Shown here: one piece after another, positions 1-64,000 of the stretch
How positions within the stretch are numbered: the first letter of the stretch is position 1
Layout: each line of letters starts with the position of its first letter
NCBI GenBank assembly: GCA_034658595.1
Contig: JAYEFG010000010.1
Location: 353 to 64,352, forward strand
Direction of reading: 5' to 3'
Length of the DNA stretch: 64,000 nucleotides
From: Fidelibacterota bacterium
GTDB lineage: Bacteria > Fidelibacterota > Marinisomatia > Marinisomatales > TCS55
Program-made: the position numbers and the translations under genes
Notes under the pieces: model-generated
Told to the model about the DNA's origin: nothing
Database searches by the model: none
The model's input: the letters and a program-made list of their open reading frames with translations, nothing else

Positions 1-63
1 AACTTGCCATTGTGACTGAAGAAGAATTCATTGATACCTATTAATGGTCAAAAGGAGAAAAAA

Positions 64-1173
64 ATGATTATGAAAAGAATATTAACAATTACCTCTGTCT
101 TGGCCATGTTCGCCAGTTTATCTGTGGCACAGAATACAGATGCTGGCGCAAGGGAGTCATTGCTTTATCGCGCAGAATCGGGTGCCCGTAATGGTACAGC
201 TGGTGCTTCACAGTTATTAATACCGCAAGGAGCAAAATACCTTACTGGAGGCGGCGCAGTTGCCACGGCAACTGGTGTAGGTGCAACTTATTGGAATCCG
301 GCCGGTATAGCGCGAACGAAAAGTGCAGTTGAAACTTCATTTTCCAATCGATCTTACTTCGCGGATATGTCTGTATCTTTTTTTGGCGCCGTATTAAAAG
401 CTGGGAGTAATGCCTTTGGTGTGAATGTTCGTACAGTTGATATTGGTGAAATTGATGTAACAACGGTGTTTTCACCGGATGGTACAGGAGAAAAATTTAC
501 TCCTTCGAACTTCACAGCTGGATTTACATATGCACGGATGATGTCTAGCCGTACAAGTATGGGAATGTCACTAAACCTTACCAGTGAAGGATTTAGACGT
601 GTTCAGGGCAGAGGCATTACAATTGATGCCGGTGTTCAATACTCTGACTTTCTCAATGTCTCTGGCTTGGACGTCGGAGTTGTAGTAAGAAATTTTGGTC
701 AACCAATGCGATATGATGGTTCAGGCCTATTGCGCGATGCTATTGCACTGGGCACGGATAGACAAACGACAAAATACAAAGTTGAAGCGGCAAAGTTTGA
801 CATGCCCCTTGTAATGGAAATAGGGACCAAATATAATATGAGTACTAATATTTCTTTAGCCGGTACTTATGAAGTGAACAACTTTGATCAGGATAAAATA
901 AAACTAACAGGCACATTTAACATACCGGGATTATTAGCGGTACGCACAGGATATTTATTGAATGTTCAATCTGTTGATATACAGGATAATGTTACAACTG
1001 AAAATGTAGATGAAAGCGAATCTTCCTTAGAAAATATCTTTGGTGGTCTTTCTTTTGGTGGTTCACTAAGTCTCCAACGCACCTTAGGTATCAATGCTTC
1101 GATTGATTATGCCTATATTCCTGTAAAGCACTTTGATGGTAATACAGTGTTCACATTGAACGTTGGCTTCTAA
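64..1173 (+). CDS. outer-membrane beta-barrel protein, PorV/FadL-like (T9SS-associated family suspected)
   Basis: ORF 31-1173. Preferred start is ATG 64 (AGGAG at 53-57), giving signal peptide MIMKRILTITSVLAMFASLSVAQ. The block GASQLLIPQGAKYLTGGGAVATATGVGATYWNPAGIA resembles the conserved N-terminal block of PorV-type barrels. Alternating strand pattern and aromatic C-terminus (...LNVGF). Confidence 0.5.
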   Translation: MIMKRILTITSVLAMFASLSVAQNTDAGARESLLYRAESGARNGTAGASQLLIPQGAKYLTGGGAVATATGVGATYWNPAGIARTKSAVETSFSNRSYFADMSVSFFGAVLKAGSNAFGVNVRTVDIGEIDVTTVFSPDGTGEKFTPSNFTAGFTYARMMSSRTSMGMSLNLTSEGFRRVQGRGITIDAGVQYSDFLNVSGLDVGVVVRNFGQPMRYDGSGLLRDAIALGTDRQTTKYKVEAAKFDMPLVMEIGTKYNMSTNISLAGTYEVNNFDQDKIKLTGTFNIPGLLAVRTGYLLNVQSVDIQDNVTTENVDESESSLENIFGGLSFGGSLSLQRTLGINASIDYAYIPVKHFDGNTVFTLNVGF

Positions 1174-1196
1174 AAAGCTGAAAAAATAAAATGATG

Positions 1197-1233
1197 AAAA
1201 AGCCCTGTCGATTTTTGACAGGGCTTTTTTTTA
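1197..1233 (+). terminator. rho-independent terminator
   Basis: Perfect 9-bp stem AGCCCTGTC (1201-1209) / GACAGGGCT (1217-1225), 7-nt loop, T8 run to 1232. The A-run upstream makes it potentially bidirectional. Confidence 0.85.
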
Positions 1234-1257
1234 TCTATTTGTAATATATTTGCCCGT

Positions 1258-3132
1258 ATGAATTATCGGCTGAATCCAAAATGGTTCCTGTTTTTCCTTG
1301 TTTTCATCAGCGGATGCGCGAAGGATAAGCAGACTAACAACATGTTCCAGATACCCAAACCCGCCTTCAAGGATAACCCCCCCCAGGTTTCATTTTCAGA
1401 TTTCATTGGTTCTGAGCAGTGCCAGACTTGCCACGAGGATATTTTTGCCCAATGGAAAAATTCAACTCATGCAAATGCGGGAGGCAAACCGGAGGAAATA
1501 AAAATTATAGCGCCCTTTGACGGCAAGCCAATCCCCTTAGCAGATGTTACGGTTTATCCTGAACAGAAAAATCAGGGTTATCAATTCAGAATCATTGACA
1601 ATGAAACAAAGCATGAACAAACATTCATCGTTGAAGCAGTGGTTGGCGGCGGCTTTATGGTTGGCGGCGGGACACAAACATTTTTCGGGAAACATGAGGA
1701 TGGGACCTACAGATTTTTACCCTTTGATTTCAGTAAGGATGAGAATGACTGGTTTGTGCAGGTCAAAGGTTCTGAAAAATGGAAAAAGGCCGATAAAGAT
1801 ATAGAATTGGATCAATTGGTTAATTGGCCGCCTCACCGGGCATTGGGGGAAATAGAGGATATTTCCAACTGCCAAAATTGCCATGGTAGCCAGGTAATAA
1901 GCCGCAAGGCAGGGAACAGGTATAAAACACAATTTACCACTTTAGCCATTAACTGCGAGTCCTGCCACGGCCCCGCAAAAACACATGTGTCTTCCATGTC
2001 TGATATTGTCCGGGGTATTACTGCAAGCGCAACAAATATCGGAATAGAAACATTGGCAGGCATTACGCCAAAGAAAAGTTTAAATATCTGTTTTCAATGT
2101 CACGCGGTTAAAACACCACTGAAAAACGGGTTTCTTCCGGGAGAGAATATGGAAGAATTTTATTCCCTTCGTATGGCCTTGCTGGGAAATGAAAATCCAT
2201 ATTCAATTGACGGCAGGATTAAATCATTTGGATACCAGCAAAATCACCTGTTCAGCGATTGTTTCATTAATGGCGCAATGACCTGTACCAGTTGTCATAA
2301 TCCACACAGCCAGGATTACCAGGATATTAATCGGGAAAAATTAGCCAATCGGTTTGATGACCGGCAATGCACAGCCTGTCACGCCGCAAAAGCAGAAAAT
2401 ATTCCAGCCCACACTTTTCATGTTTCAGGCTCAGAAGGGAGTAAGTGTATCTCCTGCCATATGCCCTTCCGCCAGCATGTAGGGATTGGAAATGAAATCA
2501 GGTTTACACGATCCGATCATACTGTTTCAATTCCACGCCCTGTTTACGATCAGTCACAAGGGTTTGAATCTGCCTGTATTCAATGTCATTCTAATCAAAC
2601 TGAAGCGGCGTTACAGGATTATGTAAATGAATGGTGGGGTGTTTTAAAACCACTTAATCCTGTTATCGCTAACCGCTTAAAAATAACCGCTAAAACAAGT
2701 CCGGCAGAAGCTGCGGAATTGTTGCTGCGCCCGGAATTGAGTCATAGCATGGGGCAATTTTCCAATATGAGCTATTTTATTAAGCGCTATCTATCCCCGG
2801 GGATGTCCGTATTGGATCAAAATATAATAAAGAAATTGATGGCTTATGCTCAACAAGATGATATTGATTTAAAAGCGCTGGCTATTGCCGGATTACATTA
2901 CAGCCAGTATAACAATCCACAAGTTCAATTATTTATCGCTGGGCAATTGGAAAGTATGGAGAAAATGGAACAATCCGTCCGTCTTCGATGGGGTATGATT
3001 TTAGATTATTTCGGTACTGTATTTTATTTAGTTGGTGACCGCCCGCGGGCAATCGAATGTTATGAACTGGCAAAACAGGTTTTGCCGGATGATAAAAATA
3101 TCCGGGAAAACTTAGCCCGGGCGAAAACTTAA
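1258..3132 (+). CDS. octaheme c-type cytochrome lipoprotein with TPR-like C-terminal domain
   Basis: Eight CxxCH motifs: CQTCH, CQNCH, CESCH, CFQCH, CTSCH, CTACH, CISCH, CIQCH. Lipobox-type signal (FLVFISGC). The last ~170 aa are helical and TPR-like (GDRPRAIECYELAKQVLPDDKNIRENLARAK). Confidence 0.85.
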   Translation: MNYRLNPKWFLFFLVFISGCAKDKQTNNMFQIPKPAFKDNPPQVSFSDFIGSEQCQTCHEDIFAQWKNSTHANAGGKPEEIKIIAPFDGKPIPLADVTVYPEQKNQGYQFRIIDNETKHEQTFIVEAVVGGGFMVGGGTQTFFGKHEDGTYRFLPFDFSKDENDWFVQVKGSEKWKKADKDIELDQLVNWPPHRALGEIEDISNCQNCHGSQVISRKAGNRYKTQFTTLAINCESCHGPAKTHVSSMSDIVRGITASATNIGIETLAGITPKKSLNICFQCHAVKTPLKNGFLPGENMEEFYSLRMALLGNENPYSIDGRIKSFGYQQNHLFSDCFINGAMTCTSCHNPHSQDYQDINREKLANRFDDRQCTACHAAKAENIPAHTFHVSGSEGSKCISCHMPFRQHVGIGNEIRFTRSDHTVSIPRPVYDQSQGFESACIQCHSNQTEAALQDYVNEWWGVLKPLNPVIANRLKITAKTSPAEAAELLLRPELSHSMGQFSNMSYFIKRYLSPGMSVLDQNIIKKLMAYAQQDDIDLKALAIAGLHYSQYNNPQVQLFIAGQLESMEKMEQSVRLRWGMILDYFGTVFYLVGDRPRAIECYELAKQVLPDDKNIRENLARAKT

Positions 3133-4184
3133 TTTCTGAAAAGGGAATTCAGGGCAGGGTAGAGTTTTTCATAGGGCAGATTCTGACCAAAATAATATTC
3201 ACCCTTTTCATCCTGCAGGATAAGTTCCCAGTGAAGGTGGGATTCATCACGGGTGCCTAAAGTACTTGGCCGTGTTCCTGTATTTCCTGATTTAGCAAAT
3301 ACTTCACCGGCTTTTATTCGATAACCCGCTTTAACATTTGGATTTATATGGGAAAGATGGGCGTATATGGTGATGGTGCGGTATCCGGGGAAAAGATCAA
3401 AGCCATGATCAATGAAAACGGCCTTCCCGAGCAAAATACTGTTGAAAATATCCGAAGGTGTTCGATCAAGCTTTGCGGCACGACTTAGAATGTTAACCCT
3501 GAAATCGGCGGGGATTTCTTTATAATTTAAATCGGATCGTATTATAAGCCCCTTTGCTACGGCCTGGATGGAAGTCCCCCAGTCTGAAAAAAAATCGATC
3601 CCCCGGTGAATTCCGGATCGGTATGTCCTGGGTGCGTTAGGAAGCCTGGTAGCCTTTTTAGGGATATTCAGGCCCTGGCAGGGCAGAATTAATGCTGTTG
3701 CGGGTACAATGATTGAAAAATCGGGAATTAAACCCCCTCTGTCGAACAAAGGCTCAAGGGGGAGGGTCTGTACCGTTTTCGCTAAAATATGGCGAATTTC
3801 GGGCATTATATAACTTGTATCCACTGCATAGGTAAGGATGATTTGATTACCGCTCTTATCTAGGTTAGATAATGTGCGCATTAATTTATGATTTGAAATT
3901 TTTGCTGATATTACCTCTGCATACATAACCTTGGAAGAATCATGTAATCCCGGTTGGACCCGATCAATTAACGTCCCTAATGATACAGGTTGGTTTGCTA
4001 AAATTGTTAAAGAATCCAAGTTGGCCAATTCATAATTGGTAATGATACTGGCGGTAAGGCTGTCGATTGAAAAGTGAAGCGCAGGGATGACTGCTGTGGA
4101 TTCTTTTTCAGGCCCAGGAGAATCAAGCATGGGTGCCGTACAGGCATTGAGTACAGCCAAGAGTAAAAATAAAAAGCGCTTCAA
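3129..4184 (-). CDS. M23 family (LytM-type) metallopeptidase lipoprotein
   Basis: GIHRGIDF (HxxxD-type) and SHLHWELI (HxH) motifs. I place the start at TTG 4184 rather than the track's 4310. This gives a textbook lipoprotein signal, MKRFLFLLLAVLNAC, and removes the 122-nt overlap with the upstream gene. Confidence 0.8.
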   Translation of the reverse strand: MKRFLFLLLAVLNACTAPMLDSPGPEKESTAVIPALHFSIDSLTASIITNYELANLDSLTILANQPVSLGTLIDRVQPGLHDSSKVMYAEVISAKISNHKLMRTLSNLDKSGNQIILTYAVDTSYIMPEIRHILAKTVQTLPLEPLFDRGGLIPDFSIIVPATALILPCQGLNIPKKATRLPNAPRTYRSGIHRGIDFFSDWGTSIQAVAKGLIIRSDLNYKEIPADFRVNILSRAAKLDRTPSDIFNSILLGKAVFIDHGFDLFPGYRTITIYAHLSHINPNVKAGYRIKAGEVFAKSGNTGTRPSTLGTRDESHLHWELILQDEKGEYYFGQNLPYEKLYPALNSLFRN

Positions 4185-4188
4185 GGAA

Positions 4189-4614
4189 TCAGGTGTTTTC
4201 TTGGAGGGTTTTAAGCCCGTCAATATAAATGCTTTCTGGGGGCCCAATAATTGTGGTTTCACACACATCTGAGAATATTGAATCATCTTTTTCAATATCT
4301 TGAAATCCATCCGAGAATAATAATTGGACAGCGGGAATATCAGCTATTTTTATAGCATCGCGGATCGAATATTCATAGTTAGCCCACGCCATTGGCGCAA
4401 AGAGTAGTCCCTGGGCCCAGTTGCGGTTCCGCTGGATAAAATTGAGGGCCTGAAACACTTTATGGGTTTGGGTAATTTTTAAGGTAATATCCCCATTTCT
4501 AACGTGACGCCCTAGGCCCGTATTAATTTTATCCAATGTGATGCGCTGGCCCAATTGTGCTGAAATTGATCCAATCAAATTCAGGTTTGGTCCGTGTAAA
4601 ACGAGTATATTCAT
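4189..4614 (-). CDS. type II 3-dehydroquinate dehydratase-like protein, divergent, catalytic motifs apparently lost
   Basis: The N-terminus MNILVLHGPNLNLIG matches the AroQ signature, and length (141 aa) and layout fit the fold. The expected Tyr-Gly, NPGAxTHTS and EVH(L/I)SN blocks are replaced (see finding). Confidence 0.55.
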   Translation of the reverse strand: MNILVLHGPNLNLIGSISAQLGQRITLDKINTGLGRHVRNGDITLKITQTHKVFQALNFIQRNRNWAQGLLFAPMAWANYEYSIRDAIKIADIPAVQLLFSDGFQDIEKDDSIFSDVCETTIIGPPESIYIDGLKTLQENT

Positions 4615-4632
4615 AATTCTGTAAACAAGAAT

Positions 4633-5022
4633 TTAGCGCATGGGAACCAAATGCCCGATAATATAGCCAATAATAGTTCCGATCAATAATGCTAATGTAA
4701 GTACGCGAGATTTGGTGAATTCACTACGATATCCCTTTTTAATGGCAACAGCACCGACAAAATAGCCCAGGGCGTTTAATATCCAGAAAAATGGGATGGC
4801 AAATATTTTAATGATGAAGGGGCCAATCAAGGGAACCATTGCGATTAAGGCCGCCAGTCCGGCGAAGGCCTGGGTGAATACACCGATGATTACCGTTCCG
4901 AAAACAACGACTTTTTTATCAATACCAAATTTTAAGGCGACTGAAATGGCCAGGACGATACCCATCCATATAAGAATCTGCCTGCCGTAGGTTTTAAAAA
5001 AGGTCTGTTTACTTATCTGCAA
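4633..5022 (-). CDS. small integral membrane protein (about 4 TM helices), unknown function
   Basis: 129-aa ORF, hydrophobic throughout. Co-directional and overlapping the upstream gene by 14 nt. Confidence 0.5.
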   Translation of the reverse strand: MQISKQTFFKTYGRQILIWMGIVLAISVALKFGIDKKVVVFGTVIIGVFTQAFAGLAALIAMVPLIGPFIIKIFAIPFFWILNALGYFVGAVAIKKGYRSEFTKSRVLTLALLIGTIIGYIIGHLVPMR

Positions 5023-5692
5023 TTATAATCTCGTAAGGGAATCCGTATGCTGTTATCTTAACCCTAATTATACGACGATTTCCATTTCGTTCCACCCAGA
5101 TTTGACGAACGGCATCCGGGTTGGGGGCATAATGCATTAAACGATCTGTTTTCTGCAGAAAGCCGGCAGAATCATTAATATATTCCATATCCATCCGGAA
5201 ATAATCGCATAATATATTTGTATTGCCGACTTTTATTGTTTCAGTACCAGCCCACAAAAAACGGCCGCGCATGGGCCGGCCTTCATGCTCCATTTCAAAC
5301 CATTTAGTATCCAGTATTTTGTAAGGCTGGCGGATTAAGCGGACAAACGAGGTAAACAGGGTCTGGGTGGAATCGGGAAAATTCCTAGTTTCATCTTTAA
5401 ATTTGAGAATACCATTTTTCAGTTCAATGAATACCCTTTGCTTGAAATCCTCTTGTTTGATTTTCTTTTTGAAGGATTTTAAGCCAAAGTGCACAGAATC
5501 AAAATGTGTGGTATAAGTATTGACAGCCGGCCAGATCATATCAATGATACCAACTGTCTCGTATTTCAATTTAACGGAATCAGCCTTTAAATTGTATTTT
5601 GCTTTAGCTACCGGAAACCCATATACATTAGCCGAGTAATTTTGACCCCCCAGGGCCGATATAAAGATGAGAAATGAAAAAATCCTGCCCAT
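5009..5692 (-). CDS. secreted hypothetical protein (DUF3108-like suspected)
   Basis: 227-aa ORF with N-terminal signal peptide (MGRIFSFLIFISALGG) and strand-rich composition. The family call is only an impression. Confidence 0.4.
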   Translation of the reverse strand: MGRIFSFLIFISALGGQNYSANVYGFPVAKAKYNLKADSVKLKYETVGIIDMIWPAVNTYTTHFDSVHFGLKSFKKKIKQEDFKQRVFIELKNGILKFKDETRNFPDSTQTLFTSFVRLIRQPYKILDTKWFEMEHEGRPMRGRFLWAGTETIKVGNTNILCDYFRMDMEYINDSAGFLQKTDRLMHYAPNPDAVRQIWVERNGNRRIIRVKITAYGFPYEIIIADK

Positions 5693-5704
5693 GACAGGTA
5701 ATGC

Positions 5705-7078
5705 TTAAGAAGTAACGAGGAAAGAACCGGCAATCAAGAAATAAAAGGCAACACCAAGGATATCAATGGCGGTGGTTACAAAAGGGCCCGTGGCAACTGC
5801 CGGATCAATATCAAATTGATTCAGGATTAAAGGAACCATAGAACCAATCGTAGTAGCTATAATCATGGATAAACAGATACTTAATCCAACCACGACACCG
5901 AGTATAGGCGATACATCTATAAACCGGAAAATGGCAAACAGGCCTAAAAGGATGCCGTATAAAATGCCCAAGATGAGTCCAACGCGAATCTCCTTGAATA
6001 AAACTTTCGCAGAATTTTCGAACCCAACGCGGCCTGTGGCTAATCCGCGGACAATAATTGTGGATGACTGAGTGCCAATATTTCCCCCCATTCCCATGAT
6101 CACCGGGATAAAAGCAGCGAGAGCAATCGTACTTTGAAGCACATTATTAAAAATGCCGATTATAAAAGCAGCTAAAATACCGCCAATCCAACTGGCGAAA
6201 AGCCAGGGAAGGCGCATGCGGGCATTTTCCCAGGAAGATTTTAACAGGATTTCACGATCCTTACCGGCCCCAACCATCTGCAAGAAGTCTTCGGTGGCTT
6301 CTTCACGAATCACGTCCACCACATCATCCACGGTAACAATTCCCAATAATTGTTCATCTGAATCCACCACCGGTACAGCGAGAAAATTATATTGAGACAC
6401 AATTTTGGCGACTTCTTCCTGGTCCGTTTCAAGCCGTACGGCGTGCACCTTACGGGACATGGTATCTTTCAGCATCGTATCACCGGGCGTTGTTACCAAA
6501 TCCCGCAAGGAAACTACTCCAGTCAGACACCCATCATCATCCACGGCATAGAGATAAAATACCATTTCCGCTTCTTCCTGATCCTGCAAGGCTGTGATCG
6601 CATCCCTTGCCTTGGTTTCTTCGTGGAGCGTAAAAACATCGGTATACATAAGGCTCCCGGCACTGTCCTCCGGGTAGGCCATCATTTCTTCCAGTTCTTC
6701 CTGCTCTTCGGCTTGGAGCAGATTAATTACAGAAGTTGCATATTCTTCATTCACCAATCCCATGAGGTAAGCCTGTTCATTAGAGCTGGCTTCTTCCAGG
6801 ATAGACGCCATGCGCTGAGGTGCTTCCTGCTCTAACAGGCGAATGGTGATTGATTCATCAAGTTCACTTAAGAATTCTACTGTTTCTTCTGCAGGATCCA
6901 TTAGTGCAAAAATTTTTTCCTGTTCACTTTCGTTGAAATAACGGAAGATTAGGGCCATATCTGCTGGGTGAGTTTTATTGATCAGCTTTATGATATTGGT
7001 TTTTGCATGACGACGAAGAAGACGTCTAAAAGTGTTACGCAAGACAGTAATTTCAGTACCAAACATTTCTTTTTTCAT
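5705..7078 (-). CDS. mgtE: magnesium transporter MgtE
   Basis: N-terminal MgtE domain, a CBS pair (VDDDGCLTGVVSLRDL ... VVDSDEQLLGIVTVDDV) and a C-terminal 5-TM MgtE channel domain (GGNIGTQSS). Confidence 0.95.
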   Translation of the reverse strand: MKKEMFGTEITVLRNTFRRLLRRHAKTNIIKLINKTHPADMALIFRYFNESEQEKIFALMDPAEETVEFLSELDESITIRLLEQEAPQRMASILEEASSNEQAYLMGLVNEEYATSVINLLQAEEQEELEEMMAYPEDSAGSLMYTDVFTLHEETKARDAITALQDQEEAEMVFYLYAVDDDGCLTGVVSLRDLVTTPGDTMLKDTMSRKVHAVRLETDQEEVAKIVSQYNFLAVPVVDSDEQLLGIVTVDDVVDVIREEATEDFLQMVGAGKDREILLKSSWENARMRLPWLFASWIGGILAAFIIGIFNNVLQSTIALAAFIPVIMGMGGNIGTQSSTIIVRGLATGRVGFENSAKVLFKEIRVGLILGILYGILLGLFAIFRFIDVSPILGVVVGLSICLSMIIATTIGSMVPLILNQFDIDPAVATGPFVTTAIDILGVAFYFLIAGSFLVTS

Positions 7079-7079
7079 C

Positions 7080-7877
7080 TTAAGCTCCCTGCCCCGTTTT
7101 CAGTTGTTTAAATCCAAACCAGAAAAAACTTCCACCAATGATCAGCCATATGGGATTGATATGGCCATGCCAAAGTATTAGCGATTCAAAGAATTCACCC
7201 ATAGAAGAAAAAAGTAATGATGTGGCATTAATAATGATGTGAAAAATAATGGAAGGAATGATTGAATTGGTTTGCCAGGCCAGGAACCCCAAGAGGACGC
7301 CGAGAAAATAAATTTGAATCATCCAGTAGGGGTTAAAATGAATTGCAGCAAAGAACAGGCTTGAGAGAAGGATTGCCCGTGTGATATCCCCCCAGGCATT
7401 TTCCAGGTATTTTTGCAAGAATCCTCGGAAGAGAATTTCTTCTCCAACGGGCGCAAGAATAACTACGGTAAAAATGAGTAAAACAAGCGATAGGGGGTTA
7501 TCCGGGGTCAGCATAGCTTCAACCTGCAGAAAAGAATCAGGCATGGGTATAACCATATCTACCAGCAAATTAATTTCGTCAGAAAGAATCATGGCCCCCA
7601 AGGATAGCAATATAGTTGCAAATACAGTATTTCTTGAAACAGGATTGATTCGTAAAGTTTCAGAAAGGGTAAAATTTTTTCGTAATAAATAGATAATCAC
7701 CGGTACAACCAGAAATGCTTGGCCGATAAACATGGCAAAGTAGGTAGGAAGACCCGGCTTAGCGCCGGACAGGATGGACGAATCCAAGGCGCTGAATATT
7801 GAGCCGATAATCAGCGCTGAAAGGACCGATAATAATACGATCCCGAATGCGAACCGTACTGAGAGGGTCCGGTTCAT
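7080..7877 (-). CDS. CPBP family intramembrane glutamic endopeptidase (CAAX protease-like)
   Basis: Polytopic membrane protein with EEILFRG, FAAIHF and FHIIINA motifs. Confidence 0.85.
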   Translation of the reverse strand: MNRTLSVRFAFGIVLLSVLSALIIGSIFSALDSSILSGAKPGLPTYFAMFIGQAFLVVPVIIYLLRKNFTLSETLRINPVSRNTVFATILLSLGAMILSDEINLLVDMVIPMPDSFLQVEAMLTPDNPLSLVLLIFTVVILAPVGEEILFRGFLQKYLENAWGDITRAILLSSLFFAAIHFNPYWMIQIYFLGVLLGFLAWQTNSIIPSIIFHIIINATSLLFSSMGEFFESLILWHGHINPIWLIIGGSFFWFGFKQLKTGQGA

Positions 7878-7947
7878 GGGGGTCTGAATCCATTCTAATC
7901 ACAATCCAAGAAGTTACGGCTTTCTTGGTACACGGGAAAACATCCCT

Positions 7948-8670
7948 TTACCGAGTTAATTTTTGGAGTAAAATGCCCATGGCGACACCAACATTGAGGG
8001 ATTCGCCTTCCCCGATCTTCGAGATTGCAACTGCTTGATCTAACCGGGATTTGACGCCGTCACTCAATCCATGGGCTTCACTGCCCATCACCAAAACCCA
8101 TTTTTTTGGTTTCTTACCCATCGTATTGATGGAAACACCCCTTTGGTCTGCACCGATGAAAAAGTGGTCATTTAATTTCTCCAATTTTATTTGTCCGATC
8201 CATGATAAATGAAAATGAGCACCCATTGCACTGCGGACCACTTTGGGATTGTATGGATCAATACACCCGTCAGAAAGTGCGACTTGATGAAGGCCGAACC
8301 AGGATGCTGTTCGAAGGATGGTTCCCATATTACCGGGGTCGGATACACCGTCCAGGAAAATGAAGTTATTATTCATATCGGGTGAATTAAATACTGGGAT
8401 TTTACAAATAGCCAGGATTCCCGGAGGTGTTGAGGAAGGGGATAGCTGTCTCATTTCTGATTCTGAAACAGTTTCAATTTTAATGGAATTAAAGAGACCC
8501 GAATTTTTAATTGCAAAGGATTCCGTTGTTAAGACAAAGTCTATGGGTGCCTTTGCTGGTAATGCTTCCTTAACGGTGCGGAGACCTTCAATAATAAAAA
8601 GCCCATGTTTATCCCTAAACTTTTTCTGATGCAGTGAGCGAATTCGTTTATTTTTGCTTTGGCTTGTCAA
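7948..8670 (-). CDS. TrmH/SpoU family RNA 2'-O-methyltransferase
   Basis: SpoU motifs LDGVSDPGNMGTILRTA, VMGSEAHGLS and ESLNVGVAMGILL. 4-nt overlap with the upstream gene. Confidence 0.85.
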   Translation of the reverse strand: MTSQSKNKRIRSLHQKKFRDKHGLFIIEGLRTVKEALPAKAPIDFVLTTESFAIKNSGLFNSIKIETVSESEMRQLSPSSTPPGILAICKIPVFNSPDMNNNFIFLDGVSDPGNMGTILRTASWFGLHQVALSDGCIDPYNPKVVRSAMGAHFHLSWIGQIKLEKLNDHFFIGADQRGVSINTMGKKPKKWVLVMGSEAHGLSDGVKSRLDQAVAISKIGEGESLNVGVAMGILLQKLTR

Positions 8671-10361
8671 TTAGCCTGGTATTCTATTTTACCATTTACA
8701 ATTGTATAGAGTATTTTTGTATCCAGTATCTTATCCTCGGGAATAGTGATAATATTCTGAGAAAGGACGGTAAAATCAGCATATTTTCCCACTTCGATGG
8801 ATCCCTTGATATCTTCTTCAAAAGCGCCGTAAGCGGCATTGATCGTATATGATTTTAAGGCCTCAAACCGTGTCATTTTTTGTTGGGGCTCAAAACCGCC
8901 CTTTGGTTTTCCTTTTAATGTTTGACGGGATACGCTGGCATAAAATGACGCAATGGGGTCAATCGGCTCTACAGGAGCATCGGTACCATTCACAATTATT
9001 GCTCCCCGATCCATAAGCTCCCGCCAGACGTAAGCTCCTTCAACAATGCGTTTTTTACCAAGACGGTCAATGGCCCATGGGCGGTCCGATGAAAGGTGAA
9101 TTCCCTGCATGGAAGCAATAACACCCAAATTTCCAAATCTAGGGATATCTTCAGGATCGATATGCTGGGCATGTTCAATGCGCCAGCGGTGATTGCTGGC
9201 TTTTTTTGGATTTTTCTTAAATGCTTTTTCAAATTGATCCAGCACCTCCCGGTTGGCGCGGTCCCCGATAGCATGGGCATTGACCTGAAAACCATTGGCC
9301 AAACCATCCGTTGCCACCTCGTACACATATTCCATGGATTGGGTGGCCATGCCGAGATGGCCCGGACGGTCACTATACTCGTCCAATAGCCAGGCACCGC
9401 GGGAGCCCAAGGCTCCGTCTGCATTAAGTTTGATTGAACGGATTGTAAGATGATCATTCCCGGTACCAACCTCAGGCCCTTTTTTATACCACTCCTTTAG
9501 CAGGTCAGGGTCCCTGCTGGTGAGCATCACATAAAGTCGAATCCGTAATGCTTCACGATCAAGGCCTTCCCGATAGGTTGCAATTGCACTGTGACCGGAG
9601 CCTGCATCCTGAAATGACGTGATTCCATTTTCCAGGCAGGCCTGAACTGCTAGATCCAACGCTTTCTGACCGCTTCCCTCTGATGCAGAAGGTACATGGC
9701 GGCTGATAAGCCCCTGAGCCCGCTCATTAAAAACGCCCGTTGGATTCCCCCGGAGATCCTTAATGATTTCGCCACCAAAACCAAATTCAGTCTCTGCTGT
9801 GACACCGGCAATTTCCATCGCTTTGGCATTCCCAAATCCAGCGTGACCGCTGGCATGGGTGAGCCACACAGGATTATTAGGTGAAACGGCACTGAGTTTA
9901 TCATGGGTTTGAAATCCCTTGACTGTTGTTTCCGGATTGGGCTCCCACTTGCTTTGATGCCATCCTCTGCCCAAAATCCATTCACCCGCTTCAGTTTTTT
10001 CAACAGCATTGGCAACCAAATCCACCAAGTCATCATAATTGGCCGCCTTTGTCAGGTCCAAACGCATTTTTGCATAACCCAAGCCTATGAAATGACCATG
10101 ACCTTCGATCAATCCGGGAACCAGAGTAGCACCTTTCAAGTCAAGGATCTTGGTGTTTGCATTAATCAGTGAACCGACCTCCTTTTTTTTACTGACAGCA
10201 ATGATTTTACCATTTTTCACGGCTATAGCTTCAGCAATTGGATTAAATTCATTTACCGTATAAATGATACCATTTTGAATAATGAGGTCAGCCTTTTTGC
10301 TTTCACAAGCAATCAGGAATAAAAACATAAGTGAGAGTGTGTGAATTAATCTTGGATTCAA
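8667..10361 (-). CDS. amidohydrolase family (YtcJ-like, Amidohydro_3) lipoprotein
   Basis: EGHGHFIGLG metal-binding start motif and later HAIGD / HAQH blocks. The start is moved to TTG 10361 (GGAGG 5 nt upstream), giving lipoprotein signal MNPRLIHTLSLMFLFLIAC. Confidence 0.8.
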   Translation of the reverse strand: MNPRLIHTLSLMFLFLIACESKKADLIIQNGIIYTVNEFNPIAEAIAVKNGKIIAVSKKKEVGSLINANTKILDLKGATLVPGLIEGHGHFIGLGYAKMRLDLTKAANYDDLVDLVANAVEKTEAGEWILGRGWHQSKWEPNPETTVKGFQTHDKLSAVSPNNPVWLTHASGHAGFGNAKAMEIAGVTAETEFGFGGEIIKDLRGNPTGVFNERAQGLISRHVPSASEGSGQKALDLAVQACLENGITSFQDAGSGHSAIATYREGLDREALRIRLYVMLTSRDPDLLKEWYKKGPEVGTGNDHLTIRSIKLNADGALGSRGAWLLDEYSDRPGHLGMATQSMEYVYEVATDGLANGFQVNAHAIGDRANREVLDQFEKAFKKNPKKASNHRWRIEHAQHIDPEDIPRFGNLGVIASMQGIHLSSDRPWAIDRLGKKRIVEGAYVWRELMDRGAIIVNGTDAPVEPIDPIASFYASVSRQTLKGKPKGGFEPQQKMTRFEALKSYTINAAYGAFEEDIKGSIEVGKYADFTVLSQNIITIPEDKILDTKILYTIVNGKIEYQAN

Positions 10362-10499
10362 GTGTGCCTCCTTCAATGAAATCGTGAAGATGAAAATAAT
10401 GCGCATAAACCATCTTTCTCAATAAATACCTATAACAAATTCCATTGGAAGCGCATCCTGAACCCGGTAATTTCCCGTTCAAATTTTTGCGTATGAAAA

Positions 10500-11969
10500 A
10501 TGTCAAAAGGCGTAACTCCCCAAAGTAAAGATTATGCAGCCTGGTACACCGATGTAGTTACCAAGGCCGGCTTAGCCGATTACGGTCCCGTGAAAGGAAC
10601 TATGGTGGTGATGCCCTACGGGTTTTCCCTGTGGGATAATATTAAGGAAACATTTGACCGCATGATTAAAGAAACAGGCCATGTAAATGCCTATTTCCCC
10701 TTATTTATTCCAAAATCATTTTTGGCCCGGGAAGCGGAACACGTGGAAGGCTTTGCCAAGGAATGTGCGGTTGTAACCCATACCCGTCTAAAGGCCGATG
10801 ATAAGCACGGTCTTGTGGTGGATCCGGAATCAAAGCTGGAAGAAGAAGTAATTGTCCGCCCCACATCAGAAACTGTTATCTGGTCTATGTATAAAAAATG
10901 GATTCAGTCCTATAGAGATCTGCCCCTGCTTATCAACCAGTGGGCCAATGTAGTCCGCTGGGAAATGCGTACCCGGCTTTTTTTGCGCACTACAGAATTT
11001 CTTTGGCAGGAGGGCCACACCGCTCACGCCACAGCAACAGAAGCAGAAGCAGAAGCACGTCTTATCCTGGAATTATACCGCAAATTAGCTGAAGATTACC
11101 TGGCCATGCCTGTTCTTACAGGGTTGAAGTCGGAAGCAGAAAAATTTGCCGGTGCTGAACGGACATATTGTATTGAATCAATGATGGGGGATAAACGGGC
11201 CCTGCAGGCTGGAACATCCCATAATCTTGGTCAAAATTTTGCCAAAGCTTTTGATGTCACCTTTCAAACCCGGGATAACAAGGAAGAATTGGTCTATGCT
11301 ACCAGTTGGGGTGTCAGCACGCGTTTGGTTGGCGGTGTTATCATGACCCATGGGGATGATAAGGGTCTCCGCCTACCACCGAAGATTGCCCCTTACCAGG
11401 TTGTGGTTGTTCCTATTTTTGGGGATGAAGAGAGCAAACAAACCGTCAAGGCCTACCTTGATCCTATTTTGTCTGATCTTCGAAATGTTGGCGCCAGGGT
11501 CCATGAGGATTGGCGAAGAGACAGCCCCGGATTCAAATTCAATGAATGGGAAATGAAGGGTGTACCTCTGCGGCTTGAAGTGGGACCAAAAGATATTGAA
11601 AAAGGGAAAGTTGTATTGGTTCGTCGTGATAATGGTGAAAAACAATTCGTTGAAAAAGACGGGATTGCAATGTGTGTTCCCAAATTGTTGGATGAAATTC
11701 AAATTAACCTTTTCGAACAAGCCAAGGCCTTCCGTGAAGAGAATACACATACAGTTTCATCCTATGATGAATTCAAGGAAGTGATTGGCAATCAGGGTGG
11801 TTTTATTCGCTGTGGTTGGGATGGAACAGAGAAAACAGAAATGGTTATTAAAGAAGATACCAAAGCAACGGTTCGCTTGATTCCCTTTGATGAAAATCCG
11901 AAAGATTTGACCTGTATTTATTCCGGGAAACCCGCCAAAAACGAAGTCATTTTCGCTAAGGCTTATTAG
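10500..11969 (+). CDS. proS: proline--tRNA ligase, archaeal/eukaryote-like type
   Basis: N-terminus DYAAWYTDVVTKAGLADYGPVKGTMVVMPYG, class II motifs, and a C-terminal ProRS-C1 type ending ...FAKAY. Confidence 0.95.
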   Translation: MSKGVTPQSKDYAAWYTDVVTKAGLADYGPVKGTMVVMPYGFSLWDNIKETFDRMIKETGHVNAYFPLFIPKSFLAREAEHVEGFAKECAVVTHTRLKADDKHGLVVDPESKLEEEVIVRPTSETVIWSMYKKWIQSYRDLPLLINQWANVVRWEMRTRLFLRTTEFLWQEGHTAHATATEAEAEARLILELYRKLAEDYLAMPVLTGLKSEAEKFAGAERTYCIESMMGDKRALQAGTSHNLGQNFAKAFDVTFQTRDNKEELVYATSWGVSTRLVGGVIMTHGDDKGLRLPPKIAPYQVVVVPIFGDEESKQTVKAYLDPILSDLRNVGARVHEDWRRDSPGFKFNEWEMKGVPLRLEVGPKDIEKGKVVLVRRDNGEKQFVEKDGIAMCVPKLLDEIQINLFEQAKAFREENTHTVSSYDEFKEVIGNQGGFIRCGWDGTEKTEMVIKEDTKATVRLIPFDENPKDLTCIYSGKPAKNEVIFAKAY

Positions 11970-11978
11970 ATATAGGGA

Positions 11979-12034
11979 AAGTTTACTAAACCTTGAAGGA
12001 TTAGTAAACTTGTACACATAGGAATAGTAAACTT
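11979..12034. promoter_or_regulatory. perfect 11-bp inverted repeat plus a third direct copy (candidate operator, or weak proS terminator)
   Basis: AAGTTTACTAA (11979-11989) and TTAGTAAACTT (12001-12011) are exact reverse complements with an 11-nt spacer. TAGTAAACTT recurs at 12025-12034, 8 nt before the recO start codon. Confidence 0.35.
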
Positions 12035-12042
12035 ATATAGAA

Positions 12043-12729
12043 ATGATCACCAATTCAACCGCAATTGTCCTCAAGCGGTTTCCCTATAGCGAGACCAGTA
12101 TCATCGCTCGCTGCTTTGTGAGGGATATGGGTAAGGTTAGTTTTATCATCCATGGTGCTCACCGGAAGAAATCACCCATGGGGGCCTATTTTCAGCCCAT
12201 CAATTATTTGGACCTGGTTTATTATTTTAAGGAATCCCGGAATCTCCAAACCGTTTCCAAGGCGGCCTTTTCCCAATCCTGGTCTACCATTCCAGCGGAC
12301 CTTAAGAAAATATCTTATGCTATGGCCATGATCGAACTCACGGATAAATGTTTAACGGACTATGATCCCCATGCAAATTTATTTGATGAATTGGTAATTG
12401 CGCTAAAGACGGTTGAAAATGAAAAGAATCAACTTAACCTGGCCTATTGGTTTTACCAATATCAGGTTTTGAAAATACTGGGCTTTAAACCCGATTTTTC
12501 TCAGGCGGAAGTGGATTATGTTCCTCTTCCCAATCCATTTGCAGGGCCTAATTCAAAAGCCGTTTTTGAATATTTTCAAATGGAGCAGTCCGGTATGAAC
12601 AAAGGTATCACTATCACCGCTCAGGATCGAAAAGTTATCAGCAGTTATTTGAATACATGTATGGGGATTCATTTTGAGGGCGTTCAAAATTTAAAGTCCT
12701 TCCAAATTCTACGTGAGATGGTAACCTGA
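12043..12729 (+). CDS. recO: DNA repair protein RecO
   Basis: N-terminal OB-fold signature (AIVLKRFPYSETSIIARCF), typical length, C-terminal helical domain. Confidence 0.85.
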   Translation: MITNSTAIVLKRFPYSETSIIARCFVRDMGKVSFIIHGAHRKKSPMGAYFQPINYLDLVYYFKESRNLQTVSKAAFSQSWSTIPADLKKISYAMAMIELTDKCLTDYDPHANLFDELVIALKTVENEKNQLNLAYWFYQYQVLKILGFKPDFSQAEVDYVPLPNPFAGPNSKAVFEYFQMEQSGMNKGITITAQDRKVISSYLNTCMGIHFEGVQNLKSFQILREMVT

Positions 12730-13577
12730 TGGTCTATCGCGGCACATTGAGATGGGAAGGAGAAAAATCATTCTTAGAAAATGAAAATGGTAATCGTTTA
12801 CTGGAAAATCACAAGATCTGGAATGGATATATCCTCCATTGGCGAAATCAACCTGTTTGTGCCCGGGAGCTCGCCCAGAAAGATTATGAAAACAATGAAC
12901 CAATCATAATCATGTGGCCGGACACACCGCCATCTGGAAAGCCATTTGTAGAAATATATTATAATGAACGGCTGGTGAAATATCCTGCATCAACCTTTGG
13001 ACATAACGCCATAAATGTGAATGGAGAATTTTTCAATTTTTCCCATCTTATAAATGAAAATGAAGCTATGGATGAGGCGGAATATATGTACCGCCCTGCT
13101 CTTGGAGAATTTGCCCCTTCTCCCCACAATGGAAAATTTGAGATACTGGAAGACGCCACCGCTTATTATGATAAGTTTGGACGGAATTTTATGCGTTCGA
13201 TCCATGTTTTACGCATCGAAAGGATTGATACAATTCATTTATCGGATATATTTCACGACATGCTAAAATCTATTCATACAACACCGGTCCATCCGAGAAA
13301 CCCGGAGAAATACCGGGATTTCAATTTCTTTAACCGTAGCTGTACTACCATAATCAGGGATGGTCTCAGAAAATATGGATTCCAAAAAATTAGAGGCGTT
13401 TTACCTCGGGATTTTTTCATTAGTGCGGCCATGGTATTGGGACAGGTTAATGAATTAAACACCCGGCTCTATAAACGCCCGCAGCTTAAAGTACCGGAAG
13501 CTCCTTTTAGTCAAACAACAACTCCTTTGAATCCGATGAATTGGATTCGTCTGAAAAATCTGCGAAGTATGGAATAA
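12729..13577 (+). CDS. hypothetical protein with His...Cys signature (possible permuted papain-like/DUF4105-like fold)
   Basis: 282-aa ORF whose ATG overlaps the recO stop (TGATG). Contains GHNAINVNGEFFNFS and, about 110 aa later, FNRSCTTIIRDGL. Confidence 0.45.
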   Translation: MVYRGTLRWEGEKSFLENENGNRLLENHKIWNGYILHWRNQPVCARELAQKDYENNEPIIIMWPDTPPSGKPFVEIYYNERLVKYPASTFGHNAINVNGEFFNFSHLINENEAMDEAEYMYRPALGEFAPSPHNGKFEILEDATAYYDKFGRNFMRSIHVLRIERIDTIHLSDIFHDMLKSIHTTPVHPRNPEKYRDFNFFNRSCTTIIRDGLRKYGFQKIRGVLPRDFFISAAMVLGQVNELNTRLYKRPQLKVPEAPFSQTTTPLNPMNWIRLKNLRSME

Positions 13578-13580
13578 AGA

Positions 13581-16145
13581 ATGAAACGAACCTGTATAAT
13601 CATCATTTTATCTATCATCTTTTCTAGTTGTGAAAAACGATCTTTAGATACATCACCCGGTGTCTCGTGGCAATTAGCTGAACATCGGTCTGCAACAATT
13701 TCTGACGTACGTTACAAAATCACTTTGTCCATCCCTGAGAAAGTGAATGAACCGATTATGGGCTCAGAAACAATCCAATTTTTATTATCGGAAACGGGGC
13801 AGGAGGTGGTCTTGGATTTCCGCCAGCCTGCTGAATACATCCATTCGGTTAAAATGAATGGGAAGCCCATGGATTACATTTTCCGGGATCAGCATATTAT
13901 AATGGAGGATAATCAATTTTCAATCGGCGAAAACCAAATTGATATTGTTTTCAGAGCAGGCGATATGTCACTTAACCGAAATGATGAATTTCTCTACACA
14001 CTGTTTGTACCAGACCGAGCGGCTACGGCGATCCCTTGTTTTGATCAGCCGAATTTAAAAGGCCGTTATACTTTAACCCTTCATACGCCGAGCGACTGGG
14101 CGGCCATTGCCAACGGACCCCTTCTGGATGAAATTGAAAAGGACGGACAACGCACATTTCATTTTGGCGAAACACGGCCCGTGAGTACATACATACTGGC
14201 TTTTGTGGCCGGGAAATTTCAGAAAATTTCAGCAAGTCGAAATGGACGCTTAATGACCATGCTCCATCGCGAGACCGATAGTGCAAAAGTGGCCAGGAAC
14301 ACAGAAGCAATCTTTGACCTCCACGCTGATGCCATTGCCTGGCTGGAGGAATATACAGGCATTGATTATCCATTTCAGAAGTTCGATTTTGCCTTGATTC
14401 CCGTTTTTCAATACGGCGGCATGGAACATCCCGGAGCGATTTTTTATAAGGATAGCGGCCTGTTTTTGGATGAATCAGCCACAAAAAGTCAATACCTTGG
14501 ACGTGCAGGTCTAATTGCTCACGAAACGGCTCACATGTGGTTTGGAGATTTGGTAACAATGAGTTGGTTTGATGATGTGTGGACCAAAGAAGTCTTTGCC
14601 GGTTTTATGGGCGGAAAAATTGTCAATCCTGCCTTTCCCGAGATAAACCACGATCTGCGGTTTTTAAGCAATTATTCTTCTGCATATGGGGTCGACCGCA
14701 GCTTAGGCCCTAACCAAATCCGCCAGCCGCTTGAAAACTTGAATATGGCGGGGACACTTTATGGCTCAATTATTTACGCCAAAGCACCGGTGGTTATGAA
14801 ACATCTGGAATTATTGGTGGGGGAAGAAACATTCCAAAAAGGAATGCAAAAATACCTTGGTGAATTCAGCTACGGGAATGCCACATGGCCGGAATTAATC
14901 GAGATTATGGATGAATTATCGGAGGAAGACCTGGCTTCATGGAGTAAGGTTTGGGTGGATGAACCGGATCGGCCCATCATTGAAATGGATTTGAAACTTG
15001 CGCCTGACGGTTCAATCCGGCGATTGAAACTGAAACAAAAAGACCCCGGAAGAAAAAATCGGGTTTGGGGCCAGAGACTGAAAGTTCGTTTGGGGTATGC
15101 CGATGAAGATAAAGTAATTTCTGTTTATCTGAAAAATCGATCTGTAAATCTAGCTGAAGCCAAAGGACTTCCCCGCCCTGATTATATCTTACCCAACGGT
15201 GAAGGGATTGGCTATGGATTCTTCCGGATGAATGCAGACAGCAGAGAATATTTAAGCAAGCATCTGCCAGAAATTGATGATCCCTTTATCAGAGGAATTG
15301 CGTGGCTGAATCTCTGGGATGATATGCTCTATGGCCATACGTCACCGGCGGATATGATTTATCTTGCTGTCAGATCGTTAAAAACAGAAACGGATATTCT
15401 AAACATTCAACGTACCTTGGGAAGAATCCGCAGCACTTATTGGAATTATATAACTCATGATCAACGGATTAGAATGGCACCTGATTTGGAATCAATAATG
15501 AAAGGTCATCTGGATGAAGCTGAAACAGTTTCATTAAGGTCTTCCTACTTCAGAACCCTTCGTTCAATTATCCTTTCTGATAATGGGTATAAATGGCTGA
15601 AAGGTATTTGGACCGAAACCGATTCTATCCCCGGACTGAAATTTTCGGAGCGGGATTTCATAGCGATGGCCACCGAGTTGGCCTTGCGGGGAAAAAGGGA
15701 TTCACCGGAAATTTTAACAGCCCAGCTTAACCGAATAAACAATCCTGACCGGAAAGCACGGTTTAAATTTGTTATTCCGTCACTTTCCAATGATATATTA
15801 GTGAGGGATCAATTTTTTGAAAGTCTTAAAAAAGAAGAAAATCGTGCTCGGGAGCCTTGGGCTGGGGAAGCCGTGCGCCATTTGCACCACCCCCTGCGGG
15901 CATTGTCATCGGAAAAATATATTAGGGTAAGTCTGGAATTGTTAGAGGAGATACAGCGGACAGGGGATATATTCTTTCCGGCGCGCTGGGTCAGTGCAAC
16001 CTTATCAGGACACCAATCAGTATCGGCAGCAAATATCGTTAACCAATTTCTAGAGGATCATCCAAATTATTCCCCCAGACTTAAGCTGAAAATACTTCAG
16101 GCTGCTGATGGTTTATTCCGTGCAGTGGAGATTCTAAATCAATAA
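13581..16145 (+). CDS. M1 family aminopeptidase (aminopeptidase N-like) lipoprotein
   Basis: GGMEHPG (GAMEN-type) motif, plus HETAH followed 18 residues later by E (HExxH-x18-E). Signal IIILSIIFSSC. Confidence 0.9.
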   Translation: MKRTCIIIILSIIFSSCEKRSLDTSPGVSWQLAEHRSATISDVRYKITLSIPEKVNEPIMGSETIQFLLSETGQEVVLDFRQPAEYIHSVKMNGKPMDYIFRDQHIIMEDNQFSIGENQIDIVFRAGDMSLNRNDEFLYTLFVPDRAATAIPCFDQPNLKGRYTLTLHTPSDWAAIANGPLLDEIEKDGQRTFHFGETRPVSTYILAFVAGKFQKISASRNGRLMTMLHRETDSAKVARNTEAIFDLHADAIAWLEEYTGIDYPFQKFDFALIPVFQYGGMEHPGAIFYKDSGLFLDESATKSQYLGRAGLIAHETAHMWFGDLVTMSWFDDVWTKEVFAGFMGGKIVNPAFPEINHDLRFLSNYSSAYGVDRSLGPNQIRQPLENLNMAGTLYGSIIYAKAPVVMKHLELLVGEETFQKGMQKYLGEFSYGNATWPELIEIMDELSEEDLASWSKVWVDEPDRPIIEMDLKLAPDGSIRRLKLKQKDPGRKNRVWGQRLKVRLGYADEDKVISVYLKNRSVNLAEAKGLPRPDYILPNGEGIGYGFFRMNADSREYLSKHLPEIDDPFIRGIAWLNLWDDMLYGHTSPADMIYLAVRSLKTETDILNIQRTLGRIRSTYWNYITHDQRIRMAPDLESIMKGHLDEAETVSLRSSYFRTLRSIILSDNGYKWLKGIWTETDSIPGLKFSERDFIAMATELALRGKRDSPEILTAQLNRINNPDRKARFKFVIPSLSNDILVRDQFFESLKKEENRAREPWAGEAVRHLHHPLRALSSEKYIRVSLELLEEIQRTGDIFFPARWVSATLSGHQSVSAANIVNQFLEDHPNYSPRLKLKILQAADGLFRAVEILNQ

Positions 16146-16203
16146 ATTTGGGAACGGAATAAACCCGGAGAATGTATAAATTGCCGAAAATAATGCGATT
16201 ATC

Positions 16204-17031
16204 ATGAAATATCAGTTCCAGTCCGAACAGGGGAATGTAGCGTTTCGCCCCCAGTATTTCACCGAAGTAATCAAAGTATTGATTGCGGTGAATGTTGTTG
16301 TATTCTTTTTTCGCTATATTGCCCAAAACCAATTGGACCTGGCCCAGGTATTCGGCCTTTCTTCCGGATCAGTATGGCCGATGATTTGGCAGCCTGTTAC
16401 ATACATGTTTATCCATGGAGATTTCTTTCACATTTTCATGAATATGTTTGTCTTGTGGATGTTTGGGTCGGAGCTGGAATCCATCTGGGGCCGCCAGGGA
16501 TTTTTAAAATTTTATTTTATCACCGGTGTAGGGTCAGGACTGGTTTGGCTTTTGTTTAATATGGGGAATCCATATACGGTGTTAATTGGCGCCAGCGGGG
16601 CCATTTACGGATTGCTTTTGGCTTATGGCCTCATGTTCCCCAACCGAAAGATTCTGATTTATTTTCTGTTTCCGGTTAAAGTAAAATATTTTGTGATATT
16701 TTTAGGCACCATTGCCTTTGTGTCATCCATGGGAACTTCAGGATCAAATATCAGTCATTTAACCCACTTATCAGGGATGATAATCGGTTATATATATCTT
16801 AAATCACCCGGGAACTGGCCCAAACTGCGGCTATTGATCAATTCAAAATTTGTTGAAATGAGACACAAAAAAGTTGAGCGGAAAGAAGCCCGTAAAATGA
16901 ATATGCAACAAACAGTGGACCGCTTGTTGGATAAAATCAATAAGGTTGGTTATGATGGCCTTTCAGAAGATGAAAAAGATGAATTATATATCCATAGTCG
17001 GCATTTGGGTAAAGATCTGGAAAAAGACTAA
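16204..17031 (+). CDS. rhomboid family intramembrane serine protease
   Basis: GASGAIYGLL (catalytic Ser) and HLTHLSG (catalytic His) within a polytopic membrane core. Charged C-terminal tail. Confidence 0.85.
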   Translation: MKYQFQSEQGNVAFRPQYFTEVIKVLIAVNVVVFFFRYIAQNQLDLAQVFGLSSGSVWPMIWQPVTYMFIHGDFFHIFMNMFVLWMFGSELESIWGRQGFLKFYFITGVGSGLVWLLFNMGNPYTVLIGASGAIYGLLLAYGLMFPNRKILIYFLFPVKVKYFVIFLGTIAFVSSMGTSGSNISHLTHLSGMIIGYIYLKSPGNWPKLRLLINSKFVEMRHKKVERKEARKMNMQQTVDRLLDKINKVGYDGLSEDEKDELYIHSRHLGKDLEKD

Positions 17032-17258
17032 TATGTTTAAAATTAAAAAAATTCAAAAATAGATATAGAATTGAATCCGCCCGATTGCCCCATTGAGATT
17101 ATAGTAATCCGGGGATGTATTTTGCCACCATTGGTAGGAAGAATATTCAGTGTTGGCTTGGGGATGTTGTTGATGGAGATTACCCGTGATATTCTCACTT
17201 GGTATGGAATTAAAGGATGGTGTTAATAACTAAAAAAGTTTATAACTACATTCAAATG

Positions 17259-17287
17259 AATAGGGTCTAGAACCTATTGTATTTTTT
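17259..17287 (+). terminator. weak hairpin plus T-run inside a 567-bp non-coding gap
   Basis: AATAGG (17259-17264) / CCTATT (17273-17278), 8-nt loop, followed by GTATTTTTT. The stem is AT-rich and weak. Confidence 0.3.
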
Positions 17288-17598
17288 ATTAATAATGGGT
17301 AATACTGCTGAAGTTATACAATAAAGGGGATTATTACCATGTAGCATAAATATATTATTATAGCAATCGGTTTGTTGGTACTGTCACCACAAATTGGATA
17401 GGCGGTGAATATACTGTTGGAGAAAAAAATCAATACGCATGTACAATATAGGCACAACTTACGTAGGGATTCCTAAGGGAAGTCATAGCCATGAATATTT
17501 TTCTGCTTTAAAAAAAAGGTTAATTCATATAAATTATATTTTAATAGTCTAACCCCTTTTTATGGTGAAAATAAACGAAAGATTGTTTTTGAGCGGGA

Positions 17599-19253
<1,655 letters not shown>

Positions 19254-19341
19254 TTATTTAAGAATGTAAAGAAGGATTTTAGGCACTTCTAAGCAGATTC
19301 ACGAAGCGAAAAGGATAAAGAAGTGTTTTATTCAAAAAATG

Positions 19342-19369
19342 TTGATTAATTCTATTTTGTGGTTAAATT
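19342..19369 (+). promoter_or_regulatory. candidate sigma70-like promoter for the leader/small-protein cassette
   Basis: TTGATT (19342-19347), 16-nt spacer, TAAATT (19364-19369). Consensus-like only, and promoter rules in this lineage are unknown. Confidence 0.25.
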
Positions 19370-19431
19370 CTCGGCGATAAAAATGACTGTGGAACACATA
19401 ACCACATGCTTTAAACGCGAAAGAATTGGAC

Positions 19432-19466
19432 AAAAAGGGGACAGGGGATACCTGCCCCCTTTTTTC
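19432..19466 (+). terminator. intrinsic terminator/attenuator located inside the 5' leader of the small-protein cassette
   Basis: GGGGACAGG (19437-19445) / CCTGCCCC (19451-19458) with one mismatch, 5-nt loop, T6 run (19460-19465) and an A5 run upstream. It lies only 33 nt before the ATG at 19499. Confidence 0.6.
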
Positions 19467-19498
19467 TGTTCAATTAATCCTAACCAAGGAGGAACCTA

Positions 19499-19708
19499 AT
19501 GGCTGATTTCACTTCAACCGTACAAGGTATTGCCAATTCCGTAGTTGGCTTGATCAAAGCTCTTATCGTGATGTTTGTATTTGTAAACATCCTATACTCA
19601 ACGGGGTTTGATCCCATCGGAGGCATTGTAGACTTAGTCGAATCATTCCTAGACGGAGGATTTGCTGGTCTGTTGGCCTTGTTAATTTTTGTTTCTTTCG
19701 CAGGTTAA
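19499..19708 (+). CDS. small two-helix membrane protein, paralog A (unrecognised family)
   Basis: 69 aa with a strong SD AAGGAGG (19486-19492). Two hydrophobic helices. Shares the D-x-GFAGLLAL block with the next ORF. Confidence 0.6.
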   Translation: MADFTSTVQGIANSVVGLIKALIVMFVFVNILYSTGFDPIGGIVDLVESFLDGGFAGLLALLIFVSFAG

Positions 19709-19770
19709 CCAGTAGAATATCGGGGCCTTTATGGCCACCGATCTGCTATAATAATCCTAGGAGATAACAA

Positions 19771-19983
19771 ATGAATAAGGCCTTTGAAGCCGTAACCTCG
19801 TTTATTGGTGATATGACCAGCCTGTTAAAAGGCTTGGTGGTCCTCGGTATCGTGGTCGGCATTCTCTTTGACGACTACTTTGGCGTCATTGCGGGCATAG
19901 GCAGCCTAATGAGTAAATTTGGCGATGCCGGATTTGCAGGCTTGCTTGCTTTGATGCTAATCGTATTTTGGTACAAGAAGTAA
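19771..19983 (+). CDS. small two-helix membrane protein, paralog B (unrecognised family)
   Basis: 70 aa, SD AGGAGA (19759-19764). Aligns without gaps to paralog A at roughly one third identity (hand count 24/69). Confidence 0.6.
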   Translation: MNKAFEAVTSFIGDMTSLLKGLVVLGIVVGILFDDYFGVIAGIGSLMSKFGDAGFAGLLALMLIVFWYKK

Positions 19984-20000
19984 GCGCCAAAAAGTAAGTG

Positions 20001-20040
20001 AAAAAGCGTCCCGCATTTAAATGCGGGACGCTTTTGTTTT
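20001..20040 (+). terminator. rho-independent terminator
   Basis: Perfect palindrome AGCGTCCCGCATTT/AAATGCGGGACGCT (20005-20032) followed by TTTTGTTTT. Confidence 0.9.
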
Positions 20041-20051
20041 ATAGTGTTTTG

Positions 20052-20867
20052 ATGTATAGGAAAAAATATTTAGCCGTCCTTTTATGTGCGACAAGTGTTC
20101 TGCCGGCCGCATTTGAACATACTTTTCTTTCCCCTATGAATGCAGGCCTTGGCCTGAGCTACGTTAATTTTAATCGAAATATTTTAGGAACGATTATGGA
20201 TCCCGCATCTCTAGCTCAAGGAAACCGTATTCAATTCGCTGGACAAACGGGCCGCAGGTTTAACTTAAAACCACTAACCCATCAAAATTTTGTGGGTGGT
20301 TTGCCAACCCGATGGGGGCATTTTGGATTTGGAATCCAAACATTTGGAATGAAACAATATACCGAATCCACTATTTCCATTGCTTTTGGTAAACGGTTAA
20401 AACAACGTGTTCAAGGTGGATTTGCAGTTAATATGTATTCCCTTTCAATTCCTGACTATGGATCGGCTACCTCTGTTGGGATTTCTTTGGCATGGCATAT
20501 AGATTTAAATGGCTGGATTCAATGGGGGACAATTTTACATAATATCAATAAACCTGCAATAGGTGTTACCAAAGATTTTCTACCCCAAATTATTATCACT
20601 GCCTTGTCATTTCATCCAACTAAAAACATATCTACTCAACTTGAGTGGGAACAGGATACAATTTACCAAGGCCACTTAAAAGCAGGTTTCAGCTTTAAAC
20701 CGAGAAAATGGTTAATGGTCCACACTGGATTTGTTTCAGGTACAGGGCAGGTGACCGGCGCAATTGGTCTCAATATTTATCAGTTCAATTTGAATTATGC
20801 TATGGCGAATCATCCAAACCTGGGGCCGTCCCATTGGATGGGGTTTAATATTCCTCTGGGTAAATAA
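20052..20867 (+). CDS. outer-membrane beta-barrel protein, PorQ/PorP-like suspected
   Basis: The track ORF starts at 19998, inside the terminator. I prefer ATG 20052 (MYRKKYLAVLLCATSVLPAAF signal). The FLSPMNAGLGLSY...DPASLAQ block resembles PorV/PorQ N-terminal blocks. Strand-rich sequence. Confidence 0.4.
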   Translation: MYRKKYLAVLLCATSVLPAAFEHTFLSPMNAGLGLSYVNFNRNILGTIMDPASLAQGNRIQFAGQTGRRFNLKPLTHQNFVGGLPTRWGHFGFGIQTFGMKQYTESTISIAFGKRLKQRVQGGFAVNMYSLSIPDYGSATSVGISLAWHIDLNGWIQWGTILHNINKPAIGVTKDFLPQIIITALSFHPTKNISTQLEWEQDTIYQGHLKAGFSFKPRKWLMVHTGFVSGTGQVTGAIGLNIYQFNLNYAMANHPNLGPSHWMGFNIPLGK

Positions 20868-22488
20868 CCCATTCATATCGGCTCAAACTTCTGAAGATAT
20901 CCTGGGGTTACTTCAACAGGACGAGGAGGATGCCATCCATGAGGACGAATTAGTTCTCTTGGATGATATTCTTTCCAGGACATCCGGGGTAAACAAGGAG
21001 GCGCTTCAGGATATGCTGGCGCTTACCTTCTTAAACGAAGAAGATTATGGTCATATTCAAACATCATTACGACAGGCCGATTTCACAGGACTAATTGCTT
21101 CAGATGAGATTTCTTCCCTGTTGAGATTCATCCTTCATTCACTGCGAAATAATAAAGGAATTCCTCACAAAGTTTTTCTGCAGCAGCATACATCAAGAAC
21201 CGATGGAAACCGCTACCGTTGGAGAGCCAGGATGAATACACCCATCCAGGAGATTGGCGCTTTATCGGTGCGAAACCGAGGCTCAATGGATATTTTAGAT
21301 CAGCATAGTTTTTATATTGTTCGAAATACAAATAATGGCCATTGGATTGTGGGAGACCATCAGATGGCATTTGGGTTTGGTCTTGGTTCGGGAAAGCCTT
21401 TTCCCCCAAGGAAGGGATGGAGCACTGTAAATAAAGGCGCTTCAATTTATAAAAATGGTTTAAAAAGTTATAAGTCCTCAACAGGGATAAGTCGAACGCG
21501 GGGATTTGCTGTGGAACAATCTACAACAATCGGTACAATTTCCTTATCCCATGGCCAGACAAATTCAGATATTTACAGAAATAACAGTACCACACAGGGA
21601 GCGTGGCAGTATGGGAATAAATTCATGTCGGTGGGAACTGTCTTTACCCATGGTATTCAATCTGTCTTTGCATCCTATAATCGAGGGCAAGTCCGGACGG
21701 GGGGAGAGATATCATTTGGCAGCGGAACCCCATCAATGGTATTGGGATTTCATTATGGAATCCGGCCATTTAAATATTTGGTTCAATACAGAAATATATA
21801 TGCCCAATCCATGGGATCCATGGGAAATCCAATGGTAGAGTGGCACGGTTCGGAAATTTCGGAAAGGGGGCTGTTCCAGGGAGCATTAATTCGAGTAGGA
21901 AAATCCAGGATTATGATTTACGCTGATGCTTTCCATCATCATCTAAGAAAAATTGATGGATATGAATTTGGGATTCGAAGTGAAACTAAAATGAATCGGC
22001 ACCGCATTGTGTTTCAAATCAAAACTGAAAAAAAGGATTCGGAGAATGAAAGTGTTTATGCGCCCTTGGTTTCTCCCGCTTTTACGAATAAAAATGGCAT
22101 CAAATTGGAACATCGCTATGATGCAAGACTCTGGCGTACTGATGTAAAATATCAATTTGTCCGCGCCGGTGAGATTAAAACAGATCATAGCCATGGGTTG
22201 GATCTTCGCCTTCATTTATTTCGGAACACATATAAAATCGAACTGGACTGGATGGCAGCCCGGGTGGGGTCGTATGATTCAAGGCTGTATTTCTGGGATG
22301 TGAACCTGCCCGGAGAAATGTTGACACGCATGATGGCCCGGACTCACCACAGCCCGGGGGCAAAGATACTTTTTAATTTATCAAATGGTTCCCGCTTAGG
22401 ATTCAAAATTAGGGCGGATTTTGCTCATTTATCCTTGCGCTCAGAATTTGGAATTTCAGGTGGAATATTTATTCAAGCAGCCCTTTGA
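20797..22488 (+). CDS. large secreted/outer-membrane hypothetical protein
   Basis: 563-aa ORF with a signal-like N-terminus (GWGLIFLWVNNPFISAQ), then an acidic helical region, then a long strand-rich region. The start overlaps the upstream gene by 71 nt and is uncertain. Confidence 0.45.
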   Translation: MLWRIIQTWGRPIGWGLIFLWVNNPFISAQTSEDILGLLQQDEEDAIHEDELVLLDDILSRTSGVNKEALQDMLALTFLNEEDYGHIQTSLRQADFTGLIASDEISSLLRFILHSLRNNKGIPHKVFLQQHTSRTDGNRYRWRARMNTPIQEIGALSVRNRGSMDILDQHSFYIVRNTNNGHWIVGDHQMAFGFGLGSGKPFPPRKGWSTVNKGASIYKNGLKSYKSSTGISRTRGFAVEQSTTIGTISLSHGQTNSDIYRNNSTTQGAWQYGNKFMSVGTVFTHGIQSVFASYNRGQVRTGGEISFGSGTPSMVLGFHYGIRPFKYLVQYRNIYAQSMGSMGNPMVEWHGSEISERGLFQGALIRVGKSRIMIYADAFHHHLRKIDGYEFGIRSETKMNRHRIVFQIKTEKKDSENESVYAPLVSPAFTNKNGIKLEHRYDARLWRTDVKYQFVRAGEIKTDHSHGLDLRLHLFRNTYKIELDWMAARVGSYDSRLYFWDVNLPGEMLTRMMARTHHSPGAKILFNLSNGSRLGFKIRADFAHLSLRSEFGISGGIFIQAAL

Positions 22489-22531
22489 CCGATTGTTGAT
22501 TCCCGCCTCTACCTAAGATAATTTCCAGCCT

Positions 22532-24025
22532 ATGATTCGCCGCACATTTTACAATCTGTTCATCTTAAGCGCCATTTTATCCTTTGGATTTCCCGGCTCT
22601 GTCCGGGTAGTAAACCGCATGGATAACTCCATGGATGATATTGCCACCTTAGATCGCCTGAAGGGAACCTATGTTTCCACCAAGGATGTGTCTCGTATTC
22701 TCGCTAAACGGGATCCTTTTGTGAATGAAGAAAGGGGGAAAATGGTCATATATCTTGGCGATCATCGTATCAAGATATCGGGGAACAGCAGTTATATCCT
22801 GGTGGATGAACAGGTATATCAAATGCCCATGTACGCGATTTGGACGCAGAACGATATTTTCCTGCCTGCCGAATCTTTTTTTGATATTGTAAAACGGACC
22901 ACCCTGCCGGGCATCAGCTATGACCCTCGCCGGAAGGTTTTGGATATTGATATGAAGGAATTTACGATCATTGGTGTACAGATATCCCAAAAAGCCAACG
23001 GCACAATTTTACGGATTCGCACGCGCAATTCATTTCCGGAAGGTAATATAAGCTCTTTTTTTCACGAGAATGGCTGGTTTTATTTAACCATTGCAGGCGG
23101 CCTTGCGGATACAACGGAAATTCGCCGCAGCGATACCCGTGGTGTTGTCCGTAGTGTAGCCGCTGATCAACTTGGCCAGACTGCTCAGCTGGCGTTTCAG
23201 ATGCGTACGAAAGTAGAGAGTCATGAGATTTACCAGGGTAGCGATCCCAGTGAAATTGTGGTCAGCTTGCGTACTTCCATGGATAACAGTGTGGCGCGTA
23301 TTAAAGAAGTAAAGGACCGCTGGAAGCTGGATACAGTTGTACTGGATGCGGGCCACGGTGGGAAAGACCCAGGGACCATGGGAAGAAAGGGAACGAAGGA
23401 AAAAGACATTGCGTTGGATATTGTCAAACGTGTGGGTCTGCTGCTTGAAAAGAATACTAAATTGAAGGTGATTTATACCCGTGAAGAAGATGTTTTTATC
23501 CCCCTTTGGAAGCGCACCAAAATTGCCAATGAATCCAATGGGAAAATGTTTGTCAGCGTTCATTTGAATTCAAACCCTAATAAAACAGCTTATGGCTTTG
23601 AAACTTATTTATTGCGGCCGGGGAAGACAGAAGATGCCATTGAAGTGGCATCCCGGGAGAATGAGGCCATTAAGCTGGAAGATCGCTCAAAAGAAAAATA
23701 TCAGGATCTTTCCGGTGAAAGTTTGATTATGGCCACTATGGCCCAGAGTGTATTTATGAAAGAGAGTGAAGAATTGGCAGCCATGATCCAAATAGAAATG
23801 GGAAAAAAGATAAAATCCAAAAACCGCGGTGTAAAACAGGCCGGTTTCCACGTATTGATCGGCGCCAGTATGCCCAATGTATTGATTGAGGCAGGGTTCT
23901 TAACCAATACGAATGAGGAAAAAAATCTTCGTAATTCTAAGTATCGTCAAAATATCGCCAATTCAATTTATAAGGCGATTGTCAAATTTCGTTATTCCCG
24001 CGAACAATACCTCACAGAAAGTTAA
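22532..24025 (+). CDS. N-acetylmuramoyl-L-alanine amidase (AmiC-like, AMIN domain plus Amidase_3)
   Basis: VVLDAGHGGKDPGTMG, SVHLNS and GVKQAGFHVL motifs in the C-terminal half. The N-terminal ~230 aa are AMIN-like beta domains. Confidence 0.9.
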   Translation: MIRRTFYNLFILSAILSFGFPGSVRVVNRMDNSMDDIATLDRLKGTYVSTKDVSRILAKRDPFVNEERGKMVIYLGDHRIKISGNSSYILVDEQVYQMPMYAIWTQNDIFLPAESFFDIVKRTTLPGISYDPRRKVLDIDMKEFTIIGVQISQKANGTILRIRTRNSFPEGNISSFFHENGWFYLTIAGGLADTTEIRRSDTRGVVRSVAADQLGQTAQLAFQMRTKVESHEIYQGSDPSEIVVSLRTSMDNSVARIKEVKDRWKLDTVVLDAGHGGKDPGTMGRKGTKEKDIALDIVKRVGLLLEKNTKLKVIYTREEDVFIPLWKRTKIANESNGKMFVSVHLNSNPNKTAYGFETYLLRPGKTEDAIEVASRENEAIKLEDRSKEKYQDLSGESLIMATMAQSVFMKESEELAAMIQIEMGKKIKSKNRGVKQAGFHVLIGASMPNVLIEAGFLTNTNEEKNLRNSKYRQNIANSIYKAIVKFRYSREQYLTES

Positions 24026-24175
24026 GTATGTCTCATCGGCCTATTGCCGCCTTTAACTCCGGCTTAGGCCTCCTGACCGAAGATTCATCACAGGGATCGC
24101 TGGAAAATTATGTTACGGATCTGCCGGTATGCTTTAAACGCGTGGCTCGCCGCTTTCTGGGGAGAAAAATAGACC

Positions 24176-25444
24176 ATGTCTCTACCGTCCACCTCAGCTG
24201 ATTTTGGATCACTTTTAGATTATTTATACAACCTCCAGCGGTTAGGCATCAAAGTTGGATTGGAGCATACCCACACATTATTGGATCGGTGTGATAATCC
24301 TCAGAACCAATTCAAATCCATTCATATTGCCGGAACAAACGGGAAAGGATCAACATGTGCTATAGTTGCATCCATTCTCAGGGAATCGGGATTAAATGTC
24401 GGCCTTTACACGTCACCCCATTTGATCTGTTTTAATGAACGGGTTCAGGTGAATGGTCAGCCAATTAAAGATAAGGAAATCGTTAGCTTTGTAGAATTAT
24501 ATCACCCAGATATTGATGAAATCGAATCAACATTTTTCGAAACAACCACCGCTATGGCCTTCCACCACTTTGCGAATTATAACGTAGACGTGGCGGTTGT
24601 TGAAACGGGGTTGGGCGGTCGTTTGGATGCTACCAATGTTTTAAAACCGGATATCACAGTAATTACACCAATCGCATTGGATCATCGTGAAATTTTAGGG
24701 AATGATATTTTAACTATTGCCAGTGAAAAAGGAGGTATTCTTAAAGAATATACACCCTTGATTCTAGGACCCCAGGAAACTGCCGTGCGAGAGCGCCTCT
24801 TACAAATTGCAGGGAAATTAAACGTACCTGTTCTCAACATAAGTCCACCGAATAATATTCGATTGACAGAATTAATTACGGAATTTGATTACAAAAACCA
24901 ATCCTATGAAATTTCATTGCTCGGTAAACACCAGGCACTCAACGCAGCGGTGGGAATAGAAACGGTTCAATCCTTCATCCCCGAGCTAAAGGAATCCGTG
25001 ATTGATTCCGGTTTGAAAAAGGCCAATTGGCCGGGGCGGCTTCAACGAATGAGTCAGGAGTATCCCATCTATTATGATGTTGCTCACAATGCACATGGAT
25101 TGAAATCAATCTTGGAAACCATTCGCAATGTATTTTATCAAAAGCCTATCGGTTTATTTGTTATGAAAGGGGATAAAGAAACAGATTTGGTGGTTCAAAC
25201 TTTGGATAATCAATTCGAACAATTAATTTTAAGCGGATCACAGGAATTGGGTCTACTATCCGGAGCAGATCTTTCACAGCAATTATCAAAGTATGGATTA
25301 AGTAATTTTATTATCATTGATGCATTTCAGGAAGCCCTGGATCGAATTATCGGATTAACCAAAAAAACTGGCCGGCCAACCCTGATTTTGGGGAGTCATT
25401 ATATTGCCAAGGAAGTTTTCAATAAATTTGGTTTTTTATTTTAA
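24176..25444 (+). CDS. folC: bifunctional folylpolyglutamate synthase/dihydrofolate synthase
   Basis: Mur-ligase P-loop IAGTNGKGST, ETGLGGRLDATN, typical length. Confidence 0.9.
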   Translation: MSLPSTSADFGSLLDYLYNLQRLGIKVGLEHTHTLLDRCDNPQNQFKSIHIAGTNGKGSTCAIVASILRESGLNVGLYTSPHLICFNERVQVNGQPIKDKEIVSFVELYHPDIDEIESTFFETTTAMAFHHFANYNVDVAVVETGLGGRLDATNVLKPDITVITPIALDHREILGNDILTIASEKGGILKEYTPLILGPQETAVRERLLQIAGKLNVPVLNISPPNNIRLTELITEFDYKNQSYEISLLGKHQALNAAVGIETVQSFIPELKESVIDSGLKKANWPGRLQRMSQEYPIYYDVAHNAHGLKSILETIRNVFYQKPIGLFVMKGDKETDLVVQTLDNQFEQLILSGSQELGLLSGADLSQQLSKYGLSNFIIIDAFQEALDRIIGLTKKTGRPTLILGSHYIAKEVFNKFGFLF

Positions 25445-25566
25445 ACTAGTGTAATATCCCGCCAGTTGCTTTGCGCTTAGCGCTTTTTATCGCCCCACAA
25501 GGCAATTCCCCGAAAATTTTCAACTACAAAGATTTTTTAAAAGAATTTAATTGAGGTTACTTCTAT

Positions 25567-26814
25567 ATGAATGTTAATGAATTACAAAAACTAAAAATCA
25601 AAGAATTGGCAGATCTTGCTGCGACACTGAATATCGAAAGTTATTCAGGGTTGAATAAGCAGGAGCTTATCGTCAAAATCCTCGAAGCCCAGAATGAAAA
25701 AGAAGGTGGTGTAACCGCTGAAGGTGTCCTGGAGGTTCTCAAGGAAGGATATGGATTTTTACGCAGTCCGGATTTTAACTACCTTCCCGGGCCCGATGAT
25801 ATTTATGTGAGCCCTTCACAAATTAAACGCTTCGGTTTGAGGACCGGCCATGAGGTTTTTGGCCAGATTCGTCAGCCGAAGTCTAAGGAACGTTTTTATG
25901 CCCTCCTTAAAGTGGATAAAGTAAATGGCCACGATCCGGCGGAGATGAAACGGGCGATCTTATTTGATAATCTTACACCCCTTTATCCAGAAGAAAAATT
26001 TAACCTTGAGGTGAACCCTAAAGACTTATCTACCCGCATTATGGATCTTATCTCTCCGGTTGGGAAAGGCCAGCGGGGCCTCATCGTTGCCCAGCCAAAA
26101 ACGGGAAAGACCGTTTTGCTGCAAAAAGTGGCCAATGCTATTTCTAAAAACCACCCTAAGGTAAGACTGATTATTCTCCTGATTGATGAACGCCCGGAAG
26201 AAGTGACAGATATGAAGCGTAATGTAAAGGCCGAGGTTATTAGTTCCACCTTTGATGAACCGCCGGAACGACATGTTGCTGTAGCTGAGATGGTTATCCA
26301 TAAAGCCCGCCGGATGGTAGAGTTTGGCGATGATGTTGTTATCCTGTTAGACAGTATTACCCGTTTGGGACGGGCCCATAATGCTGTAATTCCTCACAGT
26401 GGAAAAATTCTTTCTGGTGGTGTGGACTCCAATGCCCTGAAAAAACCGAAACAATTTTTCGGGGCCGCCCGGAATACGGAAGAAAGCGGCAGCTTAACTA
26501 TTATCGCCACTGCACTGGTTGAAACTGGCAGCCGCATGGATGAAGTTATTTTTGAAGAATTTAAAGGAACCGGTAATATGGAACTTGTTTTGGACCGAAA
26601 ACTCAGCGATCGTCGAATTTATCCATCATTTGACTTAATTCGATCCGGCACAAGGAAAGAAGAACTTCTCTTGGATAAGAAAGTATTAGCTCGCATGTGG
26701 ATCCTCAGAAAACTGCTCAATGAAATGAATGTTATGGAAGCAATGGAGTTTATACAGGACAGAATGCGGCGAACAAAGACCAATGAAGAATTTATGGAAA
26801 CAATGAGCCAATAA
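25567..26814 (+). CDS. rho: transcription termination factor Rho
   Basis: Rho N-terminal domain, RNA-binding GYGFLR, Walker A AQPKTGKT and the C-terminal RecA fold. Confidence 0.97.
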
Positions 26815-26868
26815 GCCTAAATTCTAGTATCTTAATTACTCTAGGTGTAGTAACTAAGGAGGATGTAA

Positions 26869-27921
26869 ATGAGTTCTAAATACCCAGAAGTTAAGACAAT
26901 TGCTGTCCGTGTCTTCACGGATAAGCCTGTCCGTAAGACGCCTTACCAGGTAAAAGGCGTCCTGATGAATCAATTCCCTGAAGAGGAAATTGTACCCATG
27001 CTTGATGGATCGTATCGTCAGCAGTTTCTTTATCCGCGTGTGCAGGTAAAGATTTTAAATGAACAAATCTACATTATCGGTATCGGTGAAGGCGTTGATC
27101 CAATTAAATCAATTGCTAAAAAGATGGATTTTATGGATTTTGGCAATATTACGTTTCAAGTTCTGGATAATGAAGTAGAAGAACACGATGATAGGTTTCA
27201 GCCGGTTTCAAAATTGATTCGTTACCGGTTTGTGACACCTTGGGTGGCATTGAATCAAACTACAGGATATCGTTATCGGTTTTTGAATAATGTTGATCGC
27301 GTAAATTTTTTGAACCGTCTCTTAGGCCAGAATATTGTTTTTATGGCGCGGGAAATGGGAATGGAACTGGATGAAAACATCTTCACCAAAGTAACACTAT
27401 CATCGCTTTTTCCCCGCCCGGTGGATGAAAATAATTGGGGCGCGTTTGATGGTGAATTTCGGGCCAACTTTGTATTACCAAATTACTTGGGAATTGGGAA
27501 TGGTATTACACGCGGCTATGGTACCTTGTTCGGGTTATTCAATCCTGAAATGTTCTCCTTTAACGAAGGAGATTTACAGGACTTGGAAGCTCAGGCAGTC
27601 AAAGATGATTTTGATGAAGAATCAAAAATTGCCGAATCGGATTTGCAGGAAATTGATGTTAATAAGGTGCCCCGTCCTAAAAAAATCCCCGGTAAAGATT
27701 TAATGCCAACCAAAAGAAGCAAAAAGGTTTTATCGGAAGAATTCCATATTGAGGAAGATGATGCAGTTTACGAAACACATGTGGTTAAGCCGAATTCTGA
27801 ACCGGAGAATAAATCTGAACTTTCCAAGCCAAAGAAAAAACGTGGTAGAAAACCGAAGAAAGACACTTCTGAAGTAAACTATAATTCGGAAAAATACCAT
27901 AAAAAACAGCATAGCCTTTAA
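26869..27921 (+). CDS. Cas6/RAMP-like protein with low-complexity acidic/basic tail (orphan, no CRISPR context)
   Basis: Strong SD AAGGAGG 6 nt upstream. The glycine-rich loop LGIGNGITRGYGTLFG (nt 27490-27522) fits GxGxxxxxGxG. Strand motifs YPRVQVKILNEQIYIIGIG and IRYRFVTPWVALNQ. The C-terminal ~115 aa are acidic, then Lys/Arg-rich (KPKKKRGRKPKK). Confidence 0.45.
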   Translation: MSSKYPEVKTIAVRVFTDKPVRKTPYQVKGVLMNQFPEEEIVPMLDGSYRQQFLYPRVQVKILNEQIYIIGIGEGVDPIKSIAKKMDFMDFGNITFQVLDNEVEEHDDRFQPVSKLIRYRFVTPWVALNQTTGYRYRFLNNVDRVNFLNRLLGQNIVFMAREMGMELDENIFTKVTLSSLFPRPVDENNWGAFDGEFRANFVLPNYLGIGNGITRGYGTLFGLFNPEMFSFNEGDLQDLEAQAVKDDFDEESKIAESDLQEIDVNKVPRPKKIPGKDLMPTKRSKKVLSEEFHIEEDDAVYETHVVKPNSEPENKSELSKPKKKRGRKPKKDTSEVNYNSEKYHKKQHSL

Positions 27922-27934
27922 ATAAGTACTATTC

Positions 27935-29134
27935 ATGACTGTTTTAGCCGATCGCGTCCAACGCGTTAAACCATCCTTCACGCTCGAGATGACCTCCAGA
28001 GCAGCTGAATTACTTGCTCAAGGTGTGGATGTAATCAACTTTAGTGCTGGCCAACCGGATTTTAATACACCGGAAAATATCCGCAATGCGGCTAAAATGG
28101 CAATGGACAAAGGCCAAACAAAGTATACTGCCGGTTCCGGAACACTTGAACTGAGAGAAGCGGTATGCACCAAACTGAAACGGGAGAATCAATTGGAAGT
28201 ATCCCCGAATCAAGTACTTATTTCCAATGGTGAAAAACAAAGTCTCTACTTGGCTTGTCAGGTGCTTTTCCAGGAAGGCGATGAAGTTTTAATTTTTAGA
28301 CCTTATTGGGTGTCTTTCCCTGAATTTGTGACCCTTGCCGACGCTGCACCGGTATTGGTGGATACAAATTCAAAACAGAATTTCGAACCGGACTTGGACG
28401 ATTTGAAATCTAAAATTACGGATCGAGTAAAGGGAATTATTCTTAATTCACCCTCCAATCCCACCGGCAGTGTCTGGTCCAATGAAGCAATCATCACTAT
28501 ACTGGGGATCGCCAAAAAGTATGGTTGGGCTATTATTTCAGATGAATGCTATGAAAGACTCGTCTTTGACGGCGAATTTACTAGTTTACAAAAATTGAAC
28601 AATGACCACCATATCGGTGCCAATATTTTGACCTGCATGAGTTTATCTAAAACATATGCCATGACGGGCTGGCGAATCGGGTATGCTTTCGGTGAAAAAT
28701 CTATCATTCAAGCTATGAGTAAAATCCAGGGGCAGGCAACATCATGTGCAAATTCAATTGGTCAGGCTGCCTCAGTAGAAGCGTTGGTAGGCGATCAATC
28801 TGCGGTTGAAATGATGCGGGTAAAATTTAAGGAACGGCGTGATTTAATGGTGTCGCTTCTCAATGATATTCCCAAAGTGAGTTGTGACGTACCTGGCGGC
28901 GCCTTTTATGCATTTCCGGATTTTTCCAACTATGTAGGCAAATCGTTTCGTGGAGAAAAAATCAAAGATTCTTTTGATCTGTGCGATGTCATTTTAAATG
29001 AAGCAAAAGTGGTTACGGTTCCCGGCGATGGATTTGGTGCGCCGGGGCACGTACGCTTCTCTTATCCATTAGGGGAAGAAGTGATTCGCGAAGGAATTAA
29101 TCGCGTACAAAAAGTTTTAAAACAATTAAATTGA
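27935..29134 (+). CDS. aspartate/aromatic aminotransferase, class I PLP enzyme
   Basis: LNSPSNPTG and SLSKTYAMTGWRIGY (PLP lysine) motifs, typical length. Confidence 0.9.
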   Translation: MTVLADRVQRVKPSFTLEMTSRAAELLAQGVDVINFSAGQPDFNTPENIRNAAKMAMDKGQTKYTAGSGTLELREAVCTKLKRENQLEVSPNQVLISNGEKQSLYLACQVLFQEGDEVLIFRPYWVSFPEFVTLADAAPVLVDTNSKQNFEPDLDDLKSKITDRVKGIILNSPSNPTGSVWSNEAIITILGIAKKYGWAIISDECYERLVFDGEFTSLQKLNNDHHIGANILTCMSLSKTYAMTGWRIGYAFGEKSIIQAMSKIQGQATSCANSIGQAASVEALVGDQSAVEMMRVKFKERRDLMVSLLNDIPKVSCDVPGGAFYAFPDFSNYVGKSFRGEKIKDSFDLCDVILNEAKVVTVPGDGFGAPGHVRFSYPLGEEVIREGINRVQKVLKQLN

Positions 29135-29153
29135 TTAGGATAGGGAGTAACAA

Positions 29154-29360
29154 ATGAAAGCAAATACACATCCCAAATATAAATTGGGTAATGTTGTTTG
29201 TTCCTGTGGCTATACATTTCAGGTGTATAGCACCATGGGTGATCAACGAATAGAAATCTGCTCTGAATGTCATCCGTTTTATACAGGAAAACAGAAACTG
29301 GTTGACACAGCCGGTCGTATTGAGAAATTTAGAAAGAAATACGGCAAGCCAAACCAGTAA
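29154..29360 (+). CDS. rpmE: 50S ribosomal protein L31
   Basis: MKANTHPKY..., zinc-type CSCG...[10 protein letters not shown], length 68 aa. Confidence 0.95.
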
Positions 29361-29419
29361 CCCAAGTAAAAATAGGAATGGCTTTACGATAGGCATGTCC
29401 ACCGTGGGGCCATTTTTTT

Positions 29420-30385
29420 ATGATTAAAACCATTTTATTATCCATAATGAAACCTACAATTTTGGTGGGCGGACAAGCCGTCATCGAAGGTGTCATGATG
29501 CGAGTTCCCGGTGCTTATGCTACGGCAGTACGGGATCCGCAAGGGAAAGTCCATGTCGATCGACATGATTTCAAATCAATTGTGGAACGATCAAACTTTT
29601 GGAAAAAACCTATTTTCAGGGGTATGGCAGGTTTATTTGAAGCAATGAAAATGGGTATGGCCACTTTGCAATGGTCAGCTGATATAGCCATTCCGCAAGA
29701 AAAGGATAAAAAACCGAGCAAACTGATAGATTTTTTATCCACTGCATTTGCGATACTCTTTGCTTTAACGCTTTTCATGATTGCACCCATGTGGATAACG
29801 ACGAAACTGTTGGATGTAGAAAGAGAAGCAGTGGCTTTTAATTTGATATCCGGCATGTTTCGCATCACATTTTTTGTGGTGTACCTCTTTCTCATTTCAC
29901 TTATGAAAGATGTGGGACGCTTGTTTCAATACCATGGCGCAGAGCATCGTGTGGTCTATAATTTTGAATCAGGAAAAAATGTGAATATTCAAAATGCCCA
30001 GAGTTTTCCCACACAGCATCCTCGCTGCGGGACCAGTTTTATGTTTATCGTTTTGTTATCAGCGATTATTGTTTTTTCATTGATTGACACTATTGTCATG
30101 GCGGTAACAGGATTCATTAGTTTGCCAATCCGATTGATGGTTCACCTGCCCATGATTCCACTGGTGGCAGGGGTATCCTATGAAGTAATCAAAATTACAG
30201 CACGAAGGGGTGATAAGGTCATTTTCAGAATGTTGAGAGCGCCGGGATTATGGTTGCAGAATATCACCACCCGGAAGCCCGAGGATGATATGGTGGAAGT
30301 GGGTATTACTGCATTGAAAGAGGCTTTTGGCGATCAATTTGAAAAAATGGCCGGTAAGGAATATGTAGCTGAAGCAATCGGATGA
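29420..30385 (+). CDS. DUF1385 domain membrane protein (YqhQ-like)
   Basis: GGQAVIEGVMMR and YHGAEH motifs. Conserved position between rpmE and prfA. Confidence 0.8.
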   Translation: MIKTILLSIMKPTILVGGQAVIEGVMMRVPGAYATAVRDPQGKVHVDRHDFKSIVERSNFWKKPIFRGMAGLFEAMKMGMATLQWSADIAIPQEKDKKPSKLIDFLSTAFAILFALTLFMIAPMWITTKLLDVEREAVAFNLISGMFRITFFVVYLFLISLMKDVGRLFQYHGAEHRVVYNFESGKNVNIQNAQSFPTQHPRCGTSFMFIVLLSAIIVFSLIDTIVMAVTGFISLPIRLMVHLPMIPLVAGVSYEVIKITARRGDKVIFRMLRAPGLWLQNITTRKPEDDMVEVGITALKEAFGDQFEKMAGKEYVAEAIG

Positions 30386-31449
30386 TTGATAAACTTAAAG
30401 AAATTATCGCTCATTTTGAATCCCTTGAATCACGAATGGCTGATCCTGAACTTATTGATTATCAAAGCCGCTATATAGAAGTAGCAAAGGAACACCGTCG
30501 GCTTGGCTCCATCGTAGAAAAAGCAAAAGAATTTGTGACCATCCAGGAACAGATCGATGATGATAATGAAATATTGGCAGGCGATGATGAAGAATTAAAA
30601 GAAATCGCTCAGGCAGAGATTGAAGAATTAGAGGAAGCATTATCGGGGTTGGACAAAGAGCTTAAAGTGCTTCTTCTCCCCCATGATCCAACAGACGACA
30701 AAAATACTATTATTGAAGTTCGCGCCGGAACCGGAGGCGATGAAGCCGCCTTATTTGCCGCTGATGTGTACCGCATGTATTCCCGTTTTGCCGAACGTAA
30801 TGGCTGGAAGTATGAAGTCATGGAATCCAATGCCATTGGTATTGGTGGTTTTAAGGAAATCATTTTTTCCGTCACCGGGGAAGGTGTTTACGGTAAAATG
30901 AAATTTGAAAGCGGCGTCCACCGTGTTCAACGTGTTCCTAAAACAGAAACCAGCGGACGCGTCCATACATCTGCTGCTACCGTGGCTGTTCTGCCCGAAG
31001 CGGAAGAAGCGGATATTGAAGTGGTTGATGCAGACCTAAAAATTGATACATATCGTGCCAGTGGTGCCGGGGGCCAGCATGTGAATAAAACGGAGTCCGC
31101 CATTCGTATCACCCATATTCCCACGGGACTGGTGGTCACCTGCCAAGATGAAACATCCCAGCATAAAAATAAGGCCGCCGCTTTAAAGGTGCTTCGGTCA
31201 CGGTTGTTGGCTGAAGAACAAGATAAGCTCGCCAGGGAACGGGCCGCCGCCCGGAAAGACATGGTTTCTACCGGGGACCGCTCAGCAAAGATCCGCACCT
31301 ATAATTTTCCCCAGGGGAGGATCACGGACCATCGGATCAGTTTTACCGCTTATAACCTTGAAAACGTCATGGACGGTGATATTGGTGAAATTATCGAAAA
31401 TTTGAAATTGGCGGATCAGCAGGCCCAATTGGCGTCTGTGGGAGAATAA
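30382..31449 (+). CDS. prfA: peptide chain release factor 1
   Basis: GGQHVNKTESA (GGQ) and an RF1-type P-x-T tripeptide (PKT). 4-nt overlap with the upstream gene. Confidence 0.97.
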   Translation: MIDKLKEIIAHFESLESRMADPELIDYQSRYIEVAKEHRRLGSIVEKAKEFVTIQEQIDDDNEILAGDDEELKEIAQAEIEELEEALSGLDKELKVLLLPHDPTDDKNTIIEVRAGTGGDEAALFAADVYRMYSRFAERNGWKYEVMESNAIGIGGFKEIIFSVTGEGVYGKMKFESGVHRVQRVPKTETSGRVHTSAATVAVLPEAEEADIEVVDADLKIDTYRASGAGGQHVNKTESAIRITHIPTGLVVTCQDETSQHKNKAAALKVLRSRLLAEEQDKLARERAAARKDMVSTGDRSAKIRTYNFPQGRITDHRISFTAYNLENVMDGDIGEIIENLKLADQQAQLASVGE

Positions 31450-31450
31450 A

Positions 31451-32326
31451 ATGGGCCAACCCGCTAAAAATAGAAATCAAGTCTGGCGGGTGATTGATAT
31501 GATTAAATGGGGTGAGAATTACTTTCAATCCAAGGGATTTAAAAGCCCCAAACAGGAGATCGAATGGCTCCTTTGTGATTTATTAAATTATAAACGGATT
31601 GACCTTTACGTTCAATTTGAAGAACCTATTGCACGTCTTGATTTGGATCAGCTTAAAGGCTGGATCAAGCGCCGCGTCACCCGGGAACCGCTCCAATATA
31701 TTACCGGCCAAACAGAATTTTACGGGCATCCATTTAAGGTGACACCGGACGTTCTTATACCCCGCCCCGAAACAGAGCGGGTGGTGGATGTGGCCCTCCA
31801 TACCATTGGGAATATGACCAGTCCAAAGGTGCTGGAAGTGGGATCCGGATCAGGATGTATTGCTGTTTCCATCGGAGTAGAAAAACCGGATGCCACCATT
31901 CTTTCTTTGGATGTTTCCAAGGAAGCCATTCAGTTGGCACAAAAAAATGCAGAATTGAACAAGATCAATAATGTGGAATTTATTCTAATGGATTTCTTGA
32001 AAGAATTGCCAAAGGGTCCATTCGATTTATTGGTATCAAATCCGCCCTATATACCAGAAAATGAAATCCATGAAACGATGCCGGAAGTTCAACAACATGA
32101 ACCGGGAATAGCCCTTACGGACCAAAAAGACGGACTCACTTTTTATCATCGGTTTTCTAAAATTGCAAAGGAATTGGTCAAACCGGGGGGATGGCTTGTT
32201 ATGGAGGTGGGCCTGGGGGAACACCCGGCCAAAGCTTTAGACATATTTAAGTCGGCCGGATTTAACGATTTAGAACTAATCCCGGATTTTAACAGTGATG
32301 AACGAGCGTTAAAGGTTCGTGTATGA
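31451..32326 (+). CDS. prmC: release factor glutamine N5-methyltransferase PrmC/HemK
   Basis: SAM motif LEVGSGSGCIA and catalytic SNPPY. Directly follows prfA. Confidence 0.9.
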   Translation: MGQPAKNRNQVWRVIDMIKWGENYFQSKGFKSPKQEIEWLLCDLLNYKRIDLYVQFEEPIARLDLDQLKGWIKRRVTREPLQYITGQTEFYGHPFKVTPDVLIPRPETERVVDVALHTIGNMTSPKVLEVGSGSGCIAVSIGVEKPDATILSLDVSKEAIQLAQKNAELNKINNVEFILMDFLKELPKGPFDLLVSNPPYIPENEIHETMPEVQQHEPGIALTDQKDGLTFYHRFSKIAKELVKPGGWLVMEVGLGEHPAKALDIFKSAGFNDLELIPDFNSDERALKVRV

Positions 32327-32336
32327 CTGAAAGTAG

Positions 32337-32380
32337 AGACATCCGCCAGCTGGCGGATGTCTTTAACAATAATATTTTTT
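32337..32380 (+). terminator. hairpin terminator after prmC
   Basis: Perfect 12-bp stem AGACATCCGCCA/TGGCGGATGTCT (32337-32362). The T6 run (32375-32380) is displaced 12 nt, so the geometry is not canonical. Confidence 0.6.
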
Positions 32381-32454
32381 GATTCAATTATTCCCAAACA
32401 ATTCCACACACTGTATTTTTGACTGCTTAAACGAGGTAATCAATTTCACTTTAA

Positions 32455-35400
32455 ATGACTTCAGAATTCGTACACTTACATAATCATTCCGATTATAGTC
32501 TTTTGGATGGGGCACAAACGGTTCAAACATTGGTTAATACCATAGATGACCTGGGCATGGATTCGGTTGCCTTGACTGAGCATGGGAATATGTTCAGTGT
32601 TATCCCTTACTATAAATCCGCCAAAAAAGCCGGCGTTAAACCTATTATTGGCTGTGAAACATATGTAGCCATGGGCAGCCGTTTTGATAAGAAACCCAGA
32701 GCCGATGGCGGTTGGGGGAATAACCATCTTGTTTTACTCGCGCAAAATTATACAGGATATCGAAATTTAATGAAATTGGTAACCTACGGATATTTGGATG
32801 GATTTTATTACCGACCCCGGGTTGATATTGATTTATTAAAAGAATATAACAAAGGTTTGATTTGTCTTTCCGGTTGTCTCAAAGGGGAAATTCCTGAAAA
32901 AATGCTCAAAGACGATTGGGACGGGGCGAAAAAAGCGGCCTTGCGTTTTGCAGAGATTTTTGACGGCCGGTTTTATTTAGAAGTGCAGAATCACGGTATT
33001 CCCGATGAGATTCAAAATATTCAGAATATGAAGAAGCTCGCCGGAGAATTGGACCTTCCACTAGTATGTACCAACGATGCCCATTATGCAAAGTACGAAC
33101 ACTGGGAAGCCCACGATGTACATATTTGTTTAGGAACAGGGAAGGATCGGGATGATCCCAACCGCCTGCGCTATGCCACACCCGAGTTTTACTTCAAAAC
33201 CCAGGACCAGATGTATGATATGTTCAAGGATGTACCACAGGCTATTGAGAATACACGCAGGATTGCTGATAGTATTGAAATTGAACTGCCCATGGGAGAT
33301 TATCATCTACCTAGTTTTCCTATTCCGGAAGATGCATCAAGTCAAAACCCCGATACGTATCTCCAAAATCTATGTGAAATTGGCGTCCAGGCGCGGTATG
33401 GTGACATCACGCCTGAATTACGGTCCAGACTTGATCATGAATTGAAAGTTATTCAAAAAATGGGCTTCGCCGGATACTTTCTCATTACCGCTGATTTTGT
33501 AAAGTATGCTAAAGATAATGAAATCCCTGTTGGCCCGGGCCGCGGTTCAGCCGCTGGTAGTCTTGTATCCTATTCATTGGGGATCACAACCATTGATCCC
33601 ATTCGCCATCAGCTCCTGTTTGAACGCTTCCTGAATCCTGATCGTATCAGCTTGCCGGATATTGATATTGATTTCTGTATCGAACGACGGGGTGAGGTCA
33701 TTGATTATATCAAAGATCAGTATGGTGAAAATTCCGTCACCCAGATCATTACGTTTGGAAAAATGAAAGCCCGCCAAGTGATTCGTGATGTGGGCCGCGT
33801 CCTCGGATATTCATTCGGAGAAATTGACCGACTGGCAAAAATGATTCCCACCACATTGAACATTACCTTGGATGAAGCACTTAAACAAAGTCCGGATCTC
33901 AGGGAAGCGGCTGAAGGACAATATCAAGAAGTCATCGAATATTCTAAAGTGCTTGAGGGCATGAACCGCCACGCCTCTACACATGCTGCCGGTGTGGTAA
34001 TCGCCCCCGGTGATCTCACAGATTACGTGCCTCTTTACCGCTCGCCACAGGGAGATATAACTTCTCAATATGACATGAAAGGCCTTGAGGAACTTGGCCT
34101 TTTGAAACTTGATTTCCTTGGTCTCCGAAATTTGACCGTGATTGATAATGCCCTGAAATTGCTAAAGGCACGGGGTGAAAAAATCAATATTGAAAAAATT
34201 CCATTGCATGACCCTGCTGTGTATAAACTTTTTGCTAAGGGATTAACCATCGGCGTCTTCCAGTTTGAATCTTCCGGCATGCGGGAATTTTTGAAAAAGT
34301 TAAAACCTACCGTTATTGAAGATCTTATTGCCATGAATGCCTTGTATCGCCCAGGTCCTATGGAAAATATTGATGACTTCATCACCCGCAAACACGGGAA
34401 AAAGAAAATTGAATATTTCCATCCAGTCATGGAGCCGATCCTGGAAGAAACGTATGGGATTATTGTCTACCAGGAACAAGTGATGCAGATCGCCCATGAG
34501 GTAGCGGGCTTCACATTGGCGGAAGCGGATATAATGCGCCGTGCCATTGGAAAGAAAATCAAAAAGCTTATGGATGAGCTGAAAGTGAAATTCATTGATG
34601 GTGCACTTGAAAAAAATAATATTCCAAAAAAAAAGGGTGAAGAAATTTATGAATTGATCGAAAAATTTGCCCAGTATGGATTTAATAAAAGTCATTCCAC
34701 TGCCTATGCCTATGTGGCCTACCAGACTGCTTGGCTCAAGACTCATTACCCGGCGGAATTCATGAGTGCCAACCTTACCAGTGAAATGTCAAACATAGAC
34801 CGGGTAGTGATCCTCATCAATGAATGCCGCAAGCTGAAGATCGAGGTGGATCCCCCCGATGTGAATATATCGGATATTAATTTTCGTCCTGTGGATAAAA
34901 AAACCGTCTCCTTCGGACTCAACGCCATTAAGAATGTGGGAACGAAAGCCCTAGAAAAAATTGTTGAAGCGCGGGAAAAACACGGCAAATTTGAATCTCT
35001 ATTTGATTTTACAGCCAATGTGAGTTTGAAATCTGTAAATCGGAAAGTGCTTGAAAGCCTCAATATGGCCGGCGCATTGGATGGGTTGGAGGGCAACCGC
35101 GCCGAGAAATATGCGGCCATTGATACGGCCCTGAAATATGGTCAAACCATCCAGGAGAATCAAGCGCGAAACCAAGTGGACCTTTTTGGTGCAGCCAGCG
35201 CCAACGGTAAGGATATGTCCATGATTCCCTCCCTGCCAACGGCAGAAGAATGGCCCGAAAGTCAATTGCTGGAAAAAGAAAAAGAAGTATTGGGCATGTA
35301 TCTCTCCGGCCATCCATTGCTGAAATATGCAGAAGATCTTGAAGAATTTTCCAATTTTGATTTCACTGAAAAAGTCGGTGGGCATAAAGGCCAGAAGGTT

Positions 35401-35895
35401 CGCGTTGGGGGGGCCATTGCCGAAGTTAAAATGCACTTCGACCGCAAGAATAATCAAATGGCATTTTTCAAATTGGATTGCCTCGGTGGTCAGGCAGAAA
35501 TATTGGCATTCAGCGACACCTTTGCCAAGTATAAAGAGTTGATCAAAAATGATAATGTGGTCTTTATTACTGGGAAGCCAACCGACGAAACAGACTTTTC
35601 CGATCTGAAAATGATTTCAGATGAAATTGTAACGGTGGACAAAGCACGAGACATCTATTCCAAAAATGTAAATATACGTATCGATCCTGGTGAAATGTCA
35701 CCCGCTGATGTGGACAGTCTGCTGGAGATGGCCAAAGGCCACCAGGGTGGTTGCGGACTCATGTTTCACATGACCTCTGATCGGGGGAAGCAGCAGCGCA
35801 TCTATGCCCACAATGTGAAGGTATCGGCCCATTCATCTTTCCTGAAAAAGCTACGGGTTACCTACGGGAAACAAAATGTCTGGGTGTCTGATTGA
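32455..35895 (+). CDS. dnaE: DNA polymerase III subunit alpha
   Basis: PHP domain HLHNHSDYSLLDG, polymerase core (GPGRGSAAGS, LPDIDIDF), OB fold at the C-terminus, 1146 aa. Confidence 0.97.
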   Translation: MTSEFVHLHNHSDYSLLDGAQTVQTLVNTIDDLGMDSVALTEHGNMFSVIPYYKSAKKAGVKPIIGCETYVAMGSRFDKKPRADGGWGNNHLVLLAQNYTGYRNLMKLVTYGYLDGFYYRPRVDIDLLKEYNKGLICLSGCLKGEIPEKMLKDDWDGAKKAALRFAEIFDGRFYLEVQNHGIPDEIQNIQNMKKLAGELDLPLVCTNDAHYAKYEHWEAHDVHICLGTGKDRDDPNRLRYATPEFYFKTQDQMYDMFKDVPQAIENTRRIADSIEIELPMGDYHLPSFPIPEDASSQNPDTYLQNLCEIGVQARYGDITPELRSRLDHELKVIQKMGFAGYFLITADFVKYAKDNEIPVGPGRGSAAGSLVSYSLGITTIDPIRHQLLFERFLNPDRISLPDIDIDFCIERRGEVIDYIKDQYGENSVTQIITFGKMKARQVIRDVGRVLGYSFGEIDRLAKMIPTTLNITLDEALKQSPDLREAAEGQYQEVIEYSKVLEGMNRHASTHAAGVVIAPGDLTDYVPLYRSPQGDITSQYDMKGLEELGLLKLDFLGLRNLTVIDNALKLLKARGEKINIEKIPLHDPAVYKLFAKGLTIGVFQFESSGMREFLKKLKPTVIEDLIAMNALYRPGPMENIDDFITRKHGKKKIEYFHPVMEPILEETYGIIVYQEQVMQIAHEVAGFTLAEADIMRRAIGKKIKKLMDELKVKFIDGALEKNNIPKKKGEEIYELIEKFAQYGFNKSHSTAYAYVAYQTAWLKTHYPAEFMSANLTSEMSNIDRVVILINECRKLKIEVDPPDVNISDINFRPVDKKTVSFGLNAIKNVGTKALEKIVEAREKHGKFESLFDFTANVSLKSVNRKVLESLNMAGALDGLEGNRAEKYAAIDTALKYGQTIQENQARNQVDLFGAASANGKDMSMIPSLPTAEEWPESQLLEKEKEVLGMYLSGHPLLKYAEDLEEFSNFDFTEKVGGHKGQKVRVGGAIAEVKMHFDRKNNQMAFFKLDCLGGQAEILAFSDTFAKYKELIKNDNVVFITGKPTDETDFSDLKMISDEIVTVDKARDIYSKNVNIRIDPGEMSPADVDSLLEMAKGHQGGCGLMFHMTSDRGKQQRIYAHNVKVSAHSSFLKKLRVTYGKQNVWVSD

Positions 35896-36335
35896 TCGCT
35901 GTGATTCAGCGGGTCAGATCCGGCTCCGTTACCGTTGACGAAGAAATAATCGGAAAAATTGATCATGGCTTTGTCATTCTGTTGGGAGTGACAGATACGG
36001 ATAAAGAATCCGATGCCGATTATTTAGCCGAAAAAATATCTAACCTCCGCGTTTTCAATGATGAAGATGAAAAAATGAATTTGTCCATTCAAGATGTGAA
36101 TGGTTCAGCATTGGTCATCAGCCAATTCACACTTTGCGGTGATACGCGAAAAGGCCGCCGCCCCAGTTTCATCCACGCCGCACCACCGAAAAAGGGCAAT
36201 GCCCTTTATGAATTTTTTATGGGGAAACTAAAAGAAAAAGGCCTGCCCGTTGAATCGGGAGAATTCGGCGCAATGATGGATGTGGCTTTAGTGAATGACG
36301 GGCCCGTTACATTTGTTTTGAATAGTAATCAATAA
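35892..36335 (+). CDS. dtd: D-aminoacyl-tRNA deacylase
   Basis: MIAVIQRV... (TTG start overlapping the dnaE stop, TTGA), SQFTL motif, 147 aa. Confidence 0.93.
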   Translation: MIAVIQRVRSGSVTVDEEIIGKIDHGFVILLGVTDTDKESDADYLAEKISNLRVFNDEDEKMNLSIQDVNGSALVISQFTLCGDTRKGRRPSFIHAAPPKKGNALYEFFMGKLKEKGLPVESGEFGAMMDVALVNDGPVTFVLNSNQ

Positions 36336-36341
36336 TAATTT

Positions 36342-36379
36342 GTAGGGTACGCAGATCTGCGTACCCTACTACGGTTTTT
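36342..36379 (+). terminator. rho-independent terminator after dtd
   Basis: 28-nt perfect palindrome GTAGGGTACGCAGATCTGCGTACCCTAC (36342-36369) followed by TACGGTTTTT. Confidence 0.75.
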
Positions 36380-36464
36380 AACCAATATCAAATTAACCTG
36401 TTTTTGAACTCCTCGACACACACGCCATTTCATTGTAATTTCCCCCGTTAAATAATTCGAGATT

Positions 36465-36869
36465 ATGGAAAGAAAAATAAGAATACTCATGGCCAAGCCC
36501 GGATTGGACGGTCACGACCGGGGGATTAAAGTCCTCGCCGCCGCTTACCGCGACGCGGGGATGGAAGTCATTTATTTAGGCTTGCGCCAAACACCAGAAA
36601 TGATTGTTTCTGCGGCCCTCCAAGAAGATGCGGATGTGATCGCACTGTCAAGTTTAAATAACGCTCACATGACGATTTACCCCAATGTCCTGAACCTCAT
36701 GAAAGATAAAGGGCTCGATGATGTTCTTCTCGTTGGGGGCGGCATTATTCCGAAAAAGGATGTAGCCGAACTGGAAGGGATGGGTATGGGCAAATTGTTT
36801 GGCCCCGGCACACCGGTACAAGATACGGTGGATTATATTACCAATTGGGTCAGTGAGAACCGCCGTTAA
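36465..36869 (+). CDS. cobalamin B12-binding domain protein (methylmalonyl-CoA mutase C-terminal domain-like)
   Basis: DGHDRG (DxHxxG) motif, SSLNNAH, GGGIIP, 134 aa. Confidence 0.8.
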
Positions 36870-37529
36870 ATGGATTTAAAAAACCTTACTGAGCTTGAGC
36901 TTTATTTCGCCAATCATTTTGATACGGTGTTGTTTCCGGTATTGGCGGAGATTTACCAAACCAAGGGAGAATACGATAGGGCCAAACGCGTCTGTGAAAT
37001 TGGCTTGGAACATCATCCCAATTCCATGGACGGTCAATTCATTTTATCTCAAGCTGAACTTGGAATGGGGAATTTAACCGGCGCTGAAAAGTGGATGAAA
37101 AAAGTGCTCACGCAGATTCCCGATCATATATCAGCCGCCACATCATTGCCTATGGTTCAAGAACAATTGGATCGATCTCCGGCGACCTTAAAGGCCAGTT
37201 TTAAGCGAGCCCAAAGTGTGGATCCCAAAAACCAGTTTGCGAAAGATTACTTAGAAGCCCAACCAACCAAAAAAGTAAAGAATAAAAAAGGTATCTCCGT
37301 TATCCCTGATACCCTGGAAAAGGATAAATCTAAAAAAGCCATGCCAATGGATATTAGTTTAGAAGGCGTGTCCATCAGTCCGCGCCTGGCCACGTTTACA
37401 CTGGTGAATGTGTTGAAGGGACAGGGCCTTTATCATCAAGCTCTGGATGTATTAAATATCCTTGCGGAGAAAGGTGGAGATAAAAAACGGATCGCCGACG
37501 AACGGAAAGCTATCAAGGCTGAGTTGTAG
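36870..37529 (+). CDS. TPR repeat protein
   Basis: TPR-like helices (AEIYQTKGEYDRAKRVCEIGLEHHPNS...). Starts directly after the stop of the B12-domain gene. Confidence 0.55.
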   Translation: MDLKNLTELELYFANHFDTVLFPVLAEIYQTKGEYDRAKRVCEIGLEHHPNSMDGQFILSQAELGMGNLTGAEKWMKKVLTQIPDHISAATSLPMVQEQLDRSPATLKASFKRAQSVDPKNQFAKDYLEAQPTKKVKNKKGISVIPDTLEKDKSKKAMPMDISLEGVSISPRLATFTLVNVLKGQGLYHQALDVLNILAEKGGDKKRIADERKAIKAEL

Positions 37530-37558
37530 TTTTTGGACCCCTATTATAATTTTCCCCG

Positions 37559-38069
37559 ATGACCTGCATACATTTCATTACTGCGGACAAGCAGGGGAGA
37601 AGACAACTTTACAATAGTTAGTTGATCCTCCATATATGAGGAGGAATTAAAGGTGGGGTATAATTGATTTATCTAATCAAAGATTTAAAAAAGACAAGCA
37701 CTTCTTACAAAAAATGTAAAAAGTAAAGTCATTGCTAATATTAAAGAGAATGCCTTGAAAAAAGATATTTACATTGATTCAATCGATGGTGAAAAGAAAC
37801 ATTTGCACGCTTTAATTTTTTTAGGTGCAAAGCAATGTGTCTCTGAGATCGCTCAGCTATTAAAGGGAGAAGCGTCGTTTTGGACAAATAATGAAAAGTT
37901 GGTAAAAGGTAAATTTGAATGGCAGGAAAAATATTTTGCAGTTTCTGTTAGTAAATCCGTTTTACCAACAGTACGAAAATATATTAGGAATTAAGAAGAG
38001 CATCATAAAGTAAAACCTTTTTCAGAAGAATATGATGTGTTTATGGAGAAATATGGATTTAGTGAGTAG
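37559..38069 (+). pseudogene. decayed IS200/RAYT-type Y1 (HUH) transposase
   Basis: Fragments lie in two frames: MTCIHFITADKQGRRQLYNS* (37559-37621), then ...KKHLHALIFLG...LLKGEASFWTN...FEWQEKYFAVSVS...RKYIRN. An in-frame TAA at 37992-37994 sits where the family has Gln. The reading continues EEHHKVKPFSEEYDVFMEKYGFSE* to 38069. Confidence 0.7.
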
Positions 38070-38071
38070 TT

Positions 38072-38125
38072 GGGCTAAAGCCCGTCGTTATTTTGTTGTT
38101 TTTATCCCAACGCTGAAGCATTGGG
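38072..38125. repeat. two short GC-stem hairpins (REP-like) flanking the transposase remnant
   Basis: GGGC-TAAA-GCCC (38072-38083) and CCCAA-N10-TTGGG (38106-38125). Confidence 0.3.
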
Positions 38126-38186
38126 TAAGTGGGTTATTATTATCGAAATCCACACTAAAACCATAAGAGCTAAATCGGATAAAACA

Positions 38187-38801
38187 ATGAACATTAATAA
38201 AGCATTAAACCACCTTCGAAAAGTTGACCTCAGAATGGGGCGGTTGATCGATGAATTCGGTCCACCAAATTTCAACCCAATCGATAGTTATTACGAATCT
38301 TTAGTGCGCTCTATTGTGTATCAGCAACTCAGCGGTAAGGCCGCCGCCATCATTTACGGCCGGTTCAAAGATTTGTTCAAAACTGAATCCTATCCCCAAC
38401 CAAAAGATGTTTTAGAAAGCCCGCATGAGGTGCTGCGGTCTGCAGGACTCTCTAACCGGAAAGCCACATATATCCGGGATTTATCTGAAAAATGGTACAG
38501 AGGAGAGGTGAATCTGGCTAATATAGATTCGATGTCGGACGAAGAGATTAGCACCGAATTGATCAAAGTGAAGGGCATCGGTCAGTGGACAGCTGATATG
38601 TTTCTCATGTTCACCCTCGTCCGCCCAGATGTATTTCCTTTTGGAGACTTAGGTATTCAAAAAGGATTTATGGGACTCAACAAAATGGATCGTTTGCCTA
38701 CACCCAAAGAAATGGAGATGGAGGCTGACATGTGGCGACCATACCGCACCATCGCCGCTTGGTATCTATGGAAAATCGTAGATGGGCCTTTTGTGTGGTA
38801 A
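38187..38801 (+). CDS. DNA-3-methyladenine glycosylase II-like (HhH-GPD superfamily)
   Basis: HhH motif VKGIGQWTADMFLMF, then the FPFGDLG catalytic Asp region. Start chosen at ATG 38187 (MNINKALNHL...), not the TTG at 38121 inside the REP-like hairpin. Confidence 0.8.
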   Translation: MNINKALNHLRKVDLRMGRLIDEFGPPNFNPIDSYYESLVRSIVYQQLSGKAAAIIYGRFKDLFKTESYPQPKDVLESPHEVLRSAGLSNRKATYIRDLSEKWYRGEVNLANIDSMSDEEISTELIKVKGIGQWTADMFLMFTLVRPDVFPFGDLGIQKGFMGLNKMDRLPTPKEMEMEADMWRPYRTIAAWYLWKIVDGPFVW

Positions 38802-38804
38802 CCG

Positions 38805-39167
38805 CTAGTGTTTCTTATCCCCTTTTTGTTCAGCCTTTATTGAAGGATCCGTTTGATATTTTACACCTATCGGGTTCATTATCTCTTCCGGATTGATTAA
38901 TTCTAAATGTTTACTCGAATCTGATTTGATTGACTTTTCAAGATCATTTTGATTGGGCGCATTGATCACCATTATAAGAACGGGGGATATATTTACAATT
39001 TCCACTTTATTATGACTATTGCAATGTCCCATAAAAGCATTTTCCAATTGTGAACCGAACTGTTGAGTTAAACTCAAGTACTGTACAGAATCATTTGAGG
39101 TGAAATGGTGATAATTTCCATTCAAGTCCTGAGCCCAAATTTCCATGGGATTTTCTCTATACATCAT
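38805..39167 (-). CDS. hypothetical protein, probably the mature part of a frameshift-split lipoprotein
   Basis: 120-aa ORF with no signal peptide of its own. A 37-aa lipoprotein-signal ORF (39164-39277) ends at its start codon in another frame, across an A7 run (see finding). Confidence 0.5.
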   Translation of the reverse strand: MMYRENPMEIWAQDLNGNYHHFTSNDSVQYLSLTQQFGSQLENAFMGHCNSHNKVEIVNISPVLIMVINAPNQNDLEKSIKSDSSKHLELINPEEIMNPIGVKYQTDPSIKAEQKGDKKH

Positions 39168-39399
39168 TTGGTTTTTTTAATAGTCAGGTCTAAGGGAAGA
39201 ATCATACTTTGAGAAATGCACCCGTACGCAATCGACAAAATAATCAGTGTATAAAATGGGTTTTTGTAAATTTTCATTTCATATGTCTGAAAAAATCTAC
39301 ATAAACTTACATGTTAAATTTATTGGAACCAAATCACTCAGAGAATTCAGGCCCATTTATTAATTTCCCGCCCCCTCTCAACACAACGATACTACTTTA

Positions 39400-40029
39400 A
39401 TGATTAAAAATATTTTCTTCGATATTGGTAATGTACTCATCCACATTCATCCCGACCGATGTGTCCAGTACTGGGCCGATAGCACCGATTTACCAATAGA
39501 CGTCATCAAAGATGCCTTTCCCCTTGAAGTGCATTATGCCTATGAAAGGGGAGAAATTTCCGGACATGAGTTCTTTTTATCTTTTCGCGATGGACTGCCC
39601 CAGCCATGTTGTTTAAAAGAATCGGATTTCTGGCGGGGGTGGACAACATTGTTGAGAAAAGAAACGCCAGTAGTGCCATTGCTCAAAACACTTTCAGCAA
39701 ATTACAATATTTGGCTCCTGTCCAATACCAATCCTCGGCATATAAAAGATGAACTTGATTTACGGTTCTCATTTTTAAACTATATCGATGGCGGTATTTA
39801 TTCTTTTGACGCGGGCATAAGAAAACCAGATTCCGCTATTTATGAATATGCCCTGGAAAAATCTGGAGCAAAAGCGAATGAGTCTGTCTTTATTGATGAT
39901 CTAATAGATAATATTAAAGCAGCCCAAAAACAGGGATTCCTCGGGATTCATTACGTGGGAGAGGATCAATTGTTAGAGGATTTGAACAACTTGGGAATTG
40001 AAATTGACAAGATGGCAGCATTAGTATGA
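39400..40029 (+). CDS. HAD family hydrolase, subfamily IA (YihX-like phosphatase)
   Basis: Motif I IFFDIGNVL, motif II LLSNTN, motif IV FIDD. Confidence 0.8.
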   Translation: MIKNIFFDIGNVLIHIHPDRCVQYWADSTDLPIDVIKDAFPLEVHYAYERGEISGHEFFLSFRDGLPQPCCLKESDFWRGWTTLLRKETPVVPLLKTLSANYNIWLLSNTNPRHIKDELDLRFSFLNYIDGGIYSFDAGIRKPDSAIYEYALEKSGAKANESVFIDDLIDNIKAAQKQGFLGIHYVGEDQLLEDLNNLGIEIDKMAALV

Positions 40030-42152
40030 GAAAAAAATATTATTGGTTAATTGGCCTGTTGTTAATTGCCATGATTACTGGAGGAAAAAATTATATACCC
40101 TTATTTAATGAACCGATTGCATTGGATTCATTCTCAGATTATGATGTAACCATTTACCGCGATACCTGGGGCGTCCCCCACATCTTTGGTGAAAAGGATA
40201 AGGATACGGCTTACGGTTTGGGTTACGCCCATTCTGAGGATGACTTCAAAACGATCCAGGATATTCTCCTGGCCCTTCGCGGTAAAATGGCTACCGTTCA
40301 CGGTAAAGACGCCGCTGCCAATGATTATATGGTACAGCTCCTGCGAATTTGGGATGTGGTTGAAAACAATTATGATTACCAATTATCTGATGATGTAAAA
40401 GCAGTTTGTGAAAGTTATGCGGATGGTGTGAATCACTATGCCGCCCGCCATCCCGATGAAGTCGCCCGGGGATTATTCCCTGTTTCCGGCAAGGATATAG
40501 TGGCGGGCTTCGTCCACCGCACACCACTCATGTTTGGTTTAGACAATGTTTTGGGAAAACTGGCATCTGAGGAAAAACCGGATTTTTCTTTTAATCCCGA
40601 GATGCATGAATGGAGCCCTTTCGATCAAACACTGCTGGGATCCAATGTGGTTGCCGTGGCACCGAGCCGCTCGGCGGACAAACACACCCGCATTGCCATA
40701 AACTCCCACCAGCCATGGACGGGCCCCGTAGCTTGGTACGAAGCACACCTCCACAGTGAAGAAGGGTGGAATATTAACGGGGGACTCTTCCCCGGATCCC
40801 CGGTGATTTTTGTTGGTCATAATGAGAACATTGGCTGGAGCCATACTGTGAATAAACCGGATTTGATTGATGTATATGAATTGGAAATTCACCCGGAAGA
40901 TGAAAATCAATATTTTATTCATGGAAAGTGGGAAGAATTGGAAGTCCGGGAAGCACCTATCACTGTAAAATTGTGGGGCCCCTTTAAATGGACATTCAGG
41001 CGCCAGACACTTTGGTCTGTACATGGCCCCGTTATTCGGAACCCCCATGGCACCTATGCCGTTCGCTTTGTGGGTTTCGGGGAAGTTCGCCACGTGGAAC
41101 AATGGTTCCGCATGAACAAATCACGCAATTTAGAGGAATTCGGCAAAGCCATGAGCATGCAGGCGTTACCTATGTTCAACACAGGTTATGCTGATAAAAA
41201 TGGTAATTTGTATTATGTTTATAATGCATTAATGCCTATCCGTGGGAGTGATAATTATGATTGGGAAGGGATCGTTCCCGGGAATACGGCCTATTCTTTA
41301 TGGCGGGGATATTTTGGATTTGATGACCTGCCCCATGTGGTGAATCCCCAATCGGGATTTATCCAAAACTGTAACAGTACCCCTTTCTTAGCTTCCATCG
41401 GAATGGATAATCCTGATGGCTCATTCTATCCACGTAATTTAGGGATTGAAATGTTCCAGACGAACAGGGCGTTACGGGCCCACGAGACCTTTGGCACGGA
41501 TAAATCAATCACACGGGAAGAGTTTTATGCGTATAAGTTTGATACGAAATATTCTAAAAAATCCGTCATGGCTGTGAATCTGAAAAAGTTTTTGAGTGAA
41601 GCCTCAACGAAAGATCCGGATGTAATAAAAGCGCTGGATATGCTTAAATCCTGGGACTTGGATACAGACAGTACCAGTACGGCCACCTATTTAGCCATAA
41701 GTGCCATTCGTCCACATTTTAATCCGGCGGATTACACCTATGATTATGCAAAAATTATGAAACGATTAAAAAGTGCCATAAACCGATCAAAGGATCTTTA
41801 TGGCAAAATTGAAATAAAATGGGGAGATATCCAGCGAATGAAACGGGGAAAAACAGACCTTCCCTTAAGCGGCGGACCGGACATTTTGCGGGCCATTTAT
41901 TCCAGGGAGAAAAATGGTGTGCGTGAAGGCAGGGCCGGCGATTGTTATTTTGAAATTGTGGAATGGGACCCGGATGGAAATGTGTCGGCCCAGAGTATTC
42001 ACCAGTTTGGTTCAGCCACCCAGGATTCTAGTTCTGTACACTATGATGACCAGGCAAAGCTCTTTGCAACCCACAAAATGAAACCCGTATGGATGAACCT
42101 GGACGATATTAAATTGAACCTTGAAAAGGTCTACCGTCCCGGCGAAGAATAA
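40026..42152 (+). CDS. penicillin acylase family Ntn hydrolase (acyl-homoserine-lactone acylase-like)
   Basis: N-terminal alpha-chain motifs (RDTWGVPHIFG, GLGYAHSEDD) and a LLGSNVVAV autoprocessing/nucleophile Ser site. 708 aa. 4-nt overlap with the HAD gene. Confidence 0.85.
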   Translation: MRKKYYWLIGLLLIAMITGGKNYIPLFNEPIALDSFSDYDVTIYRDTWGVPHIFGEKDKDTAYGLGYAHSEDDFKTIQDILLALRGKMATVHGKDAAANDYMVQLLRIWDVVENNYDYQLSDDVKAVCESYADGVNHYAARHPDEVARGLFPVSGKDIVAGFVHRTPLMFGLDNVLGKLASEEKPDFSFNPEMHEWSPFDQTLLGSNVVAVAPSRSADKHTRIAINSHQPWTGPVAWYEAHLHSEEGWNINGGLFPGSPVIFVGHNENIGWSHTVNKPDLIDVYELEIHPEDENQYFIHGKWEELEVREAPITVKLWGPFKWTFRRQTLWSVHGPVIRNPHGTYAVRFVGFGEVRHVEQWFRMNKSRNLEEFGKAMSMQALPMFNTGYADKNGNLYYVYNALMPIRGSDNYDWEGIVPGNTAYSLWRGYFGFDDLPHVVNPQSGFIQNCNSTPFLASIGMDNPDGSFYPRNLGIEMFQTNRALRAHETFGTDKSITREEFYAYKFDTKYSKKSVMAVNLKKFLSEASTKDPDVIKALDMLKSWDLDTDSTSTATYLAISAIRPHFNPADYTYDYAKIMKRLKSAINRSKDLYGKIEIKWGDIQRMKRGKTDLPLSGGPDILRAIYSREKNGVREGRAGDCYFEIVEWDPDGNVSAQSIHQFGSATQDSSSVHYDDQAKLFATHKMKPVWMNLDDIKLNLEKVYRPGEE

Positions 42153-42171
42153 CTTGATTTAGGAGAGCATC

Positions 42172-44145
42172 ATGAAACGCATATTCATAACAATTATTAT
42201 ATTAACGTCCTTGATTTGGGCCGCCCGCCCAATCACGGCAGAAGATATTGTCAACCTTCGCTATGTCACCCAAGCTGCAATTGATCCCAGTGGAAAATAT
42301 ATCGCTTATGTAAAAATTATTCCCCGCGGTGCAGACGAAAAGCGGGGCGGCAGTTACCGCGAAATTTGGGTCACCAGCGCCAAAGGATCAGACCAACGGC
42401 AATATACTTTTTCACCAGTGAATAGCTGGTCTCCCCAATGGACACCCGAAGGGAATCTTTCTTTTTTATCCCGTCGCAAAGACCACAATGCTTCCACCCA
42501 AATTTATATTCTGCCCTTCAAGGGCGGTGAAGCAAAATTATTAACAAATCATAAAACAGGGGTTGGGTCGTACCGGTGGTCCCCGGATGGGAAATGGATT
42601 GCCTTTACCTCCCGTGATGAAAAATCAGCAGAAAAGAAAAAAGCGGAAAAAGACGGTTACGACATGATTGTCATGGATCAAGATCATATTTATAATCGTT
42701 TGTGGATCTATAATATAAAAACTGGAACTTACCAGAAGGTATTCAAGAAAGATTTGAATATGGCCAGTTTTGTTTGGGCACCGGACAGTAAATCAATCAT
42801 CTTCCAGGCGACAGATAAAACAGGGGCCGACAGGGATTTACTGGAGCGCTCTATTTACCGCGTGAAGGCGCCCAGCGGGAACCCCAAAAAAGTTCTGGAA
42901 ACACCGGGGAAACTGGGCAATATGGCCCTATCGCCAAACAGTGAAAATCTGGCTTTCTTAGGTGCCACCAGTTATAATGATCCCCTGTCCCAAAGTATTT
43001 ACATTGTACCCATAAAAGGGGGCAAAGCCAATTTATTAACACCGGATTTCAAGGAATCCTTTGTTGCCATAGATTGGGTGGACGATAATACGGTATTGGG
43101 AAAATCCTATCGCGGAACTAAAACAGTTCTTTCCACCATTGATACAAAAGGCAAATCTCAAGAAGGTGTGGCCAACCAAACTGATGTACTGGCTCCGGAT
43201 GAAATTCTGTCATCTGTTTCTTACCACAAACCATCGGGGAAACTGGTCATTACGGCCAGTTCTCATTCTCATCCAAATGAACTGTATGTGGGGTCGTTAG
43301 GATCGAGTGAAATCAAGCGGTTGACGAAGACTAACCCCAAAATCAATCAAATAGATTTAGCCAAACAGGAAACCATTTCATGGATTGGCCCTGGTGGATT
43401 GGGAATTGAAGGTGTCTTAACCTATCCACTGAAGTATAGGAAGGGGAAAAAATACCCACTTATTTTGCAGATTCATGGCGGTCCGGAAGGCACCAGTTTG
43501 GATGGTTGGAATACGCGTGCCACTTACCCGGTTCAGCTTTTGGCGGCGGAAGGGTTTGTGGTTCTTGAACCGAACTACCGCGGCAGTGGCGGCAAGGGTG
43601 TCGCTTTTTCTAAAGCAGATCATGACGATTTAGGCGGGCTGGAATATGAAGATGTTTTGGCAGGCATTGACCATCTTGTTGCGGTGGGCATTGTAGATAA
43701 TGATAAAGTGGGCACCGGAGGTTGGTCTTACGGCGGCTATTTTTCTGCTTGGGGGGCCACCAAATATACAGATCGATTTAAGGCCTCTATGGTTGGGGCA
43801 GGACTTACCAATATGATCAGTTTTACAGGAACCACCGATATTCCCTATGAAATGTCCATTGTGCATTGGAATCAGTGGTGGTTTGATAATCCCGAGTTCC
43901 ATTGGGAACGATCGCCTCTTTCCCATATTAATACGGCTAAAACGCCAACCTTAATTATCCACGGACTGAAAGATGACCGCGTCCATCCTGAACAGAGTTT
44001 GGAATTGTGGCAGGGCCTTAAGATCAAAGGTGTGGATACGGAATTGGTTTTATATCCACGGGAGCCCCATGGGTTGATCGAACGCGTCCATAAGCTGGAT
44101 TATATGGAACGGCTTGTTGGCTGGTATAAAAAATACGTGAAATAG
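42172..44145 (+). CDS. S9 family serine peptidase (beta-propeller plus alpha/beta hydrolase)
   Basis: GGWSYGGY (GxSxGG) with downstream GLKDDRV and EPHGL triad elements. N-terminal WD40-like/TolB-like repeats. Confidence 0.9.
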   Translation: MKRIFITIIILTSLIWAARPITAEDIVNLRYVTQAAIDPSGKYIAYVKIIPRGADEKRGGSYREIWVTSAKGSDQRQYTFSPVNSWSPQWTPEGNLSFLSRRKDHNASTQIYILPFKGGEAKLLTNHKTGVGSYRWSPDGKWIAFTSRDEKSAEKKKAEKDGYDMIVMDQDHIYNRLWIYNIKTGTYQKVFKKDLNMASFVWAPDSKSIIFQATDKTGADRDLLERSIYRVKAPSGNPKKVLETPGKLGNMALSPNSENLAFLGATSYNDPLSQSIYIVPIKGGKANLLTPDFKESFVAIDWVDDNTVLGKSYRGTKTVLSTIDTKGKSQEGVANQTDVLAPDEILSSVSYHKPSGKLVITASSHSHPNELYVGSLGSSEIKRLTKTNPKINQIDLAKQETISWIGPGGLGIEGVLTYPLKYRKGKKYPLILQIHGGPEGTSLDGWNTRATYPVQLLAAEGFVVLEPNYRGSGGKGVAFSKADHDDLGGLEYEDVLAGIDHLVAVGIVDNDKVGTGGWSYGGYFSAWGATKYTDRFKASMVGAGLTNMISFTGTTDIPYEMSIVHWNQWWFDNPEFHWERSPLSHINTAKTPTLIIHGLKDDRVHPEQSLELWQGLKIKGVDTELVLYPREPHGLIERVHKLDYMERLVGWYKKYVK

Positions 44146-44152
44146 GAACAGG

Positions 44153-45124
44153 ATGAAAATGAAATTTTTTATTACCATTATTTTTTCACTTCAATTCGTA
44201 GTAGCGGGGGAGGTTCAACCTATCGAAATACCATTAAAAGGAGAAGCGGCGGAACGGAGCCTGGAAATGTCCGGCTTGGCATGGTATGGGGACCACCTTA
44301 TTCTTATGCCTCAATATGTTAATAAGGAAGCACCGGGATTTTATTTTCTTGAAAAAGAACAAATCAACACTTGGCTTGCTGGTGATAGGTCTGATGCGCT
44401 GACTCCAAAAAAGATAGACTTAATTCTTCCCAAATATGATGATAGGATTGGGGGCTATCAAGGGTTTGAAGCAGTTTGCTTCAGTGGGAATAACGCATAT
44501 CTGGTGATGGAGTCAAAACACGATGGTGTGATGCATAGTTTTCTTGTTTCTGGTAAAATGGATTTAAAGAAGAAGACATTGACCATTGATCCGGAAAAAT
44601 TGGTGACGATGACATTGCCGGTGAATATTAAAAATATGGGTTTTGAGAGTATTCTGAAATATAAATATAGACTGATGATTTTATTTGAAGCAAACGGTGC
44701 CAATGTTTATCCTGACGCGACTGCGGAATTTTACACAACTTCATTGAAACATAAAGCATCGTTGCCATTCCCCAACATAGAATACCGTGTCACAGATGTA
44801 ACCGAAGTGGATGGCCGGGGTAGATTCTGGGCCTTGAATTATTTTTGGCCGGGAGAAAAGAAAAGGCTTCTTCCTGCAGAAGATATGATTTTAAAGGGTT
44901 TTGTAAAAGGGTCGACTCATGAGCAATATGAGCATGTGGAACGGCTGGTGGAATATAAAATTAAATCAAAAGAAATTGTCCGAACAGACACAGCTCCGAT
45001 TCAACTGGTGATGGAAGAAAAATCCCGTAACTGGGAGGGCTTAGCCCGGCTGGATAAAAAAGGATTCCTCATGATTGTGGATGAACATCCCCGGACGATC
45101 CTGGCATTTGTGCCAAATAAATAA
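44153..45124 (+). CDS. secreted hypothetical protein
   Basis: 323-aa ORF with a signal peptide (MKFFITIIFSLQFVVA). Family not recognised; a faint phytase-like/esterase-like impression only. Confidence 0.45.
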   Translation: MKMKFFITIIFSLQFVVAGEVQPIEIPLKGEAAERSLEMSGLAWYGDHLILMPQYVNKEAPGFYFLEKEQINTWLAGDRSDALTPKKIDLILPKYDDRIGGYQGFEAVCFSGNNAYLVMESKHDGVMHSFLVSGKMDLKKKTLTIDPEKLVTMTLPVNIKNMGFESILKYKYRLMILFEANGANVYPDATAEFYTTSLKHKASLPFPNIEYRVTDVTEVDGRGRFWALNYFWPGEKKRLLPAEDMILKGFVKGSTHEQYEHVERLVEYKIKSKEIVRTDTAPIQLVMEEKSRNWEGLARLDKKGFLMIVDEHPRTILAFVPNK

Positions 45125-45201
45125 AATTTGAGAAAGAGCATCATATAAAAGATAATCGGCAGATATTTGAAATTGTCGGTTTTATTAGCATAGTCGTTTC
45201 C

Positions 45202-46620
45202 CTAAAAAGTCAAGTAACGTATACCAAGCGTAATGTATAATCCTGAAGGTCGAAGTGTCGGAGAAGGGCCGAATTTATTTTTCCAAATTGCTGATTTATA
45301 TTCAACTTTATTTCCCCCACCTTCCCTATAACCCCAGCCGCCCGTTATAGAAGTAAAAGTATATTCCATACCGAGAATCCAATCCTTATGAGAGCCAGTC
45401 ATGAAATTCGTCTCAGCGCCTACTTTTGCGCCACCATAAAAAGCAGAGACTGAATGATTATCATCATCCTGCCGAAAAACGGCACTGGCATTTAAATTTA
45501 GTGTACCACCCAAAGAAAAAGCGGGGGTGTGGATTAAATTGACCGTAACGCCAAATGGAACGCCGATAAAAAAATCATAATTGTTACGGTTGTCCAACGC
45601 TGATCCTAAGTGAAACCCGAGTTTGAAATTTGTTTTATTAAATGGATCGAAATTGACACCGCCGCTAAAATTAAAATCTTTCTGATCTAATCCATAGGAA
45701 CCAGTCATATAAAAAGCAGGAATAAAATGGGTTTTTTCTGTGGCGCGATAACCTTCATTTATTTTGCCCCAGCGACGTACGATTTGGCTGCGGTTGGCAT
45801 CACCACTTATTTCCTGCACACGGACGAGAGCTACAGATCTGCCGGGGACAGCAATTTCATGATTACCGAATTTCTTCATTTCATCCAAAGAAGATATTTC
45901 GAAAATAGTACCTTTTCTAACACCAATTTCATTTCCCAAAACTAGCATCACATCTTTCCGGTTCACCTCCAAAACCTGGCTGGTGAGTTTATACATCTGG
46001 CGTAGTTTAATAGAAAGTTTACGCTGCGCCTGAAGAAGAACCATTTTTAATGATTTTCCCCTGCCCCCACCCGTATACTCTGCAGAGATATAATGGGAAT
46101 CCAGAGTTTGGCCAGTTTCTACGTCAATTGTTTTTACCGAAAAAGATAAAACAGTCTGAATATTATTGGCATGAGGTTGGCCATCTTCCTTTTTTGATGA
46201 AGCCTTTAAGATGGCTACAACTACATCAAAAAAATTGGTTTCCTTTTTCTTAACAGGCACTATCCCTCGTTGGTCGAACTGGATAAGTTTAACCAACATA
46301 GCTTCTTTTGCCCCGGCAATTTGACCGAATGAAATAATGGAGGAATCATTGATTATCCCAGCCTGGAAAAGGGCTTGTTCCTCAAAAATCTTTTTTAGGT
46401 CTTGCCGATTGAAGACTTCGTAGCGACCCAATTGTGTCGCCTCAGCAGATACAATTTCTACCAGTTGATATTGAATGGATGATGCATCTTTACCTTTTTC
46501 TGAAGGTAGAATAATTAGACTTTGTTTTTTGTCTGTAACATCAGGTTTGATTTCCTGAGCCATTACAAAAACGGAGTATAACAAAAAATGTGTTATAAAT
46601 ATTCTTAGTGGAAAAATCAA
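45202..46620 (-). CDS. outer-membrane protein: CsgG/FlgO-like periplasmic domain fused to a C-terminal beta-barrel
   Basis: Signal peptide, and an N-domain with the FNRQDLKKIFEEQALFQAG block (same R..I.EEQ.L.QAG pattern as ORF 59228-59956). C-terminal Gly/aromatic-rich strands ending ...GIRYLTF. Confidence 0.45.
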   Translation of the reverse strand: MIFPLRIFITHFLLYSVFVMAQEIKPDVTDKKQSLIILPSEKGKDASSIQYQLVEIVSAEATQLGRYEVFNRQDLKKIFEEQALFQAGIINDSSIISFGQIAGAKEAMLVKLIQFDQRGIVPVKKKETNFFDVVVAILKASSKKEDGQPHANNIQTVLSFSVKTIDVETGQTLDSHYISAEYTGGGRGKSLKMVLLQAQRKLSIKLRQMYKLTSQVLEVNRKDVMLVLGNEIGVRKGTIFEISSLDEMKKFGNHEIAVPGRSVALVRVQEISGDANRSQIVRRWGKINEGYRATEKTHFIPAFYMTGSYGLDQKDFNFSGGVNFDPFNKTNFKLGFHLGSALDNRNNYDFFIGVPFGVTVNLIHTPAFSLGGTLNLNASAVFRQDDDNHSVSAFYGGAKVGAETNFMTGSHKDWILGMEYTFTSITGGWGYREGGGNKVEYKSAIWKNKFGPSPTLRPSGLYITLGIRYLTF

Positions 46621-46624
46621 TTTT

Positions 46625-47329
46625 TCAAAATGCCCATTTCAGATTGCCTTGCCAACCAAGGGCGAAGATGAGGGAGGATGCATCCGTTAATGATTTATTC
46701 GAGTAATCCTCCATTTCATAATTCACATTTATTGATAATCCGTTCTTGATGGGGATGATCAATTCCAGCAGATACTGAATGCGGGAAAGATCATTTTCAA
46801 TTACCTCACTGATCTGTTTAAAATATTCCAATTCTAATTTGGTAGAAAATCGATCAGAATCATGATCCCAGAATAACCCCGTTTTTATATAGGACGTCTT
46901 TCGGGTCTCATTTAAATAATCTGACATATCGAATGCATGGCCCAGTTCCGCGTTGATCAATCCATTATTATATTGACTGAGAAACATTCCGAATCCCTGA
47001 TTAAAATGGTATTGAAGGGCCACATTGGCCCGTGTATTTTTCCGATAAGATGTAATGGTGTAGCGATAAAAGCGAGGCCGAGTGGCGTATTTATCACTGG
47101 ATTTGTAACGGATGTAAATAAAAGAATCCTCTTTCAGTCCATATGCAAAGAGTCGAAGATCACGGAATGTATTTTCGGATTGGCGGTTTATTCGGTAATA
47201 ACCAAATCCCCCATTAGAAGTGTCGGCACTAACAATACCGCCCCGCCCATAGTGCTTCCAGCGGATTGAATCCTGCTGGGCGGATATCCAAGCGGGGCCC
47301 AATAAAAATGCAATGAGGCCATACCTCAT
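46625..47329 (-). CDS. outer-membrane beta-barrel protein (DUF481-like suspected)
   Basis: Signal peptide (MRYGLIAFLLGPAWISAQ), alternating strands, C-terminal ...GNLKWAF. Confidence 0.45.
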   Translation of the reverse strand: MRYGLIAFLLGPAWISAQQDSIRWKHYGRGGIVSADTSNGGFGYYRINRQSENTFRDLRLFAYGLKEDSFIYIRYKSSDKYATRPRFYRYTITSYRKNTRANVALQYHFNQGFGMFLSQYNNGLINAELGHAFDMSDYLNETRKTSYIKTGLFWDHDSDRFSTKLELEYFKQISEVIENDLSRIQYLLELIIPIKNGLSINVNYEMEDYSNKSLTDASSLIFALGWQGNLKWAF

Positions 47330-48087
47330 TGCTTGATCTTTTTGCCGTTTTCCATGAGCATAATGGCTGTTAACGTAAAGCCGATTGTCATAAAAACAGC
47401 CACCACCAGACTGGTGTTGGGTGCCGAGTCTGATATCCCTAAAATGGTGTACCGAAGTCCATTGATCATGTAATAGATAGGATTAAAGAAACTGGCTTCC
47501 TGTGCCCAGTCCGGGAGCATTTTGATTGAATAAAAAATTCCCCCAAGGAAACTGAGTGGTGTGAGGAAAAAATTTTGCATGGTAGCCAACTGGTCCCATG
47601 TTTCAGCCATTTGCCCCAGCAAAAGTCCAACACTTGAAAATGCCCAGGAAACGAGCATAATAAATCCAATGGTAGCCACCGGGTCCAAGACCGGCATTCC
47701 GCTTAAGCCCACACCTACCAGTAAGATCAATATGCCATTCACCGTCCCCCGAACCATTCCACCGATAATGTATGCCAGGGATATTTCAAAACTGGATAAA
47801 GGCGCTTGAAGTAAGTCCGGCAATTGGCCCAGCAATTTCATTTGAAGCATGGATGAGGCAGAGTTGGATGTGGCATTGGTGAGTGTATTCATCATGATTA
47901 ATCCTGGGATGATGAACAGGGTGTAAGGTACACCGTCAATTTCAGATATGCGCCTTTCCAGCGTAAATCCGAAAATTAGGATATACAAGACAGAAGAAGT
48001 GAGTCCCGGAATAATTGTCTGGCGATATACCGAAAAGAATCGCCCAACTTCACGAGAAGTGAGTGTCCATAGCCCCACCCAATTCAT
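47326..48087 (-). CDS. ABC-2 type transporter permease (YadH-like)
   Basis: 253 aa with about 6 TM helices. 4-nt overlaps with the ATPase upstream and the barrel gene downstream. Confidence 0.85.
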   Translation of the reverse strand: MNWVGLWTLTSREVGRFFSVYRQTIIPGLTSSVLYILIFGFTLERRISEIDGVPYTLFIIPGLIMMNTLTNATSNSASSMLQMKLLGQLPDLLQAPLSSFEISLAYIIGGMVRGTVNGILILLVGVGLSGMPVLDPVATIGFIMLVSWAFSSVGLLLGQMAETWDQLATMQNFFLTPLSFLGGIFYSIKMLPDWAQEASFFNPIYYMINGLRYTILGISDSAPNTSLVVAVFMTIGFTLTAIMLMENGKKIKQ

Positions 48088-49007
48088 TCGTTTATGCCTT
48101 TCCCTGTAAGACTTAAGAACACATCTTCCAGCGAGGATTTCGTCGTTTCAACCCGCTGGATATGACATCCGGCTCTCGTGAGCGTATTAATAATATTTGG
48201 CAATGCTTCCTCCGGGTCTAGGGTGGTGAAATGAAGCCGTCCATCTTCCCGTGTATAGGTGAAATTTTTCAGACATGAATCAAGCTCTGAATCCGTATCC
48301 GTAACATTAATTGTAATGCCTGCCTTCCCAAGTTGACGGGTAAGTTCCTTAGGTGAGCCTTCAGTGATGAGGCGGCCTTTGTCAATAATTGCTACATTAT
48401 CACAGAGCATTTCCGCTTCTTCAATGTAATGGGTTGTGAGGAGGATCGTTTTGCCTGCTTCATGGAGTTCGCGAAAATACTGCCAGAGTTCGTGGCGCAG
48501 TTCAACATCCACACCGGCGGTAGGTTCATCTAAAATCAGGATTTTAGGATCGTGAACGAGTGCCTTGGCGATCTGGAACCGCCGTTTCATTCCACCGGAA
48601 AGTTGCCTAAGGCGTGATTCCCGTTTTTCTTCTAACCCTAATTTTGATAGCAATTCGTCAACGCGGTCTTTCGCTTTACCTTGGGTGATTCCATAATAAC
48701 CCGCTTGGAAATAAAGCAGCTTATCTAAAGGGAAAAACCAGTCCTGGGTAAACTCTTGGGCCGAGATTCCCACTTGGGAGCGGGTAAAACGATAATCTTT
48801 AACCGTATCTTTCCCAAAGATTTTTGTGTCACCCTCATTTTTCCGTACGAGGCCTGTGAGAATATTAATCGTGGTTGTTTTTCCGGCGCCGTTTGGCCCC
48901 AATAGTCCAAAAAATTCTCCGTCACCAATCGTAATATCAACCCCTTTCAGAGCGACAGTATCCTCGTAACTTTTTTTAAGATTCCGTATGGAAATAGCAG
49001 CTGTCAT
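48084..49007 (-). CDS. ABC transporter ATP-binding protein (YadG-like)
   Basis: Walker A GPNGAGKTT, signature LSGGMKRR, Walker B ILILDEP, plus a C-terminal accessory domain. Confidence 0.93.
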   Translation of the reverse strand: MTAAISIRNLKKSYEDTVALKGVDITIGDGEFFGLLGPNGAGKTTTINILTGLVRKNEGDTKIFGKDTVKDYRFTRSQVGISAQEFTQDWFFPLDKLLYFQAGYYGITQGKAKDRVDELLSKLGLEEKRESRLRQLSGGMKRRFQIAKALVHDPKILILDEPTAGVDVELRHELWQYFRELHEAGKTILLTTHYIEEAEMLCDNVAIIDKGRLITEGSPKELTRQLGKAGITINVTDTDSELDSCLKNFTYTREDGRLHFTTLDPEEALPNIINTLTRAGCHIQRVETTKSSLEDVFLSLTGKGINE

Positions 49008-49339
49008 TTATCTTCGATATCAAAGCCGATATGAGCGACAAATGGGTTGGGAAAATCAAATCCCTTAATACCGGGGAAGTGAACCACGGAGGCTATAAAC
49101 CCCCATGGGATTAACATAGAAGCAGTCACTTCTTTTTCGCCGGCGGGCTTACCATTTTTAATTATGGGCACTTGAAAAGATGGATGTTCAACCCACATAC
49201 CATATTCATCATACCCAACCACCTTAACATAAATTTTATTTTTCTCGATGCCCAATTCTTTTAGCGGATCATGGCCATCTAAGACGAGCAAAACCACATC
49301 GTCCATTATATCATCAATTTTCATGGGAGAGTTTTCCAT
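49004..49339 (-). CDS. small soluble hypothetical protein, first gene of the ABC-2 operon
   Basis: 111-aa ORF with no signal peptide. 4-nt overlap with the ATPase gene. Confidence 0.45.
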   Translation of the reverse strand: MENSPMKIDDIMDDVVLLVLDGHDPLKELGIEKNKIYVKVVGYDEYGMWVEHPSFQVPIIKNGKPAGEKEVTASMLIPWGFIASVVHFPGIKGFDFPNPFVAHIGFDIEDK

Positions 49340-49350
49340 AGCAGATTCCT

Positions 49351-50538
49351 TTAGTTTTGAATTATGATTTTATACACACCGCCATTATAATCAATAATAT
49401 ATAGTTCACCATCTGCATCTTCTCCGAAGGATGAAATATAGTTGGTGAATTCACCACCAGCGAGATTGATTTCTTCCGTACGGTTTTGGAATTCAACCGC
49501 TTTTCCATGCTCCACTTTAAAGGACCAAATATTCCCGGAACAGTAATCACCGAAAAAGTAAGTGCCTTGAAGCCCTTCAATTTGTTTTCCGCGGTAAACA
49601 TATCCCCCGGTGACAGAACATCCATCCACATCGGGCTGATCCATCCCTGTTAAAGTGCGCATATAATTAGCATCATTGGGATATTCAAGGATGGGGATCG
49701 TCAAACCGGTTTTGGGGCAATTTTCTTCGGGATCGTAGCAATGATTGGCTTCCATGATGCGCCAACCATAATTTACACCACCCCTGCTGCTGCCTGGTTC
49801 ATAGTTGACTTCCTCCCATTTATTCTGGCCCACATCGCCATAATAAATATCCCCATTTTCACGATCGAATGAAAACCGCCATACATTACGCAGCCCCCAG
49901 GCCCAGATTTCTCCTCGTTTGTTTTCTTGTCCATAGAACGGATTTGTTTCCGGTATACCATAGGGAGCTTGGTTAACATCTATGCGAATCACTTTCCCGA
50001 AAATGGTATTTAAATCCTGCCCCGCATTATTTGGATCCCCAGCCTTTCCGCCATCCCCAATAGTGATATACAGAAAGCCTTCGGGGCCAAAAGCCATGTG
50101 ACCGCCATTATGGTTGCCGTAGGGTTGTTTTAAGTCAAATAGAATTCGTTCGGATGTATGGTCAGCTTTTTTCTTATTTTGTGTTGTGAATTCTGACACC
50201 ACCGTGTAGCCTTCATTATTCATATAATTGATATAAAATTTACCGTTTTCCGTATGGTCTGGATGAAAGGCAAAGCCCAACAATCCCCGCTCATCCCCAG
50301 GGCGGCTTGGGTCTACCACCTGTTTTTTTATGTCAAGGAAAGGACTTTTAAGTTTTTTCCCATTCTGGATAATCATAATCCTGCCCGCCTGTTCCACCAC
50401 ATAAAGTAGATTGGCATCGGTAGGGTAGGATGTGACATAAAGTGGTTTTTTAAATCCATCGGCAATCTGAACTGATGAAAGCAATGGCATTTGGCCGATT
50501 AATAGAATAGGAAAAATGAATAGGATTAGTTTTAACAT
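49351..50538 (-). CDS. PQQ-dependent sugar dehydrogenase (soluble glucose/sorbosone dehydrogenase family)
   Basis: HNGGHMAFGPEGFLYITIGDGG, WAWGLRNVWRFSFD. Start moved to ATG 50538 (MLKLILFIFPILLIGQ signal). Confidence 0.85.
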   Translation of the reverse strand: MLKLILFIFPILLIGQMPLLSSVQIADGFKKPLYVTSYPTDANLLYVVEQAGRIMIIQNGKKLKSPFLDIKKQVVDPSRPGDERGLLGFAFHPDHTENGKFYINYMNNEGYTVVSEFTTQNKKKADHTSERILFDLKQPYGNHNGGHMAFGPEGFLYITIGDGGKAGDPNNAGQDLNTIFGKVIRIDVNQAPYGIPETNPFYGQENKRGEIWAWGLRNVWRFSFDRENGDIYYGDVGQNKWEEVNYEPGSSRGGVNYGWRIMEANHCYDPEENCPKTGLTIPILEYPNDANYMRTLTGMDQPDVDGCSVTGGYVYRGKQIEGLQGTYFFGDYCSGNIWSFKVEHGKAVEFQNRTEEINLAGGEFTNYISSFGEDADGELYIIDYNGGVYKIIIQN

Positions 50539-50661
50539 ATGGGAAATTAACAAAAGATTATCAAAGTCTTCTGACTTTGATTCGGGGTCAGAAAACCCCA
50601 AGATATCCTTTAATTATATTTTTTGTTAATAAATCTGAATTCATCAAATCTCATTGATTTG

Positions 50662-53686
<3,025 letters not shown>

Positions 53687-53714
53687 GAGAAGAAAGTGAT
53701 TGATCGTTAAGACC

Positions 53715-54137
53715 TCAAGTTGAAGTAAAGGTGATACACTTTTTATACCAATGGTCGTAGGTGATCTGTTTGCGGATCATATAATCTGCTGTACAACGGG
53801 CATTGGCTTCACAAACATCGGCGCCCTTTCCGCGGATGTCATAGTGCATCACCACCACATATTTTTTAAAGGGCTTTTTGGCATATTGGCCCATATTGGC
53901 CAGGGCGGAAACGGCAAAGCTTAAATCTTCGCTGGAACGATTTCGATCCGCTAAAATTTCAACATGATAAACCCGTTGACCGCCATCCATGTAGATTTTG
54001 AGTCCAGTTAATTTGGGCGCCGTATGATTCCGCGCAAAATATTGAGGCGTCATGGCGGCGATTTGCCTATCTGAAAACTTTGGCTTGGCGGACACGATGG
54101 ATGATATGGCCAAAAGTAATGTTATAAACAGTTTCAT
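53715..54137 (-). CDS. secreted hypothetical protein
   Basis: 140 aa with signal peptide MKLFITLLLAISSIVSA and a CEANARC pair plus one further Cys. Confidence 0.45.
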   Translation of the reverse strand: MKLFITLLLAISSIVSAKPKFSDRQIAAMTPQYFARNHTAPKLTGLKIYMDGGQRVYHVEILADRNRSSEDLSFAVSALANMGQYAKKPFKKYVVVMHYDIRGKGADVCEANARCTADYMIRKQITYDHWYKKCITFTST

Positions 54138-55147
54138 GTTATTTTCCTTTTTTTGGAGATGAAAATTAAACCAATCAGTATGACCAAAGCACTGATGAGG
54201 ATTGCCATTTGAACTCTTTTTGGATGATATATGATGGAGGCTGCTTCTATAACATAATCATCATTGAGAAAATCTTCATAATTGAAAGACCACCATAAGG
54301 TATCACTCAATATAGAATCAGCGTTGGAGCGGGTGATAGCACCGGGGAGAATTCCGGCAAATTTAAATGTATCATCATTAAGTCCCACCGTCACATTGGC
54401 TTCATCGATGTAAGGGTGCATGGCATTCATACAAGCCACTGAGAAATTTTTAGGAAGGTCATCTGAAAAAGGTTTAAAGTTGATTTCAATCAAATCCCGG
54501 GGAAGGAAAAATATATCTTCCCTGTCATCATCTTTGTCCATTACGCCGAATAAATTGCCTTCTTCTTCCGCTTTATGAAATACACCACGGAAATGATTCA
54601 GGATGCGCTCTTTTAATAAATCATCAATGGACATTTCTTCCTTTAGATCATCCATCCCCATGCGTAAACAGTACATAATGATTTCTGTTTCAACAATTTT
54701 GTCGGTGGAGTCGTTGCCAGCATCCCGCATGGATTTGGCCAATAATGGGTATTTTTGACTTACGCGCCTTCCTTTAAATATTTGGTTGAGGGAATAGGTT
54801 GTGGAAAACAGCCCATCGTTTTTTATAATAGTAACCGGATGTCGTTGGGGTGCAGGGCCATCAGTTTCCGGATGAAAAACAGTTGGTCCTTTTAAAACAG
54901 CTTCGGAATTGATTATGTGAACGGTTTCATTGCTGTCTTCTTTTCCCTTTTCAATAATTTCTGAAGCCCATGGGTTTTTCATGGGAAGCGGAAAATCATC
55001 GTCGAAAACATCCTTTTTATCGCCTTCAGTATGAAATTTCATATGGTATTTCCCATCAGGGAATACACGGACGGTAATTAATGTTTCAACACACTGCATC
55101 GAAAAGAAAGCAGTGAAAAATAAGAGAATGATTTTGAGCTTCCGCAT
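54134..55147 (-). CDS. hypothetical envelope protein with N-terminal signal and C-terminal TM anchor
   Basis: 337 aa with MRKLKIILLFFTAFFSMQC at the N-terminus and a C-terminal helix MAILISALVILIGLIFISKKRK. Confidence 0.45.
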   Translation of the reverse strand: MRKLKIILLFFTAFFSMQCVETLITVRVFPDGKYHMKFHTEGDKKDVFDDDFPLPMKNPWASEIIEKGKEDSNETVHIINSEAVLKGPTVFHPETDGPAPQRHPVTIIKNDGLFSTTYSLNQIFKGRRVSQKYPLLAKSMRDAGNDSTDKIVETEIIMYCLRMGMDDLKEEMSIDDLLKERILNHFRGVFHKAEEEGNLFGVMDKDDDREDIFFLPRDLIEINFKPFSDDLPKNFSVACMNAMHPYIDEANVTVGLNDDTFKFAGILPGAITRSNADSILSDTLWWSFNYEDFLNDDYVIEAASIIYHPKRVQMAILISALVILIGLIFISKKRKIT

Positions 55148-55183
55148 GGGTATAATTTACGTGAATCAGGAAGGGTTAAAAAC

Positions 55184-55212
55184 AAAAAGGGCCACCAAAG
55201 TGACCCTTTTTT
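55184..55212 (-). terminator. bidirectional-type hairpin terminator downstream of the TPR/SLH gene
   Basis: GGGCCAC (55189-55195) / GTGACCC (55200-55206) with one mismatch, flanked by A5 and T6 runs. Confidence 0.6.
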
Positions 55213-55230
55213 CATTAATATAAATTCAGG

Positions 55231-56355
55231 TTAAAACGTCATCCGTAAGGATGTCTGCAATGTGCGGATGATAAGTAGCGCATCGGCACCGGTCACATCA
55301 CCAGTTGGCTCAAACCGGCCTGTGATCATATCGGCCTGCATAATGCCTCGCTCAGCACAAAGGGCCATGGCGTTGTAAGCAAAATGGCTACTGGGCACAT
55401 CACTGAAACGACTTTGGGCTTCGCCGAAATAACGTGTTTCAAGGCTTTCATCCCGGGTTGCAACAACCAAAAGCCGCTGGACGGCCATTGCGTAGGTGGC
55501 ACGGTTGATATTATCATCGGGATAAAAATTGCCGTCAGGTTCAACATCCATGATGCCATAGCGGATCATATCTTTGATCCATGTTTCGGCCCAGTGGCCA
55601 TTGGCATCATTGGGGGTAGTTATTGTTGCTGTTTGTGCTGCCTGCCCCGGTGTTTGAAATCCGGCATTTTGTGCCGGCATCCGGTCAAACAAGATACCAA
55701 TTTTTAATTCTTCAGCGAACAAGACCGCCAGATCCGAGCGATTGATCCTTTCTTTCAATGCCACCTTTTTACCGACGGGAGTTCCGGGCATGGCACGGAC
55801 AATTTTTTGAGCCAATTTCCACTTCGAATCCGCTTTACCCGCATAATCGCCCCGTTTATTTACCACTTTACGGAAATAGCTTTCTGCTTCGTCAAATTGA
55901 TAATTATAGAGGTGGGCGACACCGAACCAATATTGGGCACCTTCATGTTCTTTATCCCGTTTCAGTGCTTTTTCAAGATGAGACTCGGCCCGCTTGAACC
56001 ACTTTTTCTCCGAATCTCGCAGAGTGATCCAAACCTGGGCGCTTAGGGAAAGTGCTTCCGGATCCTTGGATCCGCGGCTGGCACATTTGGAAGCAAAATC
56101 TTTTGCCTGTTTGTTGTTCCCAAGATGGGCATTGGCCAGGCCAAGTCCACCGTATCCCAGGGCAAACTTTTTATCCAGGTCAACCGATCGCTGGAAGGAC
56201 TTGATCGCCTGCTGATAATCGCCGTTATTGATGGCGCGCATACCGGCTTTATAATGGTATTCAGGTGTATCCATATCACTTTCGGGCGGCGCTGCGCAGG
56301 AAGCAAGCAATAATAGGGTAAAAACAGTTAGTAATGATCGATGTTTTTTAAGCAT
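55231..56355 (-). CDS. lipoprotein with TPR repeats and two C-terminal SLH (S-layer homology) domains
   Basis: Start moved to ATG 56355 (MLKKHRSLLTVFTLLLLASC). TPR-like helices in the N-terminal half. SLH-like blocks GHWAETWIKDMIRYGIMDVEPDGNFYPDDNINRATYAMAV and FSDVPSSHFAYNAMALCAERGIMQ...FEPTGDVTGADALLII. Confidence 0.6.
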   Translation of the reverse strand: MLKKHRSLLTVFTLLLLASCAAPPESDMDTPEYHYKAGMRAINNGDYQQAIKSFQRSVDLDKKFALGYGGLGLANAHLGNNKQAKDFASKCASRGSKDPEALSLSAQVWITLRDSEKKWFKRAESHLEKALKRDKEHEGAQYWFGVAHLYNYQFDEAESYFRKVVNKRGDYAGKADSKWKLAQKIVRAMPGTPVGKKVALKERINRSDLAVLFAEELKIGILFDRMPAQNAGFQTPGQAAQTATITTPNDANGHWAETWIKDMIRYGIMDVEPDGNFYPDDNINRATYAMAVQRLLVVATRDESLETRYFGEAQSRFSDVPSSHFAYNAMALCAERGIMQADMITGRFEPTGDVTGADALLIIRTLQTSLRMTF

Positions 56356-56524
56356 AATGAACTCCTCGAAAAGATTATTCGCCATGAATATACCTTTTTT
56401 CGAACATAAATGGAAATAACATGAATTGGCTGATTTGATTCAGACCACACTATTACTCAATAATTATTGCTTCACGGCGTTGAATTGGATAATTTACCCC
56501 GTAACTGTGCACAAATAAAATCGT

Positions 56525-57646
56525 ATGGATATGTTAAAAATCTTATATAAAATTATTGGAATCTTATGCCTGGTGGGTTTAACTGCCCTACAGGGACAAG
56601 CCCTCACAGCCACCGGAACCGGTTATGGCCTTACCAAGGATGCCGCCACAGAGCAGGCAAAACGGGATGCCGTTGAACAGGGTCTGGGGGCCTACATGAC
56701 CTCAACAACAACCGTAACCGCCACCTCGATTGAAGATAATATTTATTCCAAAGCACAAGGGTTTGTGAAATCTTTCAAGGTTACCAGAGAAAGCCAGGGA
56801 CCTGATGGGAACTGGGAAATCACCATTGAAGCCCAAGTCACGGATATGATTGACCAGGTTATGGCGGATGAAGCAGCCCTGCAAACCCTGCTCAATGCCA
56901 TGAATCGCCCCAGGATCATTTTTATGGTGCGTGAAGAAAATTTGATTGATAACACTCCCACGGATTTCGCTGAAACAAAGCTGTTAGCCATGTTCTACGA
57001 AAAAGGCTTTGACGTGGTGGACCGCCAGATGGTCCAAGCATTGAAAGGTAATGCAGATTATAGCCAGGCCTTGGCAGGGAATGTATCCGCCGCCGCCAAA
57101 ATCGCCAGCCAGTTGGGTGCAGAAGTAATTGTAATTGGTACGGCAAAAATATCTTCCGGCGGTAAAATTTATAATATGACCGCGGGTCAAGCAGATTTAA
57201 ATGCTAAGATCATCCGGGCTGACACGGGTGAAATTCTTGCTGTTGTGCCCCAGGCTCGAGGGAAAAAACCCCATATTTCTGCAACGACAGCCGGTATTAA
57301 TGCGGTAAATCAGGCGGCAGAAGTTTTGGGGAAAAATATTATTTCCCAATTGGTGATCAAGTGGAGCACCCAACAAGCAAACTTTATAAAAGTTTATATT
57401 GTGCTGAAAGGCGCTGATTTTATGTCCTACATGACATTTGAATCTTTCTTAAAAGCGCAGACTGTTTCCGGAATTCGGAATGCCTACGCTAAAAGTCTCA
57501 ATGACGGCGTGGCAGAATATGAAGTGGAATTTGAAGGGAAATCCCAAGCCCTGGCTATGGGTCTTTCCCAAACCAGTCCCGATGGGTTGAATTTTAGAGT
57601 CACCGGTCTAACCGGGAATCGTATCACAGCAGAAGTTGTACAATGA
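56525..57646 (+). CDS. FlgT-like periplasmic protein (LPP20-like N-domain plus TolB-N/CsgG-like alpha/beta domain)
   Basis: Signal peptide. N-block TATGTGYGLTKDAATEQAKRDAVEQGLGAY. Middle block RPRIIFMVRE...FDVVDRQMVQAL...EVIVIGTAKIS. Confidence 0.45.
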   Translation: MDMLKILYKIIGILCLVGLTALQGQALTATGTGYGLTKDAATEQAKRDAVEQGLGAYMTSTTTVTATSIEDNIYSKAQGFVKSFKVTRESQGPDGNWEITIEAQVTDMIDQVMADEAALQTLLNAMNRPRIIFMVREENLIDNTPTDFAETKLLAMFYEKGFDVVDRQMVQALKGNADYSQALAGNVSAAAKIASQLGAEVIVIGTAKISSGGKIYNMTAGQADLNAKIIRADTGEILAVVPQARGKKPHISATTAGINAVNQAAEVLGKNIISQLVIKWSTQQANFIKVYIVLKGADFMSYMTFESFLKAQTVSGIRNAYAKSLNDGVAEYEVEFEGKSQALAMGLSQTSPDGLNFRVTGLTGNRITAEVVQ

Positions 57647-58470
57647 TGAGGCATCCTATGAAAAAATTAATCGGATTATCCGCAATCGTATTCAGTATGG
57701 CCTTTTCCCAAGGCGTGGTTACACAACTGGATAAAGGCAGCATCAACTATTCAGAACAAACCATTGCCGCCATCGGCATTGGATTTGTCCCCCAAAATGC
57801 CATCAATGCAGGCCAAGCACGGCGCATGGCTTTGAGGATTGCCAAACAAGACGCATTGCGGCAACTGATTGAAATTGTTAATGGTGTAACCCTAACCAGC
57901 GAAACAACCATGAGTGGTGCAATGGTAGATGATGTGATTAATACCAAAGTTAGGGGATTTATCCGTGGTGCCCGTCAGGTAGGAGCACCAAAATATTTGA
58001 GTGACACATCTGTCGAAGTGGAATATTCTGTTCCCATGAGTGGTATTTCTGATATAATGCTTCCGCCAATAACGATTGCTGCGGCCCAGCCCGGTGCGCC
58101 GACAGAGGCGGCCACAACACCAACAACCGGGGGAATTACCGGTGTGATCATTGATGCCCGCGGACTGAAAGCCCGACCAGCCATGGCACCAAGAATTTTG
58201 GACCAAAACGGCAATGCGATTTACGGTCCCGGGACCTACAGTCGTGAATACGCAGTAACCAATGGTGTTGCCGGTTATTCAAAATCCATTGAAGCGGCCC
58301 AGAAGGATCCGCGGGTTTTGGGGAATCCCTTGGTGGTTAAAGGTGTTTCAACTTCCGGTAAAAACAGGACCGATGTTGTCATCAGCAATGCAGATGTTTC
58401 AAAAATTGATGCGGCCAATCGCAGTTATAATGTACTGAAGGATTGCCGTGTATTGATCCTGCTGGATTAG
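57643..58470 (+). CDS. LPP20 family (FlgP-like) protein
   Basis: Signal peptide. The block IAAIGIGFVPQNAINAGQARRMALRIAKQDALRQLIEIVNGV is typical of LPP20-type lipoproteins. Second domain GVIIDARGLKARPAMAPRILDQNGNAIYG. 4-nt overlap with the upstream gene. Confidence 0.55.
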   Translation: MMRHPMKKLIGLSAIVFSMAFSQGVVTQLDKGSINYSEQTIAAIGIGFVPQNAINAGQARRMALRIAKQDALRQLIEIVNGVTLTSETTMSGAMVDDVINTKVRGFIRGARQVGAPKYLSDTSVEVEYSVPMSGISDIMLPPITIAAAQPGAPTEAATTPTTGGITGVIIDARGLKARPAMAPRILDQNGNAIYGPGTYSREYAVTNGVAGYSKSIEAAQKDPRVLGNPLVVKGVSTSGKNRTDVVISNADVSKIDAANRSYNVLKDCRVLILLD

Positions 58471-58503
58471 ACAGATTTATAGCAACTAAATAGAAGGGTA
58501 AAG

Positions 58504-59160
58504 ATGCGGAATAGCATGAGATTCAAATCAATCTCATTTATAATTATTGGATTATTTACAGGATTGCTTATGGCGCAGGAAGAAGCCGTAAACAAGGCCA
58601 TGGAAAAGGACAATAGAGACCTTAAGGCGGGGGATATTGCCCCATCCTGGGCCTTAATGTATGCTCCCGGTCAGTTTGAATTCCTGAAAAACTGGTCTGA
58701 AGAAGATGGGAAAAGACTCAGAAAGTTCACCACCCAGCCGGACAGAAACGCCGTACTTATGAGTTTCTTTGCAACTTGGTGTCAACCTTGTATGAAGGAA
58801 TTGCCCCTACTTGAAGAAGTATACCAGCAATATAAAGATGAACGCATCAAATTCTTTTTGGTGGATATTACGGAAGCCACCCGCACTATTCCCGGAAATG
58901 AGAATTTACCAAAGGCAGGTCCCTTCCTGCGTGAGAAAGGGGTAACCATGCAGATTTTATATGATACAAGGGGGACAGTTATGAAGCGCTATAATGCACA
59001 AACATTACCTCGATTATTTATTATGGACGGCAACCGCAAAATCACCTTAACCCGGCGGGGATTCCATGAAGGTGAAGAAGAAATATTTAAAAAAGATTTA
59101 TCAGTCGAAATTGAACGACTTTTAGCGGATTTACCTCCGCCAAAAAATGAAACAAAGTAA
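58504..59160 (+). CDS. TlpA/ResA-like periplasmic thiol:disulfide oxidoreductase
   Basis: Membrane/signal anchor, thioredoxin fold with ATWCQPC (CxxC). Confidence 0.8.
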   Translation: MRNSMRFKSISFIIIGLFTGLLMAQEEAVNKAMEKDNRDLKAGDIAPSWALMYAPGQFEFLKNWSEEDGKRLRKFTTQPDRNAVLMSFFATWCQPCMKELPLLEEVYQQYKDERIKFFLVDITEATRTIPGNENLPKAGPFLREKGVTMQILYDTRGTVMKRYNAQTLPRLFIMDGNRKITLTRRGFHEGEEEIFKKDLSVEIERLLADLPPPKNETK

Positions 59161-59227
59161 GTTGTGAGCCAGCCCACAGGGAAATACCTTGTGGATTTGT
59201 TAAACTTTAGTTAGAAGTGAGCCAATT

Positions 59228-59956
59228 ATGAGGGTATTAAAGAGATCCACCATTTGGTTTGTGGTGTTGAGTATTGTTTGGGGGCAAACACCGGGAACCC
59301 AATCCGTGATAAATGCAGAAACGTCTGCCCAGTTGGCGGAAGGCAAACAAACCGTCGCTGTCTTGGACTTTGAGGGCCGGGGTATATCCCAGATGGAAGC
59401 AGCCACACTCACAGACCGTCTTATGAGTGAAATGGTTTCAACCGATGCGGTCATAATGGTAGAGCGCAACCAGATGAATGAAATCCTGGAGGAACAGGGA
59501 CTGCAGCAAGCGGGCTGTACCTCTGCAGAATGTGCCGCTGAAGTGGGGGCCCTGCTGGGCGTACAGAGCATGATTTCCGGTTCCTTCGGTAAATTGGGTA
59601 ATACCTATACGGTAGATGCCAAAATGTTTTCCGTGGAAACGGGTCAGACCACGCGCAGTGTAAGCAAGACCTATAAGGGGGAGGTGGATGGATTATTGCC
59701 CATCATTGAAGTTGTTGCTTGGGAACTGGTGGGGCTCCAGGCGCCGGCAGACCTATTAGCCAGGGCAGGTCAGGCGGCACCTCAAGTTGCAGAGGTGAAG
59801 CCCAAGAAAGAAAGAAAACCCATGAGCAAAGGGGCCAAGCGCACCATGTGGACTGTATTGATTTTAGGCGGCGGCCTTGGGGGCGCTTATGCTGCGGGCT
59901 TGTTTGATGCTAAACCGGTTCCATTGCCTGAGCCACCAACCCTGCCGGAGGGTTAA
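59228..59956 (+). CDS. CsgG/FlgO/LpoB-like periplasmic domain protein with C-terminal TM anchor
   Basis: Signal peptide, VAVLDFEGRG...VERNQMNEILEEQGLQQAGCTSAECAAEVG block, Pro/Lys linker, C-terminal helix MWTVLILGGGLGGAYAAGLF. Confidence 0.45.
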   Translation: MRVLKRSTIWFVVLSIVWGQTPGTQSVINAETSAQLAEGKQTVAVLDFEGRGISQMEAATLTDRLMSEMVSTDAVIMVERNQMNEILEEQGLQQAGCTSAECAAEVGALLGVQSMISGSFGKLGNTYTVDAKMFSVETGQTTRSVSKTYKGEVDGLLPIIEVVAWELVGLQAPADLLARAGQAAPQVAEVKPKKERKPMSKGAKRTMWTVLILGGGLGGAYAAGLFDAKPVPLPEPPTLPEG

Positions 59957-59959
59957 GCC

Positions 59960-62900
59960 ATGATGAAAAAGATATTATTTTTCATCACTATTTTCGGGTT
60001 TTCCACTTTGCTCAGTCAGTCCGTTGTCAGTCTGGATGGTTCCAACGACTACTTAACCACAACCGAAACTACCGGTACAAAGCTTGAAGGTGATTTTACC
60101 ATTTCCGGCTGGGTATTCCCCAAGGGTGATGCGACTCAGCAGGTATTTCATAACGAACTTTTTGAAATCCAGTATCAGGGGTCTTATTATAGACAGTTTA
60201 GGATCTACCCAGGCGGTTACAGTACAACTTGGGGGGAAGCTTCGATCAATGAATGGCACCATATTGCGGTAACCCGTAGCAGCCACACTAACGCCTATGA
60301 TACCCTCTATGTATATGTGGATGGCAAACAGAGTCTCATGTTTGCAAGGGATCAATCTTCAACAACAACTTTTGATGGTACTATGTATTTGGGCCGGGAC
60401 CCTGATTATGGTGAATACTTCAGGGGTTTTATGGATGAATTTGCCATATGGAATACTGTATTGGATTCTAACTCCGTAAAAACATTGTATAATAACGGCG
60501 TTCCCAATACTATCAGCGCAAAGCCAGGCAATATTGTATCTTACTGGCCAATGAATGATGGTACCGGTACGACTGCAACCAATAATATAGGAAGTAGTCC
60601 CGACCTATCTCTTCAAGGGGCTACCTGGTCCACTTTTACCCAGTCCGCCAAGCCCGAACTGCTCGCCGATATACGCAGTGGTTATAGTGGTTCTTATCCC
60701 AGGAATCTTCGGGAATATAACGGCAAACTTTATTTTGTTGCTAACGATGGTGTTAAAGGCGATGAATTATGGGTCTATAGCCCAAAGGACAGTACAACCA
60801 CGCGGATAACGGATATTGCGTCGGGATCCAATTCCGGCTTGTTATATGAATCCGCTTTGATTGAATATAAAGGAAAACTCTATTTTACGGGATACGAAAG
60901 TAATTACGGGGCGGAATTATATTCCTACGACGGTAGCAGTGTCACACGAGTCACGGATATTAATTCTGGTGTGAGATCATCTTATGCAAAATATCTCTCC
61001 GTGCTCAACGATACACTGTATTTTGTCTCAACGACTAATACATACGGATATGAGTGGTATTCCTACGATGGCTCAAGCGTTACACGTAGGACTGATATCC
61101 GCGCAGGTGCCTCTGAAGGTGTCTATATCTATGGTAATGCTAAAGTATATAAAGATAAAATATATTTTCCCGGTTATGATTCCGATAAAGGGGTAGAACT
61201 CTTTTCCTACGATCGAACCAACGGTGCTCAGCTTGTTAAAGACATCTATAATGGGAGCTCGGGCTCTTATCCCAATAAGTTAACAGTATTTGACAAAAAA
61301 TTATATTTAGTAGCATCATATATGGCGGCAGGATCAGCTGCACCTGATAATGGGATGGAAGCCGCCGGCTCTGAATCCGGGATGAGCCATGATAATAAAT
61401 TATTAAAATATGATGGAACAGATCTGACCGTGATTGACTTGGGATCTTCTGTTTCCTATTTTTCTCTTTACGGCGATTCCAGTGTTTATAATGACAAGCT
61501 CTATTTTCAGGCATATACTCCCAGTTATGGTTCCGAATTATGGTCTTATGACGAAACTAATGGGGCCCAGATGGTGGGTGATTCGATTTACCCCGGGTCC
61601 AATGGGTCAAGCCCTAATTTTTTAAGAACTTTTGATAATAAGCTCTATTTCCAGGCCAATGATGGTTCAGGCTCCTGGGGTGGAAGCAGCGGTGAATTAT
61701 GGTATTATGATGGCACTGCTTTTGGTCGTGCCGGTGATATATATAATGGTAAAAGTGGTGCGTACCCCCAAAATCTATTTGCGACTAATGATGCCCTTTA
61801 TTTTGCGGCCAATGATGGATCAAAAGGAAGTGAATTATGGGCAATTAGGCTTTCGGACCCAACTCCCACGATCACCAGTATTACCTCGACTACATCTGAT
61901 GGGACCTATAAAATCGGTGATGCAATCAACATTACCGTCAATTTTTCGGAGGCGGTATCCTTATCAATTGGCGGATCGTTAACGGTGACCCTGGAAACAG
62001 GCACAACCGATCGCACGGTCAGCATTTCTTCCATCAGCAATGCCACCAGCGCCTCCGGTACTTACACGGTTCAATCTGGAGATTTAAGTTCTGATCTGAC
62101 CGCAAATTCAGTCAGCGTATCTGGTTCACTTTCAGATGCCTCCAGCCAGGCCATGGATAGTTTTACCATTGGTTCCAATTTGGCCGGTTCTTCCGCCTTG
62201 GTTATCGATGGTGTCCTGCCCACAATTGCCAGTGTAAAAAGCACCAGCGATAACGCAACTTATTCTGCCGACTCCAAAATCAATATTACGGTGAATTTTT
62301 CAGAGGCGGTGAGCATCTCAAGCAGCGGTACCTTAACGGTTACCCTGGAAACGGGGGACCCGGATCGAGATGTCACCATTACCGATATTTCCAGTACAAC
62401 CGCTGCTAAAGGGACTTATACCGTACAATCTGGAGATGCCAGTGATGACTTGGATGTGAAATCTATCGAGCTTTCCAGCGGTGCCACACTAAAAGATGCT
62501 GCTGGGAATTCAATGAGCTCTTTATCCATTCATGCTGATAGCAGTCTGTCCGATTTTAATAACATAAAAATAAATACGACCAAACCGGGGACACCTACAA
62601 ACCTCGTAGCAAAAAACAGGTATGGTGGCATCGGCTTAAAATGGTATAAAGAATCCAGTGCCGCCAAATATTATGTATATCGAAGCGGAGATAATGCAAC
62701 ATTTGAAAAACTTTCCACAGAACCTACAGACACGACTTTTATCGATGCATTAACAGCGGGTTCCAAATATTATTACTATGTCACGGCGGTGAATTCAGCC
62801 GGTACTGCGGGGGATACCTCAAAACATGTATTTGGCTATGCTACCAGAATTTGGTGGGTGGATGTCACAAATGGAAAGGATGAAACTCGTTATGGTGTAA

Positions 62901-64000
62901 GTGCCGATTCATCATTTAAAACCATTGAACAGGCCGTCAAAACCAATTCCAGTTTGGTTTCAGGTGATACCATCTATGTGAAGCCCAGTATTACCAGTAC
63001 CAACAAAACTAAGTACACGGGTTATTATGATTTTGGTGGTAATAAAGGTGATATCGATTTGGGCCACAGCAAAGATTTTATTTTGAAAAGTACGGCGGGC
63101 GCTGACAGCACCATTTTAAACGCAGAAGGAAATGGCCGACATTTTAATTTTTGGAGGGGTCAGACCAATGCCACCAATATTATTGGATTTACCTTTTTCA
63201 ATGGGGAGGTAAAAGATAAATGGCCTGGCGGCGGCTCTATGGTGATTAGTGAGTCTACTAATATAAAATTCCAAGATTGTGTATTTGACAGCAACCGCGT
63301 TACGGATAATAATAATGGCGGCGCAGTTGCTATTACGAATCAGGCCGTGCCAACTTTTACGGGTTGTACCTTTATTAATAACTTTGCGACGGATACAGAT
63401 GGTGGTGCCAGTGGTGGTGCTGTTTTTATTTGGTCGCCCAATTCTGTGGACGATTTGAAAGCTGCCATTAATTTTGAGCAGTGTAAGTTCATTGGGAATT
63501 TTGTGAAGGTAAGCGGTTACGCTCGCGGGGGTGCCATAGGGGCAGGAAAATTTACGAATATTAGCAATTGTCTGTTTATTAAAAATGGCGCAATTAGCGG
63601 GTTTGGTGCTGGTTCAAATGACTGGGGAGAGGCTCAGGGTGGGGCAATAGTTAGTTCGGGGGGATATAATACAACCGGTACTATTGTTGTAGTCTCTAAT
63701 TCCACTTTTGACCGGAATTATTTGGATGTACGCACCAAAAACGGCCAATTGATGGGTACAGAAGTTTTTTATGGGTGGCAGAATGATAATCAAATCAAAA
63801 AATTATATCTATTTAACACAATCATAACCGGGTCTTACCGTAAGCTCAATGGGGAAGATTATATTACTACTAACGAGAGCGACAAAATATTCTATTCACA
63901 CGGAAGTAGTAATAAGGCCAATGTAGATTACTCAGCCATCGAAGGTAGCTCAGACCAATCCTGGGCGGATGATAATGTTTTTGACATTGTCCCTGTCTAT
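59960..64000 (+). CDS. giant multidomain surface protein (LamG, 8x ELWxxDG-type blades, 2x Ig-like repeats, FN3, right-handed beta-helix), 3' partial
   Basis: The frame is open from ATG 59960 to the window end (1347 codons, no stop, hence absent from the ORF track). Signal peptide MMKKILFFITIFGFSTLLSQ. Domains by motif are given in the finding. Confidence 0.8.
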   Translation, partial: MMKKILFFITIFGFSTLLSQSVVSLDGSNDYLTTTETTGTKLEGDFTISGWVFPKGDATQQVFHNELFEIQYQGSYYRQFRIYPGGYSTTWGEASINEWHHIAVTRSSHTNAYDTLYVYVDGKQSLMFARDQSSTTTFDGTMYLGRDPDYGEYFRGFMDEFAIWNTVLDSNSVKTLYNNGVPNTISAKPGNIVSYWPMNDGTGTTATNNIGSSPDLSLQGATWSTFTQSAKPELLADIRSGYSGSYPRNLREYNGKLYFVANDGVKGDELWVYSPKDSTTTRITDIASGSNSGLLYESALIEYKGKLYFTGYESNYGAELYSYDGSSVTRVTDINSGVRSSYAKYLSVLNDTLYFVSTTNTYGYEWYSYDGSSVTRRTDIRAGASEGVYIYGNAKVYKDKIYFPGYDSDKGVELFSYDRTNGAQLVKDIYNGSSGSYPNKLTVFDKKLYLVASYMAAGSAAPDNGMEAAGSESGMSHDNKLLKYDGTDLTVIDLGSSVSYFSLYGDSSVYNDKLYFQAYTPSYGSELWSYDETNGAQMVGDSIYPGSNGSSPNFLRTFDNKLYFQANDGSGSWGGSSGELWYYDGTAFGRAGDIYNGKSGAYPQNLFATNDALYFAANDGSKGSELWAIRLSDPTPTITSITSTTSDGTYKIGDAINITVNFSEAVSLSIGGSLTVTLETGTTDRTVSISSISNATSASGTYTVQSGDLSSDLTANSVSVSGSLSDASSQAMDSFTIGSNLAGSSALVIDGVLPTIASVKSTSDNATYSADSKINITVNFSEAVSISSSGTLTVTLETGDPDRDVTITDISSTTAAKGTYTVQSGDASDDLDVKSIELSSGATLKDAAGNSMSSLSIHADSSLSDFNNIKINTTKPGTPTNLVAKNRYGGIGLKWYKESSAAKYYVYRSGDNATFEKLSTEPTDTTFIDALTAGSKYYYYVTAVNSAGTAGDTSKHVFGYATRIWWVDVTNGKDETRYGVSADSSFKTIEQAVKTNSSLVSGDTIYVKPSITSTNKTKYTGYYDFGGNKGDIDLGHSKDFILKSTAGADSTILNAEGNGRHFNFWRGQTNATNIIGFTFFNGEVKDKWPGGGSMVISESTNIKFQDCVFDSNRVTDNNNGGAVAITNQAVPTFTGCTFINNFATDTDGGASGGAVFIWSPNSVDDLKAAINFEQCKFIGNFVKVSGYARGGAIGAGKFTNISNCLFIKNGAISGFGAGSNDWGEAQGGAIVSSGGYNTTGTIVVVSNSTFDRNYLDVRTKNGQLMGTEVFYGWQNDNQIKKLYLFNTIITGSYRKLNGEDYITTNESDKIFYSHGSSNKANVDYSAIEGSSDQSWADDNVFDIVPVY
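60655..61860 (+). repeat. eight tandem ELWxxDG-type repeats (coding, beta-propeller-like)
   Basis: Recurring KLYF...G.ELW.YDG units: GDELWVYS, GAELYSYDG, GYEWYSYDG, GVELFSYD, NKLLKYDG, GSELWSYDE, GELWYYDG, GSELWAI. Confidence 0.7.
61865..62580 (+). repeat. two tandem ~118-aa Ig-like repeats (coding)
   Basis: PTITSITSTTSDGTYKIGDAINITVNFSEAVSLS...LTVTLETG...GTYTVQSGD repeats as PTIASVKSTSDNATYSADSKINITVNFSEAVSIS...LTVTLETG...GTYTVQSGD. Confidence 0.75.

Follow-up and report, generated by a model that had tools for sequence, protein, structure and literature searches.

Cas6b is the crRNA endoribonuclease of type I-B systems, and in its Methanococcus maripaludis representative (MmCas6b, PDB 4z7k/4z7l) catalysis is carried by two complementary histidines, His-38 and His-40, with a further contribution from Tyr-47 (PMC3479195). 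Sulfolobus Cas6 has no His in its active site and yet cleaves through Lys/Arg residues (PMC3652601). Provision of Cas6 in trans is well known (PMC12669027), and many type III loci borrow one. Transposons, plasmids and other defence systems have also taken over Cas proteins, and the exapted forms, which include Tn7-like CASTs, type IV systems and the Streptomyces Cas5-6-7-8 assembly with STAND, sometimes occur without arrays or adaptation genes (PMC8730458). Within the phylum considered here CRISPR-Cas is sporadic (PMC11390488; preprint 10.1101/2025.05.26.656144), and cas operons exist in some Marinisomatota MAGs (PMC11390488).

The window, the entire 64-kb stretch of Fidelibacterota DNA that was analysed, encodes on its + strand a 350-aa protein (26869..27921) with an ATG start and a Shine-Dalgarno sequence, AAGGAGG (26856..26862, +), read 6 nt before it; both lie where the initial annotation had placed them, and all the peptides quoted there are present. 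The proposal of a Cas6-type layout is borne out by profile, sequence and structure matches. Cas6b_N (PF17955) covers residues 7–107 with 48.8 bits against a cut-off of 25, and Cas6b_C (PF17262) covers residues 114–220 with 85.9 bits against a cut-off of 39.4, these being the only Pfam domains of the protein, while the NCBIfam search returned no match. The PADLOC Cas6/Cas6b profiles match with E values of about 1e-43 to 1.9e-41 and PDB 4z7k with 4.3e-28 across 193 residues. The AlphaFold2 model has a pLDDT above 90 across about residues 10–220, and the N-terminal (26887..27189, +) and C-terminal (27208..27528, +) domains form tandem ferredoxin-like (RRM) folds. The Foldseek comparison that had been suggested as a check ranks Cas6b first, the top five matches being 4z7k/4z7l chains, with 4z7k the best match and TM-scores on the target of 0.79–0.86; other Cas6 families rank below. 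The second domain ends, as in Cas6b, in the glycine-rich loop GIGNGITRGYG (residues 208–218; 27490..27522, +), which had been noted from the outset and fits the pattern GxGxxxxxGxG exactly. Thus, the protein is a true Cas6b homologue whose resemblance goes beyond chance. It belongs to a family of more than 1200 proteins, annotated by NCBI as CRISPR-associated endonuclease Cas6, and its Cas6 domain evolves under strong purifying selection (dN/dS 0.01–0.08).

The alignments place the former active site at PMLDGSYRQQF (residues 43–53; 26995..27027, +), where the positions of MmCas6b His-38, His-40 and Tyr-47 are taken by Pro-43, Leu-45 or a gap, and Phe-53. Neither catalytic His is found in any of the 31 rho-linked clade members (31/31), and the Tyr is usually lost too, whereas 73 canonical Cas6b representatives, a set defined by possession of both His, retain Tyr-47 in almost all cases. 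The canonical G-loop Lys (Lys-206 of MmCas6b) is replaced by Asn in the window protein and is lost in the clade, as are several further residues conserved in canonical Cas6b. The four G-loop glycines, the fold core and the core motifs YPxxQxK and PWxxLN are common to both groups.

The constant partner of this gene is rho. The product of the window's rho gene (25567..26814, +; 415 aa) matches E. coli Rho over its full length (E 1e-156), and rho lies directly upstream on the same strand in 50/50 loci fetched through the Cas6-like protein, comprising 40 genome loci (40/40 with rho) and L041–L050. The spacer between the two genes measures 12–114 nt, mostly 20–61 nt. L047, L049 and L050 share neither flank with the window, and yet in these three loci the Cas6-like gene still follows rho, at protein identities of about 30%; rearrangements have several times broken the gene order downstream of the Cas6-like gene and never between it and rho. 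A conserved rho–X–aminotransferase order, which had been proposed for examination, therefore holds for rho but not for its third member: the class I/II aminotransferase (27935..29134, +) is the usual downstream gene, directly adjacent in 37/40 close loci, and is displaced or absent in L027/L028/L030, L045–L047, L049 and L050. The neighbours named at first (rho, aminotransferase, rpmE and prfA) were all recovered, and with DUF1385, prmC and dnaE the other window neighbours are housekeeping genes by homology. No terminator-like or promoter-like signal was found on the + strand from the rho stop to the aminotransferase start. Rho itself is wholly canonical here. A search for co-adapted residues gave just four clade-specific substitutions, His-95, Gln-176, Lys-217 and Arg-402, too few to interpret, so that no obvious co-adapted surface is apparent. 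Low GC content as a reason for a Rho helper was rejected, since the family spans 37–58% GC.

The Cas6-like gene is specific to Fidelibacterota/Marinimicrobia. In a reciprocal search of 80 metagenome Rho loci it occurred only in the Marinimicrobia-like L088. In the Rho tree, which like the other NJ trees was built from simple distances and has no support values, all positives fall in one clade of 52 tips, whose sole negative tip is a contig ending at the rho stop codon; the gene is thus present in every checkable member. Outside the clade it was found in 0/78 Rho loci, many of which show the order rho–rpmE–(DUF1385)–prfA–prmC. Its identity co-varies with that of rho (Spearman 0.92) and of the other core neighbours (0.83–0.92), and the patchy, horizontally mobile spread typical of cas genes is not what was observed. 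The Cas6-like gene has been inherited vertically and belongs to the core genes of the phylum.

Loss of the catalytic histidines together with a fixed rho partnership suggests that a CRISPR part has been recycled for housekeeping RNA work. The initial annotation had argued for a Cas6-type RAMP in a non-CRISPR, possibly housekeeping role, and homology, fold, synteny and the lack of CRISPR nearby support that view. The reading marginally favoured here is that of an exapted Cas6b, domesticated once, which would act as a CRISPR-independent RNA-binding protein co-expressed and working with Rho; the link to Rho is read solely from conserved gene order. Domestication of a Cas6b crRNA-processing protein would date to the origin of Fidelibacterota (Marinimicrobia/SAR406) or close to it, followed by vertical descent in an operon of two genes, with rho first. 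The double ferredoxin fold has been kept, as has the RNA-binding loop rich in glycine, and both catalytic His and, in most cases, the Tyr have been lost. The protein presumably binds RNA by sequence or structure, either without cleaving it or as a slow, His-independent cleaver, and would be made together with Rho and serve the same pathway. It might, for example, mark certain transcripts, or present or shield them, in Rho-dependent termination or in RNA surveillance. The conserved operon linkage across deep divergence that would be expected of a Rho cofactor is seen in the 50 loci and in L088. A more specific version, put forward tentatively and with less confidence, is a lineage-specific Rho specificity factor that would bind, with an affinity like that of Cas6, particular sequences or structures in RNA and recruit or block the Rho hexamer through the tail motifs or the domain surface.

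In a somewhat doubtful alternative, the protein would be an RNA endonuclease with a housekeeping function and no connection with Rho. A His-independent Arg/Lys site would process a cellular RNA, be it the mRNA of an operon, the precursor of a stable RNA or an sRNA, and the position after rho would serve only for constitutive co-expression. Loss of the His pair is no proof of lost cleavage, since Cas6 active sites are plastic and the Sulfolobus enzyme works His-free (PMC3652601). The rho-linked clade has gained conserved arginines beside the old active site, Arg-50 inside the segment and Arg-57 just downstream, and has kept the Lys of YPxxQxK (Lys-61), which fits this explanation, as does the very strong constraint on the domain. 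In addition, rho–rpmE–prfA–prmC is an old conserved cluster that could simply have taken an insertion, and the linkage could therefore partly reflect the inertia of a stable operon. Inertia explains less well, however, why the rho pairing outlasts rearrangement of both flanks at ~30% identity. The alternative must also accommodate the loss of both His, of the G-loop Lys and of several other canonical residues, and no candidate substrate was found for it, the 64-kb window giving no Rfam match and the window and 46 loci no repeat-like elements.

The spacer between rho and the Cas6-like gene contains a conserved intergenic element, GGTGTAGYA (26844..26852, +), with a TGTAG core. Exact matches to GGTGTAGCA are almost exclusive to this spacer, 13/15 of those in 46 loci lying at this spot on the + strand, and the window holds one copy of the element against 0.24 expected. 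The TGTAG core is invariant across 12 aligned lineages, where it lies 10–13 nt upstream of the Shine-Dalgarno sequence, and the element is duplicated in L030 and L021–L023. These features would suit an operon autoregulator that binds its own mRNA at TGTAG and tunes its own and downstream translation, and engineered repressors, as described in PMC13478208, provide a precedent in which Cas6 bound near the RBS can repress translation. Against this, the element is missing from the tailed subclades L024/L026/L029 and L031–L039 and from all tail-less lineages, and is therefore not the universal target of the family. A hairpin around GGTGTAGCA appeared in single-sequence folds and was rejected, since RNAalifold predicted no conserved structure at the element in the 12 aligned lineages; it is therefore taken as a linear motif. 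Autoregulation alone would also leave retention of the gene unexplained, and this explanation is considered improbable.

Still less credit is given to an ordinary crRNA maturase acting in trans for a CRISPR-Cas locus in another part of the genome that has no cas6 of its own, despite the precedent of trans-supplied Cas6 (PMC12669027), the cas operons of some Marinisomatota MAGs (PMC11390488) and the NCBI label of the family. CRISPR arrays are absent from the window and 46 loci (833 kb in total). No cas or defence family was detected by Pfam and/or PADLOC among the 35 other window ORFs of at least 150 aa, a scan that extended up to the last 4 kb, where a secreted protein of more than 1340 aa begins; the initial observation that the 64 kb hold neither CRISPR nor cas genes is upheld at this scope. 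Similarly, the surroundings of more than 50 related loci contain no CRISPR or cas genes and have housekeeping flanks wherever genes were called. A clade-wide gene at a fixed housekeeping locus, inherited vertically under purifying selection, contrasts with sporadic CRISPR-Cas, and the canonical His pair is gone. The tail with its conserved motifs, which has no counterpart in Cas6, also speaks against a maturase of the ordinary kind, and this option appears very improbable.

The tail comprises residues 223–350 (27535..27918, +) and is mostly disordered, with AlphaFold pLDDT values below 50 at residues 285–339, so that its early description as disordered and non-canonical stands. The accompanying description, acidic then Lys/Arg-rich and of low complexity, needs amending on both counts: the charge blocks alternate (net −11, +6, −5, +5 and +2) and three conserved motifs are present. 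Motif i, AESDLQEIDVNKVPRPKK (residues 255–272; 27631..27684, +), is semi-conserved in 41 sequences. Motif ii, SKKVLSEEFHIEE (residues 284–296; 27718..27756, +), contains invariant Glu-291, Phe-292 and Glu-295, and motif iii at the C-terminus, YNSEKYHKKQH (residues 338–348; 27880..27912, +), contains invariant Asn-339, His-344, Gln-347 and His-348. All three are confined to this family within a 1.32 Mb six-frame translation, and dN/dS of the tail is mostly 0.04–0.2. Residues 261–270 of motif i reach a pLDDT of 86 with a short strand at 260–262, and motif i is predicted to pack back onto the Cas6 domain, the docking being suggested by the model. Many members carry a tail of 20–130 residues with conserved motifs, and its length is graded by lineage, from no tail through a short acidic tail and ~290-aa proteins with the C-terminal motif to proteins of 320–357 aa, the tail being absent or short in basal lineages. 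The conserved domain and the position after rho are both retained in tail-less members of ~225 aa, and the core function therefore does not depend on the tail. Under the favoured reading of an exapted, Rho-associated RNA-binding protein, the disordered tail would be a later addition in marine lineages, its acidic segment probably folding back on the domain and its basic linkers possibly giving non-specific nucleic-acid affinity, while LSEEFxIEE and the C-terminal YNSxxYHKKQH resemble partner-docking peptides. A DNA-binding or nucleoid-tethering protein with a Lys/Arg-rich, AT-hook-like tail, for which the basic blocks (+6, +5) and the RGRKP of the window copy might be cited, is scarcely credible. 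In the 41-sequence alignment RGRKP occurs only in the window copy, within a linker that varies, and not as the conserved R-G-R-P core with basic flanks of an AT-hook, so that the AT-hook reading of the initial annotation was rejected. The tail is also net acidic as a whole (pI 5.9), and members without it remain linked to rho.

The literature covered on solo, orphan or stand-alone Cas6, on Cas6 exaptation and on Cas6 with Rho does not describe this family; that coverage was incomplete and a description may be published. If the more specific version, a Rho specificity factor, is true, it would provide the first example of a CRISPR RAMP taken up into core transcription termination across an entire bacterial phylum. 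In SAR406/Marinimicrobia, a phylum abundant in the ocean, a lone Cas6 fixed in the rho operon as a vertically inherited core gene would exemplify another type of exaptation, leading out of immunity and into housekeeping RNA metabolism. The family also offers a natural, compact Cas6 scaffold that lacks the two catalytic histidines and has a putative capacity for RNA binding, and a concrete starting point for testing how Rho-dependent termination is controlled in a lineage-specific way. Its members are automatically annotated as CRISPR-associated endonuclease Cas6, and surveys that rely on a single cas gene will therefore overcall CRISPR-Cas in Marinimicrobia genomes.

NusG, Rof/YaeO, Psu and Hfq are accessory or regulatory proteins of Rho. 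The likeness to them lies in the proposed role only, that of a small protein modulating the RNA choice of Rho, as there is no relationship in sequence or fold; to our knowledge, no factor of this type is a RAMP or a fixed rho operon partner. Pyrococcus has non-catalytic Cas6 paralogues with a degenerate active site, which are extras in genomes with active CRISPR-Cas. PDB entries 3ufc and 3qjj, which we take to be these 'Cas6-related' paralogues that bind repeat RNA without cutting it, appear at Foldseek ranks 11, 13 and 14 with 13–14% identity and TM-scores of 0.45–0.48, and are structurally more distant than Cas6b. MmCas6b shares 27–28% identity over ~195–220 residues with the window protein, and with it the same tandem fold, G-loop position, YPxxQxK and PWxxLN. 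In contrast to Cas6b, the window clade lacks His-38/His-40, usually Tyr-47, the G-loop Lys and any adjoining array or cas genes, and forms a core gene after rho in one phylum, with a tail in many members. The clade resembles Sulfolobus solfataricus Cas6 (Sso1437) in having no active-site His and basic residues around the site (PMC3652601), here Arg-50, Arg-57 and Lys-61. SsoCas6, however, carries out bona fide crRNA processing in a CRISPR-rich archaeon, belongs to another Cas6 subfamily and has neither rho linkage nor tail. Like the exapted CRISPR-Cas derivatives, the family would represent a Cas protein reused outside adaptive immunity (PMC8730458), but those derivatives are multi-subunit effectors, nearly all guide-RNA-dependent or borne by mobile or defence elements, whereas here a lone Cas6 resides in a housekeeping operon.

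The forward-strand ORF at 26869..27921 encodes a 350-residue protein whose resemblance to Cas6, noticed in the initial annotation from sequence alone, proved on profile comparison to be genuine homology, with matches in Pfam, PADLOC and PDB sequences. Residues 7–107 match Cas6b_N (48.8 bits, cut-off 25) and residues 114–220 match Cas6b_C (85.9 bits, cut-off 39.4), while PADLOC returns Cas6 and Cas6b at 1e-43 and 2e-41, and the solved Methanococcus maripaludis Cas6b (4z7k) aligns in sequence across 193 residues (E 4e-28); no NCBIfam model matches the protein. The ORF itself, its strong Shine-Dalgarno sequence (AAGGAGG at 26856–26862, the ATG lying 6 nt further on), every peptide previously quoted and the G-loop GIGNGITRGYG (residues 208–218, nt 27490–27522) were all recovered. 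An AlphaFold2 model built from a 70-sequence alignment is confident over about residues 10–220 (pLDDT >90; pTM 0.70). Foldseek placed Cas6b chains of 4z7k and 4z7l as the five best PDB matches of this model (TM on target 0.79–0.86), followed by type IV Cas6 (Csf5) and other Cas6 enzymes. Its homology and its fold place the protein in the Cas6b superfamily.

The active site of M. maripaludis Cas6b has two complementary catalytic histidines, H38 and H40, and Y47 also has a part in its activity (PMC3479195). Among 125 representatives compared at these positions, the 73 canonical Cas6b proteins carry both histidines and almost all carry the tyrosine. Neither histidine is present in any of the 31 proteins of the Fidelibacterota clade, where position 38 is mostly Pro or Ser, position 40 is Leu or Ile and the Y47 position is variable. 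The clade has also lost the G-loop lysine (K206 to Asn) and several further residues conserved in canonical Cas6b, and has gained and conserved R50, R57, G47 and P182. The motifs YPxxQxK and PWxxLN and the four G-loop glycines are common to both groups. Judged from these residues, the clade has kept the fold and a scaffold for binding RNA but not the canonical catalytic apparatus. Binding of RNA is somewhat favoured over cleavage as the main activity. Inactivity is not implied, because Sulfolobus Cas6, which has no active-site histidine, still cleaves slowly via Lys/Arg (PMC3652601). A housekeeping endonuclease that works without His and has only its operon in common with rho is an unlikely reading.

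A protein search returned 1251 relatives, the best 120 of which are all 343–350 aa, with every organism-named one of these from Marinimicrobia. Sampling one genome per species gave 40 loci, all from Marinimicrobia/Neomarinimicrobiota/Fidelibacterota, at 49–91% identity along the whole protein, tail included. The synteny of rho, the Cas6-like gene (X) and an aminotransferase, raised in the initial annotation, holds throughout on the rho side (directly upstream, same strand, 40/40) and mostly on the other, with the aminotransferase directly downstream in 37/40, within a conserved block folC-rho-X-aminoT-rpmE-DUF1385-prfA-prmC-dnaE. An exhaustive search with the Cas6 domain alone distinguished tailed proteins (300–350 aa, at least 47% identity), short relatives (220–264 aa, about 30–38%) and canonical Cas6b (215–235 aa, 25–31%). 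The short relatives are likewise from Fidelibacterota/Marinimicrobia, some on 3.0–3.4 Mb contigs, and in their loci (L041–L050) rho lies directly upstream with gaps of 12–33 nt. The pairing is intact in L045 and L046 although the downstream genes differ, and in L047, L049 and L050 at about 30% protein identity with both flanks unrelated to those of the window. Since rho is kept upstream despite these differing flanks, the part that does not vary is the pair of rho and the Cas6-like gene. Gaps between the two are mostly 20–61 nt, and in the marine clade the aminotransferase follows the Cas6-like gene at −4 to 14 nt. No terminator-like or promoter-like signals were seen on the + strand between the three genes, an arrangement that fits a putative operon.

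The region downstream of the pair is a rearrangement hot spot in L045 and L046. In L045 the Cas6-like gene is separated from the aminotransferase by a 6.7 kb insertion (10933–17198) that holds a Trypsin_2 protease and a series of small paralogous genes, two of them with META domains. L046 encodes the same Cas6-like protein, followed by a different cargo (an M4 peptidase, then thrS-infC-rplT-pheS). The aminotransferase (27935–29134), which stands between the Cas6-like gene and rpmE, likewise seems to be an insertion specific to the clade; many out-of-clade Rho loci (L052–L104) have rpmE-(DUF1385)-prfA-prmC after rho with no aminotransferase homolog detected.

The spacer between rho and the Cas6-like gene holds a conserved linear element, GGTGTAGYA (26844–26852, TGTAG invariant), 10–13 nt upstream of the Shine-Dalgarno sequence and at the same spot in L001–L023, L025 and within L027–L030. 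A second copy, GAGGTGTAGC, overlaps the Shine-Dalgarno sequence in L021–L023 and L025, and within the L030 spacer (about 9848–9961, 114 nt) a unit of about 50 nt is duplicated in tandem, with the version GGTGTAGAT in each copy. An autoregulator acting through TGTAG is improbable: the element is nearly exclusive to this spacer, but several subclades (L024/L026/L029, L031–L039 and the tail-less lineages) do not have it, and no conserved hairpin is predicted for it.

In the reciprocal direction, the window Rho was searched against metagenome contigs, giving 80 loci at 61–91% Rho identity, and a clade HMM was applied to the 63 with at least 700 nt downstream of rho. Only L088, the closest Rho having downstream sequence (81% identity), is followed by the Cas6-like gene. 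In a neighbour-joining tree of 130 Rho sequences all positive loci fall in one clade of 52 tips, whose sole negative, L051, lies on a contig that stops 1 nt past rho; the gene is absent from all 78 loci outside, in many of which rho is followed directly by rpmE-(DUF1385)-prfA-prmC. This distribution is most simply explained by a single insertion between rho and rpmE in the clade ancestor, after which the gene was strictly retained. Identity values for the Cas6-like protein covary with those of rho and folC (Spearman 0.92 each), aminoT and prfA (0.87), dnaE (0.86) and DUF1385 (0.83), which indicates vertical inheritance. Nei-Gojobori dN/dS is 0.01–0.08 for the Cas6 domain and mostly 0.04–0.2 for the tail. 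One member (P0402) of a Marinimicrobia cluster of Cas6-like proteins (P0160) is labelled Lentisphaeria in NCBI, probably from a mis-binned contig. The window Rho (25567–26814) is canonical, with only four clade-specific positions, D95H (N-terminal RNA-binding domain), P176Q (next to Walker A), Q217K and G402R, all rare in 78 other Rho sequences.

The 64-kb window contains no tandem or direct-repeat arrays, Rfam families or tRNA, and the 35 other scanned ORFs of 150 aa or more have only housekeeping or metabolic Pfam families, those without one also giving no PADLOC match; within this scope the earlier impression of a window free of CRISPR and cas genes stands. Maturation of crRNA in trans is very improbable, as the catalytic residues are lost and the gene is clade-wide, vertical and fixed at rho, whereas CRISPR-Cas is sporadic within the phylum (PMC11390488; preprint 10.1101/2025.05.26.656144). 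Elsewhere in the window, two unannotated ORFs (19998–22488; 289 aa and 563 aa, 71-nt overlap) have no Pfam or PADLOC match, the 563-aa one keeping its position upstream of an amidase gene across the clade and diverging very fast (25–72% identity versus 76–95% for rho). A 624-aa multihaem c-type cytochrome (Cytochrome_C554/C7, paired CXXCH, MtrC/MtrF-like domain matches) lies at 1258–3132, and the last 4 kb (59963–64000) is taken up by the start of an ORF of >1340 aa for a secreted protein, which has a signal peptide at its N-terminus and runs past the window end.

The C-terminal tail of the window protein is charged, as first described, but not in a simple acidic-then-basic order, its net-charge blocks alternating −11, +6, −5, +5 and +2. 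Nor does low complexity describe it fully: three conserved islands are separated by variable Lys/Arg-rich linkers, namely AESDLQEIDVNKVPRPKK (i, residues 255–272), SKKVLSEEFHIEE (ii, residues 284–296; E291, F292 and E295 invariant) and the C-terminal YNSEKYHKKQH (iii, residues 338–348; N339, H344, Q347 and H348 invariant). These motifs were not found outside the family in 1.32 Mb of six-frame translation. Residues 261–270 are modelled at pLDDT 86 with a short strand, so island i may pack back on the Cas6 domain; residues 285–339 are left disordered. Across the phylum the tail shows a gradation in length, from none (about 225 aa) through short acidic (242–264 aa) and about 290 aa, a class already terminating in NYNxxEYH, to 320–357 aa. 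An AT-hook DNA-binding protein is the least probable reading of all, since tail-less members exist and the AT-hook-like RGRKP is not conserved.

The rho partner is a Cas6b-derived protein that lacks the His pair, is strongly constrained and vertically inherited in a single phylum, and has no CRISPR or cas genes in its vicinity; it is very probably a CRISPR-independent exapted Cas6. That it works with Rho is possible and is proposed tentatively. The retained scaffold would bind a specific RNA, the protein would be co-expressed with Rho, and its action in the Rho pathway could be to mark, present or shield transcripts. In the marine lineages the acidic segment of the tail may confer autoinhibition, the basic linkers non-specific nucleic-acid affinity and motifs ii and iii partner docking.

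A phylum-wide Cas6/rho operon would surprise a CRISPR or transcription specialist and is directly testable. Family members, including the window protein entry, P0001, P0273, P0291, P0296 and P0338, bear the NCBI label 'CRISPR-associated endonuclease Cas6', and a survey that relies on counts of individual cas genes would report too much CRISPR-Cas among Marinimicrobia MAGs. The 2025 classification and reviews on the exaptation of CRISPR components deal with Cas6 provided in trans and with effector modules taken over by STAND systems, plasmids and transposons. A stand-alone Cas6 that has become a fixed part of a housekeeping operon is described neither there nor in the papers reached by a targeted literature search of incomplete coverage. 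Compared with Cas6b, the window protein fails three defining features, the catalytic His pair, the CRISPR/cas association and the mobile distribution, and thus should not carry the name of a CRISPR-associated endonuclease.

Follow-up and report, generated by a model that had tools for sequence, protein, structure and literature searches.

A conserved, non-flagellar envelope gene cluster encoding FlgT- and FlgP-like proteins carries giant adhesin genes in marine Marinimicrobia

Analysis of a 64,000-nucleotide stretch of DNA (the window) from a marine Marinimicrobia bacterium (SAR406/Fidelibacterota) and of homologous loci showed that four consecutive genes, P1 to P4, the gene for a TPR and SLH lipoprotein (TPR-SLH), and those for a FecR-domain protein and a CHASE2 adenylate/guanylate cyclase form one conserved, non-flagellar envelope cluster. 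Its core, P1, P2, and TPR-SLH, occurs in at least seven phyla. P1 and P2 are related to proteins that form rings in the periplasm around certain flagellar motors, but are themselves non-flagellar. Our tentative preference is for a wall-tethered platform under the outer membrane, wired to cyclic-nucleotide signaling and coupled to giant adhesins in marine SAR406. No description of the module was found in the literature searched; it represents a conserved, uncharacterized cluster, which in this organism includes giant adhesin genes as well.

Table 1. Genes of the cluster in the window and domains of P1
Feature	Position	Strand	Length	Description
TPR + SLH lipoprotein	55231-56385	-	384 aa	Divergent from P1
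P1	56525-57646	+	373 aa	FlgT-like; overlaps P2 by 4 nt
P1 domain 1	residues ~26-106			FlgT_N/LPP20-like
P1 domain 2	residues ~130-286			CsgG/TolB-N/GNA1162-type alpha/beta
P1 domain 3	residues ~288-372			beta-alpha-beta-beta-alpha-beta-beta
P2	57643-58470	+	275 aa	LPP20/FlgP-like
P3	58504-59160	+	218 aa	Thioredoxin; 33-nt gap after P2
P4	59228-59956	+	242 aa	LpoB/CsgG-N-type; 67-nt gap after P3
Giant ORF, open-ended 5′ part	59960-64000	+	>1346 aa	3-nt gap after P4

The coordinates and spacings of the four ORFs in the original prediction were exact, and the four peptide blocks that it quoted were all found, WCQPC and CTSAEC among them. P1 to P4 are real genes and not chance ORFs, since P1 has orthologues with 61 to 94% identity in 77 genome loci, the order TPR-SLH, P1, P2, thioredoxin, P4 is kept across 77 Marinimicrobia loci, and the P1-family profile retrieved 4568 proteins (E ≤ 1e-3) from 1.84 billion cluster representatives. 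The module also shows conserved synteny next to ligA.

P1 is a secreted, three-domain protein whose predicted likeness to FlgT was borne out. Its AF2 model has a pLDDT of 70.6, and its top Foldseek matches are Vibrio FlgT (8z5n_0, E 3e-10; 3w1e, E 8e-10), over approximately 390 aligned columns, with GNA1162, CsgG, and PelC ranking below; the matched chain 0 of 8z5n, a Vibrio LPHT-ring entry, has 352 residues. Pfam FlgT_N is matched by 53 of 61 distant members of the P1 family, and the orthologue at locus L087 reaches 37.3 bits (cut-off 28.8). The P1 of the window reached no Pfam cut-off, that of FlgT_N being met by the family only, and FlgT_M and FlgT_C were not detected by sequence. It matches LipL46 (E 8e-10) and, weakly, Pfam FlgO (E 0.003, 18 bits versus a cut-off of 22.6). 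Weak matches to Pfam FlgO and FlgT_M come from the CsgG/LpoB-type domains, that of P4 and the middle one of P1, which share their fold with CsgG/GNA1162-type lipoproteins.

P2 is also secreted, lacks a lipobox, and combines an LPP20/FlgP-like domain with a second domain resembling D2 of Treponema pallidum Tp0624. The original assignment to LPP20/FlgP holds by both sequence and fold: the best sequence match in the PDB is Campylobacter jejuni FlgP (9hmf_C, E 2.3e-6), with Tp0624 (5jir) at E 0.0018, and Foldseek returned 5jir (E 8e-11, 272 columns) and 9hmf_A (E 5e-5). Orthologues with 41% identity score above the LPP20 threshold of Pfam; the P2 of the window is below it (13.5 bits versus 25.9). 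The N-domains of P1 and P2 are homologous (hhalign probability, 97.5%). The two AF2 models reach moderate confidence (pLDDT 70.6 and 65.0), and we take their low TM-scores (0.32 to 0.37) against FlgT and Tp0624 to reflect differing relative orientations of the domains.

The divergent TPR and SLH gene was confirmed on the minus strand; its product has the lipobox LLASC and Pfam matches to SLH (57.4 bits; gathering cut-off 20.8), TPR_2, TPR_16, and TPR_19. The original prediction had rightly placed it beside P1 but treated it merely as a neighbor, whereas it is a core member. It adjoins P1 in essentially all Marinimicrobia loci, and in other phyla it sits between P2 and P1 (42 of 78 loci, E down to 1e-73). 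The lipoprotein is presumed to be a cell-wall tether.

Outside Marinimicrobia, P2, TPR-SLH, and P1 occur together in six groups, Thermodesulfobacteriota, Nitrospinota, Nitrospirota, Calditrichia, Zixibacteria, and Myxococcota, from which the 78 loci were drawn. P2 was found in 55 of them, FecR in 32, a CsgG-like gene in 30, and the CHASE2 cyclase in 11. These 11 are mostly from Nitrospirota, most of whose loci have the cyclase; no CHASE2 protein was found within 8 kb of the core in the other 67. The usual neighbors of the core are CsgG/GNA1162-type lipoproteins along with a FecR-domain protein; a CHASE2 cyclase joins them in some loci. At L087 the Pfam series is LPP20, TPR plus SLH, FlgT_N, GNA1162-like, full-length CsgG (117 bits), PEGA, and FecR. 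The CsgG lipoproteins of other phyla are full length (117 to 129 bits, model positions 5 to 208 of 210). Among the 72 Marinimicrobia loci with FecR mapped, almost all have the CHASE2 cyclase after it; given this presence in relatives, both genes probably lie beyond the 3′ end of the window here. In CP070656.1, a complete-chromosome MAG, P1, TPR-SLH, P2, FecR, and the CHASE2 cyclase are contiguous, and this arrangement is basal.

In P4, a minimal LpoB/CsgG-N-type domain is joined by a basic Pro/Ala/Lys linker to a C-terminal helix, which is hydrophobic and Gly-rich, and the protein has the tail LPEPPxLPE. As predicted, its domain is of the CsgG/LpoB type, passing the Pfam cut-offs of both CsgG (35.4 bits versus 20.8, model positions 2 to 97 of 210 only) and LpoB (23.2 bits versus 22.3). 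All of the full-length P4 orthologues listed from Marinimicrobia carry the CxxxxC pair, and wherever their C terminus was recovered it again shows the hydrophobic anchor and PEPP tail. The topology is odd: relative to the hydrophobic helix, the basic stretch is on the periplasmic side. P4 was rejected as a CsgG channel: because it matches only the N-terminal half of the model, has no lipobox, and ends in a hydrophobic anchor, it lacks the barrel-forming hairpins.

The giant ORF directly downstream, described originally as a LamG protein, indeed matches Laminin_G_3 (76 bits) and ELWxxDGT_rpt (E 1.7e-60), and its 5′ part also contains Ig-like repeats, fn3, and beta-helix. Homologous giants (62 to 67% identity) follow P4 at L004, L005, and L008, and close relatives suggest that the full protein may have approximately 4000 residues and a T9SS type-A C-terminal sorting tail. 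The UBA6630 giant, on the same contig as L005, ends in ...ATGVYFYHAMIRNDQGKVVLNKTKKMIFLK. A T9SS-type tail terminates 37 of 38 large proteins that precede FecR, and among giant tails TIGR04183 passes its cut-off at L229 and FlgD_ig at L064.

The P4 gene is translationally coupled to the giant gene. Of 38 informative Marinimicrobia loci, 33 have a large ORF after P4, in most cases at an offset of -4 to +60 nt; in 31 of these 33 it starts no more than 100 nt from the P4 stop, and a second P4 paralogue overlaps the gene of the second large protein by 4 nt. One or two such cassettes lie between P2/thioredoxin and FecR, and P4 and giant are absent together from the same lineage. The proposed linkage of module and giant holds for P4 in marine Marinimicrobia but not for the core, which has no giant in other phyla. 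As giant types vary by lineage (ELW, FG-GAP, and beta-helix), the site could in part be a hotspot. Toxin-antitoxin and transposase genes have been inserted there, and the small mobile genes at the site include HEPN/NTase pairs, GIY-YIG, and a REP-type transposase.

In line with the original prediction, P3 proved to be a thioredoxin-fold protein of the periplasm; it is of the TlpA/ResA type and has WCQPC as its active site. Its Pfam matches all exceed the cut-offs (AhpC-TSA, 48 bits; Redoxin, 46; Thioredoxin, 38), and NCBIfam ResA is matched with E 1e-17. Within the module, the thioredoxin is confined to Marinimicrobia and Zixibacteria. It had been proposed as the module's own oxidoreductase for the CxxxxC pair of P4. 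Lineages that lack P4 keep it, showing that it is not simply the private oxidoreductase of P4.

Could these be the ordinary flgT, flgP, and flgO of a flagellated bacterium, located away from its other flagellar genes? Structure and sequence searches give FlgT and FlgP as the best matches, and Campylobacter flgP is unlinked to most flagellar genes. Flagellar assembly genes have been reported in some Marinimicrobia MAGs (10.1101/2020.06.03.132969). However, no flagellar gene was found in the window, and phmmer searches with 22 queries from E. coli, flagellar and chemotaxis proteins, detected no flagellar structural gene either there or across 159 homologous loci spanning at least seven phyla, 2.15 Mb of neighborhoods in all, in agreement with the non-flagellar context originally noted. 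The partners that stay constant are instead TPR-SLH, FecR, a CHASE2 cyclase, lipoproteins like CsgG/GNA1162, and cargo of the T9SS. Unlike FlgP and FlgO, P2 and P4 bear no lipobox; the module is found in Myxococcota MAGs; and the phylum's sole cultured member lacks motility (PMC11652737). A flagellar identity is thus scarcely credible. It is also improbable that the cluster encodes a CsgG-type outer-membrane secretion machine, similar to those for curli or the holdfast anchor, exporting the giant or an unidentified fiber subunit. P4 does pass the CsgG cut-off, and the cluster of other phyla has full-length CsgG with a GNA1162-like lipoprotein, a widespread pairing of unknown function (10.1101/2021.05.19.444899). 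Nevertheless, the half-length CsgG match of P4, its missing lipobox, and the T9SS tails of the giants make export through a CsgG-like channel appear unlikely, contrary to the original idea that the module might export the giant. Moreover, Pfam scans of L087 and L142 found no CsgA-, CsgE-, or CsgF-like genes, and the core persists where no CsgG-like gene is present, as at L229.

The set might rather have a housekeeping role with neither ring nor signaling, as an outer membrane-wall tether or a regulator of peptidoglycan synthesis comparable to Pal/CpoB/TolB/LpoB, with the giants inserted in a permissive, well-expressed hotspot. The TPR and wall-binding domains, the TolB-N/LpoB-type domains, and the synteny with ligA would fit this role, as would giants that are non-homologous between lineages and the mobile or toxin-type insertions at the same site. 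We consider it rather unlikely, as coupling of P4-like genes to those of large T9SS proteins recurs, with the 4-nt overlap and in second cassettes too, and as P4 and the giant are lost together; furthermore, linkage to FecR across phyla, and to the CHASE2 cyclase across Marinimicrobia and most Nitrospirota, argues for a sensory output rather than pure structure. Conversely, the function might be purely sensory, P1, P2, and TPR-SLH being ligand- or wall-fragment-binding partners of a FecR/CHASE2 receptor with no large scaffold. The basal arrangement of CP070656.1 is consistent with this, and operons with a periplasmic FecR-domain protein, a CHASE2 sensor, and a wall-binding domain are a known type (PMC5192318). 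This is nonetheless unlikely, because 67 of the 78 non-Marinimicrobia loci have no CHASE2 protein nearby and, for every core domain, the nearest relatives of known structure (FlgT, FlgP, CsgG, and PelC) are ring-forming oligomers.

In the wall-tethered platform that we favor, P1 and P2, whose common domain builds flagellar H-rings and basal disks, would oligomerize into a ring or platform just under the outer membrane. Vibrio FlgT, FlgP, and FlgO form concentric rings there (10.64898/2025.12.02.691832). The TPR-SLH lipoprotein would tie the platform to the cell wall, and the state of the envelope or surface would reach the cyclase, at its CHASE2 sensor domain, by way of the periplasmic FecR-like protein; the output would be cAMP or cGMP. 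The additions made by marine Marinimicrobia would be a TlpA-like thioredoxin along with one or two cassettes, each combining P4 with a giant T9SS-type adhesin. P4, with a putative disulfide-containing LpoB-like head, a long linker, and a C-terminal anchor, probably docks or handles its own adhesin at the platform; the giant would leave the cell through the T9SS, not a CsgG pore. The non-flagellar envelope scaffold of the original prediction thus stands as regards FlgT/FlgP homology and context, but not as regards export, and the conserved FecR/CHASE2 partners beyond the window were not visible to it.

Among known systems, the Vibrio H-ring (FlgT, FlgP, FlgO) with the MotX/MotY T-ring offers the three-domain layout of FlgT with a FlgT_N-type N-domain for P1, the FlgP/LPP20 domain for P2, and clustered flgT, flgO, and flgP; the TPR and wall-binding partner recalls MotX (Sel1/TPR-like) and MotY (OmpA-like). 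The module differs by its non-flagellar context, its non-lipoprotein P2 and P4, the additional Tp0624-D2 domain of P2, a FlgT_N cut-off reached by the P1 family but not by the window P1, undetected FlgT_M/FlgT_C, wall binding by SLH instead of an OmpA-like domain, and the FecR and CHASE2 cyclase wired into it. The C. jejuni basal disk and periplasmic scaffold similarly place TPR proteins (PflA, PflB) beside an LPP20-family disk protein, FlgP, the best PDB sequence match of P2. In contrast, no FlgQ, PflA, PflB, or stator genes lie near the module, P2 has no lipid anchor, and its disk is only putative. P2 aligns with D1 and D2 of T. pallidum Tp0624 (D1-D2-OmpA-like) over approximately 270 columns but has no OmpA-like domain, and here the SLH lipoprotein provides wall binding in trans. 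Some 50 D1-D2 proteins without the OmpA domain had already been noted in other bacteria (PMC5104382).

The CsgG/HfaB channels and the CsgG/GNA1162 lipoprotein cluster resemble the non-Marinimicrobia modules, which have both lipoproteins, and share their fold with the P1 middle domain and P4. The Marinimicrobia P4, however, corresponds to the N-terminal half, without hairpins or lipid anchor, and curli-subunit and CsgE/F genes are missing. Bacteroidota sprCDBF-type operons co-transcribe a giant T9SS-secreted adhesin with small dedicated accessory genes, in reiterated cassettes. The module likewise repeats cassettes of a giant T9SS adhesin and a dedicated small gene, but P4 is of the LpoB/CsgG-N type with a C-terminal anchor and not a PorP/SprF beta-barrel, to which no sequence relationship was found. 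Lastly, in FecR and CHASE2 operons such as the Burkholderia 'BiofilmReg' set (LysM-FecR and CHASE2 kinase), the gene for a CHASE2 membrane sensor likewise comes directly after that for a secreted FecR-domain protein, and a wall-binding domain belongs to the set. In the module, the output is a class III nucleotide cyclase instead of a histidine kinase, wall binding resides on the separate TPR-SLH lipoprotein, and FlgT- and LPP20-like partners are added.

The four ORFs described in the original prediction, the divergent TPR and SLH lipoprotein gene and the giant ORF that follows P4 were all recovered with the predicted sizes, overlap, gaps, coordinates and peptide blocks. We call the four proteins P1 (FlgT-like), P2 (LPP20/FlgP-like), P3 (TlpA/ResA-type thioredoxin) and P4 (with an LpoB/CsgG-N-type domain), and the lipoprotein TPR-SLH. 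The portion of the giant protein encoded in the window contains a Laminin_G_3 domain, at least seven ELWxxDGT repeats, Ig-like repeats, fn3 and a beta-helix. P1 matches of 61 to 94% identity were found in 77 genome loci, nearly all labeled Marinimicrobia, Neomarinimicrobiota or Fidelibacterota, i.e., SAR406, and the order TPR-SLH (divergent)-P1-P2-thioredoxin-P4 was kept in virtually all loci of sufficient length. Because orthologues occur in all these loci with their gene order kept, P1 to P4 and TPR-SLH are conserved genes rather than chance ORFs. Four Marinimicrobia-type loci (L029, L063, L066 and L224) are on contigs labeled Flavobacteriaceae, Thaumarchaeota, Legionellales and Opitutia, which probably reflects mis-binning or mislabeling of metagenome-assembled genomes (MAGs).

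Positions of the genes of the region and of the second cassette in related loci (L-numbers)
Feature	Position	Strand	Remarks
P1	56525-57646	+	373 aa
P2	57643-58470	+	275 aa; 4-nt overlap with P1
P3	58504-59160	+	218 aa; 33-nt gap before
P4	59228-59956	+	242 aa; 67-nt gap before
Giant ORF, 5' part	from 59960	+	3-nt gap after P4; >1346 aa; leaves the window open-ended
TPR-SLH lipoprotein	55231-56385	- (divergent)	384 aa; TPR repeats and SLH domains
Three hypothetical genes	53258-55147	-	337, 140 and 142 aa; between ligA and TPR-SLH, same strand as TPR-SLH
Second cassette	L182 5242-10001; L181 5971-10001; L188 5278-10001		P4 paralogue (E about 1e-75) and T9SS-tailed protein of 1082-1338 aa

The three hypothetical genes keep their position across Marinimicrobia loci, and their products have signal-peptide-like N termini. 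They gave no significant Pfam match and were not found in the loci of other phyla; they could be additions specific to this lineage that joined the module, by which we mean the core of P1, P2 and TPR-SLH with its partners. Between the thioredoxin gene and P4, a promoter and terminator scan that was otherwise uninformative detected a weak terminator-like hairpin (59174-59194, + strand, 8 bp, poor T-tract), and it detected nothing terminator-like between P4 and the giant, which hints that the latter two genes might form their own expression unit.

P1 had been predicted to combine an FlgT_N-like block with a CsgG/TolB-like module. The sequence of P1 itself did not match FlgT_N (Pfam PF16548) at E<=1; in Pfam its middle domain matched FlgO weakly (18 bits, below the cut-off of 22.6), and in NCBIfam P1 gave a distant LipL46 match, far below the family cut-off. 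A P1 profile searched against PDB sequences yielded only chance-level matches, such as ribosomal protein L6, the FlgT structure 3w1e being absent at E<=10. FlgT_N was nevertheless matched by 53 of 61 distant members of the P1 family (best E 1.2e-12), and the P1 orthologue of locus L087 scored 37.3 bits (cut-off 28.8); FlgT_M and FlgT_C were matched neither by P1 nor by the 61 members. The AlphaFold2 model of P1 (pLDDT 70.6) has three domains, and its best Foldseek match in the PDB was 8z5n_0, the 352-residue chain 0 of a Vibrio LPHT-ring entry (E 3.3e-10), followed by 3w1e, the crystal structure of FlgT (E 8.4e-10). Both alignments span about 390 to 400 columns with a TM-score of just 0.32, a low value that we ascribe to domain orientation and model quality. 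P1 is thus predicted to adopt the three-domain FlgT fold (N, M and C), the equivalence of the C domain being uncertain because of this TM-score and pLDDT. The next matches of the middle domain were GNA1162, CsgG, CT253, Cj1090c, PelC and LptE. The family profile, run against 1.84 billion cluster representatives, retrieved 4568 proteins at E<=1e-3, most of them full-length (360 to 410 aa). Distant relatives came from this search and from one seeded with a deltaproteobacterial P2, the best 120 homologues listed for P1 and for P2 being close Marinimicrobia relatives only.

P2 matched LPP20 (Pfam PF02169) weakly, at 13.5 bits for a cut-off of 25.9. Its assignment to that family, as predicted, is carried instead by its orthologues and by FlgP: deltaproteobacterial orthologues of about 41% identity carry PF02169 and are named LPP20 family lipoproteins by NCBI, the L087 orthologue scored 32.2 bits, and the P2 sequence itself matched Campylobacter jejuni FlgP (9hmf_C, E 2.3e-6) as well as Treponema pallidum Tp0624 (5jir, E 0.0018). 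With the AlphaFold2 model of P2 (pLDDT 65), Foldseek retrieved Tp0624 over domains D1 and D2 (272 columns, E 8e-11) and, from the Campylobacter scaffold, the FlgP chain (9hmf, E 5e-5). The N domains of P1 and P2 are homologous to each other (hhalign probability 97.5%). An alignment of P2 and its orthologues revealed no lipobox, the signal peptide having no cysteine (MKKLIGLSAIVFSMAFSQG...); among P2, P4 and TPR-SLH, a lipobox is present in TPR-SLH only. The latter scored 57.4 bits for SLH in two stretches, and its L087 orthologue 31.3 bits. SLH domains bind wall polymers, and the lipoprotein is therefore a predicted wall binder through these repeats.

P3 fits the predicted TlpA-like periplasmic thioredoxin, with an export signal, a WCQPC active site and scores above the Pfam cut-offs for AhpC-TSA, Redoxin and Thioredoxin. 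Since its matches to the NCBIfam ResA (E 1e-17) and TlpA (E 1.7e-7) models are both below the equivalog cut-offs, its sequence assigns it to the general TlpA/ResA class only. Within the cluster, a thioredoxin was found in Marinimicrobia and Zixibacteria only. We rejected the idea that it is a private partner of P4, as one lineage (L042, L046 and L065) keeps the thioredoxin without P4; the proposal that the module has its own oxidoreductase for the P4 cysteines is thus not simply correct.

P4 proved to carry a partial domain. It scored above the cut-offs for CsgG (35.4 bits, cut-off 20.8) and LpoB (Pfam PF13036, 23.2 bits, cut-off 22.3), in line with part of the predicted CsgG/FlgO/LpoB-type assignment, but it did not match FlgO (Pfam PF17680), fell far below the cut-off of the NCBIfam LpoB equivalog and covered only positions 2 to 97 of the 210 of the CsgG model. 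Unlike P4, the CsgG proteins of loci L087 and L142 cover positions 5 to 208. A CsgG pore was rejected for P4 on the basis of this half-domain. The layout of P4 is inverted relative to that of LpoB, with the domain first, then a linker and a C-terminal hydrophobic anchor. It has no lipobox cysteine (MRVLKRSTIWFVVLSIVWGQTPG), its sole cysteines being the CxxxxC pair. The predicted pair and anchor are both conserved: the former (SGCTSAECAAEVG) is kept in every full-length Marinimicrobia P4 orthologue listed, and the latter recurs as a Gly-rich hydrophobic C-terminal helix, preceded by a basic linker and followed by an LPEPPxLPE tail, in those whose C terminus was recovered. An exact-sequence look-up of P4 returned nothing on record, and its comparison with PDB sequences gave no meaningful match. 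The order of elements at the C terminus (59830-59956) resembles a PEP-CTERM-type sorting signal read backwards, with basic residues on the supposedly periplasmic side of the hydrophobic helix; the NCBIfam sorting-signal models did not match it.

We compared 22 E. coli flagellar and chemotaxis proteins (from NC_000913.3) by phmmer with all ORFs of the window and of 159 related loci (together 2.15 Mb). This set yielded no flagellar structural gene, and the sole chemotaxis match among the related loci was a CheW in L139. The predicted lack of flagellar genes in the window was upheld by this search and by Pfam, which assigned ten other window proteins to housekeeping enzymes and peptidases. One 415-aa ATPase-family ORF at 25555-26811 (+) gave a lone weak FliI match (E 3.7e-12) among housekeeping genes; it was rejected as a flagellar ATPase, and its size and isolated position make a different protein of the RecA/F1-type ATPase superfamily, for example Rho, the most likely identity. 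In the neighborhoods scanned, the module is thus never linked to flagellar genes. The phylum has a single cultured member, a non-motile diderm (PMC11652737), and flagellar genes have been reported in some Marinimicrobia MAGs (10.1101/2020.06.03.132969).

Relatives revealed the genes that follow P4. In L064, P4 precedes a complete 1415-aa protein with LamG, BACON and a C-terminal FlgD_ig domain (31.8, cut-off 27), beyond which are genes for a FecR-domain protein and a CHASE2 adenylate/guanylate cyclase. A search with this FecR protein yielded 80 further loci, nearly all from Marinimicrobia; the FecR gene could be placed in 72 of these loci, and in almost all of the 72 the CHASE2 cyclase gene comes next. 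Several FecR loci share contigs with P1 loci, and the overlap of L008 and L182 was confirmed. A TCS55 relative has a P1 that is 87% identical to that of the window and a giant that is also of the ELW type; behind its P4 come, in turn, this giant (about 4000 aa), a second P4 paralogue (E 8e-76) with a 1338-aa protein, and then FecR and the cyclase. This second cassette, located between the first giant and FecR in L182, L181 and L188, has a 4-nt overlap between the paralogue and the large protein, and by analogy such a cassette probably lies just past the 3' end of the window. The FecR-like protein of L182 (9998-10759) matches models of the leptospiral proteins Lsa33, LipL45 and Lsa19, far below the family cut-offs. 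Together with the LipL46 match of P1, this similarity raises the possibility that several abundant Leptospira lipoproteins studied as adhesins may be distant relatives of module parts.

A T9SS type-A-like tail (...SGVYFY...KMVLVK) ends 37 of the 38 large proteins that precede FecR; TIGR04183 scored 28.2 in L229 (cut-off 23) and, just below the cut-off, 19.6 in L182. The ELW-type giant of UBA6630 ends in a T9SS-type tail, and the TCS55 copy has one behind a frameshift; the C terminus of the window giant itself is past the window end, so that its T9SS tail is predicted from relatives. In the first locus set, a large ORF follows P4 in 33 of 38 informative loci, starting at most 100 nt from the P4 stop codon in 31 of the 33; in the other five, small toxin-antitoxin-like genes precede the contig end. 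P4-like genes overlap a downstream ORF of 879 to 1523 aa by 4 nt in 14 loci. In one Marinimicrobia lineage (L215 9360-10007; L194, L210, L213, L216, L218 and L219), a shorter, more divergent P4-like gene of 206 to 215 aa (E about 1e-32) overlaps FecR by 4 nt, with no large protein next to it. Some loci carry small inserted genes between P4 and the giant, or small genes near the cluster (L050 13359-13928, L070 14515-14838, L078 3323-3898), and also 3' of P4 in L011, L018, L027 and L059; judged by their N-terminal sequences, these genes resemble nucleotidyltransferase/HEPN-type pairs, a GIY-YIG gene and REP-type (Y1) transposases. The insertion of such mobile-type genes in several relatives suggests a local insertion hotspot.

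The core of the module extends beyond this phylum. A genome search seeded with a 13-sequence subset of the 61 distant P1 relatives identified 78 loci in Thermodesulfobacteriota and other Deltaproteobacteria, Nitrospinota, Nitrospirota, Calditrichia, Zixibacteria and Myxococcota. With the window proteins as queries against the locus ORFs, a P2 orthologue was found in 55 of them (E down to 1e-59) and a TPR-SLH protein in 42 (E down to 1e-73); CsgG-like genes are present in 30, FecR-domain proteins in 32 and CHASE2 cyclases in 11, mostly from Nitrospirota. The usual order is P2, TPR-SLH, P1, lipoprotein, CsgG. Locus L087 encodes in series LPP20, TPR plus SLH, FlgT_N, GNA1162-like (72 bits), full-length CsgG (117 bits), PEGA and FecR domains, and a Calditrichia locus has CsgG (129 bits) and FecR at the corresponding position. 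None of the 78 loci has a giant gene after the module. The predicted linkage between module and giant is therefore a feature of Marinimicrobia, but not of the other phyla.

Two arrangements bear on the history of the cluster. In CP070656.1, a complete-chromosome MAG from a deep branch, P1, TPR-SLH, P2, FecR and the CHASE2 cyclase are contiguous and followed by a 1397-aa T9SS protein, without thioredoxin or P4. In the lineage with a co-directional TPR-SLH gene (L042, L046, L060 and L065), the thioredoxin is kept and P4 and the giant are both missing. The simplest history that follows is that P1, P2, TPR-SLH and FecR, together in this phylum with the CHASE2 cyclase, formed the ancestral cluster, into which marine SAR406 inserted the thioredoxin and one or two cassettes of P4 and a T9SS giant.

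FlgP forms the Campylobacter basal disk (PDB 9hmf), and CsgG and PelC are ring oligomers. Under the outer membrane of Vibrio, FlgT assembles into a ring of C26 symmetry and both FlgP and FlgO into rings of C58 symmetry (10.64898/2025.12.02.691832), and a biofilm-regulating operon of Burkholderia pairs secreted FecR-domain proteins with CHASE2 sensors (PMC5192318). We propose that P1 and P2, joined by a CsgG-family partner where one exists, might oligomerize into a platform below the outer membrane, and that the TPR-SLH lipoprotein would tether it to the wall. The FecR-like protein would pass the state of the platform on to the cyclase via the CHASE2 domain of the latter. In marine SAR406, P4, as a putative disulfide-bearing LpoB-like head with a long linker and a C-terminal anchor, would couple the co-translated giant adhesin to the platform; the adhesin would exit the cell through the T9SS, and the thioredoxin would probably act on a periplasmic cysteine in the module or in the cargo. 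We are highly confident of the composition of the module and of its homologies. The overall explanation, an envelope platform combined with signaling and adhesin coupling, appears plausible but falls slightly short of probable, and the ring-plus-signaling mechanism, drawn from homology and gene linkage only, is more tentative.

Other explanations were weighed against this platform. That the genes are ordinary flagellar genes is highly improbable, being contradicted by their context and partners. The original prediction of a non-flagellar envelope ring that anchors or exports the giant is consistent with this context, but its export part fares poorly: a CsgG-type exporter is quite unlikely, as P4 has half of the domain, giants of relatives have T9SS tails, and curli-type partners are missing.

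Alternatively, the module could be a housekeeping tether or peptidoglycan regulator that happens to sit beside an insertion hotspot. The giants are indeed non-homologous and mobile genes have been inserted at the site; however, pairs of P4 and cargo are reiterated and translationally coupled, and P4 and cargo were lost jointly, and this reading is rather unlikely. It is also possible, with a slightly lower likelihood, that the proteins are purely sensory accessories without any scaffold, but most loci outside Marinimicrobia have no CHASE2 gene nearby. As a whole, the original observation was confirmed, and its interpretation was partly supported, for the protein families and the non-flagellar context, and substantially extended by the core in other phyla and by FecR and CHASE2.

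In the Vibrio and Campylobacter motors, the torque-raising periplasmic disks and rings are considered late additions of unclear origin. A conserved, non-flagellar, multi-phylum cluster of FlgT-like, FlgP-like and CsgG-family proteins with a TPR wall binder is a concrete candidate for the scaffold source recruited by flagella, and an origin of the periplasmic scaffolds of flagella in such a module can be tested. A bolder proposal sees in the cluster either the evolutionary source of the H-ring and basal-disk scaffold of flagella or its free-living sister, i.e., a wall-anchored FlgT/FlgP/CsgG-type ring machine of many non-flagellated bacteria with a FecR-like relay to a CHASE2 cyclase, which in SAR406 would hold giant T9SS adhesins and convert particle attachment into a cyclic-nucleotide signal; we consider it unlikely in this full form. 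SAR406 is among the most abundant deep-ocean lineages, and to our knowledge it has no marine isolate. Its conserved locus, which links giant, fast-diversifying adhesins with an envelope module and with a nucleotide cyclase, points to a bearing on particle attachment.

Neither a non-flagellar FlgT/LPP20/TPR-SLH/FecR cluster nor non-flagellar FlgT-like proteins are described in the literature that we searched. The parts are recognizable; their assembly and context, which span many phyla, are uncharacterized. The module overlaps three sets of proteins that have no assigned function: the Tp0624-type D1-D2 proteins, already noted as widespread (PMC5104382), the cluster of CsgG and GNA1162-like lipoprotein, described as widespread and of unknown function (10.1101/2021.05.19.444899), and the FecR/CHASE2 sensor pairs. 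It thus gives a genomic context to the first two, to CHASE2 sensors, which have no assigned signals, and to the leptospiral LipL46-like and LipL45-like lipoproteins. Among known systems, the Vibrio H-ring of FlgT, FlgP and FlgO with the MotX/MotY T-ring comes closest, and the Campylobacter FlgP disk and the TPR proteins of its scaffold come next. The module does not qualify as a flagellar component: it has no flagellar context in the neighborhoods scanned, no FlgT_M or FlgT_C by sequence, no lipid anchors on P2 and P4 and no FlgO domain in P4; the folds and their clustering are nevertheless common to both.
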